Below the pieces are notes generated by a model, which was not told the DNA's origin, made no database searches, and saw only the letters and a program-made list of their open reading frames with translations. Below, one piece after another: positions 1 to 64,000 of a stretch of 64,000 nucleotides of DNA. Source of the stretch: Mobula hypostoma (Eukaryota); contig NC_086097.1 of assembly GCF_963921235.1 (NCBI RefSeq), forward strand, positions 140,246,001-140,310,000, read 5' to 3'. Numbering within the stretch: position 1 is the first letter of the stretch; each line of letters opens with the position of its first letter. The translations under genes were made by a program, and so were the position numbers.

Positions 1-70
1 AAATTCAAGCAACACACACGAAAAATGCTGGTGAACGCAGCAGGCCAGGCAGCATCTATAGGAAGAGGTA

Positions 71-109
71 CAGTCGATGTTTCGGGCCGAGACCCTTCGT
101 CAGGACTAG
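71..109 (-). ncRNA. Minimal type I hammerhead ribozyme motif in PLE terminus
   Basis: Minus strand reads agtc-CTGACGA-a-gggt-ctcg-gccc-GAAA-c-atc-gact: conserved core, stem II, and an agtc/gact stem I. The cleavage triplet is ATC here versus GTC in sister copies. Confidence 0.75.
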
Positions 110-1254
110 CTAAAAGAAGAGATAGTAAGAGATTTGAAAGTGGGAGGGGGAGGGGGAGATCCGAAATGATAGGAGAAGACAGGAGGGGGAGGGATGGAGC
201 TAAGAGTTGGAAAGTTGATTGGCAAAAGGGATACGAGGCTGGAGAAGGGAGAGGATCATGGGACAGGAGGCCCAGAGAGAAAGAAAGGGGGAGGGAAGCC
301 CAGAGGATGGGCAAGGAGTATAATGAGAGGGACAGAGGGAGAAAAAAAAGAGGAAAAAAAAATAAATAACAGATGGGGTATGAAGGGGAGATGGGGCATT
401 AACAGAAGTTAGAGAGGTCAATGTTCATGCCATCAGGTTGGAGGCTACCCAGATGGAATATAAGGTGTTGTTCCTCCAACCTGAGTGTGGTTTCATCTCG
501 ACAGTAGAGGAGGCTGTGGATAGACATATCAGAACGGGAATGGGATGTGGAATTAAAATGTGTGGCCACTGGGAGATCCTGCTTTCTCTGGCGGACAGAG
601 CATAGGTGTTCAGCGAAACGGTCTCCCAGCCTGCGTCAGGTCTAGCCAATATATAAAAGGTCGCATCGGGAGCACCAGACGCAGTATATAACCCCAGCCG
701 ACTCAGGGGTGAAGCGTCGCCTCACCTGGAAGGACTGTCTGGGGCCTTGAATAGCGGTGAGGGAGGAAGTGTAAGGGTACTTGTAGCACTTGTTCTGCTT
801 ACAAGGATAAGTGCCGGGAGGGAAATTGGTGGGAAGGGATAGGGGGGACAAATGGACAAGGGAGTCGCGTAGGGAGCGATCCCTGCGGAAAGCGGAAAGA
901 GTGGGGCAGGGAAAGATGTGCTTAGTGGTGGGATCCGGCTGGAGGTGGCAGAAGTTACAGAGAATTATATGTTGGACCCGGAGGCTGGTGGGGTGGTAGG
1001 TGAGGACCAGGGGAACCCTATTCCTAGTGGGGTGGCGGGAGGATGGGGTGAGAGCAGATGTGCGTGAAATGGGAGAGATGCGTTTGAGAGCAGAGTTGAT
1101 GGTGGAGGAAGGGAAGCCCCTTTCTTTAAAAAAGGAGAACATCTCCTTCGTCTTGGAATGAAAAGCCTCATCCAGAGAGCAGATGCGGCGGAGACGGAGG
1201 AATTGCGAGAAGGGGATGGCATTTTTTCCATCTCTTACTATCTCTTCTTTCAGT

Positions 1255-1292
1255 TAGTCCTGACAAAGGGTCTCGGCCTGAAACGTCGACTG
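1255..1292 (+). ncRNA. Hammerhead ribozyme motif (core mutated) in inverted PLE terminus
   Basis: tagtc-CTGACAA-agggtctcggcct-GAAACGTC-gactg; core G8 is changed to A. Confidence 0.65.
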
Positions 1293-3507
1293 TACCTCTT
1301 CCTATAGATGTTGCCTGGCCTGCTGCGTTCAAGAGTAAATAAGTGGCTGTTTTGACTAGTTGTGAACTTCAAGACTTTAATTAGTATCTGCAGGTTGTTA
1401 TACATTGAATTTTAAGTATGACCCAACAACTTAGCAGTTCAGTGTTACTACATAAATTTGAGTGTTACCATAAATAAATTAAGGAAAAGCTATCAATTTG
1501 CATTACCAGCCACACTTTAACCCATGCCCAATTTACAACAGAAGTGGTAATCCTTCAAGCTATAAACATCAGATCAAAACTTTGATCTCAACATAGTAAA
1601 TTTGTGAGCTCATCAAGTGCCTGTAAAATTGCAGAGTACAACACAGCTGCTTATTGTTAAAATTACTCCAGTTATGATATTAAAATAGAAATTCAATTAA
1701 TACTCTACAAGACTGCTATTTAATAAAACTGTTCTTTAAAGTTGCGGTAATTTTAGACATAATATTTTACAATAATTCAGTATTCTTTAACTAGAATAAA
1801 GCCTATCTGTTAGAATATTAACAATTTTGACCAGAGTTGCAAACACTAATCTGTCAAATTTCAGATAATCTACAATGCTACCCTTCAAGTGTCTGATACA
1901 GGCACTAGTACAAATCACCATAGGACAGGGTTTCACTGGTAGCTTTTATAGCCAGTTTACTTCAGCAACTGGCTGAATCGTTGGGAATTTGACTGCAACA
2001 AGCACAAAGTTCAGTTAACCAGTGAGGTACAAAGCTCTGCATATTTTTTCTCTTCATTGTCTTGAATAATTTACGTACAATTTACATTCTAAGTGTTGTT
2101 TGTACCTACATGCTGTGATGCTGCTGCAAGATTTCCTTGTATTTGTACCTCATTGTACATAACAATAAATGACTGGAATCATAGTTGGGGATTCTATCAC
2201 AAAGATCAGGGATGGCAGTAGCATGAATGATCTCAGTATACACTGAATCAGAAAGGAGATAGGGAAGATCACTCCATTCCAGATCAGCTAATTACCAAAC
2301 ACTCTATTTGAAGGCTGATGCCTTCAAAATGAGATCATCAGCTGGTTGAAGGGCAGCAAAATGGGGTGGTCTAAAGAGACCTCGTTGGTTGCAGCAGTCA
2401 GGAATGGCTGACCCTATTCTCTTAGTACTGCTGCTTAGGAACCAACTTTGCAGATAAAGGGAATTTTGCAGCTAGATAGAATATTTGGTGAATTAGAGAC
2501 AAGAGAAAATATTGCATCATTTTCTGATGTTATGTTCTCAATTCCAAGTTTCCAGTAGATCAGTGGAAGGAGACCTTGGACAGATAACCAGACAGTAAAC
2601 ACCACCCACTGCTCACAGTCAAGTGTCTCACACACAAGATATTGACCACATAATTCGTTAATGTTGGCCAGGAAATTGGGAAAACTCTCTACTCTTTGTT
2701 AGGTTATATCATTATAGCATCTTTTATTTTCCTATCTTATCCAAAGTTGGCGAACAAGCTGAGTCTACACCCGCCACACAAATCCTTCTCAACTGTCACT
2801 TTGATTCTTACCAACCTTCAAAAGCACCTCATACTAAAAATTCTCAAATTGTTTAAATTCCTGCACAGCTTCACCTCATCCTCTTGTAAACACCTCCTAA
2901 TGTACTGATTCATGCTGGGAAAGGAATTTCATGGTGAAATCTCCAGTGAAAAAAGCCCTTGATGTGTCTTTTCACTGCTTCACACATCTGAAATGGACTG
3001 CGCCAAAGGACTGGATCAGTGGGATCATATTGTGCTCATGTGAGCACAAGCACTGCCAACTCTGACACTAGGCTTGAAATCAAATCTCAGAATGGGAGAA
3101 GAGAAGAACCATCCACTGATTATGGAAACCAAGGAAGTGATGGAATGAAGTACAACAAGCCTCACACTGCAGGGCCTGCTTGAGAGTTTTCACACAGAAA
3201 CAGGCTCACCAATAAACTGCTAATCATCAACCACCCATTTACACTAATCACTTTTATTTTTATTCTCCACATGGCCCCATCAACAACTCACATGATAGAT
3301 TTTTGATGGGTTAGGGCACCAATGGTTACGAGAAGAAGGCAGGAGAATGGGGTACTTAATGGTCAGCAATGTATGTTGGGCCAAAGGGTCTGTTCCTTTT
3401 CCATTTCTATGTTTATAAAAATGACACAGAATTAATTGTGAATCATATATCAGTAACCGAAAAGTCAAAATTACAGCTGCATGCATCTCCAGCTCAATGA
3501 CTTATGG

Positions 3508-3800
3508 CAGGGGTCCCCAACCTTTTTTGCACCGCGGACTGGTTTAATATCGACAATATTCTTGCGGACTGGCCGACCGGGGGGGGGGGGGGGGAGGGTT
3601 GTTCAAGTAGGGTTAAACTCACCTCAACATGTCTTTTATAGTTAGGGTTGCCAACTTTCTCACTCCCAAATAAGGGACAAAAGTAGCAGTCAAATCCCGG
3701 GACACTTTACTCCAGAAAGACTACCATAACCATGAAGCCTTGCGCAGGTACCTTTGTGCACTGTATGTCTGCTTTACTCCTGCATATATACCTTCCATGA
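3508..3800 (+). mobile_element. hAT-type DNA transposon left-end fragments
   Basis: CAGGGGTCCCCAACC (Charlie-like TIR) at 3508 and TAGGGTTGCCAAC (Blackjack-like TIR) at 3643. No partner right ends were seen. Confidence 0.5.
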
Positions 3801-3844
3801 TACACAATTTTTTTTTTTGGCGTGTGTGTGCGTGCGTGCATGTG

Positions 3845-4100
3845 TGATGTTCGTGGGATGATGTCTTTTTCATGCCTTTACAAGGCATGGAGCAAGCGAG
3901 AGAGACTGTGTGGAGCGCCACTTCTCACACAGACATTTCGCAGTATTTTTCCCTTTATTTTATGAGGTCGAGTTGCGATCTCGACACTCAACCCGGCATG
4001 GATGGAAAGCATACTCGGGACCGGACCCGGCTGGGTTCAAACCCGGGAACCTCCGTTCCAGAGTCCAACGCTGGTGTCATTGCACCACCAGCCCGGCCCC
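3845..4100 (-). mobile_element. tRNA-derived SINE
   Basis: Minus strand begins ggggccgggctggtggtgcaatg (A box) and carries gggtttgaaccc (B box), followed by a unique body and a CA-rich tail. Confidence 0.7.
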
Positions 4101-5194
4101 ACGATACACAATATTAATTGTGGTTGCATCACCCTGATTCCAGGCTTCTGCTACTCTTGCAGGGAATGAACAATGAGAAGACCAACCGTATCAGAACTCT
4201 GATGTCACAGAGCAGATCCCCACCTGTGGAAGTCAGCCTTATGTTGGGATCAATGGGAGATGTACCATTAATAGTTGTCTCAAGGAGGACTATTATTTTT
4301 TTAGGTGGCTGCTAGTTCTGTGGATGCTGACAGTGCTGTGGAGTTGATCCTCCTTACACTGTTTTTAAGGCACCAAAACAGGTCTGACATTTCAGTCTGA
4401 CAGCTCTGTCAGCGTTTATTCTTCCGTCAAACCTCTTATTACCCAATATACAACTGAGGCTACACTTCAACAGTATTATATTGACTGCAAAGCACTTCTT
4501 TCCCATTTATAGATTTATATATTGCCCGTTACAATAGGTTGTTTCTAAACACTTTTTTCATCTTGACATTGTCTTCTACTTCTCTTGGTTTTTCAGTTCC
4601 ATTTGTATACATCTGTTCTATTCCCCTCAGAAGTTTCGAGTTCTCACCACTCTGTGGGTTCTGACATCCATTGTCAACTAACAATCACTGTCCAACAGCA
4701 ACAGTTGGAGCAAGCTGGAGCAGAAAGCTTGCCCCTCCTTCAGCAATGCGCATCTTTGTTAAGGACTATTGTTCAACATCCTAATCTGGGACCTGTGTCC
4801 CTTGCACAACTGAACTAATCTGTGGGCCAAAGGGCCTGCAACTGTGCATTACAGTTCTAATGCAGTTGAGCTCTGCTGAATGTCAGTGTGCAGCATGCAA
4901 AGATTCTATTGCTATGACATCAAAGCAGTGATGTTTAATATGGAAACCTCTAACATTAATCATTTTACTTTTTCCAGCCAAAATAAGCAGGAATTAATTG
5001 CAATAATACATTATCAAACATCATTGTCCTTTTCTTTTACTGTAAACAAATTGAAACTCTCAGGTGGAACATGACATGTACATAGATGTTTTGCTTCTGC
5101 GTTAGGTATAGCACATCTATAAATGCCAGCAGCTGCTGCATTAGATTTTTCACACAGAAGACAGTGGGGCTTAAAGGGTTAAAGACCGAGTGCA

Positions 5195-5430
5195 GATTGC
5201 GTAAACTTGGCTTGTACTCACGAGCAATCTGAAATGATTAATGGATTCAAAAGGGAATGTAAAGAAAACTACTTCCTCTGGTGGGAAAGTTCAAATTGAG
5301 GTGGCATAATTTTAAAAAGTCAGCCAGGCTGTTGGGGATGAAATCAGGATACATTTCTTTACACAGCGATCATGGAAAACAGAAGCTTATTCCCCAAAAT
5401 GTTGTAGATGCTGGGGGCCAATTCGTTGAC
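5195..5430 (+). mobile_element. Old CR1 LINE 3' fragment
   Basis: Degenerate similarity to the 3' ends of other CR1s in the window (aaacttggcttgtactc...catttctttacacag...gttgtagatgctg). Confidence 0.5.
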
Positions 5431-6094
5431 ATGCATTTTCAGTGGTGAAAGAGGCTCAGGGATTCAAAAGGCTTCTCATGTCGAGGTAATAGGGAGTTAT
5501 GCTGAGCCGCCTCAATTAACCCAAAATATCTTAATATGAAACACTGCTCTAAACATTAATTATGTTCTTTACATGTTATTGTTGCATTCCTGAATGATCT
5601 GAGATAACAATAATGCAACTTCAGGATTTTCACACATGGCTGCTGGCACATCCTGTGTGAAGTGGGTTAAACAGCCTTGTTGGATGGGTTGTAGCAGAGC
5701 TGAGCCACAGGAACAATGAAATGCCTGTTCATTCACTTCAAATTACTGTAATATGCTTCAGATTCTACACTATTTTTTCATTATTAATTCAGAGCCATTT
5801 GGTAGTTCTTCATTTAACATGGAACTCATTCCAAAATGTGGAGAGGCCAAATAATTCAAAAGCCCTGCAGGATTGGTTGAGTGTGTACATAACCACTCAA
5901 TGGAGTGACAGATTCTAAGTTTGGTATCTTTTACAGCGTTCCATAAAGAGTTTGCAGCCAACGATAGAACATGCTGTAGGTATCATTTCCTAACTTGAAA
6001 GGACTCTCAATGTTCTCAATTCCCTATCAGCCTGAAAGATCACACAAGCTTATCCCTATTTTAATGCCATTGATTCTCCCAGTATAGGGATGTT

Positions 6095-6672
6095 CAAATT
6101 TCAAAGTACATGTCACCATACTCTACCCTGAGATTCATTTTCTTGTAGGCATTCACATAGAACAAAGACATTCAATAGAATGAAAAACTGCACACAAAGA
6201 CTGACAAACAACCAATGTACAAAAGAAGACAAACTGCAAATAAAAAAATTAAGTAAATAAATAATACTGAGAACATGAGCTATAGAGTCCTTGAAAATAA
6301 AGATGGTGGAATCTGTTCAGAGCTGAGGTGAGTGAAGTTATCCTTGCTAGTTCAGGTTGAAGGGTAATAACTGTTCTTGAACCTGGTGCTATGGGACTTA
6401 AGGCTCCTGTATCTCTATCCTGATAGCAGCAGTGAGAAGGAGCTTGAATGGTGAAAGGTCCTTGATGATGGATGCTCCTTTCTTTTGGCAGTGCTCCTTG
6501 TGGATGTGATCAACAGTGAAGAGGGCTTTACCTGTGATTACTGGGTTGTATTCACCACATTTTGTAGGTCTTTCCATTCTTGGGCATTGGTGTTTCCAGA
6601 TCAGATTGCGAAGCAACCAGTCAGAATACACTCCACTATGCATCTATAGAGCTTTGTCAAAGTTTTAGATGA
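6095..6672 (-). mobile_element. Rex1/Babar-type LINE 3' fragment
   Basis: Remnant ORF ...HCQKKGASIIKD... is the typical Rex1/Babar C-terminus; similar to the copies at 32635 and 41325. Confidence 0.65.
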
Positions 6673-6954
6673 CATGCATGAACATTGCTTGTGGCAGCAA
6701 GCACTCTCACTAACAGCAACACCTCTAGGCCCATCATTAGCTGGTTCTTGTTCTAGACTGATCTTAGGTTCAAATCCCTTGTGGAAAACTTATGAAAATG
6801 ATCATTTTGAACCAGAAAAGTGGTGGATGGTCACTAAAATCCAACTGTGTAGTGGAAGGATCTGTCACCCTTGCCCAATCCTGCATAGGCATCACACCAA
6901 CATCTGCCCATGTGATTAATACCCAAGTTCGGTAACAAACAGCTATACCACATA

Positions 6955-8568
6955 CAGTGGCATGCAAAAGTTTGGGCACCCCGGTCAAAATTTCTGTGAC
7001 TGTGAGTAGCTAAGCAAGTAAAAGATTACCTGATTTCCAAAAGGCATAAAGGTAAAGATGACACATTGCTTAAGCAAGATTACTTTTTTATTTCCATCTT
7101 TTACAGTTTCAAAATAAGAAAAAAGGAAAAGGGCCTGAAGCAAAAGTTTGGGCACCCTGCATGGTCAGTACTTAGTAACACCCCCTTTGGCAAGTGTCAC
7201 AGCTTGTAAATGCATTCTGTAGTCAGCTAAGAGTCTTTCAATTCTTGTTTGGGGGATTTTCGCCCATTCTTCCTTGCAAAAGGTTTCTAGTTCTGTGAGA
7301 TTCTTGCGCCATCTTGCATGCACTGCTCTTTTGAGGTCTATCCACAGATTTTCAATGATGTTTAGGTCGGGGGACTGTGAGGGCCACGGCAAAACCTTCA
7401 GCTTGCGCCTCTTGAGGTAGTCCATTGTGGATTTTGAGGTGTGTTTAGGATCATTATCCTGTTGCAGAAGCCATCCTCTTTTCACCTTCAGCTTTTTTAC
7501 AGACGATGTGATGTTTTCTTCCAGAATTTGCTGGTATTTAATTGAATTCATTCTTCCCTCTACCAGTGAAATGTTCCCCGTGCCACTGGCTGCAACACAA
7601 GCCCAAAGCGTGATCGATCCACCCCCGTGCTTAACAGTTGGAGAGGTGTTCTTTTCATAAAATTCTGCACCCTTTTTTCTCCAAACATACCTTTACTCAT
7701 TGTGCCCAAAAAGTTCTATTTTAACTTCATCAGTCCACAGGACTTGTTTCCAAAATGCATCAGGTTTGTTTAGATGTTCCTTTGCAAACTTCTGATGCTG
7801 AATTTTGTGGTGAGGATGCAGGAAAGGTTTCCTTCTGATGACTCTTCCATGAAGGTCATATTCGTGCAGGTGCTGCAGCACAGTAGAACAGTGCACCACC
7901 ACTCCAGAGTCTGCTAAATCTTCCTGAAGGTCTTTTGCAGTCAAACGAGGGTTTTGATTTGCCTTTCTAGCAATCTTACAGGCAGTTCTCTCGGAAAGTT
8001 TTCTTGGTCTTCCAGACCTCAACTTGATCTCCATCATTCCTGTTAACTGCCATTTCTTAATTACATTATGAACTGAGGAAACGGTTACCTGAAAACGCTT
8101 TGCTATCTTCTTATAGCCTTCTCCTGCTTTGTGGGCACCATTTATTTTAACTTTCAGAGCGCTAGGCAGCTGCTTAGAGGACCCCATGGCTGCTGATTGT
8201 TGGGACAAGGTTTGAGGAGTCAGGGTATTTATAAAGCTTTGAACTTTGCATCATCTGGCCTTTCCTAACGATGACTGTGAACAAGCCATAGCCCTAACAA
8301 GCTAATTAAGGTCTGAGACCTTAGTAAAAGTTATCTGAGAACTCAAATCTCTTGGGGTGCCCAAACTTTTGCAAGGTGCTCCTTTCCTTTTTTCCCACTC
8401 TAAAATTGTACAAAACAAAAATAATACACAAATCTTGCTTAAAATGTTGAAAAGAAGGTTTCATCTTTAACTTTATGACTTTTGGAGATCAGTTCATCTT
8501 CTACTCACTTAACTATTCACAGTAACAGAAATTTTGACCAGGGGTGCCCAAACTTTTGCATGCCACTG
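6955..8568 (-). mobile_element. Full-length Tc1-family DNA transposon (1614 bp, IR/DR type)
   Basis: TA duplications at 6953-6954 and 8569-8570. TIRs begin CAGTGGCATGCAAAAGTTTGGGCACCCC, with inner direct-repeat copies near 7141 and 8355. Confidence 0.97.
7165..8187 (-). pseudogene. Tc1 DD34E transposase (340 aa) with a single in-frame stop at 7693-7695
   Basis: MGSSKQL...GRPRK...VLWTDE...HNE*RYVWRKKG...TVKHGGGS...QQDNDPKH...SPDLNIIENLW...GGVTKY. There are 34 residues between the second D and E, and no frameshift. Confidence 0.95.
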
Positions 8569-9139
8569 TATAAAAGATAATACTGATGTAGTATCCTCTT
8601 TTAAACAGTTTAGACTTTCAACGATGCTAACTGCGAAACAGAAGGTGACAGATTTTAGCCACCTCACTCACTTTAGAAAAGTATAACAAATATGCTCCAT
8701 CATGGCCAAGGATGGCTCCAATTCAGTGGACCCTGAGGTGCCCGAAGAGGCTTTTACGAGAACCACAAATTTTTCCACAGTGGGAAAGAAGGATTATGAC
8801 AAGTGGGTGGGTGTATAGCTGTAAATTGATTTGCTCTTTCTGCCACTTACATGTGTGCTCCTAATGCAATGTCATTCTGATGCTCCTTCTCCACATGGTC
8901 ATTGGCCTGAGATTGTCAGGAGTCAGTAGGAATGTTGCATTTCTTCAAAGAGGCTTTGTGCTCATCCATGAATCTTTCCCTGAGTGCCTGTTAATCTTGT
9001 TCTCCAGATTTCTGGCATCTGAAGTCTCTCTTATGTCTCTATTTTGCAGTTCGACTGCAAAGTGTCTTTGAGGTATCTTACTTGAAAATGTTTTCCTCCT
9101 CTCTTGTACAGGAATTTTGTGAGATCCTCTCTCATAGCT

Positions 9140-9385
9140 CCACCTCTGTGATCTCTGCTACTCTCCAGTTTCTCAGCTAACACCTGCTAGCTTGCGCTCC
9201 TCCCTCTCCCCCACCCTTTTATTCCGGCCTCTACCCTCTTTCTTTCCAATCCTGATGAAGGGTCTCAGCCCCCAAAACCCTAACTGTTCAAATCCTTCCA
9301 TTGATGCTGCAAAAAACTAATGAGTTCCTCCAACATTTTGTGTATGCTCAGGCAGATTTCCAGCATCTACACTCTTTTGTTTCTC
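9140..9385 (+). repeat. Degenerate PLE terminal repeat with decayed hammerhead
   Basis: cctgatgaagggtctcagccc...gatgctgc...gagttcctccaacattttgtg...ttccagcatctac matches the PLE terminus. Confidence 0.6.
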
Positions 9386-11323
9386 CATTTAGGAACAGAG
9401 TGTCTGGTTTAGGGACTTGGTGTTGGACAGGCGAATAACATGCCTGCTCAGTAGAGCTGCCTTACAGTAATTAGGGCCTCAATGAAAGGGATTTGGTCTG
9501 GGAGTGAGTTCCATATGTAGATTAACAAATAAGCATCTACAAACATTCAAAAATCAAGGAAGTAAAGCACTCAGACAGGAGAAAAATCACCTGTATAATT
9601 TAATTTTCTTCTCACTATTTAACATATCATAAGATCAACCTTGACATACACATACAGACAGAATGAGAACATGAGGTTCACGTCATCACACATTTATTCC
9701 TTACTTTTATTCACTCATCAAAAATGCAACTTCCTATATTTTCATTTGTCAAAAGTGGTTGCTGACAAATATTTTGGACAATGTTAACCTAGATCTCTTG
9801 AACTCATGGTGTAAACTGGATTATCAAGTACATAAATGACTGTCTAAACTGCCAAATATAATTGGAATGATGGCCCAATATTCTGAAGCTCAGGCTCCTT
9901 ATCTGGAGAGTTAAATTCAAACTACACCATGAGAACTATGGAAATAAAATTCAACAGGACAAAATTAGACTAAAGACCTATTATCAGTATGGGTGACTAC
10001 AGAAACTCAATGTAAAAAACCATCATGGGTCACAGGGAAGGAAAGTCTACCCCTCCCCTCCCCCACTTTAGTGAATGTTGCTCTAGGTCCACCTGGGTGA
10101 TCGACTTTTATCCGTATGTATCTACTTTCAGGGTATTTATAAGAAAGGGATAAAAGGTTGTCAGCAACTAGAGCACTGCTGTAGCCTACACAGCAGAGTG
10201 TCTGTCTCATATAGGATAAGGCTCATTAGAATTGAACACTTAAATTTCAAACCATTCTTGTGCCCGCATCTACATTTTGATGTTTATACTTCCCTAAATT
10301 TTATGCAATGAAATTGTAAATTATAGAATGCTATATTATTAATGGAATAAAATAGGTTTTAAAACTTGAAGTAATTTTTTTATTGACCTAAAGCACAGAA
10401 GGGAAAAGCTAAATTTATGTTAGACCTCAGAAACTGGCATGTTATTTTTTGAAGTTATGTTCTATAGAGAAAGAAGTAACACTGGTACAAGCAACATACT
10501 GGGGTTTACAGCAACTGTTTATCAAATGGTAAGGGGCAGTGAGATTTGTTCAAATGCTGCCCACATTTGCAACATCCCAGGAATGAATAAAGACCCATAT
10601 TCTCTGAATATATGACATTAGACAACTTGGTAGGTAAGAAAGAGAAAGTAAATGCAGGTGTTTACTCCTCCACAACGTGAAAACTCCTTAGTCTGAGGAT
10701 GGTGGTTTATTCGCATTTGTCTGACAAACCCAGAATGTGAACATTTCTTCTAGTTTCAAACGGACATCAAGGGCAGACTATGTGGTAGATAAAATAAGCT
10801 CCCTGTTGCAGCATTCTTAAACTCTGCAATAAAATGTGTATGTTGTGGATTGGTAAAAAATAATCATTCCTCGCAAAGTTTCCTAGGTTAAAGATAAAAT
10901 CCAGCATTCCAATGCTGTAAGGTTAAAAATGATTTATGTAAAGCCAACACAAATATTTGCTTGAGTGTATAGGAAGAATAAAATGCTTTGAAATACTAAA
11001 GCTGCCAACAGTCCAAAGGACTTAATGAAAATAGATTTTGCATAATGTACAGATTTTTAATTTTATGATTCCTTATCTTGCATTATAATAATCCTTCATC
11101 AAATCTGTTCTCACAAATTACAGCACATTATCTATTAGTTGGTTAGCTTTGCATAAACCATTATTCCTTTCACACAATGTGACTTATAGCAGATAAGAAC
11201 ATGTGTGTTTGAACTATAAACATTTACTGTCTACTGCTGTGACTTTCACACTGAAACGTACAGCCACATAAAACAATATGCACTCTTATTCCAACAGTAG
11301 TTCCTCTCCAAAGTCATCTTTAC

Positions 11324-11543
11324 CTGGTACATTGATTGCATGCTGTGGGGCATCTGTAACTAAAGACAGCTGACCTCCTTTGCTCAGCCTGTCACACAAA
11401 AGGGTGATGTGTTTCTTTAACCTGCTGGTATCTTTTGGCATGCTGAGTTGGTTTGTGGGGTTCAATGCCTGGTCCTTAGAGGTTCTTGAAAGACAGGTTC
11501 TGAGTAAGTGAACGACAGCCGCATCAACACACTCCTCCCAGCC
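11324..11543 (-). CDS. BBS9: BBS9 next coding exon, 220 nt, phase 0/1
   Basis: Translates GWEECVDAAVVHLLRTCLSRTSKDQALNPTNQLSMPKDTSRLKKHITLLCDRLSKGGQLSLVTDAPQHAINVP(G), matching BBS9 GWEETVDAAISHLLKTCLSKSSKEQALN...LKKHITLLCDRLSKGG. Acceptor cttgcag| and donor |gtaaag; joins the previous exon in frame. Confidence 0.95.
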
Positions 11544-14500
11544 CTGCAAGGTCAAGAGATGGAACAATCATTGATTAGATGGGAGATTAATCTACAAAAG
11601 TTGCAATTTCAAATCTGATTCAGATATTCAACCACAGAACCATTTATTTCATCTACTGCTGTTTAACAGAAACTATGGATCCTTGTTCTGGATTGTTCCC
11701 TGAACAAGCCAAAGAATCAGGTGCCAAATTTTGCTTTTGCCAGAGATTGAATAATCCAAGAACATTAAAAACTATTTATGGAGGACAGAATAATTAGCTT
11801 ACTCAGGGATTACAGTTTAAGTAAATGGACTGCAAATCTGTAAATATAGAAATACATAATTTTGCTTTGTGCATCTTCATACCCAATGCAATACCTTAAT
11901 GACAACAGCTTCACTATTACATTTTCATTCTGTCTTCAAGGAAATCCATGTTCCGTTAAAAAGACCCTGAAATTTACTCACTAAATTGCTCTGCTTTTCC
12001 CTTCTTTACAGTGTTTCTGATAACAGGGGTCTTACTAGGCCTTTGGCTAGCTGATCTAATATTTCACAATATGTGGAGCTCTATCTTATTCTCAGACACT
12101 TAGCACATGACTACTTGCATCCCATTACATTCAGATTTGCTTTTGCTCATACGTGCCGAAGTGCTTCAGAGAAAATGGACTGGTTTGATTTTTTAAGTGC
12201 AGTCTCTATACTTCTGTATGTAAATACGTATGATCAGTTAACCTGATTTTCTGGCACTGATGGGATAAGGAGTCTCGCAATGTGCAGCAACCTTCAGTTA
12301 TCAGTAGAACTCTCACCAAAGAGGGCTAACTCAATCCAAACTCTGACTGTTAACTCTTCTGTTTAATGAAAGCCAAGAGAATGGTATATTCTTCTTTAAG
12401 TTACAGCAGCCACGTTCTGCACACCATGCCTTGCAATTTTCTTCACCGCAGCCAGGTTGTGGTGTGAGTGAACCATATGTAAACTCCATTTAAAGCCTGG
12501 CTGTTAGCCACTACATGAGCTGCAATACTCAGTGAACAGGAGCACACTATAGAGCTGAGTTGTAACAATAACCGTCTCAGCCAGTAGTCTAGGTGGAGAG
12601 AAACAGGGAGACCTGCAGATGCCTTGCCATAATTTTCCATTGTAGCATAGGTCAATTTCCATAGGTCAATCAGGCTGGTAATTGAGAAGGACAATAAACT
12701 TAAGAATTTACAATGTCTCTTTATTTAAATTTAGAATAACATTGGTTGGATATTGGGCAAGTGAGCTGCTTTGCATGACTGTTTACGACTCAATATATTT
12801 TGTTTTTTAAATGTTAATTTTAATAATCTTTTCTTAACCAAATAGAACAAAGAAAATAGACAAAGTAAACATCTCTCCTAATTCAACCTTCCCAAACAAT
12901 AGTTACGCTAGAATTCTACCAACTTAAAGATGGCTACTGAGATTCTTTAACCTATTAATAGCTGTTATCTAAATATAAGTTAAAACCGAAAACCAATAAC
13001 AACTACTAACTATTTAAGTTGCTGTTTGAATTTTAGTGTTGACTAATTCAAAAAAAATGTTTGTAACAGTTGGTGTAAAGGTGGAATTTAGACAGGAATT
13101 GATGTTATGAAGATTCAAATAAATTGTTTGGTAGATTAACCTTCAAAAGGAAAGGATTGCATCTGCCATTTTAAAAGGTGATTATTTACTGCTGTCCAAA
13201 TTAAATGTATTAGTCATTAATTAAATAGCCAGTGACCACCAGAATTGTGAGGTTTGTTTAATATTTCAATTAAGCTCAATTAGGTGAACAGGTTGAATAT
13301 AGTGGTCTGTCCAAAAAAAGCGCCAGTTGCCGCTGATGGATATGTTAATTAAAAGGGCAATTAAACAGGGATCAAGGCAAAAATGCTAGGGAGGGGCAGA
13401 GGAGTTGGCTAAAAGAAATTGAAGTAGATATTACTAATGCTGAGAAAACCTGGGGAAACTAAACATGTTACATTGTTCCAGATACATGATAACTTTTGTT
13501 AAGAATTTAGACTACTGGTCCAGATAACTAAACTACGCTGATAGTGGAGTGATGTACATCTGTGATATTAGGTCAAAGCAGTTTCAGGAATGCTCCTATT
13601 TCTCATTATTTCAAGAAAGTGTGCAATGCAACTGAGAAACTGATCTTTCTCACAACTAAGAGAAAAATAAAATCTGTGTTTAGTGAGATATGAATAGATC
13701 ATGAAAGGCCATGTAATTGAAACAACATTGTGTGTTGCTCTGGATTTCCAGCATATTCAGAATCTCTTGTATTTATGTGGCAATATAACTAGTACTGTAC
13801 TTGATCCATCAAACAGGCAGTGAGCAAGGGCCCAGGTCCTGCAGAAAATAAGCATGGCACAGTGTGGAAGGAAGGAGGGTGAACGGGGTGGGGGGTGAGA
13901 AAGAGCTGGGACTGGAGTACAGTCGGCACAATGAGGTCTGTTGTTATTGTAGTTGGGACAAACAGTCTTCTCAACATTCTGTAGGATCAGCCACTGTTTA
14001 TTCATAGAGTACAGAAGATCTGCTTCTAAGTGGGGAACAGGAGCTACAAGTTGCGGGTATTCAAATACTTTACTGCCTGTTGCAGAATGAAATGGCATTG
14101 CAGGGCAGCCCACTTTAAACATACCCCTTGTACAAAATGGTAGAACTCATCTCTCAGGAAACTTGGTAAGAGTTGCTCGGGCAGAGAAGGAATTGGTGTA
14201 GAGCAGGGAAGAAATGCTCCAGGGTCATTTCAAACTGCAACCTATTTATAAGCTATGTTAGGGCACTCAGAGAACACAGTGAATGAGGGCTCCAACCAAA
14301 AGGTAGCTTGTGTGGCAGAGGTAGAGGTGGAGAGGAATGTGAGATGGTATACACCAAGGAAGCACAGAATCTCTTGGTGGAAGTGGTAAAGGGAGCACAT
14401 CAATTCACACACCTGTGTGAGTAGTGTGCCACACCTGTGGGACCCACACTGAACTTATTAACCAGCACAAAAGCCCTGACAGGTGGAGAGGGCCACCCAA

Positions 14501-14544
14501 AAAAAGTATTCACCCACATGGCCCATCAGTGGAAGAATTTGTAG

Positions 14545-14830
14545 TACCCACTTCCTGTTATAGGAAGGATATAATTAAGTTGGAGCGGGGTCAGAAAAAA
14601 AAATCACAAAGTGGTTGCTGGGACTGCAGGGTGAGTTACAAAGAAAAACAGGATTGGTTGGGACTGTTTTCCACTGGAGTAAAAGAGACTGAGGAGTGAC
14701 CTTATGGAAGCTGATAAAATGATGGGCATAGATACAGGACAGATGATCAGAGACTTTTCCCAGGGTAGTGAAGTCTAAAACTAGAGGGCATAGCTTTAAA
14801 GTGAGAGGTAAGTTTAAAGGAGATGTGCAG
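14545..14830 (+). mobile_element. CR1 3' fragment
   Basis: Remnant YRKDIIKLERGQKK...SYKEKQDWLGLFS. Confidence 0.7.
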
Positions 14831-14834
14831 GGCC

Positions 14835-17113
14835 TACTCGGGGAAAGGCTATATTAGATTGGCTGTCGTGTAATAACCCAGATCTTATTAGGGAGTTTAA
14901 TGTAAAGGAACCCTTAGGAGGCAGTGATCATATTATGATTGAATTCGTACTGCAACTTGAGAGGGCGAAGCATAAGTCAGATGCATCAGTATTGCCATGG
15001 AATAAAGCAAATTACAGAGGCATGAGAGAAGAGCTTGCCCAGGTAGATTGGAAGAGGATACTGGTGGGAATGACAGCAGAGCAGAGATGGCTGAAGTTTC
15101 TGGGAATAGTTCACAAGGCGCAGGATAGATATGTCCCACAGTAGAAGTTGTTCTCAAATGGCAGGGGTAGGCAACTTGGCTGACAAGGGAAGTTAAGGAC
15201 TGCATAAAAGCCAAGGAAAGGGCGTATAAGGTAGCAAAAGTGAGTAGAAAGTTGGATGATTGGGAAGTTTTTAAAATCCAACAAAAGACAACTGAAAAAC
15301 CTATAAGAAGGGAAAAGGTGAACTATGAGGACAAACTAGCCAATAATATAAAGCAGGATACAAAAAGCTTTTTCAGGTATTATAAAGAGTAAAAGCGTGG
15401 TGAGAGTTGATATTGGACCACTGAAAAAGGATGCTGGTGAGATAGTAATGGGGGAACAAAGAAACAGCAGAAGAACTTAATGAGTACTTTGCATCAGCCT
15501 TCACTGTGGAAGACACTAGCAGTGTGCCAGAGGTTGATGAGTGTCAGGGAGCAGGAAAAAGTGCTAGGCAAACAGAAAGGTCTTAGGTGGATAAATCACC
15601 TGGGCCAGATGGACTGAAGAGATAACGGATGCATCAGTTGTGATCTTTCAGGAATCACTTGATTCTGGCATGGTCCCGGAGGACTAGAAGATTGCAAATG
15701 TCACTCTGCTGTTTAAGAAGGGAGGAAGGCAAAAGAAAGGAAATTATAGGCCAGTTAGCCTAACCTCAGTGGTTGGGAAAGTGTTGGAATCTATTACTAA
15801 GGATGAGTTTTTGGGGTACTTGGAGACTAATGATAAAATAAGTCAAAGCCAGTATGGTATCTTTAAAGAGAAATCTTGCCTGACAAATCTGTTAGAGTTC
15901 TTCAAGGAAGTAACAGGCAGGGTCGACAATGGAGAGGCAGTGGATGTCATTTATTGGATTTTCAGAAGGCATTTGATAAGGTGCCACAAATGAGGCTGCT
16001 TAACAAGATAAAAATCTATGGTGTTACAGGAAAGATACTGGCATGGACAGAGGAATTACTGACAGCCAGGTGGCAGCAAGTGAGAATAAAAGGGGCCTTT
16101 TCTGGTTGGCTGCCAGTGACTGGTGGTGTTTCACAGGGGTCAGTATTGGGACTACTACTTTACACATTGTTTGTCAATAATTTAAGACAATGGAATTGAT
16201 GGTTTGTGGAAAAGTTTGCGGATGATACAAAGATAGGTGGAGGGGTAGGTAGTGCTGAGGAAGCAATGCAATTGCTGCAGGACTTAGACAAATTGGAAAA
16301 ATAGGCAAAAAAGTGGTAGATGGAATACAGTGTTGGGAAATGTACGATAATGTATTTTGATAAAAGGATCAATAGTCACACTATTATCTAAATGGGGGGA
16401 AGGTTCAAACATCAGAGGTGTAGAGGGACTTAGGAGTCCTTGTGCAAGACTCCAGAAGGTTAATTTACAGGTTGAGTCTGTGGTAAAGAAGGAAAATGCA
16501 ATGTTGGCATTCGTTTCAAGGGGAATAAAATCTAAAAGCAATGAGATAATGCTGAGGCTTTATAAGACATTAGCCAGGCTGTACTTGGAATATTGTCAAC
16601 AGTTTTGAGCTCTATATCTCAGAACGGATGTGTTGTCATTTGAGAGAATCCAGAGGAGGTTCACGACGATGATTCTGGGTATGAAGGGGTTAACATATGA
16701 GCAGTGTTTGGCAGCTTTGGGCCTGAACTCACTGGAATTTAAAAGAACATGGGGGACTTCATTGAAGCCTACTGAATGTTGAAAGCACTAGATAGGGTAA
16801 ATGTGGAGAGGATGTTTCCTATGGTGAGGGTAAAAATTGAAGGGCGACCTTTTGGAACACAGGTACAGAGGATTTTTTTTTATAGCTGGAGAGTAGTGAA
16901 TCTGTGGAATGCTCTGCCACAGACTGCAGTGCAGGCCAAGTCTGTGGGTATATTTAAGGCGGAAGTTGATAATTTCCTGGTCAGTCAGGACATTAAAGGA
17001 TATGGAAAGAAGGCAGGTGCATGGGGTTGAGTGGGAGCCTGGATCAGCCATGATGTAATGGTGCAGACTTGATGGGCTGAATGGCCTAATTCTGCTCCTA
17101 TATCTTATGGTCT
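14835..17113 (+). mobile_element. CR1 LINE, 5'-truncated, degenerate ORF2
   Basis: RT remnants SCLTNLLEFF, DFQKAFDKVP, GVSQGSVLG and KFADDTK; typical CR1 3' end ...ctaattctgctcctatatcttatggtct. Confidence 0.9.
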
Positions 17114-17114
17114 A

Positions 17115-17410
17115 AGATACAAAAGCCTGAAAGCACATCCCGTCATGCTCAAGGACAGCTTATGTCTCACTGTTAAAAGATACTGAAAGATTCTCTGGTA
17201 CAAAAAGACAAACCCTTGAACTCACAATCCACCTTATGATCTTCCACCTTATTATCTACCTGGCCACTGCACATTCTGTGACAATAACACTTTAGTCTGT
17301 ATTCTGTTACTGTTTTACCTTGAACTACCTCAAAGCACTTTGAATTGAATTGATCTGTATGAATGATATGCAAGACAAGTTTTTCACTGTGTTTTAGTAA
17401 TCAGTATGTT
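17115..17410 (+). mobile_element. Rex1/Babar 3' fragment
   Basis: agatacaaaagcctgaaagcac...ctcaaggacagc followed by a 3' UTR resembling the other copies. Confidence 0.55.
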
Positions 17411-17429
17411 GAAGTTCCAACGAGACTTC

Positions 17430-19357
17430 ATCTACTATTAGGGAATGAGACAGAGCAGGTGACAGAAATTTTTGTAGGGGAACGCTTCGTAACTAGTGAT
17501 CATAATGGCATTAGTTTCAAAGTAAATGTAGAAAAGGATAGGTATGGCGCATGGGTTAGGATTCTAGATAGGAGAAAGGCAAATATTGATGGTATCAGAA
17601 AGGATCTGGCAAGTGTGGATTGGGACAGGCTGTTTGCTGGTAAAGGTGTACTTGGTAAGTGGAGGCCTTCAAAAGTGTAATTTTGAGAGTACAAAGCCTG
17701 TCAAAATGAAAGGTCAAGATAATAGGTTTAGGGAACCTTGATTTAAAAGAGATATTGAGGCCCTGGTTTATAAAAACAAAGGTGATGCAGAGCGTGTATT
17801 GGCAGGTAGGAACAAATGAGGTGCTTATGCAATAGAAGAAATGCAAGAAGACACTTAAGAAAGAACTCAGGAGAGCTGAACAAAGGCATGAGTTGCCCTG
17901 CAGACAAGGGGAAGGAAAATCCCAAGGGATTTTACAAGTATGTCAAGAGAAAAAGGACTGCGAGGGACAAAATTGATCCTCTGCAAGATCAGAAGGGTAA
18001 CCCAAGCTTGCAGCCAAAAGAAATGGAGGACACCTTAAATACAATTTTTCTATCTGTATTTACTTGGGAAATGGACACAGAGCCTATAGAACTGAGGCAA
18101 AGCAGCAGTGAGGTCATGGACCCTATATACAGATTACAAAGGAGGAGGTGTTTGCTGTCTTGACGCAATTTAGGGGGGATAACCCAGGCCTAATAAAGTA
18201 TTCCCTCGGACCCTGTGGGAAGAAATTACAGGGGCCCTAGCAGATATATTAAATCATCTTTAGTGACAGACAAGGGACCGGAGGATTGGAGGATAGCTAA
18301 TCTTGTTCTGCTGTTTAACAAAGGCTCTAAAAATGAACCACAATGTTATAGCCTGGTGAACCTGACATCAGTAGTAGTAAAGTTATGGAAAGCTATTTTG
18401 AGGGACCAGATATATGAATATTTGGACAGACATGGATTGATTACAGATAGTCGGCGTGGCTTTGTGCATGTAGGTTGTGTCTAACCAATCTTAGAAAGTT
18501 TTTGAAGGAAGCTACCAGGAAAGTTGAAGGTAAAGCAGTGGATATTGTCTACATGGACTTCAGCAAGGCATTTAACAAGGTCCCACATAGGAGGTTGGTC
18601 AAGAAGATTCACTCGCTCAGTGTTCAAGATGAAGTAATAAACTGAATTAGACTTTGGCTTTGTGGGAGAAACCAGTGAGTGGTAGTAGATGGTTGCCTCT
18701 CTGACTGGAGGCCTGTGAGTAGTGAGTGTCGCAGGGATCAGTGCTGGGTCCATTGTTCTTTATCATCTGTATCAATAATTTGGGTGATAATGTGGTTAAC
18801 TGGATCAGCAAGATTCAGGAGTGTAGTGGACAGCCAGGTGGACTATCGGAGCTTGCAGCAGGATCTAGATCAGCTGGAAAAAATGGGGTGAAAAGTGGCA
18901 TATGGAATTTAATGCAGACAAGTGTGAGGTGTTGCATTTCAGTAGGGTCAACCAGGGTAGGTCTTACACATTGAATGGTAGGGCACTAAAGAGTGATGTA
19001 GAACAATGGGATTTGGGAATGCAGGTCCATAATTCCTTAAAGTGGCAAAATAGGGTTTTAAAGAAAGCTTTTGGCATATTGGCCTTCATAAAACAAAGTA
19101 TTGAGTACAGGAGATGGGATTGAAGTTGTATAAGACATTGGTGAGGCCTAATTTAGAGTATTGTGTGCAGTTTTGATCACCTACCTACAGGGAAGATGTA
19201 TATAAGGTTGAGAGAGTACAGAGAAAATTTACAAGGATTTTGCCAGGTCTGGAGGACCTGAGTTATAAGGAAAGATTGAATAGGTTAGGACTCTATTCCT
19301 TGGAACATAGAAGATTGAGGGAAAATTTGACAGAGGTACACAAAATTATAAGGCATA
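17430..19357 (+). mobile_element. CR1 LINE (outer copy, left part)
   Basis: KENPKGFYKYVKRK, DFSKAFNKVPH and FNADKCEVLHF remnants. Breaks at ...aaaattataaggcata and resumes at ~22847. Confidence 0.85.
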
Positions 19358-22300
19358 AGGGTCAGACAGGCGATTCTGTGGATGCAGGAAAGAAACACAG
19401 ATGGCAGTTTGCCTCCCAGATGCCCGGGTCTGGGATGTTTCTGATCGCGTCCACGATATCCTGAAGTGGGAAGGAGAACAGAGGTTGTGGTACATATCGG
19501 TATCAATGACACAGGTAGAAAAAGGGAGGAGGTCCTGAAAACAGACTATAGGGAGTTGGGGAGGAAGTTAAGAAGCAGGACCACAAAGGTAGTCATCTCG
19601 GGATTACTGCCTGTGCCACGTGACAGTGAGTATAGGAATAGAATGAGATGGAGGATAAATGCGTGGATGAGGGATTGGAACAGAGGGCAGGGATTAAAAT
19701 TTTTGGATCATTGGGACCTCTTTTGGGGCAGGTGTGACCTATACAAAAAGGACGGGTTGCCCTTGAATCCCTAGAGGACCAATATCCTGGCAGGGGGGTT
19801 TGCAAAGGCTGTTAGGGAGAGTTTAAACTGGAATTGCTGGGGGATGGGAACTGAATTGAAGTGACAAAGAAAGAGGTGGTTGGCTCACAAATAGAGAAAG
19901 CTTGCAGACAGTGCGAGAGGGAGGATAGGCAGGTGATAGAAGAGACGCGCTCAGACCGATGGTTTGAGATGTGTCTATTTTATTGCAAGGAGTATTATGA
20001 ACAAAGCAGATGAGCTTAGTGCGTCGTTTAGAACTTAGAGCTATGATGTTATGGCCATTACAGAGACTTGGATGGCTCAGGGGCAGGGATGGTTACTTCG
20101 AATGCCAGGCTTTAGGTGTTTCAGAAAGGACAGGAGGGAGGCAAAAGACATGGGGGCATGGCACTGTTGATTGGAGCTAATGTCACGGCTGCAGAAAAGG
20201 AGGAAGTTATGGAGGGATTGTCTACGGAGTCTCTGTGTGTGGAAGTTAGGAACAGGAAGGGGTCAATATCTCTACTGTTTTTTATATAGACCACCCAATA
20301 ATAACAGGGACATCGAGGAGCAGATAGGGAGACAGATTCTGATAAGGTGTAATAATAACAGGGCTGTTGTGGTGGGAGACTTTAATTATCCAAATATCGA
20401 TTGGCGTCTCCTTGGAGTGAGGGGTTTAGGTACGGTGAAGTTTGTTAGGTGTGTTCAAGAAGGTTTCTTGACACAATATGTAGATGAGCTTACAAGAGGA
20501 GAGGCTGTACTTGATTTGATATTGGGAAATGAACCTGATCAGACGTCAGATCTCTCAGTGAGAGAGCATTTTGGAGATTGTGATCACATTTCTATCTCCT
20601 TTATCACAGCATTGGAGAGGGATAGGAACAGACAAGTTAGGAAAGCGTTTAATTGGAGTAAGGGGAAATATGAGGCTATCAGGCAGGAACTTGGAAGCAT
20701 AAATTGGAAACAGATGTTCTCTGGGAAATGTATGGAAGAAATGTGGCAAATGTTCCGGGGATATTTGTGTGGGGTTCTGCATAGGTATGTTCCAATGAGA
20801 CAGGGAAAGGATGGTAGGATACAGGAACCGTGGTGTACAAAGGCTATTGTAAATCTAGTCAAGAAGAAAAGAAGAGCTCATGAAAGGTTCAAAAAACTAG
20901 GTAACGATAGAGATTTAGAAGATTATAAGGCTCACAGGAAGGAGTTTAAGAATGAAATTAGAAGAGCCAGAAGGTGCCATGAGAAGGTCTTGGTGAACAG
21001 GATTAAGGAAAACCCCAAGGCATTCTACAAGTATGTGAAGAGCAAGAGGATAAGACATGAGAGAATAGGACCAATCAAGTGTGACAGTGGAGAAGTGTGT
21101 GTGGAACTGGAGGAGATAGCAGAGGTACTTAATGAGTACTTTCTTTCAGTATTCACTACAGAAAAGGATCTTGGCGATTGCAGGGATGACTTACAGCAAA
21201 CTGAAAAGCCTGAGCATGTAGATATTCAGGAAGAGGATGTGCTGGAGCTTTTGGAAAACATCAAGTTGGATAAATCACCGGGACCGGACGAGATGCACCC
21301 CAGGCTACTCTGGGAGGTGAAGGAAGAGATTGCTGAGCCTCTGGAGATGAACTTTGCATCATCAGTGGGGATGGGACAGGTTCCGGAGGACTGCAGGGTT
21401 GTGAGTGTTGTTCCATCATTCAAGAAAGGGTGTAGAGATAGCCCAGGAAATTATAGACCAGTGAGTCTTACCTCCGTGGTTGGTAAGTTGATGGAGAAGA
21501 TCCTGAGAAGCAGGATTTATGAATATTTAGAGAGGCATAATATGATTAGGAATAGTCAGCATGGCTTTGTCAAAGGCAGGTTGTGCCTTACGAGCCTGAT
21601 TGCATTTTTTGAGCATGTGAATGAACACATTGATGAAGGTAGAGCAGCAGATGTAGTATATATGGATTTCAACAAGGCATTTGATAAGGTGCCCCATGCA
21701 AGGCTTATTGAGAAAGTAAGGAGGCAGGGGATCCAAGGAGTGTTGCTTTGTGGATCCAGAACTGGCCTGCCCACAGAAGCCAAAGAGTGATTGTAGATGG
21801 GTCATATTCTGCATGGAGGTCAGTGACCAGTGGTGTGCCTCAGGGATCTGTTCTGAGACCCCTACTCTTCATGATTTTTATAAATGAGCTAGATGAGGAA
21901 GTGGAGGAGGGGTGTGTAAATTTGCTGATGACACAAAGGTTGGGGGTGTTGTGGATAGCGTGGATGGCTGTCAGAGGTTACAGCAGGACATTTGATAGGA
22001 TGCAAAACTGGGCTGAGAAGTGGCAGATGGAGTTCAAACCAGATAAGTGTGAGGTGGTTCATTTTGGTAGGTCAAATATGATGGCAGAATATAGTATTGA
22101 TAGTAAGACTCTTGGCAGTGTGGAGGATCAGAGGGATATTGTATAAAAGTATAAAGTATTGGGGTCCGAGTCCATAGGACACTCAAAGCTGCTGCGCAGG
22201 TTGATTTTGTGGTTAAGAAGACACACGGTGCATTGGCCTTCATCAATCGTGGGATTGAGTTTAAGAGCCGAGAGGTAATGTTGCAGCTGTATAGGACCCT

Positions 22301-22846
22301 GGTCAGACCCCACTTGGAGTACTGTGCTCAGTTCTGGTTGCCTCACTACAGGAAGGATGTGGAAACCATAGAAAGAGTGCAGAGGAGATTTACAAGCATG
22401 TTGCCTGGATAGGGGAGCATACCTTATGAGAATAGGTTGAGTGAACTTGACCTTTTTCCCTTGGAGCGAAGGAGGATGAGAGGTGACCTGATAGAGGTGT
22501 GCAAGATGATGAGAGGCATTGATCATATGGATAGTCAGAGGCTTTTTCCAAGGGCTGAAATGGCTAGCACCAGAGGACACAGTTTTAAGGTGCTTGGAAG
22601 TAGGTACAGAGGAGGTGCCAGGGGTAAGTTTTTTTTTACGCAGACAGCGGTGAGAGCATGGAATTGGCTGCCGGCGATGGTGGTGGAGGCGGAAATGATA
22701 GGGTCTTTTAAGAGACTCCTGGATAGGTACATGGAGCTTAGAAAAATAGAGGGCTATTGGTAACCCTTTCTAAGGTAAGGACATGTTCAGGACAGTTTTG
22801 TGGGCCAAAGGGCTTTTATTGTGCTGTAAGTTTCCTATGTTTCTAT
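19358..22846 (+). mobile_element. Younger CR1 LINE nested in a CR1: esterase-type ORF1 remnant plus APE-RT ORF2
   Basis: ORF1 VVVHIGINDTGRK...WDLFWGRCDLYKKDGL (SGNH esterase-like). The 539-aa ORF 20171-21790 has YRPP, GDFNYP, NYRPVSLTS and DFNKAFDKVPH; GVPQGSVL lies downstream in another frame. Confidence 0.93.
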
Positions 22847-23172
22847 ATAGATAGGGTAAATGCAGGCAGGCTTTTTCCACTAAGGTTGTGTGGGGCTACA
22901 ACTAGAGGTCATTGGTTAAGGGTGAAAGGTGAAATATTTAAGGGAAACATGAGGGGAAACTTCTTCACTCAGAGGGTCATGGGAGTGTGGAATGAGTAGC
23001 CAGTGGAAGTGATAGATGTGAGCTGGATTTCAACACTTAAGCAAAGTTTGGATAGGTACGTGGATGATAGGGATATGGGGGGCTATGGTCCCAGTGTAGG
23101 TCGATGGGAGTAGACACGAACTAGATAGGCCACAAGCTCTGTTTCTGTGTTGTACTCCTCTATGACTATGTG
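22847..23172 (+). mobile_element. 3' end of the outer CR1
   Basis: IDRVNAGRLFPL...TRGH...RGNFFTQRVMGVWNE continues the copy interrupted at 19357; ends in a ctatgactatg tail. Confidence 0.85.
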
Positions 23173-24349
23173 ACAATAATAAATCAATTTACCAATTTAA
23201 CTTAATGTGGAATGGCCCCTTTTTGCACTGAAATTCATTGTTATGCTAATACCCAAGAAACAAACTGATAAACTGGTTGCAGACATCCATCAGAGTTGAA
23301 TAGTGTTAGTGAGTAGATTGCATTGTCTGTTTCACAAATGCTCACTGCTTCTGCACTGGGAACAGCATTAGTTTACACGAATCATTCATTTTCTCAATTG
23401 TAAGCATGAAACTAGGTAGGTGACACTGGCTTTCTCGAGGGAAACAAAATCTGTTAAAATGCAATATGGCAAATAAAGGAAAGAACCCTTCACACTGGGG
23501 ATTACAGCATTTTGACAAATTGGAAAGAGAAGTGTGAAAAAATACAAATGAAAACAAATGTTCCATTGTTCTTTAGTCCTCTGGTTTACCGATATGGAAA
23601 ATTTTAAGAACAATACAAACACACACTTGTTTTGTTTGTACTTCTGAATACTGTCTCCTGTAAGTCTGCCTAAAGAATATGAACAGAGGAAACTAAAGTT
23701 TGCAAATTCCATACCAGACTCCTGGCACTGGGCCTGATCTCCCAAGAACCTGTGAAATTGTTTGTCCATCAGATTAACATGATCAAACTTTTAAAATAAT
23801 GGACTCATCATGGAGACAATGTTGTACCCTTTGTCTCGTTATCAACAGTGCTTGTCTGTTCTGAAAGTTTGCCTAAAGGATATTTGAATGTTGATTTGTA
23901 ACAAGGCAGTGGTGTTTTATTTTGAGGTGTACACAACCACTAAATATTTTAAGGATAACGTGTTTTAATTGCACACAAAGTTAACATCTATTCTTTCAGA
24001 AGAGCTCTACAGTATGCTTATGTAAAAGATTGGATTAGCTAATTAACTGCAGTCAGCTACAAGCAACATTCTTCAAAGCAACTGTGTATTTATGTAAACT
24101 ATTGCGTTAATCTTCATAGGTTAATGATATCTAGCTTTACTTTAGCAAAGACTCTTAATCCCGAGGAACAGAAATCTTGCTACCTCCCTTTTTATTTTAT
24201 GTTCATCAAAAATCTCATTGACTTCAACCTCCCAGAAACATAAAGTAGAATTTGAAATTTTGACTTCACCAAATTACTCTTTGTATACACTAATAAATAA
24301 ACTACAAACAAGCAAACCAAATAAATATTCTGCTAATCTTCATCAGTTC

Positions 24350-24550
24350 ACATGCTGAGTATAAGAGTCAGGAAGTCTTGTCACAACTATGTACAACCTT
24401 GTTTAGGCCATCTTTGTAGTATTGTGTGTAGTTATAGTCATCCCATTACAGAAAAGATGTGGAGGCTTTGGAGAGGGTGCAGAAGTTGTTCACAAGGATG
24501 TTGCCTGGATGGAGAATATTGGCTACAGGGACAGGTTGGACAAACTCAGA
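24350..24550 (+). mobile_element. CR1 fragment
   Basis: RKDVEALER / YRDRLDKL remnants. Confidence 0.65.
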
Positions 24551-25627
24551 CATTGTGAAGCCCGACATGTCAAGTATAGTCAGCACTTTGTTTATTTCAG
24601 AATTCTAGCATCTACCGTGTATCACCACAGAGAAGCAAGAGGCAACTCTGCTGGAGGGTGAGATCCTGGAGTGGTGAGTGGTTGTGGAACAAAGAGCTTC
24701 ACAAGAAATACAACACAACCAATTCACGCTGAGTTTATACTTGACAACACTTAGTCCAAGACAATGCTTCCAATTACTCGGAGAGCAGGCTGGACCATCA
24801 CCTTGATTGAAGGAAATGTGGAGACTTGGAATGCACGCACCGTCTTATGTAGCTGTTGAGTGAGTGATAGTTTTCTGTAACAGAACAGTGACAGATTTGT
24901 CCTGAAAGAGAGAGTAACAAGTTTGAGTGATGAGTTGAGGACAGAAAGCTGACTCATGTGGAGCCTCCAGGGCTGTTAGCATCAGAAAATTTACTGTTAC
25001 CTATGAATGAAGCTCCTTATTCAGTAACCAGGAAAATATTCGTTATTAAATAAAGAAAGGAAACATAGAAGTATCCTTTTTCCATTTTTGTTTGATGTTA
25101 AAGTCCAAAGCTACCAGACCTGAGTCACAGAAGGTAGGGAGGTATGGTATACATTTGTCAAGAGGGCATTGCAAGGACACAACTTCAATACCAGCAGCAA
25201 GAGAACAGAAGCAGCTTGAGTATTAATTTCACTCACTCAGCTTTCACTGAAGGAGGAAAAATTATTTAAAATAAAAGAAAACAAATACTGCATTAATGTG
25301 TGCCTCAAATTGTTGGGGATATAGAGCTTTCAAAATGTCATTGAGCTTTGGTATGCTCCAATGCATTCTGCACTCAGTGAAATGTTGTGCTTCAAAACAG
25401 TTATTGCTGCAATGAAGGAAACATTAACAATCTGTTTTGCAGTGGTGTAGGTTGGAAGAATGCTGGCCAGAACCAGAAAGTCCCTCACCAAGAGCATGTC
25501 AAGATATCTACTGGACAAATAGCTTATATCAGTCAGGATCAAGGAGCAGTGAGCTATTGCTCGCCTCTAAATTCCAAGATAGGAAAATTCTGCACAAATA
25601 TCTGCAAAGGGAACATGTTTCTCGGCT

Positions 25628-26356
25628 CATAGAACATAGAATAGTACAGCACAGTACAGGCCTTTCGGCCCACAATATTGTGCCGACCCTCAAACCCTGC
25701 CTCCCATATAACCCCCCACCTTAAGTTCCTCCATATACCTGTCTAGTAGTCTCTTAAATTTCACTAGTGTATCTGCCTCCAACACCGACTCAGGCAGTGC
25801 ATTCCACGCATCAACCACTCTCTGAGTCAAAAACCTTCCTCTAATATCCCCTTTGAACTTCCCACCCCTTACCTTGAAGCCATGTCCTCTTGTATTGAGC
25901 AGTGGTGCCCTGGGGAAGAGGCGCTGGCTATCCACTCTACCTATTCCTCTGATTATCTTATACACCTCTATCATGTCTCCTCTCACCCTCCTTCTCTCCA
26001 AAGAGTAAAGCCCTAGCTCCCTTAATCTCTGATCATAATGCATACTCTCTAAACCAGGCAGCATCCTGGTAAATCTCCTCTGTACCTTTCCAATGCTTCC
26101 ACATCCTTCCTATAGTGAGGCGACCAGAACTGGACACAGTACTCCAAGTGTGGCCTAACCAAGTTTTATAGAGCTGCATCATTACATCGCGACTCTTAAA
26201 CTCTATCCCTCGACTTATGAAAGCTAACACCCCATAAGCTTTCTTAACTACCCTATCCACCTGTGAGGCAACTTTCAGGGATCTGTGGACATGTACCCCC
26301 AGATCCCTCTGCTCCTCCACACTATCAAGTATCCTGCCATTTACTTTGTACTCTGG
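25628..26356 (-). mobile_element. CR1 3' fragment
   Basis: ORFs MLPGLES...LGLYSLERRR...TQRVVDAWNALP and RDLGVHVHRSLK; tail (ttctatg)n. Confidence 0.92.
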
Positions 26357-26719
26357 CTCCCCCAGGCTTCTCACTGAAGTTGGGAATTATGTTACCACTC
26401 ACAATATCACTGCACTCCAACATTCCAGTCACTCACTCTGAGATGACAAGTTTGCAAAAGTGATGAAAACATTAAATTATGTAATTATTATTTCAAACTT
26501 TGTTAATATTTTACACATTACCTCAATTCTCACTAATGGAATTGAAGATAACAGCCTTGATCAAGTTGATAGCTGTTCACATCCTTCCATTGTAAAAATA
26601 CAAAGGATTTTAGAAAGAAAGAAAATTGTACATAAAAGTAATCTTCCTTCCCAGCTTGTTGTGTTTGTGAGGGTTGTAATCTGTACAAAAGTAGATTCAG
26701 ACAGAGTACAGGGAGGCAA

Positions 26720-29700
26720 TAGGATTTGAAACGAGAGGTGTTTAAAAGTGGTAGGTCTCAGGACTGCTGGTGAGCTTCACATATTACAGGAAGGAACAAT
26801 GGGTGTGAGTGCTTAAAAGAAGTAGGTCTCAGGACTTGCTGGTAAATTTCACATACCAAGAGACGGGACTTCGATTAAGAGGCACAAGCATTTAAAATAG
26901 GCCTCAAGGTTTGCTGGTGAGTTTCACTTAACAAGACTGTTTACTAGCTAACTGACAGCAACAATCAAAATAAATTGGGGTCAACCAGAGTGGCCATTTT
27001 TGTGTAGCCATTATTGCAGTGGAGAGCTGAGGCTTTGGTGTGAAGTGGTTAAGTTAATAGCCAGATGTGGGGAGTGAGAGAACCCTTTTAAAAACAAAGG
27101 AACTTCAGTGAGAGGCAAAGGTAAGGCCAAGTAACGTTTTTTTTTGTTGTTGATCCTTAGTCCTTGATTTAGGCAGGATGGTAGACGAGTGGAATGCTCA
27201 TCCTGCAAGATGTAGAAAATCAGGGTACCTCATCCATAGGAAGAAGCACAGTCGACATTTTGGGCCGAGACCCTTCGTCAGGACTAACTTAAAGAAGAGA
27301 TAGTAAGACATTTGAAAGTGGGAGGGGGAGGGGGAGATCCAGAATGATAGGAGAAGACAGGAGGGGGAAGGATAGAGCTAAGAGCCGGAAAGTTGATTGG
27401 CGAAAGGGATACAGAGTTGGAGAAGGGAGGATCATGGGACGGGAGGCCCAGAGAGAAAGAAAGGGGGAGGGGAGTGCCAGAGGAAGGTGGAGAGCAGGCA
27501 AGGAGTTATTGTGAGAGGGACAGAGAGAGAAAAAAGAGAGAAAAGAGAGAGAGAGAGAAAAACAAGGGAAAAATAATACGTAAATAAATAAATAAGGGAT
27601 GGGATAAGAACGGGAGGAGGGGCATTAACGGAAGTTGGAGAAGTCAATGTTCATGCCATCAGGTTGGAGCCTACCCAGACGGAATATAAGGTGTTGTTCT
27701 TCCAACCTGAGTGTGGCTTCATCTTGACAGTAGAGGAGGCCATGGATAGACATATCAGAATGGGATTCCACGTCCCACGTCCCTATGGATGCTGTCTGGC
27801 CTGCTGCGTTCCACCAGCATTTTGGGTGTGTTGCTTGAATTTCCAGCATCTACAGATTTCCTCGTGTCAGGGTACCTCATGGTCTCCCTGCTACTACATC
27901 TATTGGAAGTGCACACAGATGCAGTTCCTGACAGACCAGTTCAAGGAACGTGAGCTGGAGTTAGATATAGGTAGAATCATCCAGGAAGCTGAGAGCTTCA
28001 CTGATGATACTTTTACTGAGGACGTCACACCCAAGGTACAGGTTTCAGATAAATGGGTAAAGCAAGTAGGCAGTCTGTGCGGGGTTCTCCTGTGACTTTG
28101 TGCGGCTCTGAGGCTCAGCAGGGAACGGTAACGTCAGGAACACCAATTATGATATGAGACTTGATAGTTAGGAGGACAAACAGTAGGACTGTGTGTTGCT
28201 TCCCAATGTTCAAGCCAAGGATATCTCTGAGCAGCTGCAAAAATTTTCTCAAGGGGGAGGGTGAACAGCCAGAGGTCATTGCACATGTTGATACAAACAA
28301 CATAGGCATAACAAGGGATGAGGTCCTGTGGAATGAATAGGGGAAGATAGGTAAGAAATTAAAATGCAGGATGTCAAGGGTGATGATCTCTAGGTTACTC
28401 CTGATACCACATGTTATCAGGAGTATGTGAGCCCAGGACTAGAAAGATAGGCCAGATGATTCAATGACTGAAGAGTTGGTGCAAATTTTCAGGCTCTTGA
28501 ATCACTGGGGTCTCTTCTGGGGTAGAGGCGATCTGTACAAAAGGTACAGGTTGTAATGGAACCAAAGGAAACCAATACCCTAGCGGGGGCATTTGCTTTT
28601 GCCACCAGGAGAATGGGACTCGAGGGAACAAACTCATTGAGAATACAGGGGTACGTGCAGAAATCAACGTGTGCACGCCTAGCAATCAGGATAGCCATGC
28701 TTACAGTAAAACAGCAGATAACGCCAATGGTTTAAATTGCATCTATTTCAATGCACATAGCACTACAAGTAAGGCAGTTAACTGAGGGCCTGGATTGCCT
28801 CCAGGGAATAGGATATTGTAGCCATAACAGAAACATGGCTGAGAGAAGGACAGGACTGGCAGTTCAATGTTCCAGGATCCTGATGCTTTAGGCATGTCAG
28901 AGGTATGGGTAGGACTGGAGGGAGTGTTGCCTTTTTAATAAAGGAGGATGTAACAGCAGTGTTTAGTGAAGATTCTCTTGAGGGATCACCTAACAAGGCC
29001 AGTTGGGCAGAAGTTAAAAATGAGAAGGGATAGTCACCTTGCTAGGGATATATTAGACTCTGCAATGGTCAGTGGGAATTTGAGTAGCAGAGGTGTTGAG
29101 AAATTGCACATAGTTGTGAGAATAATAGTGTAGTGCTAGTGAGAGATTTCAATTAACCCAGTATAGATTGGGCTACCCAGAGTACCAACTGCCTGGAGGA
29201 GGTGGTATTTGTGTGGTGTGTCCAAGACAGTTTCCCCATGCAATATATAAAGGAACCTACATGAGAAGGAGCAATACTGGACCTCCTCTTAGGGAATGAG
29301 GTGGGGCAAGTAACTTAAAATGGCAGTTGGAGAGCACTTTGGATCCACAATTCTATTAGTTTTAAAATAGCTATGAAAAAGGTAGAACAAGTCCACAGAC
29401 CAACTTTGAGGTCATTAGACAGGATCTAGTTGGCGTCGACTACGTGACTCTAATTATAAAGGCAAAGGGACAATTGGTAAGTTGGAAGCTTTGAAAAGGG
29501 ACTTTTCAGAGTCCAGGGTATCTTCTTGAGGTGAAGGGTGGAGATACCAAGTTCAGCCAACCCTTGCTATAAGAGATATAGAGGCTCTGGTCAAGGAAAA
29601 CAAGGAAATCTACATTACTTTTAGACAGCTGGGTACAAATGAATCTGTCGATGAAAATAAAGTTTAAGAGCACATTTAGGACAGAAATCAGGAGGGCAAA

Positions 29701-31320
29701 AAGAGGGTATGAGATGAAATTAGTGGAAAGGGTTAAAGATAATTCCAAGAGGTTTTTCTGTCATATTAACAAGAAAAAGAATAACTAAAGAGAGACTGGG
29801 CCCTATTAAAGACCATCAGGACTTCCACTGTGTGGAGCCGCAAGAAATGGCTGATATTTTTAAAGTCCATTTCCCCTTGGTATTTACTAAGGAGGATATC
29901 ATGGATGCCAGAGAAATGAAGGTAATAGGTAGTGAAATCTTGGAACATGAAACACATTGAGGTGGGCAAATTCCCAGGGCCTGACCAAGTACACTCCTGG
30001 ACCTTGTGGGAGGTCAGGAACGTAATTGCAGAGGTCCTTTTTGAAATATTTGCTTCTTTGTTAGCCACAGGTAACTAGAGGGTGGCTCATGTTGTTCCAT
30101 CATTTAAGAAGGGTAGCAAGGACAGGCCAGGGAACTAATTACCACTAAACCTAACTTCACTTGTAGTTAAGTTACTGGAGGGAACTCTGAGGGATAAGAT
30201 CTATCGTCAGTTGGATAGTCAAAGTCTGATGAGGAATAGCCAGTGCAGTTTTATGCATGGGAGGTCACGTTTGACAAATCTTTTGGAGATCTTTGAAGAA
30301 CTAATGATGGGATAGGTGAAGGGAGGACAGTTGATGATGTTTATAAGAACTCTAGTATGACTTTTGACAAAGTCTCACATGGCAGGCTGATCTAAAGGGT
30401 TAGGTTACAGGGGATTCAGGAGGAGCTACTGAGATAGATTCACAATTAGCTCAATGATAGGAAGCAGAGAGTAATGGCTGTAGGTTGATTCTCTAAACTG
30501 GAGGCCTGTGACAAATGAGGTGCCACAGGTGTCACCATTGGAATCTCTGTTAGTCATTATTTATGTAAATAACTTGTACATGAATATACATAGCATGATC
30601 AGTGAGTTTAGTCAATGAAACTAAATTATATGGACTTGTTGATAGTGAACAAGGTTACAATAAATTACCAAGAGATCTTCATCATTTAGGGAGGTGGGCT
30701 GAGAAATGGCAAATGCATTTCAACTTAGAAAAGTGTGAGGTGATGCATTTTGGACAATCAAATCAGGACAGGATTTATACAAGGCATTGATGAGTGTCAT
30801 GGAACAGAAGCACCTGGAATACAAGATTTGCTGAAAGTGGCCGAGGAATTAGACAGAGTGGTGAAGAAGGCATTAAGCATGCTGACCTCCACCAGTTAGG
30901 GCAATGAATTTAGGAGCTGGCACATTATATTGCAGTTATATAAGCCTTAAAACATGACATATAGCTTTTGTCACCTGTTAAAAGAAAGATATTTTCAAGT
31001 TGGAGAGGGTGCAGGAAAGGATGCTGCCTAGACTAGAGGGCCTGAGTTATAGGGAGAGGTTGGCCACACTGGATCTATGTTTCTTGGAGCATAGGAAAAT
31101 GAGGTGTGACCTCAGAAGCTTTTAAATTCATAAGGGGTATGAAAAAGTTAGATTGTCCTAGTCTTTTCCCCAGTGTGGGGACTCCAAAACTAGAGGCCAT
31201 AGATACAAGGTGGGAAAGATTTAAAAGAGACATGAGAGGTAGCTTCTTTACACAAAAACTACAGAGTAATTGGAATGATCTGCCAGAGAAAGTGGTTGAG
31301 ATGCGTACGTGGATACTTCT
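26720..31320 (+). mobile_element. Near full-length, heavily decayed CR1 LINE interrupted by a PLE
   Basis: ORF1 Cys motif VECSSC...CTQMQ and esterase remnants (~28240-28600), then ORF2 remnants through SFFTQK...WNDLP at ~31280. Confidence 0.85.
27234..27866. mobile_element. PLE insertion with internal inversion and 14-bp TSD
   Basis: tcagggtacctcat occurs at 27220-27233 and 27867-27880. 27234-~27775 is PLE 3' region on the minus strand; 27781-27866 is the extreme terminus on the plus strand. Confidence 0.9.
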
Positions 31321-31615
31321 TTAAATCATAGCTGTTAGTGCACTGAATGAGTTCTGAGGCTTCATGTGCAGAGAACAGGTCTACCTCTGGATTTTATTTT
31401 GGATGGATGTGGATGTGGGTTAGACTCCCAGCATAAACAACTGACATTAATTTAATTCCTTCAATATAAAAAGATATCTCAACATCGGCATCCAGAAACT
31501 GGAATACTGAATGAATATTACTGGAGTAAGCACTGGCAGAGATTAGAAAGCCCAAGCACAGTGTGTAGTGTTTCTGGAACAGCGTATTACTTTCCTTGCA
31601 GGACAAAACACTCAC

Positions 31616-31798
31616 CAGTTCCTGGCTGTCCTGGGTCAGGGGTAGAAATGCAGCTTCCAGGATGGCCATCTGATCTCTACTCAAATTCTGCCACAGACCA
31701 ATCAACAGGACTGTCAGCTGTGTGGCACTCTTCACCCTGGTGAAGGCTTGGTATAGGTTGGCCTGGTTCTCCTCCATGGCATCAGCCAGAGCAATAAT
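31616..31798 (-). CDS. BBS9: BBS9 (PTHB1) internal coding exon, 183 nt, phase 0/0
   Basis: Translates IIALADAMEENQANLYQAFTRVKSATQLTVLLIGLWQNLSRDQMAILEAAFLPLTQDSQEL, matching the recalled human BBS9 segment VIALADAVEENQGNLFQSFTRLKSATHLVILLIALWQKLSADQVAILEAAFLPLQEDTQEL. Acceptor gcttcag| and donor |gtgagt on the minus strand. Confidence 0.95.
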
Positions 31799-32634
31799 CT
31801 GAAGCAAATGATGACAGATTTACTACGATAATAAACTATTTTAAACAGGCTCCTGTAGAAATGCAAAGATCTTTCAACAGGTCACAAGGGTCCCAGTAAA
31901 AACCTGGCAACTCTCCATGGCAAGAAGAAAATTAAACTTTATTGATAGTAACTAAAGAATGCACATTATATCATACTGGTTGTAAAAAGCTCACGGAAGC
32001 AAACATTATAAATGTATCCCCACATTCATGTTAGGTTAGAGATAAGCTGATCTGGAACACTTCAGCAGTGATCTCACAGTCAGAATCTTCTAGCCAATTT
32101 CCTGAAGCAGTTAGAGATTCCTTCCATGACACTGACTGTTTTTCATTACTTTTCTGGTTACTGCTGCTCTTTATCTGCCTGGCTTCTGCTGTGACCTTGA
32201 ACAGTGAAGCAGCTGGGTTACTGTCAACATATGGTATCAAGGTATTATGAAATAAAAAGAGAAACTAGAAACTCAGCAGGTCCAGCAGCATTTGTGGAAG
32301 AGAAACAAAGTTTGCGAGTTTTTTGATTGTTCTTTACTAAAGTATGGTGCTCTCAGGACTATTGTTTCTGAGAAGATGCTGAAGCTGTCAATGGAAGTCT
32401 TTTACCTGAACCTCTCTTTAGGACTCAACAAGCTTTTCCACACACTTTGCACTTCACTGGAATTTCAAACAATTATTCTTTTCATGCTTTAGCTTTTCAA
32501 ATAGATGGCTGGAAGGAGGGAGGAAATAGGAGGGCAGCAGTTATGAAATTTGGCTAGAGGCCAAAACGGTCAAATACAGAAAACTTAGCAAAAGTGAGGA
32601 AATCAAATCAAGCAGCTGAGAGATAACAGTGAAT

Positions 32635-32910
32635 GTCAGAATCAGATTTATTATCACTGACTTACTCAATGAAATTTGTTTTGAGGTAGCAGTACAATGC
32701 AGACATAAATATTCCAAAGATGAATAATGAGGTAGTGTTCATGGACAGTTCAGAAATCTGATGGCAGAGGGGAAGACGGTGTTTTCAAAACATTTGAGTG
32801 TGGGTCTTCAGGCTTCTATACCTCCTCCCGATGGTAGTGAGGCAGGGGGAGCATTTCCCAGATGGTGAGGGTCTTTAGTGATGGATGCTGTCTTCTGGAG
32901 GCACTGCACA
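32635..32910 (-). mobile_element. Rex1/Babar 3' fragment
   Basis: (agaatc)n tail and ...ASITKDPHHLGNAP...PSGGG.EA.RP-type remnant, like 41325-42110. Confidence 0.6.
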
Positions 32911-33149
32911 TTATGTCACCTATCTTTTTATTTGCATATTAATCCTATGCCTTAAATTCACATCCAGATCATTAATAAATATAAAAAGGTAATTAAGGTC
33001 CTAGTACCTATCCTTCTAGTACACCGCAGGTTGCAGCTTCCAATAGCAAATGCAGTTCTTAAACATCATCCTCTACTGTTACTAAGCCAAGTACAGGGCC
33101 AAGAGGTTTACTCCCATCTTCTTTTCTAAGCTAGTATCTGATCTAGTTT

Positions 33150-33580
33150 GCCAAATTACCATGGATCTCATGGATTTTTATCTTCTGGAGTTGTCTCCCA
33201 CATGGGACCTTCATGAAAAGGCTTAGTAACCATATTTGCAGTTTTCCAATCATCTGGCACCTCACCTATGGCCAGAGAAGATTTGAAAATCCCTGTCAGA
33301 GTCCCAGAATCTTCTAAAATGGCCTAAGTATATAACTCCCGTTTTTCACAATTTACCGCCTTTAAACCCAGTCATGCATCTAAGACCTTCATTCTTTCCA
33401 TCGTAGTTTGTTCTAGAATTCCTCTATACCTTTTCTAAATTCTCCATCTACAATATCTTCTCCATGGTGCAAACAAATGACAAGCATTCACTTACAACCT
33501 CAGCTTTGTCTTCTGGTTCCAGGTTGAGACTGCCATTTTGGTCCCTAATCAGCCCCACTCTTTCTCCAGTTATCCTCTCA
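33150..33580 (-). mobile_element. Old CR1 fragments
   Basis: Reverse complement contains gaggtgccagatgattggaaaactgcaaat (VPDDWKTAN). Confidence 0.5.
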
Positions 33581-34466
33581 GACATGATATTTGCGATTTT
33601 TATCAGTCCGCTTTATCACTTTACTTGAACTACAACTGAATGTCACTCAAATATCACTTGCACACAAAACTCATGCAAGTCAAATAAGTGTCAAAGCCAT
33701 TAAGCTGATAGATAATATAATCACATTTGGTGCAAGGTGTTTGCTAGAATATTACTGGTACTACGTGGGACTTATTAAGTGATAACCGAGAAATGACTGC
33801 AATCTATCTCTGTTTAAAGATGATATGGCAAATTCCTGAGCTAGGAAGGAGCAGATATTTGCAAATGATGCCAGAGAAAGATATGATTGAAAATTCTTTG
33901 GAATCTGTCACGTTACCACTTAAAGATAAAGCAAGATAAATAAAGCTGAATGACCTTCCCTGGTTTCTATATTTTCATTTAGTTCATAAATTTATAATAA
34001 CAATGAAAATACTGGAAATACTCAGCATGACAGGCAGCATCCAGAGAGAGAAAAACAGCTAACATTTTCAATGTCAATGACCTTTCATCAGTGACCTAAA
34101 ATGTTACCTCTTTCTCCAGAAATTTTGTCTATTTCCATCATTCTTCTACATTTCAGATCTCGAACATCTGTCATGCTGTGCTTTTGAATTACAGGTTTCC
34201 CCTGCCATTCAAAGGTACAGTGTTCCTATGAAATGGTTCGTAAGCCAAAATGTCGTAAAGCGAAGAAGCAATTACCGTTTATTTATATGGGAAAATTTTG
34301 TGAGCATTTGTAGATCCAAAAATAACCTACCAAATCATGCCCAATAACACATAGAACCTAAAATAACAGTAACATATAGTAATCGCAGGAATGATATGAT
34401 AAATACACAGCCTATATAAAGTAGAAATACTTTTCCACAATCATTGCCGGCACAGATCTCCGTAGC

Positions 34467-34570
34467 GAAAATCTCACACAAGCACCGTCGGCAGAAAATC
34501 TCACGCAAGCGCCGTCGGCAGAAAGTCTCACGCAAGCGCTGTTGGCAAAAACACGGCGCAAGCGCTCTCC
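34467..34570 (+). repeat. 27-bp tandem repeat (gaaaatctcacgcaagcgccgtcggca), 3-4 units
   Basis: Read directly. Duplicated at 39377-39480; only about one unit in copy 2. Confidence 0.85.
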
Positions 34571-34660
34571 AGTAATCTTTAAACTATGAAGCTGCCAAAT
34601 CATACCAAATAACACATAAAAATACACAGCTGATATAAAGTACAAATAATGTATGTACAG

Positions 34661-35492
34661 TGTTACGAGAATACACATAAAATTAAGATGTTTGCTGGCC
34701 TGGGCTAGCATCAGTGGCATCAGCAGTTGGTCTGCCACCTGCCCTCAGGGGAAGGAGAGATAAGGAACAATGGAGCAGCGTCTGGAGATGTGTAATGAAG
34801 GGATGTGGGAGGAAGAGCTGTCTGGAGCGGCTCCCCCCCTTTGAACCCTGAACTGTTTGAAGTGATGGACAGGCGATACCCCAGCAGGGGGATAAAAAGG
34901 GACAGGTTCGCTAAGACAGACACACACGCCACCCGAGGTAACGAGACCCTGGAAGCGGGACGCTTCTCACGAGTGGGTGGAAAGGTACGATCAGCGGGAA
35001 CCCGGTGTGTGTCCGCCCTTGCCTGGGTGCCGGGTTCACTGCAGAGGATCGACCGCATCTGGAGGAGGGGTCACAGTCGGTGACCTCAGGTGACATCACC
35101 AAGGACCTGCCCAAAAGCTGTTTGTGAGCCATCCCGCTGGTCTGTGAGTGAAGCCGTTCTGAATGATCAGTTGTTCCTATTCTGTCTCTCTCCCCCCACC
35201 TTGTCCATCGCCATGGCAACGATTACTGCGAACTGAACTACAAACTGGACTGAACTTTGAGTCATTTTGAAATTGGTCATTTACCCCTAGACAACGATAG
35301 AGCTTGATTGATGCTGTTATCTTAATTCTGTGCACATGTGTGGTTATCATTGTTGAATTGTTGCATTTATTATCCTTTCGATTACTGTGTTGCTTGTTTC
35401 TTTAATAAAACTTTCTTAGTTCTAGTACTCCAGACTCCAACTGAGTGATCCATTTCTGCTGGTTTGGCAACCCAGTTACGGGGTACGTAACA
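34661..35492 (+). repeat. 5' LTR (832 bp)
   Basis: TGTTACG...CGTAACA termini; aataaa at ~35404. Confidence 0.95.
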
Positions 35493-35496
35493 TAAG

Positions 35497-35515
35497 TGGG
35501 GTTCTCGTCCGCGAT
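35497..35515 (+). promoter_or_regulatory. Primer-binding site, tRNA-Pro type
   Basis: tggggttctcgtccgcgat(tttgaac) resembles TGGGGGCTCGTCCGGGAT(TTGAAC), the complement of the tRNA-Pro 3' end; starts 5 nt after the LTR. Confidence 0.85.
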
Positions 35516-35591
35516 TTTGAACGCTAAATTTGGGACGGAGTAAATTGATTGGGTTAAAATTCCCGAAAGAAAGAAAAGACAAACAGCAGAA

Positions 35592-38045
35592 ATGGAGGTT
35601 GAGGAATTTATAAAGGCGCCGACCTTGGAGGCATTAGAGGATGCCAGGAAATCGGAATTGATAGCTGTGGCAAAACGGGTGAATCTTGCTAAGGTGAAGT
35701 CGACAATGAGGAGAGAGGAGATACACAGAGCTATTGTAGAGCACTATGTATCTAAAGGTGTGTTTCCCCAAGGTGAGCTGGGGGAGGTGTCTATTGGAAA
35801 ACCTGCTGGAGACGCGGTACAGGTACAGTTTGAAAAACTGAGACTCGAGCACGAGTTCTGGGTACGGCAGTTAGAACACGAAGAGAAGCAGTTAGAAAGG
35901 CAGGAGAGAGAGGTAGAAAGGCAAGAGAGAGAGAGGGACAGACAGTTGGAGAGAGAGGAGAAACAGAGGGAAAGGGAATTTGAGCTGGAGAAGTTAAAGA
36001 TAAGGGCCGAGCAGGGGCTCGTGCCGAACCAAGGTGGAGGGTTCCGGGCGACCCAGGAGGTTAGGCTGGTTCCCCCATTTGACGATACCGATGTGGATCG
36101 GTACTTTCTCCACTTCGAAAAGGTGGCTATAAGTCAGGAATGGCCGAGGGATAAGTGGGTTGTTTTACTTCAGAGTGTACTGAAAGGGAAAGCCCAACAA
36201 GCTTACTCCGCTTTATCCCCGGAAGATGCCCAGAAGTATGAGGTGGTGAAGGAGGCCATCCTCAGGACTTATGAGTTGGTCCCGGAGGCATACCGGCAGA
36301 GGTTCCGGAATGCGAGGAAGCGGTGGGACCGCACGTATTTGGAGTTTGCTAGTGAGATGCAAACATATTGTGAGCGTTGGTGCGCCTCGAAAGGGGTAGA
36401 GGGGGATTATGACAGACTGCTGCAGCTGATTCTGATTGAGCAGTTTAAAGGTTGTGTCCCTGAGGGTATGAGACCCTACCTCGATGAGAAAGAGGCAGCC
36501 ACGTTAGCCGCAACTGCTAAGTTAGCGGATGAGTATGCGTTGACGCATAAAATGAAGGTTGCCCCGAGTAAAGGCTACCAGAAGGGTAGTCAGGACGGCG
36601 GGGAGAGTCCGCCGGAAAAGTCAGAAAGTAAGCCGGGGACTAGTGAAAAGGATAAGGTAGACCGGGAGCAGCCTGGTAGGAAGTCTCCTGGGGTCGTCTG
36701 TTATAATTGTGGGAAAGTCGGACACTTTGCGTCCAGGTGCTTTGCCCCAAGAAAGGAGACGGGGAAAGGAAAAGCGGAAATTTGGAATGGCTGTATTGAG
36801 CTGTTAAGCGAACCGCTAGGGAAGGACAGGTCTGAAAAAGTCCAGGAAGGGCGCGAGAGGTTTATCTCGGCCGGACTGGTGTCAGTGAAAAAGAGGTTAA
36901 AACCAGTTCCAGTGCGGATCTGGAGAGACACGGGAGCGTGTCAGTCACTAATACTGAAGAGTGTATTAGAGTTTAGCTCAGAGACCCAGACTGGGGAGGT
37001 AGAGGTCAAAGGTATTGGGGGAGGGACAGAGTCAGTCCCTTTGCACCAGATACACTTACAGAGCAACCTGGTCTCTGGACTAGTCACGATTGGGGTGAGG
37101 TCCGAATTACCGATGAAAGACGTGGAAGTCTTGCTCGGTAATGACATCGCCGGAGGGATCGTGTTCCCAGTCGTGAGATTGACGGGTCAGCCTGCCAGCA
37201 TGGAGGCCCCGCCCGCGATGGTGAATTTGGCTGAAACATTTCTGCCAACCTTGTATGAGACAGGGTGTAGTGAGATAAGAGGTAGTGAGGGAGCTGGGAC
37301 GGACGTAGCAGTAGCCAGGAAAGAATTTGTGCAGACGCAGGAGCGAGACGAGGGGCTGATGGTTTTTGCCGAGACCGCTCTCTCTGACACAGCCTTGACA
37401 AGCTATTGTGCGGATGAGGAAGTGCTAAGGAAGAAAGGGAAATCAAGTACAGCATCCGCAGATGAGGAGTGGGGGGTGGTGCAAAAGAGTTACGGGGATG
37501 AGGTTTTTAACATGGCCCACGAGGTACCCCCCGTTGGACATTTTGCGGTGCTGGAGGAAACAGTTGGTGGAATCATGAAAGAGATTTACCGGCTGCCCAG
37601 GGGGAAGAATGTTATTGATCATGACCGACGCGAACTGAGACGGTCACCGGCTTTTGATATGCTAACAAACCTAGTCGGTGTTAGCGTGGAAATCAATGAA
37701 GCTAGGGGCCCCTTGATAAGAGGAAAAAACCATTTTGAAAAGATTAGGATGGGATCGGTCAGATGGGAGAAGGCTATTGTTTTGGCCAGGTCTACTGATA
37801 AGGTCTCTCCCTTAATCCCCGAAGGAGTAATTAAACGACTCGCACCCATGTGTTTGATTGTCCCGAGGAAATGCAAAGAACTGGGACGTTGGGTTATGTC
37901 TGTTACAATAGGGCGGCCAAGTAAACAACACCCATATTTTTTGAGTAATTCAGTGACTAAAGGGCTGATGAACACAGAGGTGTGTATTGGCAATTTAACA
38001 CGGCTGTCTGAAGCCAGCTTGATAGTGAACCTTGGAAAAAAATGA
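35592..38045 (+). CDS. Gag-protease polyprotein (817 aa) with SCAN-like capsid, CCHC knuckle, aspartic protease and fused pol remnants
   Basis: VPPF..YFLHFEK..W..YELVPEAYRQRFR..LILIEQF (Gmr1/SCAN gag); CYNCGKVGHFASRC; RDTGACQSL; AHEVPPVGHF (IN zinc-finger remnant); NTEVCIGNL where RT YIDD is expected. Confidence 0.88.
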   Translation: MEVEEFIKAPTLEALEDARKSELIAVAKRVNLAKVKSTMRREEIHRAIVEHYVSKGVFPQGELGEVSIGKPAGDAVQVQFEKLRLEHEFWVRQLEHEEKQLERQEREVERQERERDRQLEREEKQREREFELEKLKIRAEQGLVPNQGGGFRATQEVRLVPPFDDTDVDRYFLHFEKVAISQEWPRDKWVVLLQSVLKGKAQQAYSALSPEDAQKYEVVKEAILRTYELVPEAYRQRFRNARKRWDRTYLEFASEMQTYCERWCASKGVEGDYDRLLQLILIEQFKGCVPEGMRPYLDEKEAATLAATAKLADEYALTHKMKVAPSKGYQKGSQDGGESPPEKSESKPGTSEKDKVDREQPGRKSPGVVCYNCGKVGHFASRCFAPRKETGKGKAEIWNGCIELLSEPLGKDRSEKVQEGRERFISAGLVSVKKRLKPVPVRIWRDTGACQSLILKSVLEFSSETQTGEVEVKGIGGGTESVPLHQIHLQSNLVSGLVTIGVRSELPMKDVEVLLGNDIAGGIVFPVVRLTGQPASMEAPPAMVNLAETFLPTLYETGCSEIRGSEGAGTDVAVARKEFVQTQERDEGLMVFAETALSDTALTSYCADEEVLRKKGKSSTASADEEWGVVQKSYGDEVFNMAHEVPPVGHFAVLEETVGGIMKEIYRLPRGKNVIDHDRRELRRSPAFDMLTNLVGVSVEINEARGPLIRGKNHFEKIRMGSVRWEKAIVLARSTDKVSPLIPEGVIKRLAPMCLIVPRKCKELGRWVMSVTIGRPSKQHPYFLSNSVTKGLMNTEVCIGNLTRLSEASLIVNLGKK

Positions 38046-38400
38046 ATTCGGCCACACGAATGTCACTTACCTGGGAATTGTGGTGACACAGGGGCAGCTG
38101 GCAGTGATGCAAGCTACAGTGCAGGCTATCGCTGACCTCCCAACCCCGACAGACAAGAGGGCCCTCAGAAGGCTTTTGGAGATGGTGGGGTACTGCAGGA
38201 AGTTTTGCAATAACTCTGCGGTCAATACCCATCCCCCTCCTACTAAGCCCCTGCGAGGGAAAATTGAGTCGGAATGGGACGACCCTTGTTGTTGTGGTCC
38301 GGGACAAAACCAAATGAGAGGTTACATTGGTCGCAATTCATCAGTGTTTTTGGCCACTATGAAGTTTGCTGAGTTGGAGCCTGGTCTAAGGGATTATTAA
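38032..38400 (+). pseudogene. RT palm/thumb remnant, +1 frame after an A7 run
   Basis: EFGHTNVTYLGIVV...PTPTDKRALRRLLEMVGYCRKF is Gypsy RT thumb-like. Confidence 0.75.
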
Positions 38401-38560
38401 TAACACGTGTAAAAGGAACAGAAAATGTGATGACTGTCTGTCAAGGTGTTGACAGCTTCAAATTCTCTATATTAGCTAAATAACTGTTAAAGATGTATAT
38501 TGTGTATGTATCAGATAATGTAGTCATGTTTGTAATTTTTACCTCCCGGTAAAAATCCTT

Positions 38561-38572
38561 AAAGGGGGGAAG
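38561..38572 (+). promoter_or_regulatory. Polypurine tract
   Basis: aaagggggga ag lies immediately before the 3' LTR TG. Confidence 0.88.
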
Positions 38573-39365
38573 TGTTACGAGAATACACATAAAATTAAGA
38601 TGTTTGCTGGCCTGGGCTAGCATCAGTGGCATCAGCAGTTGGTCTGCCACCTGCCCTCAGGGGAAGGAGAGATAAGGAACAATGGAGCAGCGTCTGGAGA
38701 TGTGTAATGAAGGGATGTGGGAGGAAGAGCTGTCTGGAGCGGCTCCCCCCCTTTGAACCCTGAACTGTTTGAAGTGATGGACAGGCGATACCCCAGCAGG
38801 GGGATAAAAAGGGACAGGTTCGCTAAGACAGACACACACGCCACCCGAGGTAACGAGACCCTGGAAGCGGGACGCTTCTCACGAGTGGGTGGAAAGGTAC
38901 GATCAGCGGGAACCCGGTGTGTGTCCGCCCTTGCCTGGGTGCCGGGTTCACTGCAGAGGATCGACCGCATCTGGAGGAGGGGTCACAGTCGGTGACCTCA
39001 GGTGACATCACCAAGGACCTGCCCAAAAGCTGTTTGTGAGCCATCCCGCTGGTCTGTGAGTGAAGCCGTTCTGAATGATCAGTTGTTCCTATTCTGTCTC
39101 TCTCCCCCCACCTTGTCCATCGCCATGGCAACGATTACTGCGAACTGAACTACAAACTGGACTGAACTTTGAGTCATTTTGAAATTGGTCATTTACCCCT
39201 AGACAACGATAGAGCTTGATTGATGCTGTTATCTTAATTCTGTGCACATGTGTGGTTATCATTGTTGAATTGTTGCATTTATTATCCTTTCGATTACTGT
39301 GTTGCTTGTTTCTTTAATAAAACTTTCTTAGTTCTAGTACTCCAGACTCCAACTGAGTGATCCAT
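38573..39365 (+). repeat. 3' LTR, lacking the last 39 bp
   Basis: Identical by eye to 34661-35453; ends at gagtgatccat. Confidence 0.93.
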
Positions 39366-39699
39366 ATCTTCGTAGCGAAAATCTCACACAAGCACCGTCG
39401 GCAGAAAATCTCACGCAAGCGCCGTCGGCAGAAAGTCTCACGCAAGCGCTGTTGGCAAAAACACGGCGCAAGCGCTCTCCAGTAATCTTTAAACTATGAA
39501 GCTGCCAAATCATACCAAATAACACATAAAAATACACAGCTGATATAAAGTACAAATAATGTATGTACAGTTACCGGAATCGGGACAGCGCAGAGCACAA
39601 TGATGATGGTGTGTTAGGCTGAGTCGGAGTTTGGGTGGTGCAGAGGCCCCTACCCTCCGGACCACCAACTGATACATTGCCGCGAAGCACGCAGGGGTC

Positions 39700-39923
39700 C
39701 AGCGGTAGCCAGGACGCACCCAGCACATCTTTAAGAAAAAAGCCGAAATAAACATGCTAATTAATTATGTGCCGCCCGACACGTAATTGTTGGCCCAGAT
39801 CAGTACAGTTGCATCACCTCTGATCTGGGCCGACAATTACGTGCTAGGCGGCACCTAATTAATTAGTATGTTTATTTCGGCTTTTTTCTTAAAGATGTGC
39901 TGTGTGCCTCCTGGCTACCGCTG
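39700..39923. repeat. Long inverted repeat (hairpin) inside Tigger copy 1
   Basis: cagcggtagccagga...agatcag / ctgatct...tcctggctaccgctg; arms ~100 bp. Confidence 0.9.
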
Positions 39924-41324
39924 CATTCTCTGCGAATCGTTACAGTATCTGTCCACGGCCCAGGTGTTCGGGCGGTAGGACATGGGGGTGTCATCTCATC
40001 GTCGACCAGGGCAGGCAGCTCATCTTCGCCTATGACTGCCTGCCTCGATGTCGAAGGTCGAGGTTCGTCGTCTGCTGTGGCTGATGTGGAAGGCTTGCTT
40101 GACTGCTGAGCCTCGCGCATTTGTCTATCATACAGTTCTTTGTAAGGACTCAAAGAATCTTGCAAATATCCCTTAAACCTACGTACCCTTCAAAATTAAA
40201 GTCGTACTTTATCATTACTCATTTGGTTTCGATTGTTATTCTTTCCTCTTCCAATTGCATCAGCTCTTCATCTATCAGTTCTTGGTCATGGGATGCCAAA
40301 ACCTCTTCAACATCATCTTCACCAGCTTCCACGAGCCAAACTCATTTTGTCCTTGCTTCATTCACCACGATCGCAACGCTTAATTATGTCTAGTTTTATG
40401 CTAAGTGTAACACCCTTACGAGCTCTTTCAGGCTTTTCCGACGCCATAGAACTCACCTTGCAAACGATTACTCACAGGCTCGTGTTAAAGCAATGCTGGC
40501 GAGAATGCCGTTCCGAATCCGGGGAGAGCGGCTGCTCGGGGCACACGCTGATTTTTTTGTGTGCTGAATTTTTTATCGCGCACAGAATTTTTTTCGTAAC
40601 AGTGAAAACACCTTCTGAAAGTGAAAACAGGGTACTAATGTAGGTCTTTTGTAACAGTGAGGTTTCATAAAGCGAATGTTCAAAAAGCGGGGAACACCTG
40701 TATTTAAGATAAATTTGGTTTTAGGAGAATGAAATCTCCAAAATGAGTAGCTTGATTAAAATTGACCTAAACCACTACACAAACACAGAAATCCATTTAG
40801 CTTCAAAGGACATACAATTTTCTGATTGAAACTCAACAGAAGTAGCATAACCAAAACTTCACTTTATATTTTTTATGGTGTGAAATTGATCTTTGATTAC
40901 TATTTGAAGACAAATGAACACAAGAGGCCCCTGTGATTGATTCATATCAAGTTTTCATACCAAAAACAAGCATCAAAAGATTCAATTAAAAAGACAACTA
41001 AAGCAGAGAACAATTAAGTTCCAGAATGCCCAATACAGTTGGTGCCTCCTAGTTAAAAAAATGCAAACTTTTACTTGCAGTTACATGAAGAACACAAAGT
41101 TGTTAACAAAGCAATAAAGTCATCAAAGCCACAGTGGATGAAACAGTTGCCAAGGGAATCAATCAGTTGGGATAAGACCAGGAACTTCGGTAAATCGTGG
41201 AAGCTTGCAATGATAAACAAGAATGTGTAATAAGGCTGAGCCTGATCGGTGTTATAAAAAGGCTCTGTGATAACATGCCATGAACAGTACTTCAGTTCAC
41301 TTAGGCAGTGAGACAAACCCCATC

Positions 41325-42110
41325 AGAATCAGAATAAGGTTTATTATTACTGACAAATGTCATGAAATTTGTTGTTTTGTGACAGCAGTACAGTACAGGA
41401 CATAGAAATTACAGTGCTGTGCAAAAGTCTTAGGCACCCTAGCTCTATATGAAGACTTTTGCACAGTACTGTATTGTAAGTCAATAAACAGATAAATATA
41501 TAGATAGACAGATAGTGTGAAAGAGGAATAGTGAGGTAGTGTTCATGTGTTCATAAACCATTCAGAAATCTCATGGCAGAGGGGAAGAAGCTCTCACTAA
41601 AATATTGAGTGTGGGTCTTCAAGCTCCTGGACCTCCTCCCCAATGGTAGTAATGAGAAGAGGACATGTCTTGGATGGAGATGGTCCTTAATGATGGATGC
41701 GCCTTCTTGTGGCACCGCTTTTTGAAGATGCCCTTCGATGGTAGGGAGGGTTGTGCTCAAGATGGAACTGGCTGAGTCTACAAGCTTCTGCAGCCTTTTT
41801 TGATCCTAAACACTGGAGCCTCCATACCAGGTGGTGAGGCAAGTGGAATGCTCTCTATCTACATCTATATAAAGTTGTAAGTCTTTGGTGTCATACCAAA
41901 TCTCCTCAAACTCCTAATGAAGTATAGCTGCTTGCATGCATTGATATGCTGAGCCCAGGATAGATCCTCTGAGATGTTGCTGCCAAGGAACTTGAAGCTG
42001 CTTATCCTTTGCACCATTGACCCCTCAATGAGGATTGGTGTGTGTTCTTCTGACTTCCCCTTCCACAATCAATTTCTTAGTTTTGCTGATGTTGATGTGT
42101 CACCACTCAA
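41325..42110 (-). mobile_element. Rex1/Babar LINE 3' fragment
   Basis: ORFs FKFLGSNISEDLSW...LYFIRSLRRFG and GASIIKDHLHPRHVLFSLLPLGRRSRSLKT...SFFPSAMRFLN; (agaatc)n tail. Confidence 0.85.
41412..41471. mobile_element. 60-bp Tc1-type mini-MITE
   Basis: TA|cagtgctgtgcaaaagtctt...aagacttttgcacagtactg|TA. Confidence 0.8.
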
Positions 42111-44419
42111 TCATCCATTGACATTTTCATGCTAAAAGCATCTGATCTTGAAGGGCAGGAAATGTAATTGCAGTTCAGATCAGACACAGGGCAGGAAATC
42201 ACTCCCCCATGGCAAAAACATAAGACCTGTCTAATCCTACATTTCCCAATAGGTTTAGAATTCACACATTGGGCCCAGCCTATAGTTTGGAGCAACTGAT
42301 AAGCCACCAGGAATGTACATCCTTAGTAATGTTATAGAAAATACAATCCCCCTATTTAGATAACAAGCTAGCATCACTTGAGTATTCCTCCTAAGTTTTT
42401 GATCAGTCACTGATCTTATTACTCCCATACATATCACTTTGACTTGCCCATTGTTCTCTACTGCCTAAACTTCTGTACTGAAAATATTATTAAGGTCAAA
42501 CTGAGTGCAAAACCCCTCAAAATTGTTGACTACATTGTTAGTGAGACCTGCATTGTTCTCTAGGATTAAGAGTCAGTTACAGAGTCTTTGAAGGAGGCTT
42601 ATGGACATTCTAGCTGCCTGCCTGATCATTGAAACCTGTTTGCAAAAAAGGCAAACTTTAGTTTAAATGAAATGAAATAAATCTCCAAATTTTTGGCAAA
42701 AATGTAAATAAGCTTTAGTACAATTAAACTAAACTAGTTGAAGGCAGGAAACTTATGACACTTCCACTAATGATCAGATATAACACTATTGTTTCAAGGG
42801 ATGGGCAGAGGTCCAACTTTGTATCATTGTCAGTGGCTTTATCAAGCGGTGGCAACCTAGTTCATAAATACTCAGATCAAAGTCTGCAGTAGAAGTCAAA
42901 AATTTGTATGCAAAAGATCTCAGAATTAGATTCCTGTGAGAAACCAGCTCCTATAGAGCGAGTAAAAGAATCCTAATTCCAAATCAAATGATGCCTTGTT
43001 CTAATGTCCCTTTCTGTCTTTTAGAGCAATTTACCAATTACAATTTGCAATTTACAAAACCTCCTCAACATGGCACATTGACAGACGTTACTTTGCATTT
43101 TGAAAGTCTTAAGGTTCATTTGTATTTCTTCAGCTCCACCATCGCTTTCCCTAACTCAGCGAATATGCTGTCTTGCATTTGTTCAACACCTTTCATGACC
43201 TCTGAACATCACTAAAGCACTTTGCAGTCTCTTAACTACTTGCCAAGAGCAGCCAATTGTGGTTTAGGAAAACAAACATCTAATTTACACACAACATACA
43301 TGAACAGATCATCTAATTTTGGAAGCTGCTTGAATCATAAATGTTGGTCGTCATTAGGGAATTCCTCCCACCATTCTTGGAACATTTTTCATTAACCTGA
43401 AAGAACTGTAGTTTAACATCTCAAACTAAGGCGACTGATGCATACCTGCATGGGTCTTGTAAAAATGAGACACTCAGGTGTGAAAAGTAGCCTGCTAATT
43501 TTGAAAACCAACAAATATGAATTTTGTCTCATCAATAGGAAACCAGTCAGATTTTCAACTGGTGTCATTGATTATTGAAACTGTTTTATTTACAATATTG
43601 GCAACAGCCAACACAAGGATCTTGCGGTAAGCATTTTCATGAATTCAATGATACCAAGTTGGAAGATCCTAAACTATGATGAAGTTTGTCAGATTTTATT
43701 TTAATCCATTGTATTTTGGCATTATATTGCTACAGGTATCTACTTGTTTTATATTACTTATTTAATAATTAAAAAGTAACTCTTCCACAAAAAAATATTG
43801 CAACTTATATTCATCTTGCAGATTTTACAAATGCTTATTGAGCAGCTGATGTACAAAATAACTTGACTCCTCTGGTGGGGTGCAAAATAAATATACCACA
43901 GTATGTTGTGTAAGTTCTGCTATGCCTATAGGTTGGGGAGCAATCAGCACTTATGCACATCAATCCTACCCAGCAAGTTTGTGGAAATTACCCTGGGTTC
44001 AGTTAAGAAAAGTAGTTGAACAGCTGGGAATATACAAGTATTGGCTCTGTAGATGTTGCTTTTCAAGGGGATTGAAATTTACTGCGCAAGAGTCATGCTT
44101 TCAAGTGATGTGCACTGAGAAAGAGAACTGCGATTTTCCCATTAACAATAATTATACTGTATCTGTGCACTGTGCTTCAGCATCTTGAAGAAGAGTTTAA
44201 ATAGTGACTTGGTTTTAGTTAGTATTGCAAACAATAATAAAATGTTCAGAGTTTTGAAACAGGCCATCAGTCCTGGTCCACACGGCTTCGGCTCAACACT
44301 CTCCTCCCATTTATCTCATTCCAGCATCATCACAGCTTTCACAAGAAGGCAAAAAGCCAGTAATTCCCTATGGATAGAATACTAATAAAGGAGGCTATAA
44401 AATGTTGATGTATTATTCA

Positions 44420-44705
44420 TAATTATAATGTATAATTCATAATTTATATCGAAGCATACAGTGAAATCAGTTATTTGCATCAGTCCAAGGATGGACTTAT
44501 GCAGGCTGCAAGTGTCACAATGCTTCTAGCACCAACACAGCATGCCCACAACTTGCTCACCAGTATGTATTTGGAATGGTGGGAGGAAACCGGAACACCC
44601 TGAGGAAACCCATACGGTGTCAGGGAGAATGTATGAACTCTTTACTGAGAGTGGCAGGAATTGAACCCCGATAGCTGACACTGTGAAGTGTTATGCTAGC
44701 TGCAT
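44420..44705 (-). mobile_element. V-SINE (HE1-like)
   Basis: Minus strand: B box ggggttcaattcc followed by V-domain tgggtttcctcagggtgttccggtttcctcccac. Confidence 0.75.
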
Positions 44706-46795
44706 TGGTAGAACATCTTTTTAAAGTAGCTCATGATTGAGCCCACTAGGGATCAGCTATTCTAAATTGGAAAGAACTGGAATTGATTACAGAGCTTAAA
44801 GTAAAGGAACCCTAAGGGGTCAGTGATCATAATATGATAGAATTCACCCTGCAATTTGAGAAGGAGAAGCTAAAATCAGATGTATCAGTATTATAGTGGA
44901 GTAAAGGGAATTACACAGGCATGAGAGAGGAGCTGGCCAAAATTCATTGGAAGAGGATACTATCAGGGATGATGACAGAATAGCTGGAGTTTCTCGGAGG
45001 AATTCAAAAGGCGCAGGATAGATACATCCCAAAGCAGAAGCAGAAGTAGTATTCTAAAGGCAGGATGATGCAACCGTGGCTAACAAGGGAAGTCAAAGCC
45101 AACATAAAAAAATAAAGAGATGACGTATAATAGACCAAAATTTGTGGGAATTTAGAGAATTGGGAAACTTCTAAAAACCAACAGAAGGGAATTGGGGAGA
45201 AGATGGAACATGAAGGTAAGCTAGCCAAAAATATTAAACCAGAAGTTTCTTCAGATATATAAAGAGTAAATGAAAGGAGAGAATGGATATCAGACTGCTG
45301 GAAAATGATGCTGGAGAAGTGAGTGAAGTTGCCATTACTAGGGAGAAGGTACTTGAGAAACTGAAAGGTCTGAAGGTAGATAAATCACCTGGACCAGATG
45401 GGTCTACACCCCAGGGTTCCAAAAAAGGTGGCTGAAAGATTGTGGAAGCAAAAAATAATGATCTTTCAAGAATCAATAGATTCTGACATAGTTCCGGAGG
45501 ACTGGAAAATTACAAATGTCACTCCACTCTTTAAGAAGGGAGAGAGGCAGAAGGAAGGAAATTATAGGCCGGTTAGTCTGACCTCCATGGCTCAGAAGGT
45601 GTTGGAGTTGACTGCTAAGGATGTGGTTTTGGTGTACTTGGAGGCACATGATAAAATAAGTTGAAGTCAGCATGGTTTCCTTAAGGTAAAATCTTGTCTG
45701 AAAAATCTGTTGGAATTTTTTGAAGAAATAACAAGCACGGTAGACTAAGGAGAATCGGCGGATGATGTGTACTTGGAATTTAAGAAGGCCTTCAAATTAC
45801 CACATGAGGCTGCTTAATAAGTTAAGAGCCCATGGTATTACAGGAAGGATAATAGCATGATAGAGCATTGGCTGATTGGCAGGAGGCAAAGAGTGAGAAT
45901 AAAGGAAGCCTTTTCTGATTCTAAAGGGCTGCCAGTAATCAGTGGTGCTCTACAGGGTCTGTGTTGGGTCAGCTCCTTTTTATATCATATATCAATGATT
46001 TGGATGACTGAATTGATGGCTTTGTGGGCCAAGTTTACCGATGATAAGAAGATAGGCAGAGGGGCAGGTAGTGTTGACGAAGCAGAGAGGCTGCAGAAGG
46101 ACTTAGACAGATTAGGAGAAGGCACAAAGAAATGGCAGATGGAATAGTGTTGGGAAGTGTATGGTCATGCGCTTTGGTAGAATAAATAAAAGTGTAGACT
46201 ATTTGCTAAATGGAGAGAAAATTCCAAAATCAGAGGTGCAAAGGATTTGGAGTCCTCGTTCAGTATTCCCTAAAGGTTAATTTGCAGGTTGAGTCGGTGA
46301 CGAGGAATGCAAATGCAATGTTACCATTCATTTCGAGAGGACGAGAATATGAAAACAAGGAAGTAATGTTGAGGCTTGAAAAGGTACTGGCGAGGCCTCA
46401 CTTGGAATATTGTGAGCAGTTTTGGGCCCTTTATCTAAGAAAAGATGTGCAGACATTGGAGAGGGCTTAAAGGAGGTTCACAAAAATGATTCTGGGATTG
46501 AAAGGCTTATCATATGAGGACTGTTTGACAGCTCTGAGCCTGTACTCACCAGAGCTTATAAGAATGAGAGGCGTGGGGGACATCTCATTGAAACTTCTGA
46601 ATATTGAAAGGCCTAATAAAGTGTACATGCTGAGGATATTGCCCATAATGGGAGAGTCTAGGATCAGAGATTACAGCCTCAGAATAGAAGGGCTTCCCTT
46701 TAGAACAGAGATGAGAAGGAATTTCTTTAGTCAGAGGATGGTGAATGTGTGAAATTTATTGCCACAGACAACTGTGGAGGCGAAGTCACTGAGTA

Positions 46796-48360
46796 CAGGT
46801 TTCCCCCACCCTCCAAAGGTAGAGCGTTCCTATGAAACGGTTCGTAAGCCAAAATGTCGTAAAGCGAAGAAGCAGTTACCATTTATGTATATGGGAAAAT
46901 TTTGTGAGCGTTCGCAGACCCAAAAATAACCTACCAAATCATGCCAAATAACACATAAAACTTAAAATAACAGTAACATATAGCAAAAGCAGGAATGATA
47001 TAATAAATACACAGCCTATATAAAGTAGAAATACTTCTCTACAACGATTGCCTGCACAGATCTCTGTAGCGAAAATCTCACGCAAGCGCTGTTGGCATAA
47101 ACGCGCACTCCAGTAACCTTTAAACTATGAAGCTGCCAAATCTACCAAATAACACGTAAAAATACACAGCCTATAAAAAGTAGAAATAATGTATGTACAG
47201 TGTAGTATCACTTACGGGAATTGGGAAGACATCGAGCACACTGATGATGGTGTGTTAGACTGAGTCGTCGCAGGTCGGGGTGGTGCAGTGGCCCCCACCC
47301 TCCAGGCTGCCGACTGATACATTGCCGCGAAGCACGCAGGGGTAGCTGGGAGGCACGCAGCACATCTTTAAGAAAAAAGCCGAAATAAACATGCTAATTA
47401 ATTAGGTGCTGCCTGGCACGTAAATGTTGGCGCAGATCAGAGGCGATTGCCGATTGCATTGGCACTGATCTGGGCCGACAATTACGTGCTAGGCGGCACC
47501 TAATTAATTAGCATGTTTATTTCGGCTTTTTTCTTAAAGATGTGCTGTGTGCCTCCCGGCTACCGCTGCGTTCTCCGCGAATCCGTACAGTATCTGTCTG
47601 GGGCCCAGGGGTTGGGGTGGTGGGTCACGGGGGTGTCATCTCATCGTCGATCAGGGTAGGCAGCTCATCTTCTCCTATGATTGCCTGCGTCGATGTCGAA
47701 GGTTGAGGTTCGTCGTCCTCTGTGGCTGATGTGGAAGGCTTGCTTGACTGCTGAGCTTCGAGCATTTTCCTATCACACAGTTCTTTGTAAGGACTCAAAA
47801 CATCCTGCAAATATCCCCTAAACCTACGTACCCTTTCAAAATTAAAGTCGTACTTTATCATTGCAGCGAAAATCTCACGCAGTTGCTTCACGTTCAGTTC
47901 CTGGATGACTTCACTTTCGCTACTGCATTCGGTTTTGATTGTTGTTCTTTCCTCTTCCAATTGCATCAGCTCTTCATCTATCAGTTCTTGGTCATGGGAT
48001 GCCAAAACCTCTTCAACATCATCTTCGTCAGCTTCCACAAGCCAAACTCCCTTTGTCCTTGCTTCGTTCACCACAATCGAAACACTTAATTATGTCTAGT
48101 TTTACGCTAAGTGTAACACCCTTACGAGCTCTTTCAGGCTTTTCCGATACCTTAGAACTCATCTTTTAAACGACTGCTCAATGCAACGTGTTTAAGCAAT
48201 GCTGGCGAGAATCCGGGGGACAGCGGCTGCTCAGGGTGTGCACTGCCTTTCTTCGTAACAGTGAAAACACCTTCTGAAAGCGAAAACAGGGTACTAATGT
48301 AGGTCTTTCGTAACAGTGAGGTTTCGTAAAGCGAACGTTCGAAAAGCAGGGGGACACCTG
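46796..48360 (-). mobile_element. Non-autonomous Tigger/pogo-type transposon (copy 2, 1565 bp)
   Basis: TA TSDs at 46794-46795 and 48361-48362; CAGGT TIRs. ORF 47625-48074 (DVEEVLASHDQELIDEELMQLEE...NFERV...YKEL) resembles the Tigger/TIGD C-terminus; no DDE domain. Confidence 0.9.
47341..47564. repeat. Long inverted repeat (hairpin) inside Tigger copy 2
   Basis: ggtagctgggaggcac...agatcag / ctgatct...gtgcctcccggctacc. Confidence 0.9.
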
Positions 48361-48525
48361 TATATTTAAATCAGAAGTTCTTAAGTACTTAGTTAGTATG
48401 TGTGTCAAAGATTATGGAAGGAAGGTGGGAGAATGGGGTTAAGAGGGAAAATAAATCAGCCATGATTGAATGGTGGAGCAGACTCAATGGGCTGAATGGC
48501 CTAATACTGCTTTGTCTTATTGTCT

Positions 48526-49220
48526 TCAAAGATGACTTAGACTGATTGAGTGGGTGGTACAAATGCGGTAGATACAGTACAATGTGGATAAATATGAGGT
48601 TATCAACTACAGCAGGAAAATTAGTAATATTACAAATGTTTGTAGATGGAATTAGACTGGGAAACAATTATGCACAGACAGACGTGGGTGTCTTTCTACA
48701 CTAGTAACTGAAAGCAGGCAAATAAGACGACAAACAGTACGTTGGTCTTCATTGCAAGAGTATTTTGAGTGCAGAAGCAAGAATAACTTGTTAATTTATA
48801 TGGAGCTTCAGTGAGACCACATTTAAATACTGTGTGCAGTTTTGGACTCCTACCGAAGAAGGGAGATATGTGCCATAGAGGGAGTGCAGTCAAGCCCAAC
48901 TGCTGGAATGGCAGTTCTGTACAAGGAGGGATTAAGTCGACTGGCCTTGTATTCATTTGATTTTGGAAGACTGAGCAGAAGCAGGCTAGATATTGGGAGA
49001 ATTTTTCCCCTGTTGGGGTATCAAGACTGAAGGATTGCAGTCTCCAGTTATGAAAAAGATATTTAGGATTGAGAAAAGATTTTTTTCACAATTAAGTCAC
49101 AAAACAGAAATTAAACAATATATTTTTAAAAAGATATATAGATACTCCAGATTAAAAAAGCAAGGGGAGAGTAAGAATGTGGCTTTAAGATAGAGGATCA
49201 GCAATGATGGTAATGAGTAG
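48526..49220 (+). mobile_element. Old CR1 3' fragment
   Basis: gtgagaccacatttaaatactgtgtgcagttttgg (VRPHL.YCVQFW). Confidence 0.65.
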
Positions 49221-50494
49221 TGAAGCACAATAAAATACTTCAATTTTATCACATTTCAGAAAATCAAGGCATCTCAAGAGACATACAGTGTTGTCTGTTG
49301 TACTACAGGAAACAAGGCAGTCAATTTGAGCATAGAAATCTCTCATAACAGTAAAAGAGATTATCACCAGATCAAATACTTTTAAAACGGTGAATGGAAA
49401 GATTTCTGCAGTTCCTGGATTTATGCCATATGATCGTTTTCATTCTAAGGGAAGACAGTGCCTTGATCTCAAATCTCATCTGACAAACTCAAAATATTTT
49501 AAGCATTACCTCTGGCCAGGACAACAGTGATCACTCCTATTTTGCTGTGCTTTCCTGGGGCAAAATCCACAGTTTATGAGTTACAACAATTTAGTGAACT
49601 AAATTAGTAAATCTTTAATGTAAAGTAAATGTTTTTTACATGTACTATCTCTGTATGACAGAGGGCTAAAAATGTGCTCGGCATGAATTAGGATTTGAAT
49701 AATTTAACCCTCTGTTTTTTCTTAAATTTACAGATGTAATTGAGAAATATATTGTTACTTCAAGGTCAGTGGAGGAAGTAAAAGCAATGAGAGCAGCAAG
49801 TGTAATATATCAGAGTTGCTGATGATATAGTGGTAGGTAGGAAAGTAAGCAGCAAGGACAGCACAAAGACAGGCAGACTTTCATTTCATTTCTTCAGTGT
49901 GTCCTATAGCACATTACATCAAAGGAAGTACTTTAACTGCAGCCACTGTTACGTGGTGGGAAACACAGCAGTCAATTCACATATAAGCAGTAGTACAAGA
50001 ACAATCAGACCAACTACTATCAAGGATGGTGAGCAGTTAGTAAACCTGAGATAGTTATTCCACACTTTGAAATAGCTCCGTAAGTTAATTCATTGTTACA
50101 TTTAGGTGTTAGGAGTTAGAGGTGCCAAGTGTTAGTCTTCAGTTTATGCTCAAATTTTTTGTATAGTAACACTCAAGTAAGAGCCAAAACTGGTTCCCAT
50201 TTAGCCATGACCATCCCCCATCTGGCTGCCCTTTGAATATAAGCAGGTTATGGGAGTGGGCAAAAAATAGACAGATATTCTGTTGAATGATAGGATTATT
50301 CACTATATGGTAAACAGAAATAGAATGTGTTTTGCAAATAACAAGACAGTAAGAAATGTTGAAATCCAGAGGGATTTGGGCATCCCTGTGCAGGGTTCAC
50401 AGAGGCTGAACAGACAGGTGTTACAATTAGGAAAGCACTTGGTATGCTGGCCTTTATTACAAGGTAATTTAAATTTAAGTAGTCCTGCTTCAAC

Positions 50495-50745
50495 CGGGGC
50501 ATCACCGTAGCATATCCATCAGCGTGTTGCTATTACAGCTTGGGGTGTTGGAGCTCGGAATTCAATTCTGATATCACCTGCAAGAAGTTTGTACATTCTT
50601 CCCATGAGCGCATGGGTTTCCTTTGCTTGCTCTTACTTCCTACCATTGTAAATTGTCCCATGATTAGGGTAGGGTAAAGTAGGTGGGTTGTTGGGTGGTG
50701 CAGCCAGAAGGACCTGTTCTGCTCTGTACCTCTAAATAAATAAAA
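50495..50745 (+). mobile_element. V-SINE, degenerate
   Basis: ggaattcaattc B-box-like sequence; gtttgtacattcttcccatgagcgcatgggtttcc V-domain; A-rich tail. Confidence 0.6.
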
Positions 50746-50929
50746 ATAAATAAGTAAACTATTATGGGTCTCAGTGAAACTACATCTAAAGTAGTGCCGA
50801 CAGTTTTGATATTATCAATGGAAGGATATACTTGTCTAAGAGACAGGGCAACAAGATTTGTAAGGCAGTTTTCTGCAATGAGGAGATTGTCATAACAACT
50901 ACTCAAAACCAGAATGGGTTGGTCAGATA

Positions 50930-51066
50930 GGGACACAAGATACTGCAGATGCTGGAATCTGCAGCAACAACAACAATCTGCTAGAGGAACTCGGTGGTTC
51001 AAACAGCATCTGCAGGGAAAAGGAAAGTCAACATTTTTGGGTTGAAACGCCGCATTAGAAACTGAA
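50930..51066 (-). repeat. Isolated degenerate PLE terminal repeat
   Basis: Reverse complement: decayed hammerhead, then gatgctg...gagttcctctagcag...ttccagcatctgcag. Confidence 0.6.
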
Positions 51067-51069
51067 GGG

Positions 51070-51310
51070 CAGTATGCTGGCAGAGCAGGTAGCACTGGTA
51101 CCTTACAGCTTCAAGGGTCCAGTTTTACTCTTGATCTCCTGCTGTATTCTGAATTTGCACGTTTTCCGTGATTGCAGAGGTTTCTCTAGGTGCTCCCATT
51201 TCATTTTACATCCCAAGGACATGCTGCTGGGTTCTTTGGCTCCTATAAGTTGGTATGGGTCAATGACAAATTGAATTAGTGGTCAGTTGGTGAGCATATA
51301 TATGACGGAA
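51070..51310 (+). mobile_element. V-SINE, degenerate
   Basis: gtttttctctaggtgctcccatttc...catcccaaggacatg-like V-domain. Confidence 0.5.
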
Positions 51311-51479
51311 TAAGTTACGGGGGTATAAGAAAATAAGGAAGGGGAAAGGAGAATAAAAGGATTGCTCTTCCGCAGTGGGCCAAATGGCTACTTTCTGCGT
51401 CATTCTGATTATAAGACTTCCATGGGCAAGGAAGCCTATAGTCAGGAGTCTCTGCAGAGTTTGTTCCTTTAGGATAAAG

Positions 51480-54400
51480 TAGAATTTCTTCTCTATTGCA
51501 AAAGGGGTGGGAGGGAGGAGAATGACATATCGGGGCACAGCAGAAGCTGCAGCCAGGATTGTGGCACTGTGGCTGGTAGGGATGGGTAAAGCCAGGCAGA
51601 TTGATAGTGATAATGATAGAAGACTTGATAGAGGGATGGACAGCAGACTCTGTGTCCGCGAAAGAGTAGGCAGGATAGTGTGTTGCTTCGCATGTTCTAG
51701 GGTCCAGGATGTCTCAGACTAGCTGCAGAAGAATCTCAAAAGGGAGTTTAAACAGCCAGAAGTGGTGGTGCACATTAGCACCAATGACATAGGTAAAAAG
51801 GGGAAGAGGTTCTGTGCAGTGAGTATAGGGAGTTAGGCAAGAGGGCTGAAGAGCAACAGCAGCACCTCCAAGGTAGTAATCTCTGGATTACTGAGTACCA
51901 CATGTCAGTGAGGGCAGAAATAGGATGATAATACAGAGGAATGAGTGGCTGAGGAACTGTTGTACCAACAGGGTTTCTGATTTCTGGATCATTGGGATCT
52001 CTTGTGGGGAAGGCATGATCTGCATAACAAGGATGGGTTAGACCTGAACCCCAGGAAAACCAATACCCTTGTGGGAGAGTTTGCTAGAGCTGTTGGAGAG
52101 GGTTTAAACTAATTTGGACAGAGGCTAGGAACCAGAGTGATAGGGCTGAGAATGGGGCAGTTGGAATACAAGTCAATGCAGTGTGTAGTGAGACTGTGAG
52201 AAAAGACAGGCAGATGGTAGGGAAAATTTGATGTCAGTGTGATGTGTTGAAGTGTAACATGAGGGCAAAATCGAAAAAGCTTATGAGTACAGGACTAAAA
52301 GTATTACATTTGAATGCATGCAATACACAGAATAAAGGAGATTAATTTGCATCGCAGATGGAGATTGGCAAGTATGATGTTGTGGGCATCACTGAGTCAC
52401 GGCTGAAAGAAGATCATTGTGAGAAGCTTAACATCCAAGGATATATCTTGTAGCAAAAAGACATGCAAGTAGATAGAGGGGGTGGGGTAGTTCTGTTGAT
52501 AAAATTGAAATCAAATCCTTAGAAAGAGGTGATATAGTATTGGAGGATATAGAACCTTGTGGGTTGAGTTAAGAAACTGCAAGGATAAAAAGACCCTGGT
52601 GGAAGTTATACACAGGCCTCCAAGCAGTAACCAGGATTTGGGATATAAATTTCAACAGGAAATAGAAAAGGCATGTTATAAGGGTAATGTTACAAAAGTT
52701 ATGGGGGAATTTCAATATGCAGGTAGATCGTGAAAATCAGGTTGGTGCTGGTTCCCAAGAGAGGGAATTTGTAGAATGCCTAAGAGATGGGTTTTTGCAG
52801 CAGCTTATAATTAAGCCCACTAGGGGAAAGGCAATTCTGGATTGAGAGCTGTGTAGTGAACAAGATTTGATTTGGGAGCTTAAGGTAAAGGAACCCTGAG
52901 GAGCCAATGATAATAATATAATAGATTTCATCCTGTAGTTTGAGAAGGAGATGAAAGTCAGATATAGCTGTATTATAGTGGAGTAAAGGGGATTACAGAG
53001 GCATGAGAGAAGAACTGCCAAAGTTGATTGAAAGGGGACACTATCAGGGATGATGTCAAAACAGCAGTAGCTGGAGTTTCTGGAGGCAACTTGGAAAGTG
53101 AAGGATAGATACATCCCAAAGAAGAAGGGTCCTAAAGGGAGGATGAGACAACCGTGGCTGATGAGGGAAGTCAGATATAGCTTTAAAGCAAAAGAGAGTG
53201 CATATAAATAGCAAAAGTTAGTAGGAAGTTGAAGGATTGGGAAGCTTTTAAAAACCAACAGAGAGCACCTAATAAAACCATAAGGACAGAAAAGATAAAA
53301 TATGAAGGCAAGCGAGCTAATATTGTCAAAGAAGATAGCAAAAGTTTTTTTTCAGATAAATAAAGAGTAAAAGAGAGGCAAGAGTAGATATTGGACTAAT
53401 GGAAAATGACGCTGAAGAGATGGGGGGCAAAGAAATAGAGGACGAACTTAATAAGTACTTTATGTCAATCTTCACTGGGGAAGACACGAGCAATATGCCA
53501 GAAATTCAAGAGTGTCAAGGGGCAGAAGTGAGGTGCCATTGCTATTACTAAGGAAAAGGTTCTTGGGAAGCTGAAAAGTCTGAAGGTAACTAACTCTCCT
53601 AGACTAGATGGACTGCACCCCAGGGTTCTGAAAGAGGTAGCTGAAGAGATTGTAGGGTCATTAGCAATGATTTTTCAAGAATCACTAGATTCTGGAATGG
53701 TTCTGGAGGACTGGAAAATTGCAAATGTCATTTCATTCTTTAAGAAGGGAGAGAGGCAGAAAAAAAGAAAATTATAGGCCAGTTAGCCTAACTTCAGTGG
53801 GTGGGAAGATGTTAGAGTCCATTATTAAGGATGAGGTCTCATGGTACTTGGAGGTGCATGATTAAGTCCTGAAGGCCAAAGTCAGCATGGTTTCTTTAAG
53901 GGGAAATTTTGCCTGGCAAATCTATTGGAATTCTATGAGGAAGTAACAAGCAGGATAGGCAAGGAGAGTTAGTGGATGTTGTTTACTTGGATTTTCAGAA
54001 AGCCTTTAACAAGGTGTTGCACATGAGAGTGCTTAACAAAATAAGAGCCTATGGTATTACAGGAAAGATACTAGCATGGATAGAGGTTTGGCTGACTAGT
54101 AGGAGGTAAAGAATCAGAATAAACAAGACCAAGTCTGGTTGGCTGCCAGTGACTAGTAGTATTCCGCAGGGTTGGTATTGGGGCCACTTCTTTTTACATT
54201 ATATGCCTACAATTTGGATGATAGAATTGATGGTTTTATGGCCAGGTTTTCAGACGATACAAAGATAAATGGATGGACAAATACTGTTGGGGAAGCAGGG
54301 AGTCCACAGAAGGACTTGAACAGATTGCAAGAATCAGCAAAGAAGTGGCAGATGGAAAATAGTGTAGGCAGTGTACGGTCATGCACTTTGGTAGAAGGAA

Positions 54401-54900
54401 TAAAGGTGTAGACCATTTTCTAAATGGGGAGAAAATTCAAAAATCAGAGTGCTTGTGAGTCCTTGTGCAGGATTCCCTAAAGGTTAACTTATAGGTTGAG
54501 CTGATGGTAAGGAAGGCAAACGCAGTGTTAGTATTCATTTTGAGAGGACTATTATACAAGATCAAGAGCGTGATGTTGAGGCTTTATAAGTATTTGGTCA
54601 GACCACAATTGGAGTATTGTGAGCAATTTTGGGCCTCTTATCGAAGAAAAGATGTGCGAGTGTTGGAGAGAGCCCGTAGGAAGTTCAAGAGAATGAGTCT
54701 GGGAATGAAAGAGTTAACGCATGAGGAGCATTTGATGACTCTGGACCTATACTTGCTGGAGTTTAGAAGGAATAGGTTGGATCTCATTGAAAGCTATCAA
54801 ATATCGAATTTCCAACGTAGAGTGGAGGTGAAAAGGATGTTTCCTATAGAGGTTGAGTTCTAGGACTACAGGGCACACCCTTGAAATAGAAGGACATCTT
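51480..54900 (+). mobile_element. CR1 LINE (esterase ORF1 + ORF2 remnants), 3' end missing
   Basis: EVVVHISTNDIG, RFSDDTK and LVRPQLEYCEQFW; stops abruptly before the usual 3' tail. Confidence 0.88.
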
Positions 54901-54904
54901 TTTT

Positions 54905-55361
54905 GACAACGGGGTTTGGAATGCTGTTGTTCTTTCTTGTGAGCTGGAAGAGAGATTTTCACGGTCTTTTTGCTGGGGAGAGATGAGGAGAGAAGACGCG
55001 AATGGAGAGAGCTGGTAGACCGCCAGATGGGGTGGATTTGGAGCGAGTGTCTGAAGGGCAGCGACGATCGGAGGAGCTCGATGGTGGACGATTGACTTAT
55101 CAGTGAGCTCCAACATTGCGCAACAGACCGTTTAATAAGATTGGGCCCTTTTTTTCATTTCTTTACTAACCATATAGTCAAAGTAAGAATTATAAAGCTT
55201 AATCATTTAATCGCAAATTGTGTACTGTTTGTTATTTTGGGGTACTGATTTGTAACAGGGGACACATTGCGCAGCATCCACCCAAACGAGATTTCTTAAG
55301 TTTGGCCGGGTCAGGGGCTATCACCCCCTATATTAAGCCGCTAGCCGAAGCGAGAGTTACA
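54905..55361 (+). mobile_element. Probable LTR 3' fragment (different family from 34661)
   Basis: CpG-rich non-CR1 block with attataaa, an AT-rich U5-like region, and a terminal ...GTTACA abutting a CR1. Confidence 0.55.
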
Positions 55362-58300
55362 CCAGTAACTTCCCTGTAATTCCATGGGCTCTTATCTTGC
55401 TAAGCAACCTCAAGTGTGGCACCTTGTCAAAGGCCTTCTAAAAATACAAGTACACCACATCTACTGCATCTCTTTTGTCTACCCTGCTTGTAATTTCTTC
55501 AAAAAATTGCAGGAGGTTAGTCAGGTAGTATTTTCCTTTCAGGAAACCATGCTGGCTTTGGGCTATCTTGTCATGTGCCTCCAGGTACTCCGTAATCTCA
55601 ACCCTAACAATCAATCCCAACGATTTCCCAACCACTGATATCAGGCTAACAGGTCTATAGTTTCCCTTCTGCTGCCTCCCACCCTTCCTAAATAGGGTAG
55701 TAACACTTGCAATTTTCCAGACATCTGGTACAATGCCAGAATCTATTGATTCTTGAAAGATCATTTTTAATGCCTCCACAATCTCTCCAGCTACTTCCTT
55801 CAGAACTTGAGGATGCATTCCATCGGGTCTAGGAGATTTATCCACCCTCAGGCCATTAAGCTTCCTGAGTACCTTCTCAGATGAAATTTTCAATGCACAT
55901 ACTTCACTTCCATGGCCCTCTTGAATGTCTAGTATACTGCAGATGTCTTCCACTGTGAAGACTGATGCAAAATATGCATTCTGTTCCTCTGCCATCTCTG
56001 CATCTCTCATTACAATATCTCCAGTGTCATTTTCTATTGGGCCTATGTCTACTCTTAACTCTCTTTTACCCTGTATATACTTAAGAAAGCTTTTAGTATC
56101 TTCTTTGATATTAGTCGCCAGCTTCCCTTTATAATTTATCTTTTCCTTCCTAATGACCTTCTTAGTTTCTTTCTGCAAGTTTTTAAAAGCTTCGCATTCC
56201 TCTATCTTCCCACTAGCTTTGGCTTCCTTGTATGCCCTCTCTTTTGCTTTTACTTTGGCTCTGACTTCGCTTGTCAGCCACAGTAGTGTCTTTCTTCCAT
56301 TTGAAAATTTCTTCTTATTTGGAATGTTTCTGTCTTGTACTTCCCTCATTTTTCGCAGAAACTCCAGCCATTGCTGCTCTGATGTCCTTGCTGCTAGAGT
56401 CCCTTTCTAGTCAACTTTAGCCAGTTCCCCTCTCATGCCATTATAATATCCTTTATTCCACTGAAATACCGACACATTGGAATTTAGCTTCTCCTTCTCA
56501 AATTTCAAAGTGAACTCGATCATATCAACAGTCTCGACTTCACCACACCTTGTTCCAATTCCAACCTCACTCCTTCCAAACGTTCTGCCCTCCACTCCCT
56601 CCGCACCAATCCTAACCTTACTATAAAACCCGCCGATGGGGGGAGGGGGTGGTGCTGTTGCAGTCTGTGTAGTCTGGCGTACTGACCTCTACCTTGCCGA
56701 GGCACAGCAACAACTTGCTGATACCTCCTCTTATTTACCCCTCGATCATGACCCCACTAAGGAGAACCAGGCCATTGTCTCCCACACCATCACCAATCTT
56801 ATCAGCTCTGGGGATCTCCCATCCACTGCCACCAACCTTATAGTTCCCACACTCCGCACTTCCCGTTTCTACCTCCTACCTAAGATCCACAAACCTGCCT
56901 GTCCGGGTAGACCCATTGTTTCAACTTGCTCCTGCCCCATCGAACTCATTTCTGCATACCTCGACACTGTTTTATCCCTGCTTGTTCAATCCCTTCTCAC
57001 TTATATTCATGACACTTCTCACGTTCTGAATTTTTTCAATGATTTTAAGTTCCCTGGCCCCAACCGCTTTATATTCACCATGGATGTCCAGTCCCTATAT
57101 ACCTCCATCCCCCACAAGAAAGGTCTCAAAGCTCTCCGCTTCTTTTTGGATTCCAGACCTAATCAGTTCCCCTCTACCACCACTCTCCTCTGTCTAGCGG
57201 AATTAGTACTTACCCTTAATAATTTCTCTTTGGCTCCTCCCACTTCCTCCAAACTAAAGGTGTAGCCATGGGCACCTGTATGGGTCCTAGCTATGCCTGC
57301 CTTTTTGTTGGCTTTGTGGAACAATCCATGTTCCAAGCCTATACCTGTATCCGTCCCCCACTTTTCCTTCGCTCCATCGACGACTGCATTGGCGCTGCTT
57401 CCTGCACGCACGATGAGCTTGTTGACTTCATTAACTTTGCCTCCAACATTCACCCTGCCCTCAAATTTACCTGGTCCATTTCTGTCACCTCCCTCCCCTT
57501 TCTTGATCTTTCTGTCTCCATCTCTGGAGACAGCTTATCTAGTGATCTCTACTATAAGCCTACGGACTCTCACAGCTACCTGGACTATTCCTCTTCCCAC
57601 CCTATCTCTTGCAACGATGCCATCCCCTTCTCACAATTCCTCCGTCTCCACCGCATCTGCTCTCAGGATGAGGCTTTTCATTCCAGGACGAAGGAGATAT
57701 CTTCCTTTTTTTAAAGAAAGGGACTTCCCTTCCTCCACCATCAACTCTGCCCTCAAACGCATCTCTCCCATTTCACACACATCTGCTCTCACCCCATCCT
57801 CCTGCCACCCCACTAGGGATAGGGTTCCCCTTATCCTCACCTACCACCCCACCAGCCTCCAGGTCCAACATATACTTCTCTGTAACTTCCGTCACCTCCA
57901 ACAGGATCCCTCCACCAAGCACATCTTTCCCTCCCCCTCTCTTTCTGCTTTCCGCAGGGATTGCTCCCTACTCGACTCCCTTGTCCATTCGTACCCCCCA
58001 TCTCTTCCCACCGATCTCCTTCCTGGCACTTAATTTGTAAGCGGAACAAGTGCTACACATGCCCTTACACTTCCTCCTTCACCACCTTTCAGTGCCCCAG
58101 ACAGTCCTTCCAGGTGAGGTGACAGTTCACCTGTGAGTCGGCTGGTGTGATATACTGTGTCCGGTGCTCCCGATGTGGCCTTCTATATAATGGCAAGCCC
58201 CAACACAGACTGGGAGACCATTTCGCTGAACACCTACACTCTGTCCACCAGAGAAAGCAGGATCTCCCAGTGGCCACACATTTTAATTCCACGTCCCATT

Positions 58301-60400
58301 CCCATTCTGATATGTCTATCCATGGCCTTCTCTACTGTCAAGATAAAGCCACACTCAGGTTGGAGGAACACCACCTTATGTTCTGTCTGTGTAGCCTCCA
58401 ACCTGATGGCATGAACATTGACTTCTCTAACTTCTGTTAATGCCCCTCCTCCCCTTCTTACCCCATCCCTTATTTATTTATTTATTTATTTATTTTAAAC
58501 TTTTTTCCCCTTTCTTTCTCTCTCACTTTTTTCTCCCTCTGTCCCTCTCATAATAACACCTTGCCTGCTCCCCATCTTCCTCTGATGCTCCCCTCCCCCT
58601 TCTTTCTCCCTAGGCCTCCCGTCCCATGATCCTCTTCCTTCTTCAGCCTTGTATCCCTTTTGCCAATCAACTTTCCAGCTCTTAGATCCATCCCTCCCCC
58701 TCCTGTCTTCTCCCATCATTTTGGATCTCCCCCTCCACTCCCCCTCCCACTTTCAAATCTCTTACTATCCCTTCTTTCAGTTAGTCGTGACGAAGGGTCT
58801 CCGCCCGAAACATCGACTGTACCTCTTCCTATAGATGCTGCCTGGCCTGCTGCGTTCCACCAGCATTTTGTATGTGTTGCTCAATCATATTGTGATCCCT
58901 GTTCCCCAAGGGTTCCTTAACCTTAAGCTCTCTTATCACTTCCGGATCATTGCACAACACCCAATCCAGCACAGCTGATCCCCTACTGAGCTCAACAAGC
59001 TGTTCTAAAAAGCTATCCCTACAAATTCTCTCTCTTGAGGTCCAGTACTGGCCTGGTTTTCCCAATCCACTTTCAAGTTAAAATCCCCAATGATTATCAT
59101 GACACTGCCCTTTTAACACGCCTTTTCTATCTCCTGCTATCATTTGTAATCCACATCCCGGCTGCTGTTTGGAGGTCTGTATACAACTGCCATTAGGGTC
59201 TTTTTACTCTTGCCATTTCTTAACTCAGCTCATAGAGACTCTATACCTTCCAATCCTATGTCATTCCTTTCTAATGATTTAATATTATTTCTTGTACACA
59301 GGGCCACACTACCCCACTCCCTCTGCCTCCTAACCTATCTTTCCGATACACCATATCCTTGAACGTTCAGCTCCCAATGGCAGGCATCCTATAGCCAAGT
59401 TTTAGAGATGACCAATCTGTAGCTGAATTTTAAGATCATCCATATTATTTCTTATGCTGTCTGCATTCAAATATAACATTTTCAGTCCAGTATTTGTTGC
59501 TTTCTGTTTTAACTGCACCATACCTCTATTGCTCTGTAAATCATTCCACTGGCTGTGATTATGCCTCATCTCTTGCCTGTCCTTTCTACCATCTCTGTTG
59601 CTCGCTACTTTTGATTTATTTCTGTTTTCCCCTTCCTCAGCCCAATCACTCTAGTTCCCATCTCCCTGCCAAATTAGTTTAAATCCTCCCTAACAGTTCT
59701 ATTAAACCTACCTGCTCAGATATTGGCCCCCTTTGGGTTCAGGTGTAACCCGTCCTTTTTGTACAGGTCATACCTCCCCCAGAAGAGGCCCCAATGATCC
59801 AGGCACCTGAAGCCCTGCCCCCTACACCAGTCTCTCAGCCACACATTGATATGCCTGATCATGCTATTCTTGTGCTCGTTAGCACATGGCACAGGCCGCA
59901 ATCCTGAGATTACTACCCTGGAGGTCCTGCTTTTCAGCTTCCTACCCAACTCCCTGAATTTTCTCTTCAGGACCTCCTCCCTTTTTCTACCTATGTCATT
60001 GGTACCAACGTGTACCAAGACTTCTGGCTGTTCATCCTTGCCCTTCAGAATACTCTGCACCTGATCCAAGACGTCACGTACCCTGGCACCTGGGAGGCAA
60101 CATACCATGTGGGTATCTCTATCAGGCTGACAGAACCTCCTGTCTGTTCCCCTCACTATGGAATCCCCTATGACTACCGCATTCCTCATCTTCTCTCCTT
60201 GCTGCACCACGGAACCAGGCTCAGTGCCAGAGACCTGATCACCATGGTCCTCGTCTGTCAGGTCACCCCCTCAACAGCATCCAAAACAAGATAATGATCA
60301 CTGAGGGGGATGGCCACGGGGGTGCTCTCTACTCTGAGCTCTTCTCATCCCTTCCTTGACTGTCACCCACTTATCTAATTCCTGCAGCCTCAGGGTGACA
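55362..60400 (-). mobile_element. CR1 LINE on the minus strand, interrupted by a PLE, 3' part missing
   Basis: ORF1 esterase VIGDSIVRG...LVHVGTND...DGLHLN (59716-60210); ORF2 piece 55438-56349 with NYRPVSL and LTNLLQFF. Confidence 0.9.
56526..58879 (+). mobile_element. Penelope-like element with RT and GIY-YIG remnants
   Basis: FYLLPKIHK, GRPIVS, MDVQSLYTSIP, MGTCMGPSYA, FLRSIDD and VIYCVRC..CGLLY. Probable 11-bp TSD ctc(g/a)atcatat at 56515-56525 and 58880-58890; decayed hammerhead at 58782-58819. Confidence 0.93.
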
Positions 60401-60509
60401 AGGCAGGAGAAATGGGGTTGAGACGGATAATATATCAGCCAATATGGAATGGCGGATTTGATGGGCCAAGTGGCCTAATTCTGTCCCTATGTCTTATGGT
60501 CTTATAAGG

Positions 60510-61735
60510 GCATGTCAGTACTCAGAAATAGTGGTGCTAATCAGAACTCTTCACTGTCAAGACAGGAGTCTAAAAGGGCTTTATCATTGTGCCCTCCATA
60601 TGTACATTTTTATTGCTGCCATCCTTCACCTCATTGGCCAAGACCAGCCACAGTGAATCTCAATCGTGTATAACATGGGCAAGAGGTTTTTCAACCTCAA
60701 CCAGTTCAAGGCCAAGAACAACATCAGCACCACCACTATCATGGAGCTGCAACATGTGGATGGCAACGTCATCACATCGCACTCTGAAGAAGACCTCCTA
60801 TGCATCCTGAATGGATTTGCCAAGGCATATAGAGCCCTGGGTCTCATTTTGAATATAACATAAGACACAGGTCCTATACCAGCCACTGCTCAACTAGCCA
60901 TTTATCCAGCCCTCCATAAAAATTTGATGATACTGTCCTTGAAAATGTAGACCAATTTCCCTGCCTTGGTAGCATTCTCTCCTCAAACGTAGAGATTGAC
61001 TCAGAGATCAGTCAGAGACGGAGTAGTGCTATTGGAGCCTATGCAAGATTAAGGAAAGAAGCCTTCGAAGATGGGACCTACAGGTCCAAACAAAACTTTT
61101 GGTCCATAGAGCAATCATCCTTCCTACATTACTATATGGGGTTGAATCATGGACCACCTACAGTAGACACCTGAAAGACCTGGAACAATATCACCAAAGA
61201 ACCTTACAAAAGATTTTAAGGATTAGCTAGAAGTACAGATGCACTAACACCAGCATACTGGAGGAGACCAACATGAATAGCATGTCCACCATGATAAAGC
61301 AATGCCAACTCCAAAGGATAGGTCATGCCATTCAGATACCTAACTTGCATCTCTCCAAACGGATAGCTGAAGAAAGGTCAGCGTGCCCATGGTGGGCAAA
61401 TGAAATGCTTCAAAGATAACCTCAAAATCACACTGAAGAAATTCAACATTACATATAAAAACTTGGAAGACATTGCACCCAATAAAAGCATCTGGAGGAA
61501 ATCTGTTCATGAGGGTGCTGCACTACATGAGAGCGACCTCTGCTGTGCTGCAGAGTACAAGTGGCAGCTGCGAAAAAAGTGAATGAACAGCCAACCCACT
61601 AAACACAGCTACCACTTATTCGTGTCCACACTGCACTCATATATGTGAATCTGAGATCAGCCTCTCGAGCCATCTGAGGACTCACCAACAGACAACCCCT
61701 TAGAACATCTTACTCAACTCGAGTGGTCACACTGT
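60510..61735 (+). mobile_element. RTE-clade LINE, 5'-truncated and decayed
   Basis: Remnants LGLILNI, FPCLGS, LLYGVESWTTYSRHLKDLEQYHQR, KCFKDNLK and a C-terminal CxxC. Confidence 0.75.
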
Positions 61736-61759
61736 CTAACTTGTGGTGAAATCAGTGAG

Positions 61760-62120
61760 TATAGTGACAATACATGGGGCCTTGGGCACGGTAGTCGGTG
61801 GATTTTAACGTAAATCAAGAATTTTACTGTTGAGCTGGTCTAATCCCATTTAGGTGAAAGGAGTCTGGACATTGAAGGGGCTACAGCAAAGGGCAGCCAT
61901 ATTAATATTTGAGAATAGGCAATTAAGTGAAAAGATGAGCAATGCTGTGAACAGTAACAGTAGAACAAGATAGCTCATGGTGGTGTTACTGAACGTTCTA
62001 TATAGTGAAGACAAGTTCAATATTAACATATTAAAAATGGGCATGGATCTTGCATAAGTGAAAAGACAATTTAGATTTAGTTTGGGTTGAATGATCTGTT
62101 TCCCTGCTGTGTGACTATGA
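61760..62120 (+). mobile_element. Old CR1 3' fragment
   Basis: Ends ...ctgtttccctgctgtgtgactatgact like the other CR1 tails. Confidence 0.45.
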
Positions 62121-64000
62121 CTTGTGGAGAAAGTTTATTGCTTGGAATACCACTGCAGAGAAAGGTAGCAGGGAAGTGGGGGAGGTGGGGAGCAGTGCAA
62201 ACTGATTGCATCAGCCCATCAACAGTGTGTTGCATATGTATCTGGTGAACATTTTAACAGAGAATACATGTGGTAAAAGTATATATTCCCTAGACACTGG
62301 GGGCAGGCAGGGACTTGTCTGGCCTTCTACATTCCTACGTTGGTGTGCAATAGTATAAGCATTTCAACTGTTACTGTGGCTATGGCTGTGTGATTGGAAT
62401 TGCAGAAATAACATGTTAAGCTATCAATTTTTCAGAGAAAAATGTTAAGGATTTAATGGCGAGGCAAAACATTTGGGCTCAAGAGCTTCAGTAAAAACAA
62501 AAACCGCACAAAGTTGCAGAAAACTGGTCAAGGAGGTGGCAGATGGAAATGCAATGACCGCCACTTCCGGACAAAGATCGCACTCTATGAGAATCAATTT
62601 AAGATGCTGTACTTTTGTGTTTTATCTCCTTTTCATACAAACTGATCAGAAATAAGAGTTTAGTGTTCACATGTTTACATCTGCTTACCAACTTCAATAT
62701 AGTTCACAAAGATTTGTGATAAATCTGTGGACAAAAAGATAAAACAGTAATCTAAAGATTTGTCAATTAATTTTTGATTAAATTACCAAGTTTTTAAGGG
62801 CTTTTGTATAGGACGTGGTGGTAATGTCTATACTTTGATGGAAGTGTTCTGATAGTTGATATCTGTGAGGGGAAGAAATGTAAAGGTACCTGGAAATTGA
62901 AAATTTTGATATGCTGAGCAAAAAAAAATTCTGCAAAAGTTCTCATTAAATTCAGTGAACTGTTAAAAAAAAATTACCAAGTTTTAAAGGCAACAGCTAA
63001 CCAAAGTAGTGACTAAGGCTAAATTTCCAGAGAAAGTACAGATGTTAATGTGATTGCAGAGAGATTGAAGCCACTTAAACACTTCTATTATTTTACTTAT
63101 TTCTTAACTTTAATTAAATTAAAGAAAACATATAAACAGATGAATTTATATGAAACCAGGAGAGAGCCACACACACTTTGATGTACTGAGTACAAATAGT
63201 AACAAGCAGGATATTCTGACCAGCCCTTCTGTCCTTGTTATGATTAAAGAAAAGCAGTTAGTTACCAAACTATAGGACAAGTTTAATAACCTAAGGAATC
63301 CTGGTGAGATGCTAATCTGGTATCACTACAAACCAGAGTTGAAATCGGCTTTCTCTCTGAATCTTAAATCTCTTACCACCTGTGAGAAATTTTAATGCTA
63401 AAATGACCTCCAATCAGTATCCACCAACACCAACTTCTCCCATCCACGCCAACAGGAAATGAAGAATCCTTTTATATTCACAATGGCAGGGTTTGGGGAC
63501 TAAACCTGATGACTCCCTTAAGCACCATCTACAGTCCTCAAAGTGAAACCATGGCAGCTCAAGGTATTAAGTTCCAGTTACACCTCATCAATCCCAACAA
63601 GAAAACTGAACATTACTTTTGTTAAGTACAATAGGCAAATTGATAAAAGCCACAATTAATGGCTCTATTTCCAACCTGAGAATTACCTGATACATAGATT
63701 ATCATTTAGTTTTGATGCTCAGCAGAGAATCCCAATCTACTTCTGACATCATGTGCTAAGCATACAGTTAACAAATCTTCCCTTTCAAATGCTAGCCCGT
63801 GGTTGTATTTCAACCAAACATACAAGCCTACAGAAACTGGAAAATGTTGAGTATGATATCCATTCCATTAAATTATGTTCTGATTCCTCTTGTAGCTCAG
63901 CAAATTTGAGCAGTTGAATCATCAAACCACAAGATTAAAGGTTAAACAACAACTCCAATTTATATAGCAACTCAATATAGAAAACAGGCCAGCTGTATTT

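Follow-up and report, generated by a model that had tools for sequence, protein, structure and literature searches.

How does an LTR retrotransposon come to be flanked by a host duplication of 205 bp? In a normal two-ended integration both LTR termini are intact and the target site duplication (TSD) measures 4–6 bp, whereas the element described here, from Mobula hypostoma, combines a 205-bp duplication with a 39-bp clip of one LTR. The reading that fits best, to which we give slightly better than even odds (about 0.55), is a single event in which the integrase of a relative would have joined the left end only, while host repair inserted the right end.

The insertion and its junctions

The Gmr1-like Gypsy element is 4,705 bp long (34661-39365) and is nested in an older Tigger-like transposon. 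Positions refer to the window, the whole stretch of 64,000 nucleotides that was analysed. The duplication, the clip and the junctions were established on this assembled 64-kb sequence; among the contig pieces listed from four sequencing runs, no piece spans either junction. X1 and X2 denote the two copies of the duplicated host segment.

34192..34660, minus strand: older non-autonomous, TA-flanked Tigger-like DNA transposon, left part; TA at 34190-34191
34456..34660, plus strand: X1, host sequence bordering the element on the left; template for X2
34661..35492, plus strand: 5' LTR, complete, 832 bp, TGTTACG...CGTAACA; AATAAA at 35404
35497..35514, plus strand: primer-binding site (PBS), behind a 4-nt spacer, TAAG
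35592..38045, plus strand: 817-aa open reading frame (ORF); Gag with SCAN and a CCHC knuckle, protease-like motif, decayed integrase zinc-finger region, then unrecognisable
38001..38400, plus strand: remnant of the reverse transcriptase (RT) C-terminus, catalytic motif absent; frame change near 38030-38045
38561..38572, plus strand: polypurine tract (PPT), the AG at its end abutting the 3' LTR
38573..39365, plus strand: 3' LTR, 793 bp; U5 stops 39 bp short, without the terminal CA
39366..39570, plus strand: X2, 205-bp duplicate of X1, fused to the clipped LTR
39570..39571, no strand: boundary between X2 and the remaining host transposon; 11 bases of copy 2 absent
39571..40700, minus strand: Tigger-like transposon, right part; TA at 40701-40702
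46796..48360, minus strand: Tigger-like copy 2, an uninterrupted paralogue that serves as proxy for the empty site

The host transposon has terminal inverted repeats (CAGG(T)TTCCCC / GGGGAACACCTG) with TA on either side. It is 91% identical to copy 2 over the aligned bases, with 22 indels in the 1604-bp alignment. Copy 2 retains a remnant reading frame, on the minus strand, and its transposase remnant gives a weak DDE_1 lead in the atlas (0.87; DDE_1 is found in 26% of the cluster members). The name Tigger/pogo follows the initial annotation. Self-comparison bears out the earlier observation that copy 2 carries the duplicated segment once.

The assembly agrees with the initial annotation that 34461-34660 recurs exactly at 39371-39570 and that the match extends to 205 bp with one mismatch. 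A duplicate by chance is excluded (BLAST E 3e-102), and self-comparison of the window gives no duplication at 99-100% other than the X and LTR pairs. The mismatch (C at 34460, T at 39370) lies 5 nt from the clipped junction, and the T in X2 is likely the derived base because copy 2 has C there. It is the sole difference among 998 duplicated bases; a position this close to the junction has a chance of 0.024 within X. At all other sites X2 keeps the differences that separate X1 from copy 2 (9 substitutions, 64 gap columns). X2 was therefore copied from this locus, and copying from the paralogous copy 2 is rejected. X1 holds a tandem array of 3.2 units of 27 bp at 34467-34551.

The left junction is precise, as had been noted: the 5' LTR opens at the same TG as the 3' LTR. 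AG precedes both LTR starts (34659-60 and 38571-72), and the host AG|T matches the PPT-LTR boundary AG|TGT over 3 bp, or over 5 bp (AGTGT) if the empty site was like copy 2. The frequency of AG in the host transposon is 0.056.

At the other end, comparison of the two LTRs confirms the loss of 39 bp together with the terminal CA. Both ends of the lost stretch are found once in the window. The position of the intact LTR end, 35492, agrees with three contig joints from both organisms compared below, which exit the LTR at 35492/35493 (with short sides and low-complexity partners). A near-identical PBS motif has 22 matches in 80 distantly related loci, and in many of these the layout "..GTAACA + short spacer + TGGGGGCTCGTCC" supports the same end. 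The PBS is presumably of the tRNA-Pro type. The clipped junction shows no exact microhomology; an imperfect 4/7 match is equalled or beaten by 38 of 494 nearby positions. Eleven bases of copy 2 are missing exactly at the insertion point, 39570/39571, which has a chance of ~0.04 given the 22 indels, and two further small indels lie within 20 bp beyond this gap.

Two explanations of the clip were set aside. A hairpin that stalls synthesis in the lost 39 nt is too weak (z -2.1 for the 39-mer, -1.1 and -1.6 for 53-mers), and the stronger of the stems is formed by the terminal inverted sequence itself. Target-primed insertion of the LINE type does not agree with the retention of the whole U3, the lack of a poly(A) tail and a clip 49 nt beyond the start of the poly(A) signal.

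Family, coding remnants and age

Gmr1-like Ty3/Gypsy elements are described as having a SCAN-bearing Gag and the order PR-IN-RT-RH (bioRxiv 10.1101/2025.03.03.638093). The present copy has SCAN and CCHC in its Gag, TG...CA LTRs, a PBS 3' of the 5' LTR and a PPT 5' of the 3' LTR, with the CA gone from the 3' LTR. In the 817-aa ORF, Pfam detects SCAN (PF02023, E 5.5e-13) and zf-CCHC (E 1.1e-5), and a protease-like WRDTG motif is located at 36918. Homology to full-length relatives continues through the integrase zinc-finger region and ends near 37589-37631. Mobula hypostoma proteins are 86-95% identical to this ORF, and other copies from rays carry the same shortened ORF (P0001, with 93% identity across the entire query). 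The RT C-terminus is detected by tblastn at 38001-38148 in two frames (residues 1316-1364 of P0052). In the relatives P0043, P0052 and P0088 the integrase is located ahead of RT or RNase H. In the present copy only remnants are left, an integrase zinc-finger region and, after it, the RT C-terminus; as far as these remnants go, their order agrees with that of the full-length relatives.

Unlike the Gmr1-like elements described, this copy has no recognisable integrase core or RT catalytic region. The two ORFs scanned with Pfam have no match to rve or RVT_1 at E 0.1, the corresponding regions of five rve-bearing relatives give no tblastn match in the element, and YxDD/FxDD is absent from the three forward frames of its interior. 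By these features the element is a non-autonomous member of the Gmr1-like Gypsy family. Because neither an integrase core nor an RT catalytic motif was found, both enzymes likely came in trans, which supports the earlier proposal that integrase was needed in trans.

The summed contig depth over the LTR, ~4-6 x 10^5 against 11-17 over the left flank, is not a copy number and indicates a very high-copy family. Metagenome contigs contain the 80 distant Gmr1-like loci mentioned above, in 20 of which the members of a repeat pair are separated by more than 1.5 kb, and no locus shows the element with host flanks on both sides; the Tigger site has no match in these contigs. In viral contigs the LTR start has no match and Gag no confirmed relative. 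Six viral-contig matches to an 18-nt AT-rich Tigger motif were judged to be chance.

Age was assessed with Logan contigs from 4 of 21 listed runs, two of organism A and two of organism B; these contigs are short and swamped by repeat copies. The flanks diverge from organism B by 2.3% (37/1595), and an insertion of that age would be expected to show ~18 differences in the LTR pair and ~5 in the X pair. The LTRs are identical at 793/793 positions, and X1 and X2 at all 200 positions past the junction-proximal base. The 95% upper bound from 0/793 corresponds to ~16% of the time since the A/B split, and judged by this count the copy is very young. Organism B flank contigs end 27 and 23 bases inside the Tigger-like element; because both overlaps are under the tool bar of 31 bases, they give only a hint that the Tigger copy is older than the split.

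Origin of the duplication

In the one-ended reading, RT and integrase would be supplied in trans, after the model in PMC5041404. The U5 end would have been a poor substrate or left unjoined, and an unfinished plus strand is offered purely as a suggestion of one possible cause. After trimming, the free 3' end may have primed synthesis on host DNA, 205 bp left of the joined end, and so copied X. An error-prone polymerase would have left the C-to-T change 5 nt into the copy. Finally, the copied strand would have been rejoined to the right-hand host DNA, possibly with 11 bp lost at the original nick.

The hallmarks of aberrant proviruses occur together at this locus: a normal-looking end, a truncated other end and, at the latter, host sequence duplicated over hundreds of bp. 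This duplicate stops precisely where the element inserted, as one event predicts. The LTR and X pairs appear equally young, which we count in favour of the one-ended reading, and the lone difference beside the clipped junction suits error-prone junction synthesis. The poor microhomology at this junction counts against it, although in the HIV aberrant junctions described in PMC5041404, short homology is usual, not invariable. The initial annotation had proposed a natural one-ended integration with the left end joined by integrase. The former stands as the best fit, but the sequence does not demonstrate the latter, because the host AG(T) is identical to the PPT/LTR boundary.

This identity also keeps alive an unlikely alternative without integrase, in which host repair would have joined both cDNA ends, the left through a PPT remnant and the first LTR bases, the right after it had been trimmed and had primed a copy of X. 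The element itself lacks an integrase core, and the gap at the insertion point would suit such a route. Tf1 without integrase is reported to use sites that match the final bases of the PPT and a few of the LTR, and truncation of the far end is speculated (PMC11042837). The present copy resembles it in its truncated far end and in a host flank that agrees, over few bases, with the PPT end. However, only 2-3 identical bases are certain here, which often arise by chance, and the 11-bp gap may predate the insertion, given the two small indels nearby. A large target duplication is not described for the Tf1 pathway in the parts of that study considered, which cites HIV integrase-free insertions as mostly lacking target duplications. 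The high summed depth over the element further suggests a prolific family, and therefore a working integrase in trans.

Ordinary repair could yield the same final structure in two steps, which we regard as no more probable than the integrase-free route. A normal short-TSD insertion would soon have been followed by a break near the 3' LTR end and by template switch or unequal exchange onto the empty homologue, at a point 205 bp upstream of where the element sits. Heterozygosity is likely in a young insertion, both runs of organism A hint at a second allele at 33428, and related rearrangement models have been put forward for HERV-K by Kahyo et al. (PMC5488345). Still, two events would have to fall within a span that left 0/793 LTR differences, the second break would have to hit within 39 bp of the element end, and no trace of a short TSD is left.

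Less likely still is an assembly artefact, in which the clip and the duplication would have been created by joining a filled haplotype to an empty one, or by a chimeric read. The junctions, as read from the assembly, have a high-copy repeat on each side, and the duplicate is essentially perfect. Yet the window contains no N, no other 99-100% duplication occurs in it, and both unique flanks agree with organism-A contigs without a difference over 940 and 677-680 bases. The interior is not a collapsed average, because its alleles differ from the family majority at several sites (e.g. 36672, 37021, 37534). A switch between haplotypes normally falls within sequence that both share; it would not duplicate X, nor would it give rise to a new junction base.

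A local tandem duplication, followed by normal insertion into its first copy and later deletion of the LTR tip, TSD and spacer, has been proposed as a "pseudo-TSD" for HERV-K 6p25.2 (PMC5488345) and would suit the slippage evident in the 27-bp array, but it is very improbable, needing three events with 0/200 divergence between the copies, and copy 2 holds the segment once.

Significance and comparison with known systems

If real, the locus extends the rescue of half-finished integrations by host repair, documented in experiments with HIV/ASLV and at a few loci of HERV-K, to a Gypsy-type element in the germline of a fish. The frequency of such copies is probably under-counted, because pipelines that require a short TSD and TG..CA ends discard them (e.g. 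the filters in PMC6317226). A single locus does not change the view of the biology; it points to a genome-wide count in a young, high-copy, integrase-less family. A bolder pair of ideas, which we consider quite unlikely, is that integrase had no part in the insertion, which would have used PPT/LTR microhomology at the left end and copying by a polymerase at the right, or that a very abundant integrase-borrowing family makes one-ended insertions far above the ~2% of HERV-K. If either were true, the family would steadily supply ray genomes with local duplications, and its copies would form a large natural data set on how host repair completes failed integrations. The class of event is already known, and the present case, as another example of it, is of modest interest.

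In the literature searched, with most subscription journals outside its coverage, nothing comparable came up for a Gypsy or Gmr1 element. Plant reports of "long TSDs" proved to concern ordinary TSDs of 4-7 bp. In Drosophila, median TSDs of 23-26 bp are given for three LTR families, together with a 13-bp LTR truncation (PMC8090852).

The closest natural parallels are HERV-K(HML-2) insertions, which are likewise germline LTR insertions flanked by long near-perfect duplications. They are treated in two papers, one of which, PMC4422153, we take to be by Macfarlane and Badge. Kahyo et al. 2017 list 8 of 451 putative TSDs as longer than 10 bp (PMC5488345). Long duplications of 111, 206, 250 and 450 bp are put down to inefficient integration (PMC5488345 Table 2; PMC4422153), and 3'-truncated proviruses are given at 6p25.2 (111 bp) and 21q21.1 (450 bp). 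Kahyo et al. caution that later rearrangement may have produced some of the long duplications, as "pseudo-TSDs". These published germline cases lower the surprise of the present locus. The HERV-K copies belong to the betaretrovirus-like ERVs and are for the most part solo LTRs or severely truncated; two of them have PCR-validated empty alleles (as reported in PMC5488345 and PMC4422153). The element here, by contrast, is a nearly complete two-LTR Gmr1-like copy with a 39-bp clip, seen in one assembly.

Varadarajan et al. 2016 describe one-ended proviruses of HIV-1 and of ASLV/RSV vectors in which one end is truncated and hundreds of bp of host DNA are duplicated (PMC5041404), which matches the earlier statement that defective retroviral ends yield aberrant proviruses with large duplications. 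The present case differs from these in being a germline Gypsy-type element of a cartilaginous fish, a single assembly case with no drug or engineered mutation, in which the mechanism is inferred and the junction microhomology does not exceed background. It resembles them in having one normal end and a truncated other end joined to a long host duplication, and its defect lies at U5, which is also the defective end in the RSV U5-mutant work that PMC4422153 cites.

Structure of the duplication and the LTR ends

Self-comparison of the window reveals only two near-perfect duplications (99-100%), the LTR pair of the Gypsy element and 34453-34661 versus 39363-39571.

LTRs of the element (window positions, forward strand)
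34661-35492: 5' LTR, 832 bp, TGTTACG...CGTAACA
38573-39365: 3' LTR, identical to the 5' LTR at 793/793 positions; stops 39 bp short, terminal CA gone

Host bases 34456-34660 (X1) are repeated at 39366-39570 (X2), immediately past the LTR break, the sole difference being C at 34460 versus T at 39370. Copy 2, an uninterrupted paralogue of the host transposon that stands in for the empty site, carries the segment once and has C at this position. The initial annotation had described a 200-bp duplication around the element, a 3' LTR lacking 39 bp including the terminal CA, a precise left junction at TG and a single segment in copy 2. Each is seen in the assembled window, the LTR loss relative to the complete 5' LTR; duplication and clipped LTR are confirmed in the assembly, at a single locus. 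Contigs of organisms A and B, the sources used for comparison, exit the LTR at 35492, and distant relatives have the same end-spacer-primer-site layout, which supports 35492 as the true LTR end of the family. The last 19 LTR bases (35473-35491) fold as a hairpin of 6 bp, with the terminal inverted sequence repeated in its arms; it falls inside the 39 bp missing from the 3' LTR.

The element interrupts a TA-flanked inverted-repeat transposon (34192-40700), named Tigger in the initial annotation; a transposase test gave only a weak DDE_1 lead. Where the two align, it shares 91% of its bases with copy 2, and 22 indels separate them. A near-perfect palindrome, its arms 104-122 bp long, lies inside each of the two copies (39700-39924 and 47326-47579). 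Decayed LINE-like copies, presumably CR1-type, occupy a large share of the window (14832-16822, 18278-22736, 44718-46704, 52792-54906 and 55362-56525). A further repeat family has three copies (8-1331, 27231-27842 and 57617-58881) that are 81-94% identical; in one of them, inverted ends are separated by about 1.3 kb.

Coding content of the element

The interior contains one 817-aa ORF with a SCAN domain (E 5.5e-13), a CCHC knuckle and a protease-like motif. Among named proteins, the nearest matches are Mobula hypostoma models (77-95% identity for the 11 best hits), which makes the host a devil ray or a close relation of one. In full-length relatives, integrase precedes RT or RNase H, which is the defining order of Gmr1-like elements according to bioRxiv 10.1101/2025.03.03.638093. 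Homology to these relatives ends in the integrase zinc-finger region and returns solely as a short RT C-terminal remnant, interrupted by a frame change; no YxDD/FxDD motif is present in the forward frames of the interior. P0001, a Mobula hypostoma gene model, shares this shortened layout and is 93% identical, so the element belongs to a non-autonomous family and did not simply decay as a single copy. Because of this, integrase would have been supplied in trans, an earlier proposal that both the homology endpoint and the shared layout support.

The shortened Gag-protease ORF (35592-38400), lacking integrase and RT, stays open for 817 codons; gene models of Mobula hypostoma (P0001-P0011) contain it as well. 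Two of them are fused into models that bear the names of host genes, MACC1 and phosphatidylserine decarboxylase; annotation chimerism or exonisation probably accounts for this.

Origin of the duplication

One-ended integration completed by host repair, as proposed in the initial annotation, is the best fit (probability about 0.55). The precise TG end, the 39-bp clip and the 205-bp duplication uphold it in part; the steps are ones we infer, following the explanation in PMC5041404. The left LTR end would be joined by borrowed integrase and the U5 end trimmed by 39 nt. The trimmed end would then prime 205 bp leftward on host DNA and copy the segment, and the copied strand would be rejoined to the right-hand host DNA.

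Relative to copy 2, X2 has the private indels of X1 and all of its substitutions but one, indicating that X2 was copied from the present locus. Across 998 duplicated bases there is a single difference, 5 nt away from the right junction (chance 0.024 within the segment); its position points to error-prone synthesis at this join. Exact microhomology is absent at the right junction, and 38/494 nearby positions do as well as its imperfect 4/7 match or better. At 39570-39571, where X2 meets the remaining transposon at the exact insertion point, 11 bases of copy 2 are absent, and two 3-bp indels follow within 20 bp. The chance of an indel edge falling there is about 0.04; the gap may have arisen in the event itself or through an earlier deletion.

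The insertion appears recent. Orthologous flanks in organism B differ at 37/1595 bases (2.3%). An insertion as old as this divergence would have about 18 LTR differences, and 0 are seen (P about 1e-8). Barring gene conversion or assembly smoothing, the 95% upper bound on its age is about 16% of the organism B divergence time. The duplication looks as young as the insertion, a pattern that fits a single event without proving it.

Integrase-independent capture via PPT microhomology, as for Tf1 in PMC11042837, is a doubtful alternative. The left junction is exact at TG. The host AG in front of it matches the last two bases of the PPT (the polypurine tract before the 3' LTR), and the host base that follows, T, is also the first base of the LTR. 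Just as doubtful is a normal insertion that afterwards recombined with an empty homologue. A TGTACA palindrome lies just upstream of the left junction (34654-34666), and the bases right of X2, GTTAC, equal LTR bases 2-6 (39564-39574); both may reflect a target preference of the family.

An assembly artefact is unlikely, somewhat more so than either of these. The comparison covered 4 of 21 listed runs as short Logan contigs, two from each organism; both unique flanks are identical to the organism A contigs (940 and 677-680 bases). The interior is no collapsed average of the family, since it departs from the majority allele at several sites. Among the contig pieces listed for these runs, which exclude most joints, none spans a junction. 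Of the 80 related metagenome loci, none yielded a measurable TSD. At 33428, both organism A runs have a second allele equal to the organism B base (from a single contig in each run, whose end lies 5 bases away), a hint of heterozygosity in this region. A pre-existing duplication followed by deletion is very improbable, the segment being single in copy 2.

Relation to known aberrant insertions

Literature listings, with few subscription journals among them, showed no Gypsy or Gmr1 duplication of comparable size. This is possibly the first case noted in a cartilaginous-fish Gypsy element, at a single locus known from the assembly. Natural long-duplication cases are already published for HERV-K. 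Of 451 putative TSDs in Kahyo et al. (PMC5488345), 8 sites have duplications >10 bp, with lengths of 206, 250 and 450 bp among them and some at truncated proviruses; empty alleles were validated for two, and rearrangement alternatives were also put forward. In PMC4422153, long-duplication sites are ascribed to inefficient integration, citing RSV U5-mutant work. PMC5041404 describes ASLV/HIV proviruses in which one end is normal and the other is truncated and abuts duplicated host DNA, hundreds to thousands of bp long, and explains them by a free 3' end that primes on neighbouring host DNA, followed by recombination. The anatomy of our element is alike, while integrase action at the good end and single-event timing are what we infer here.
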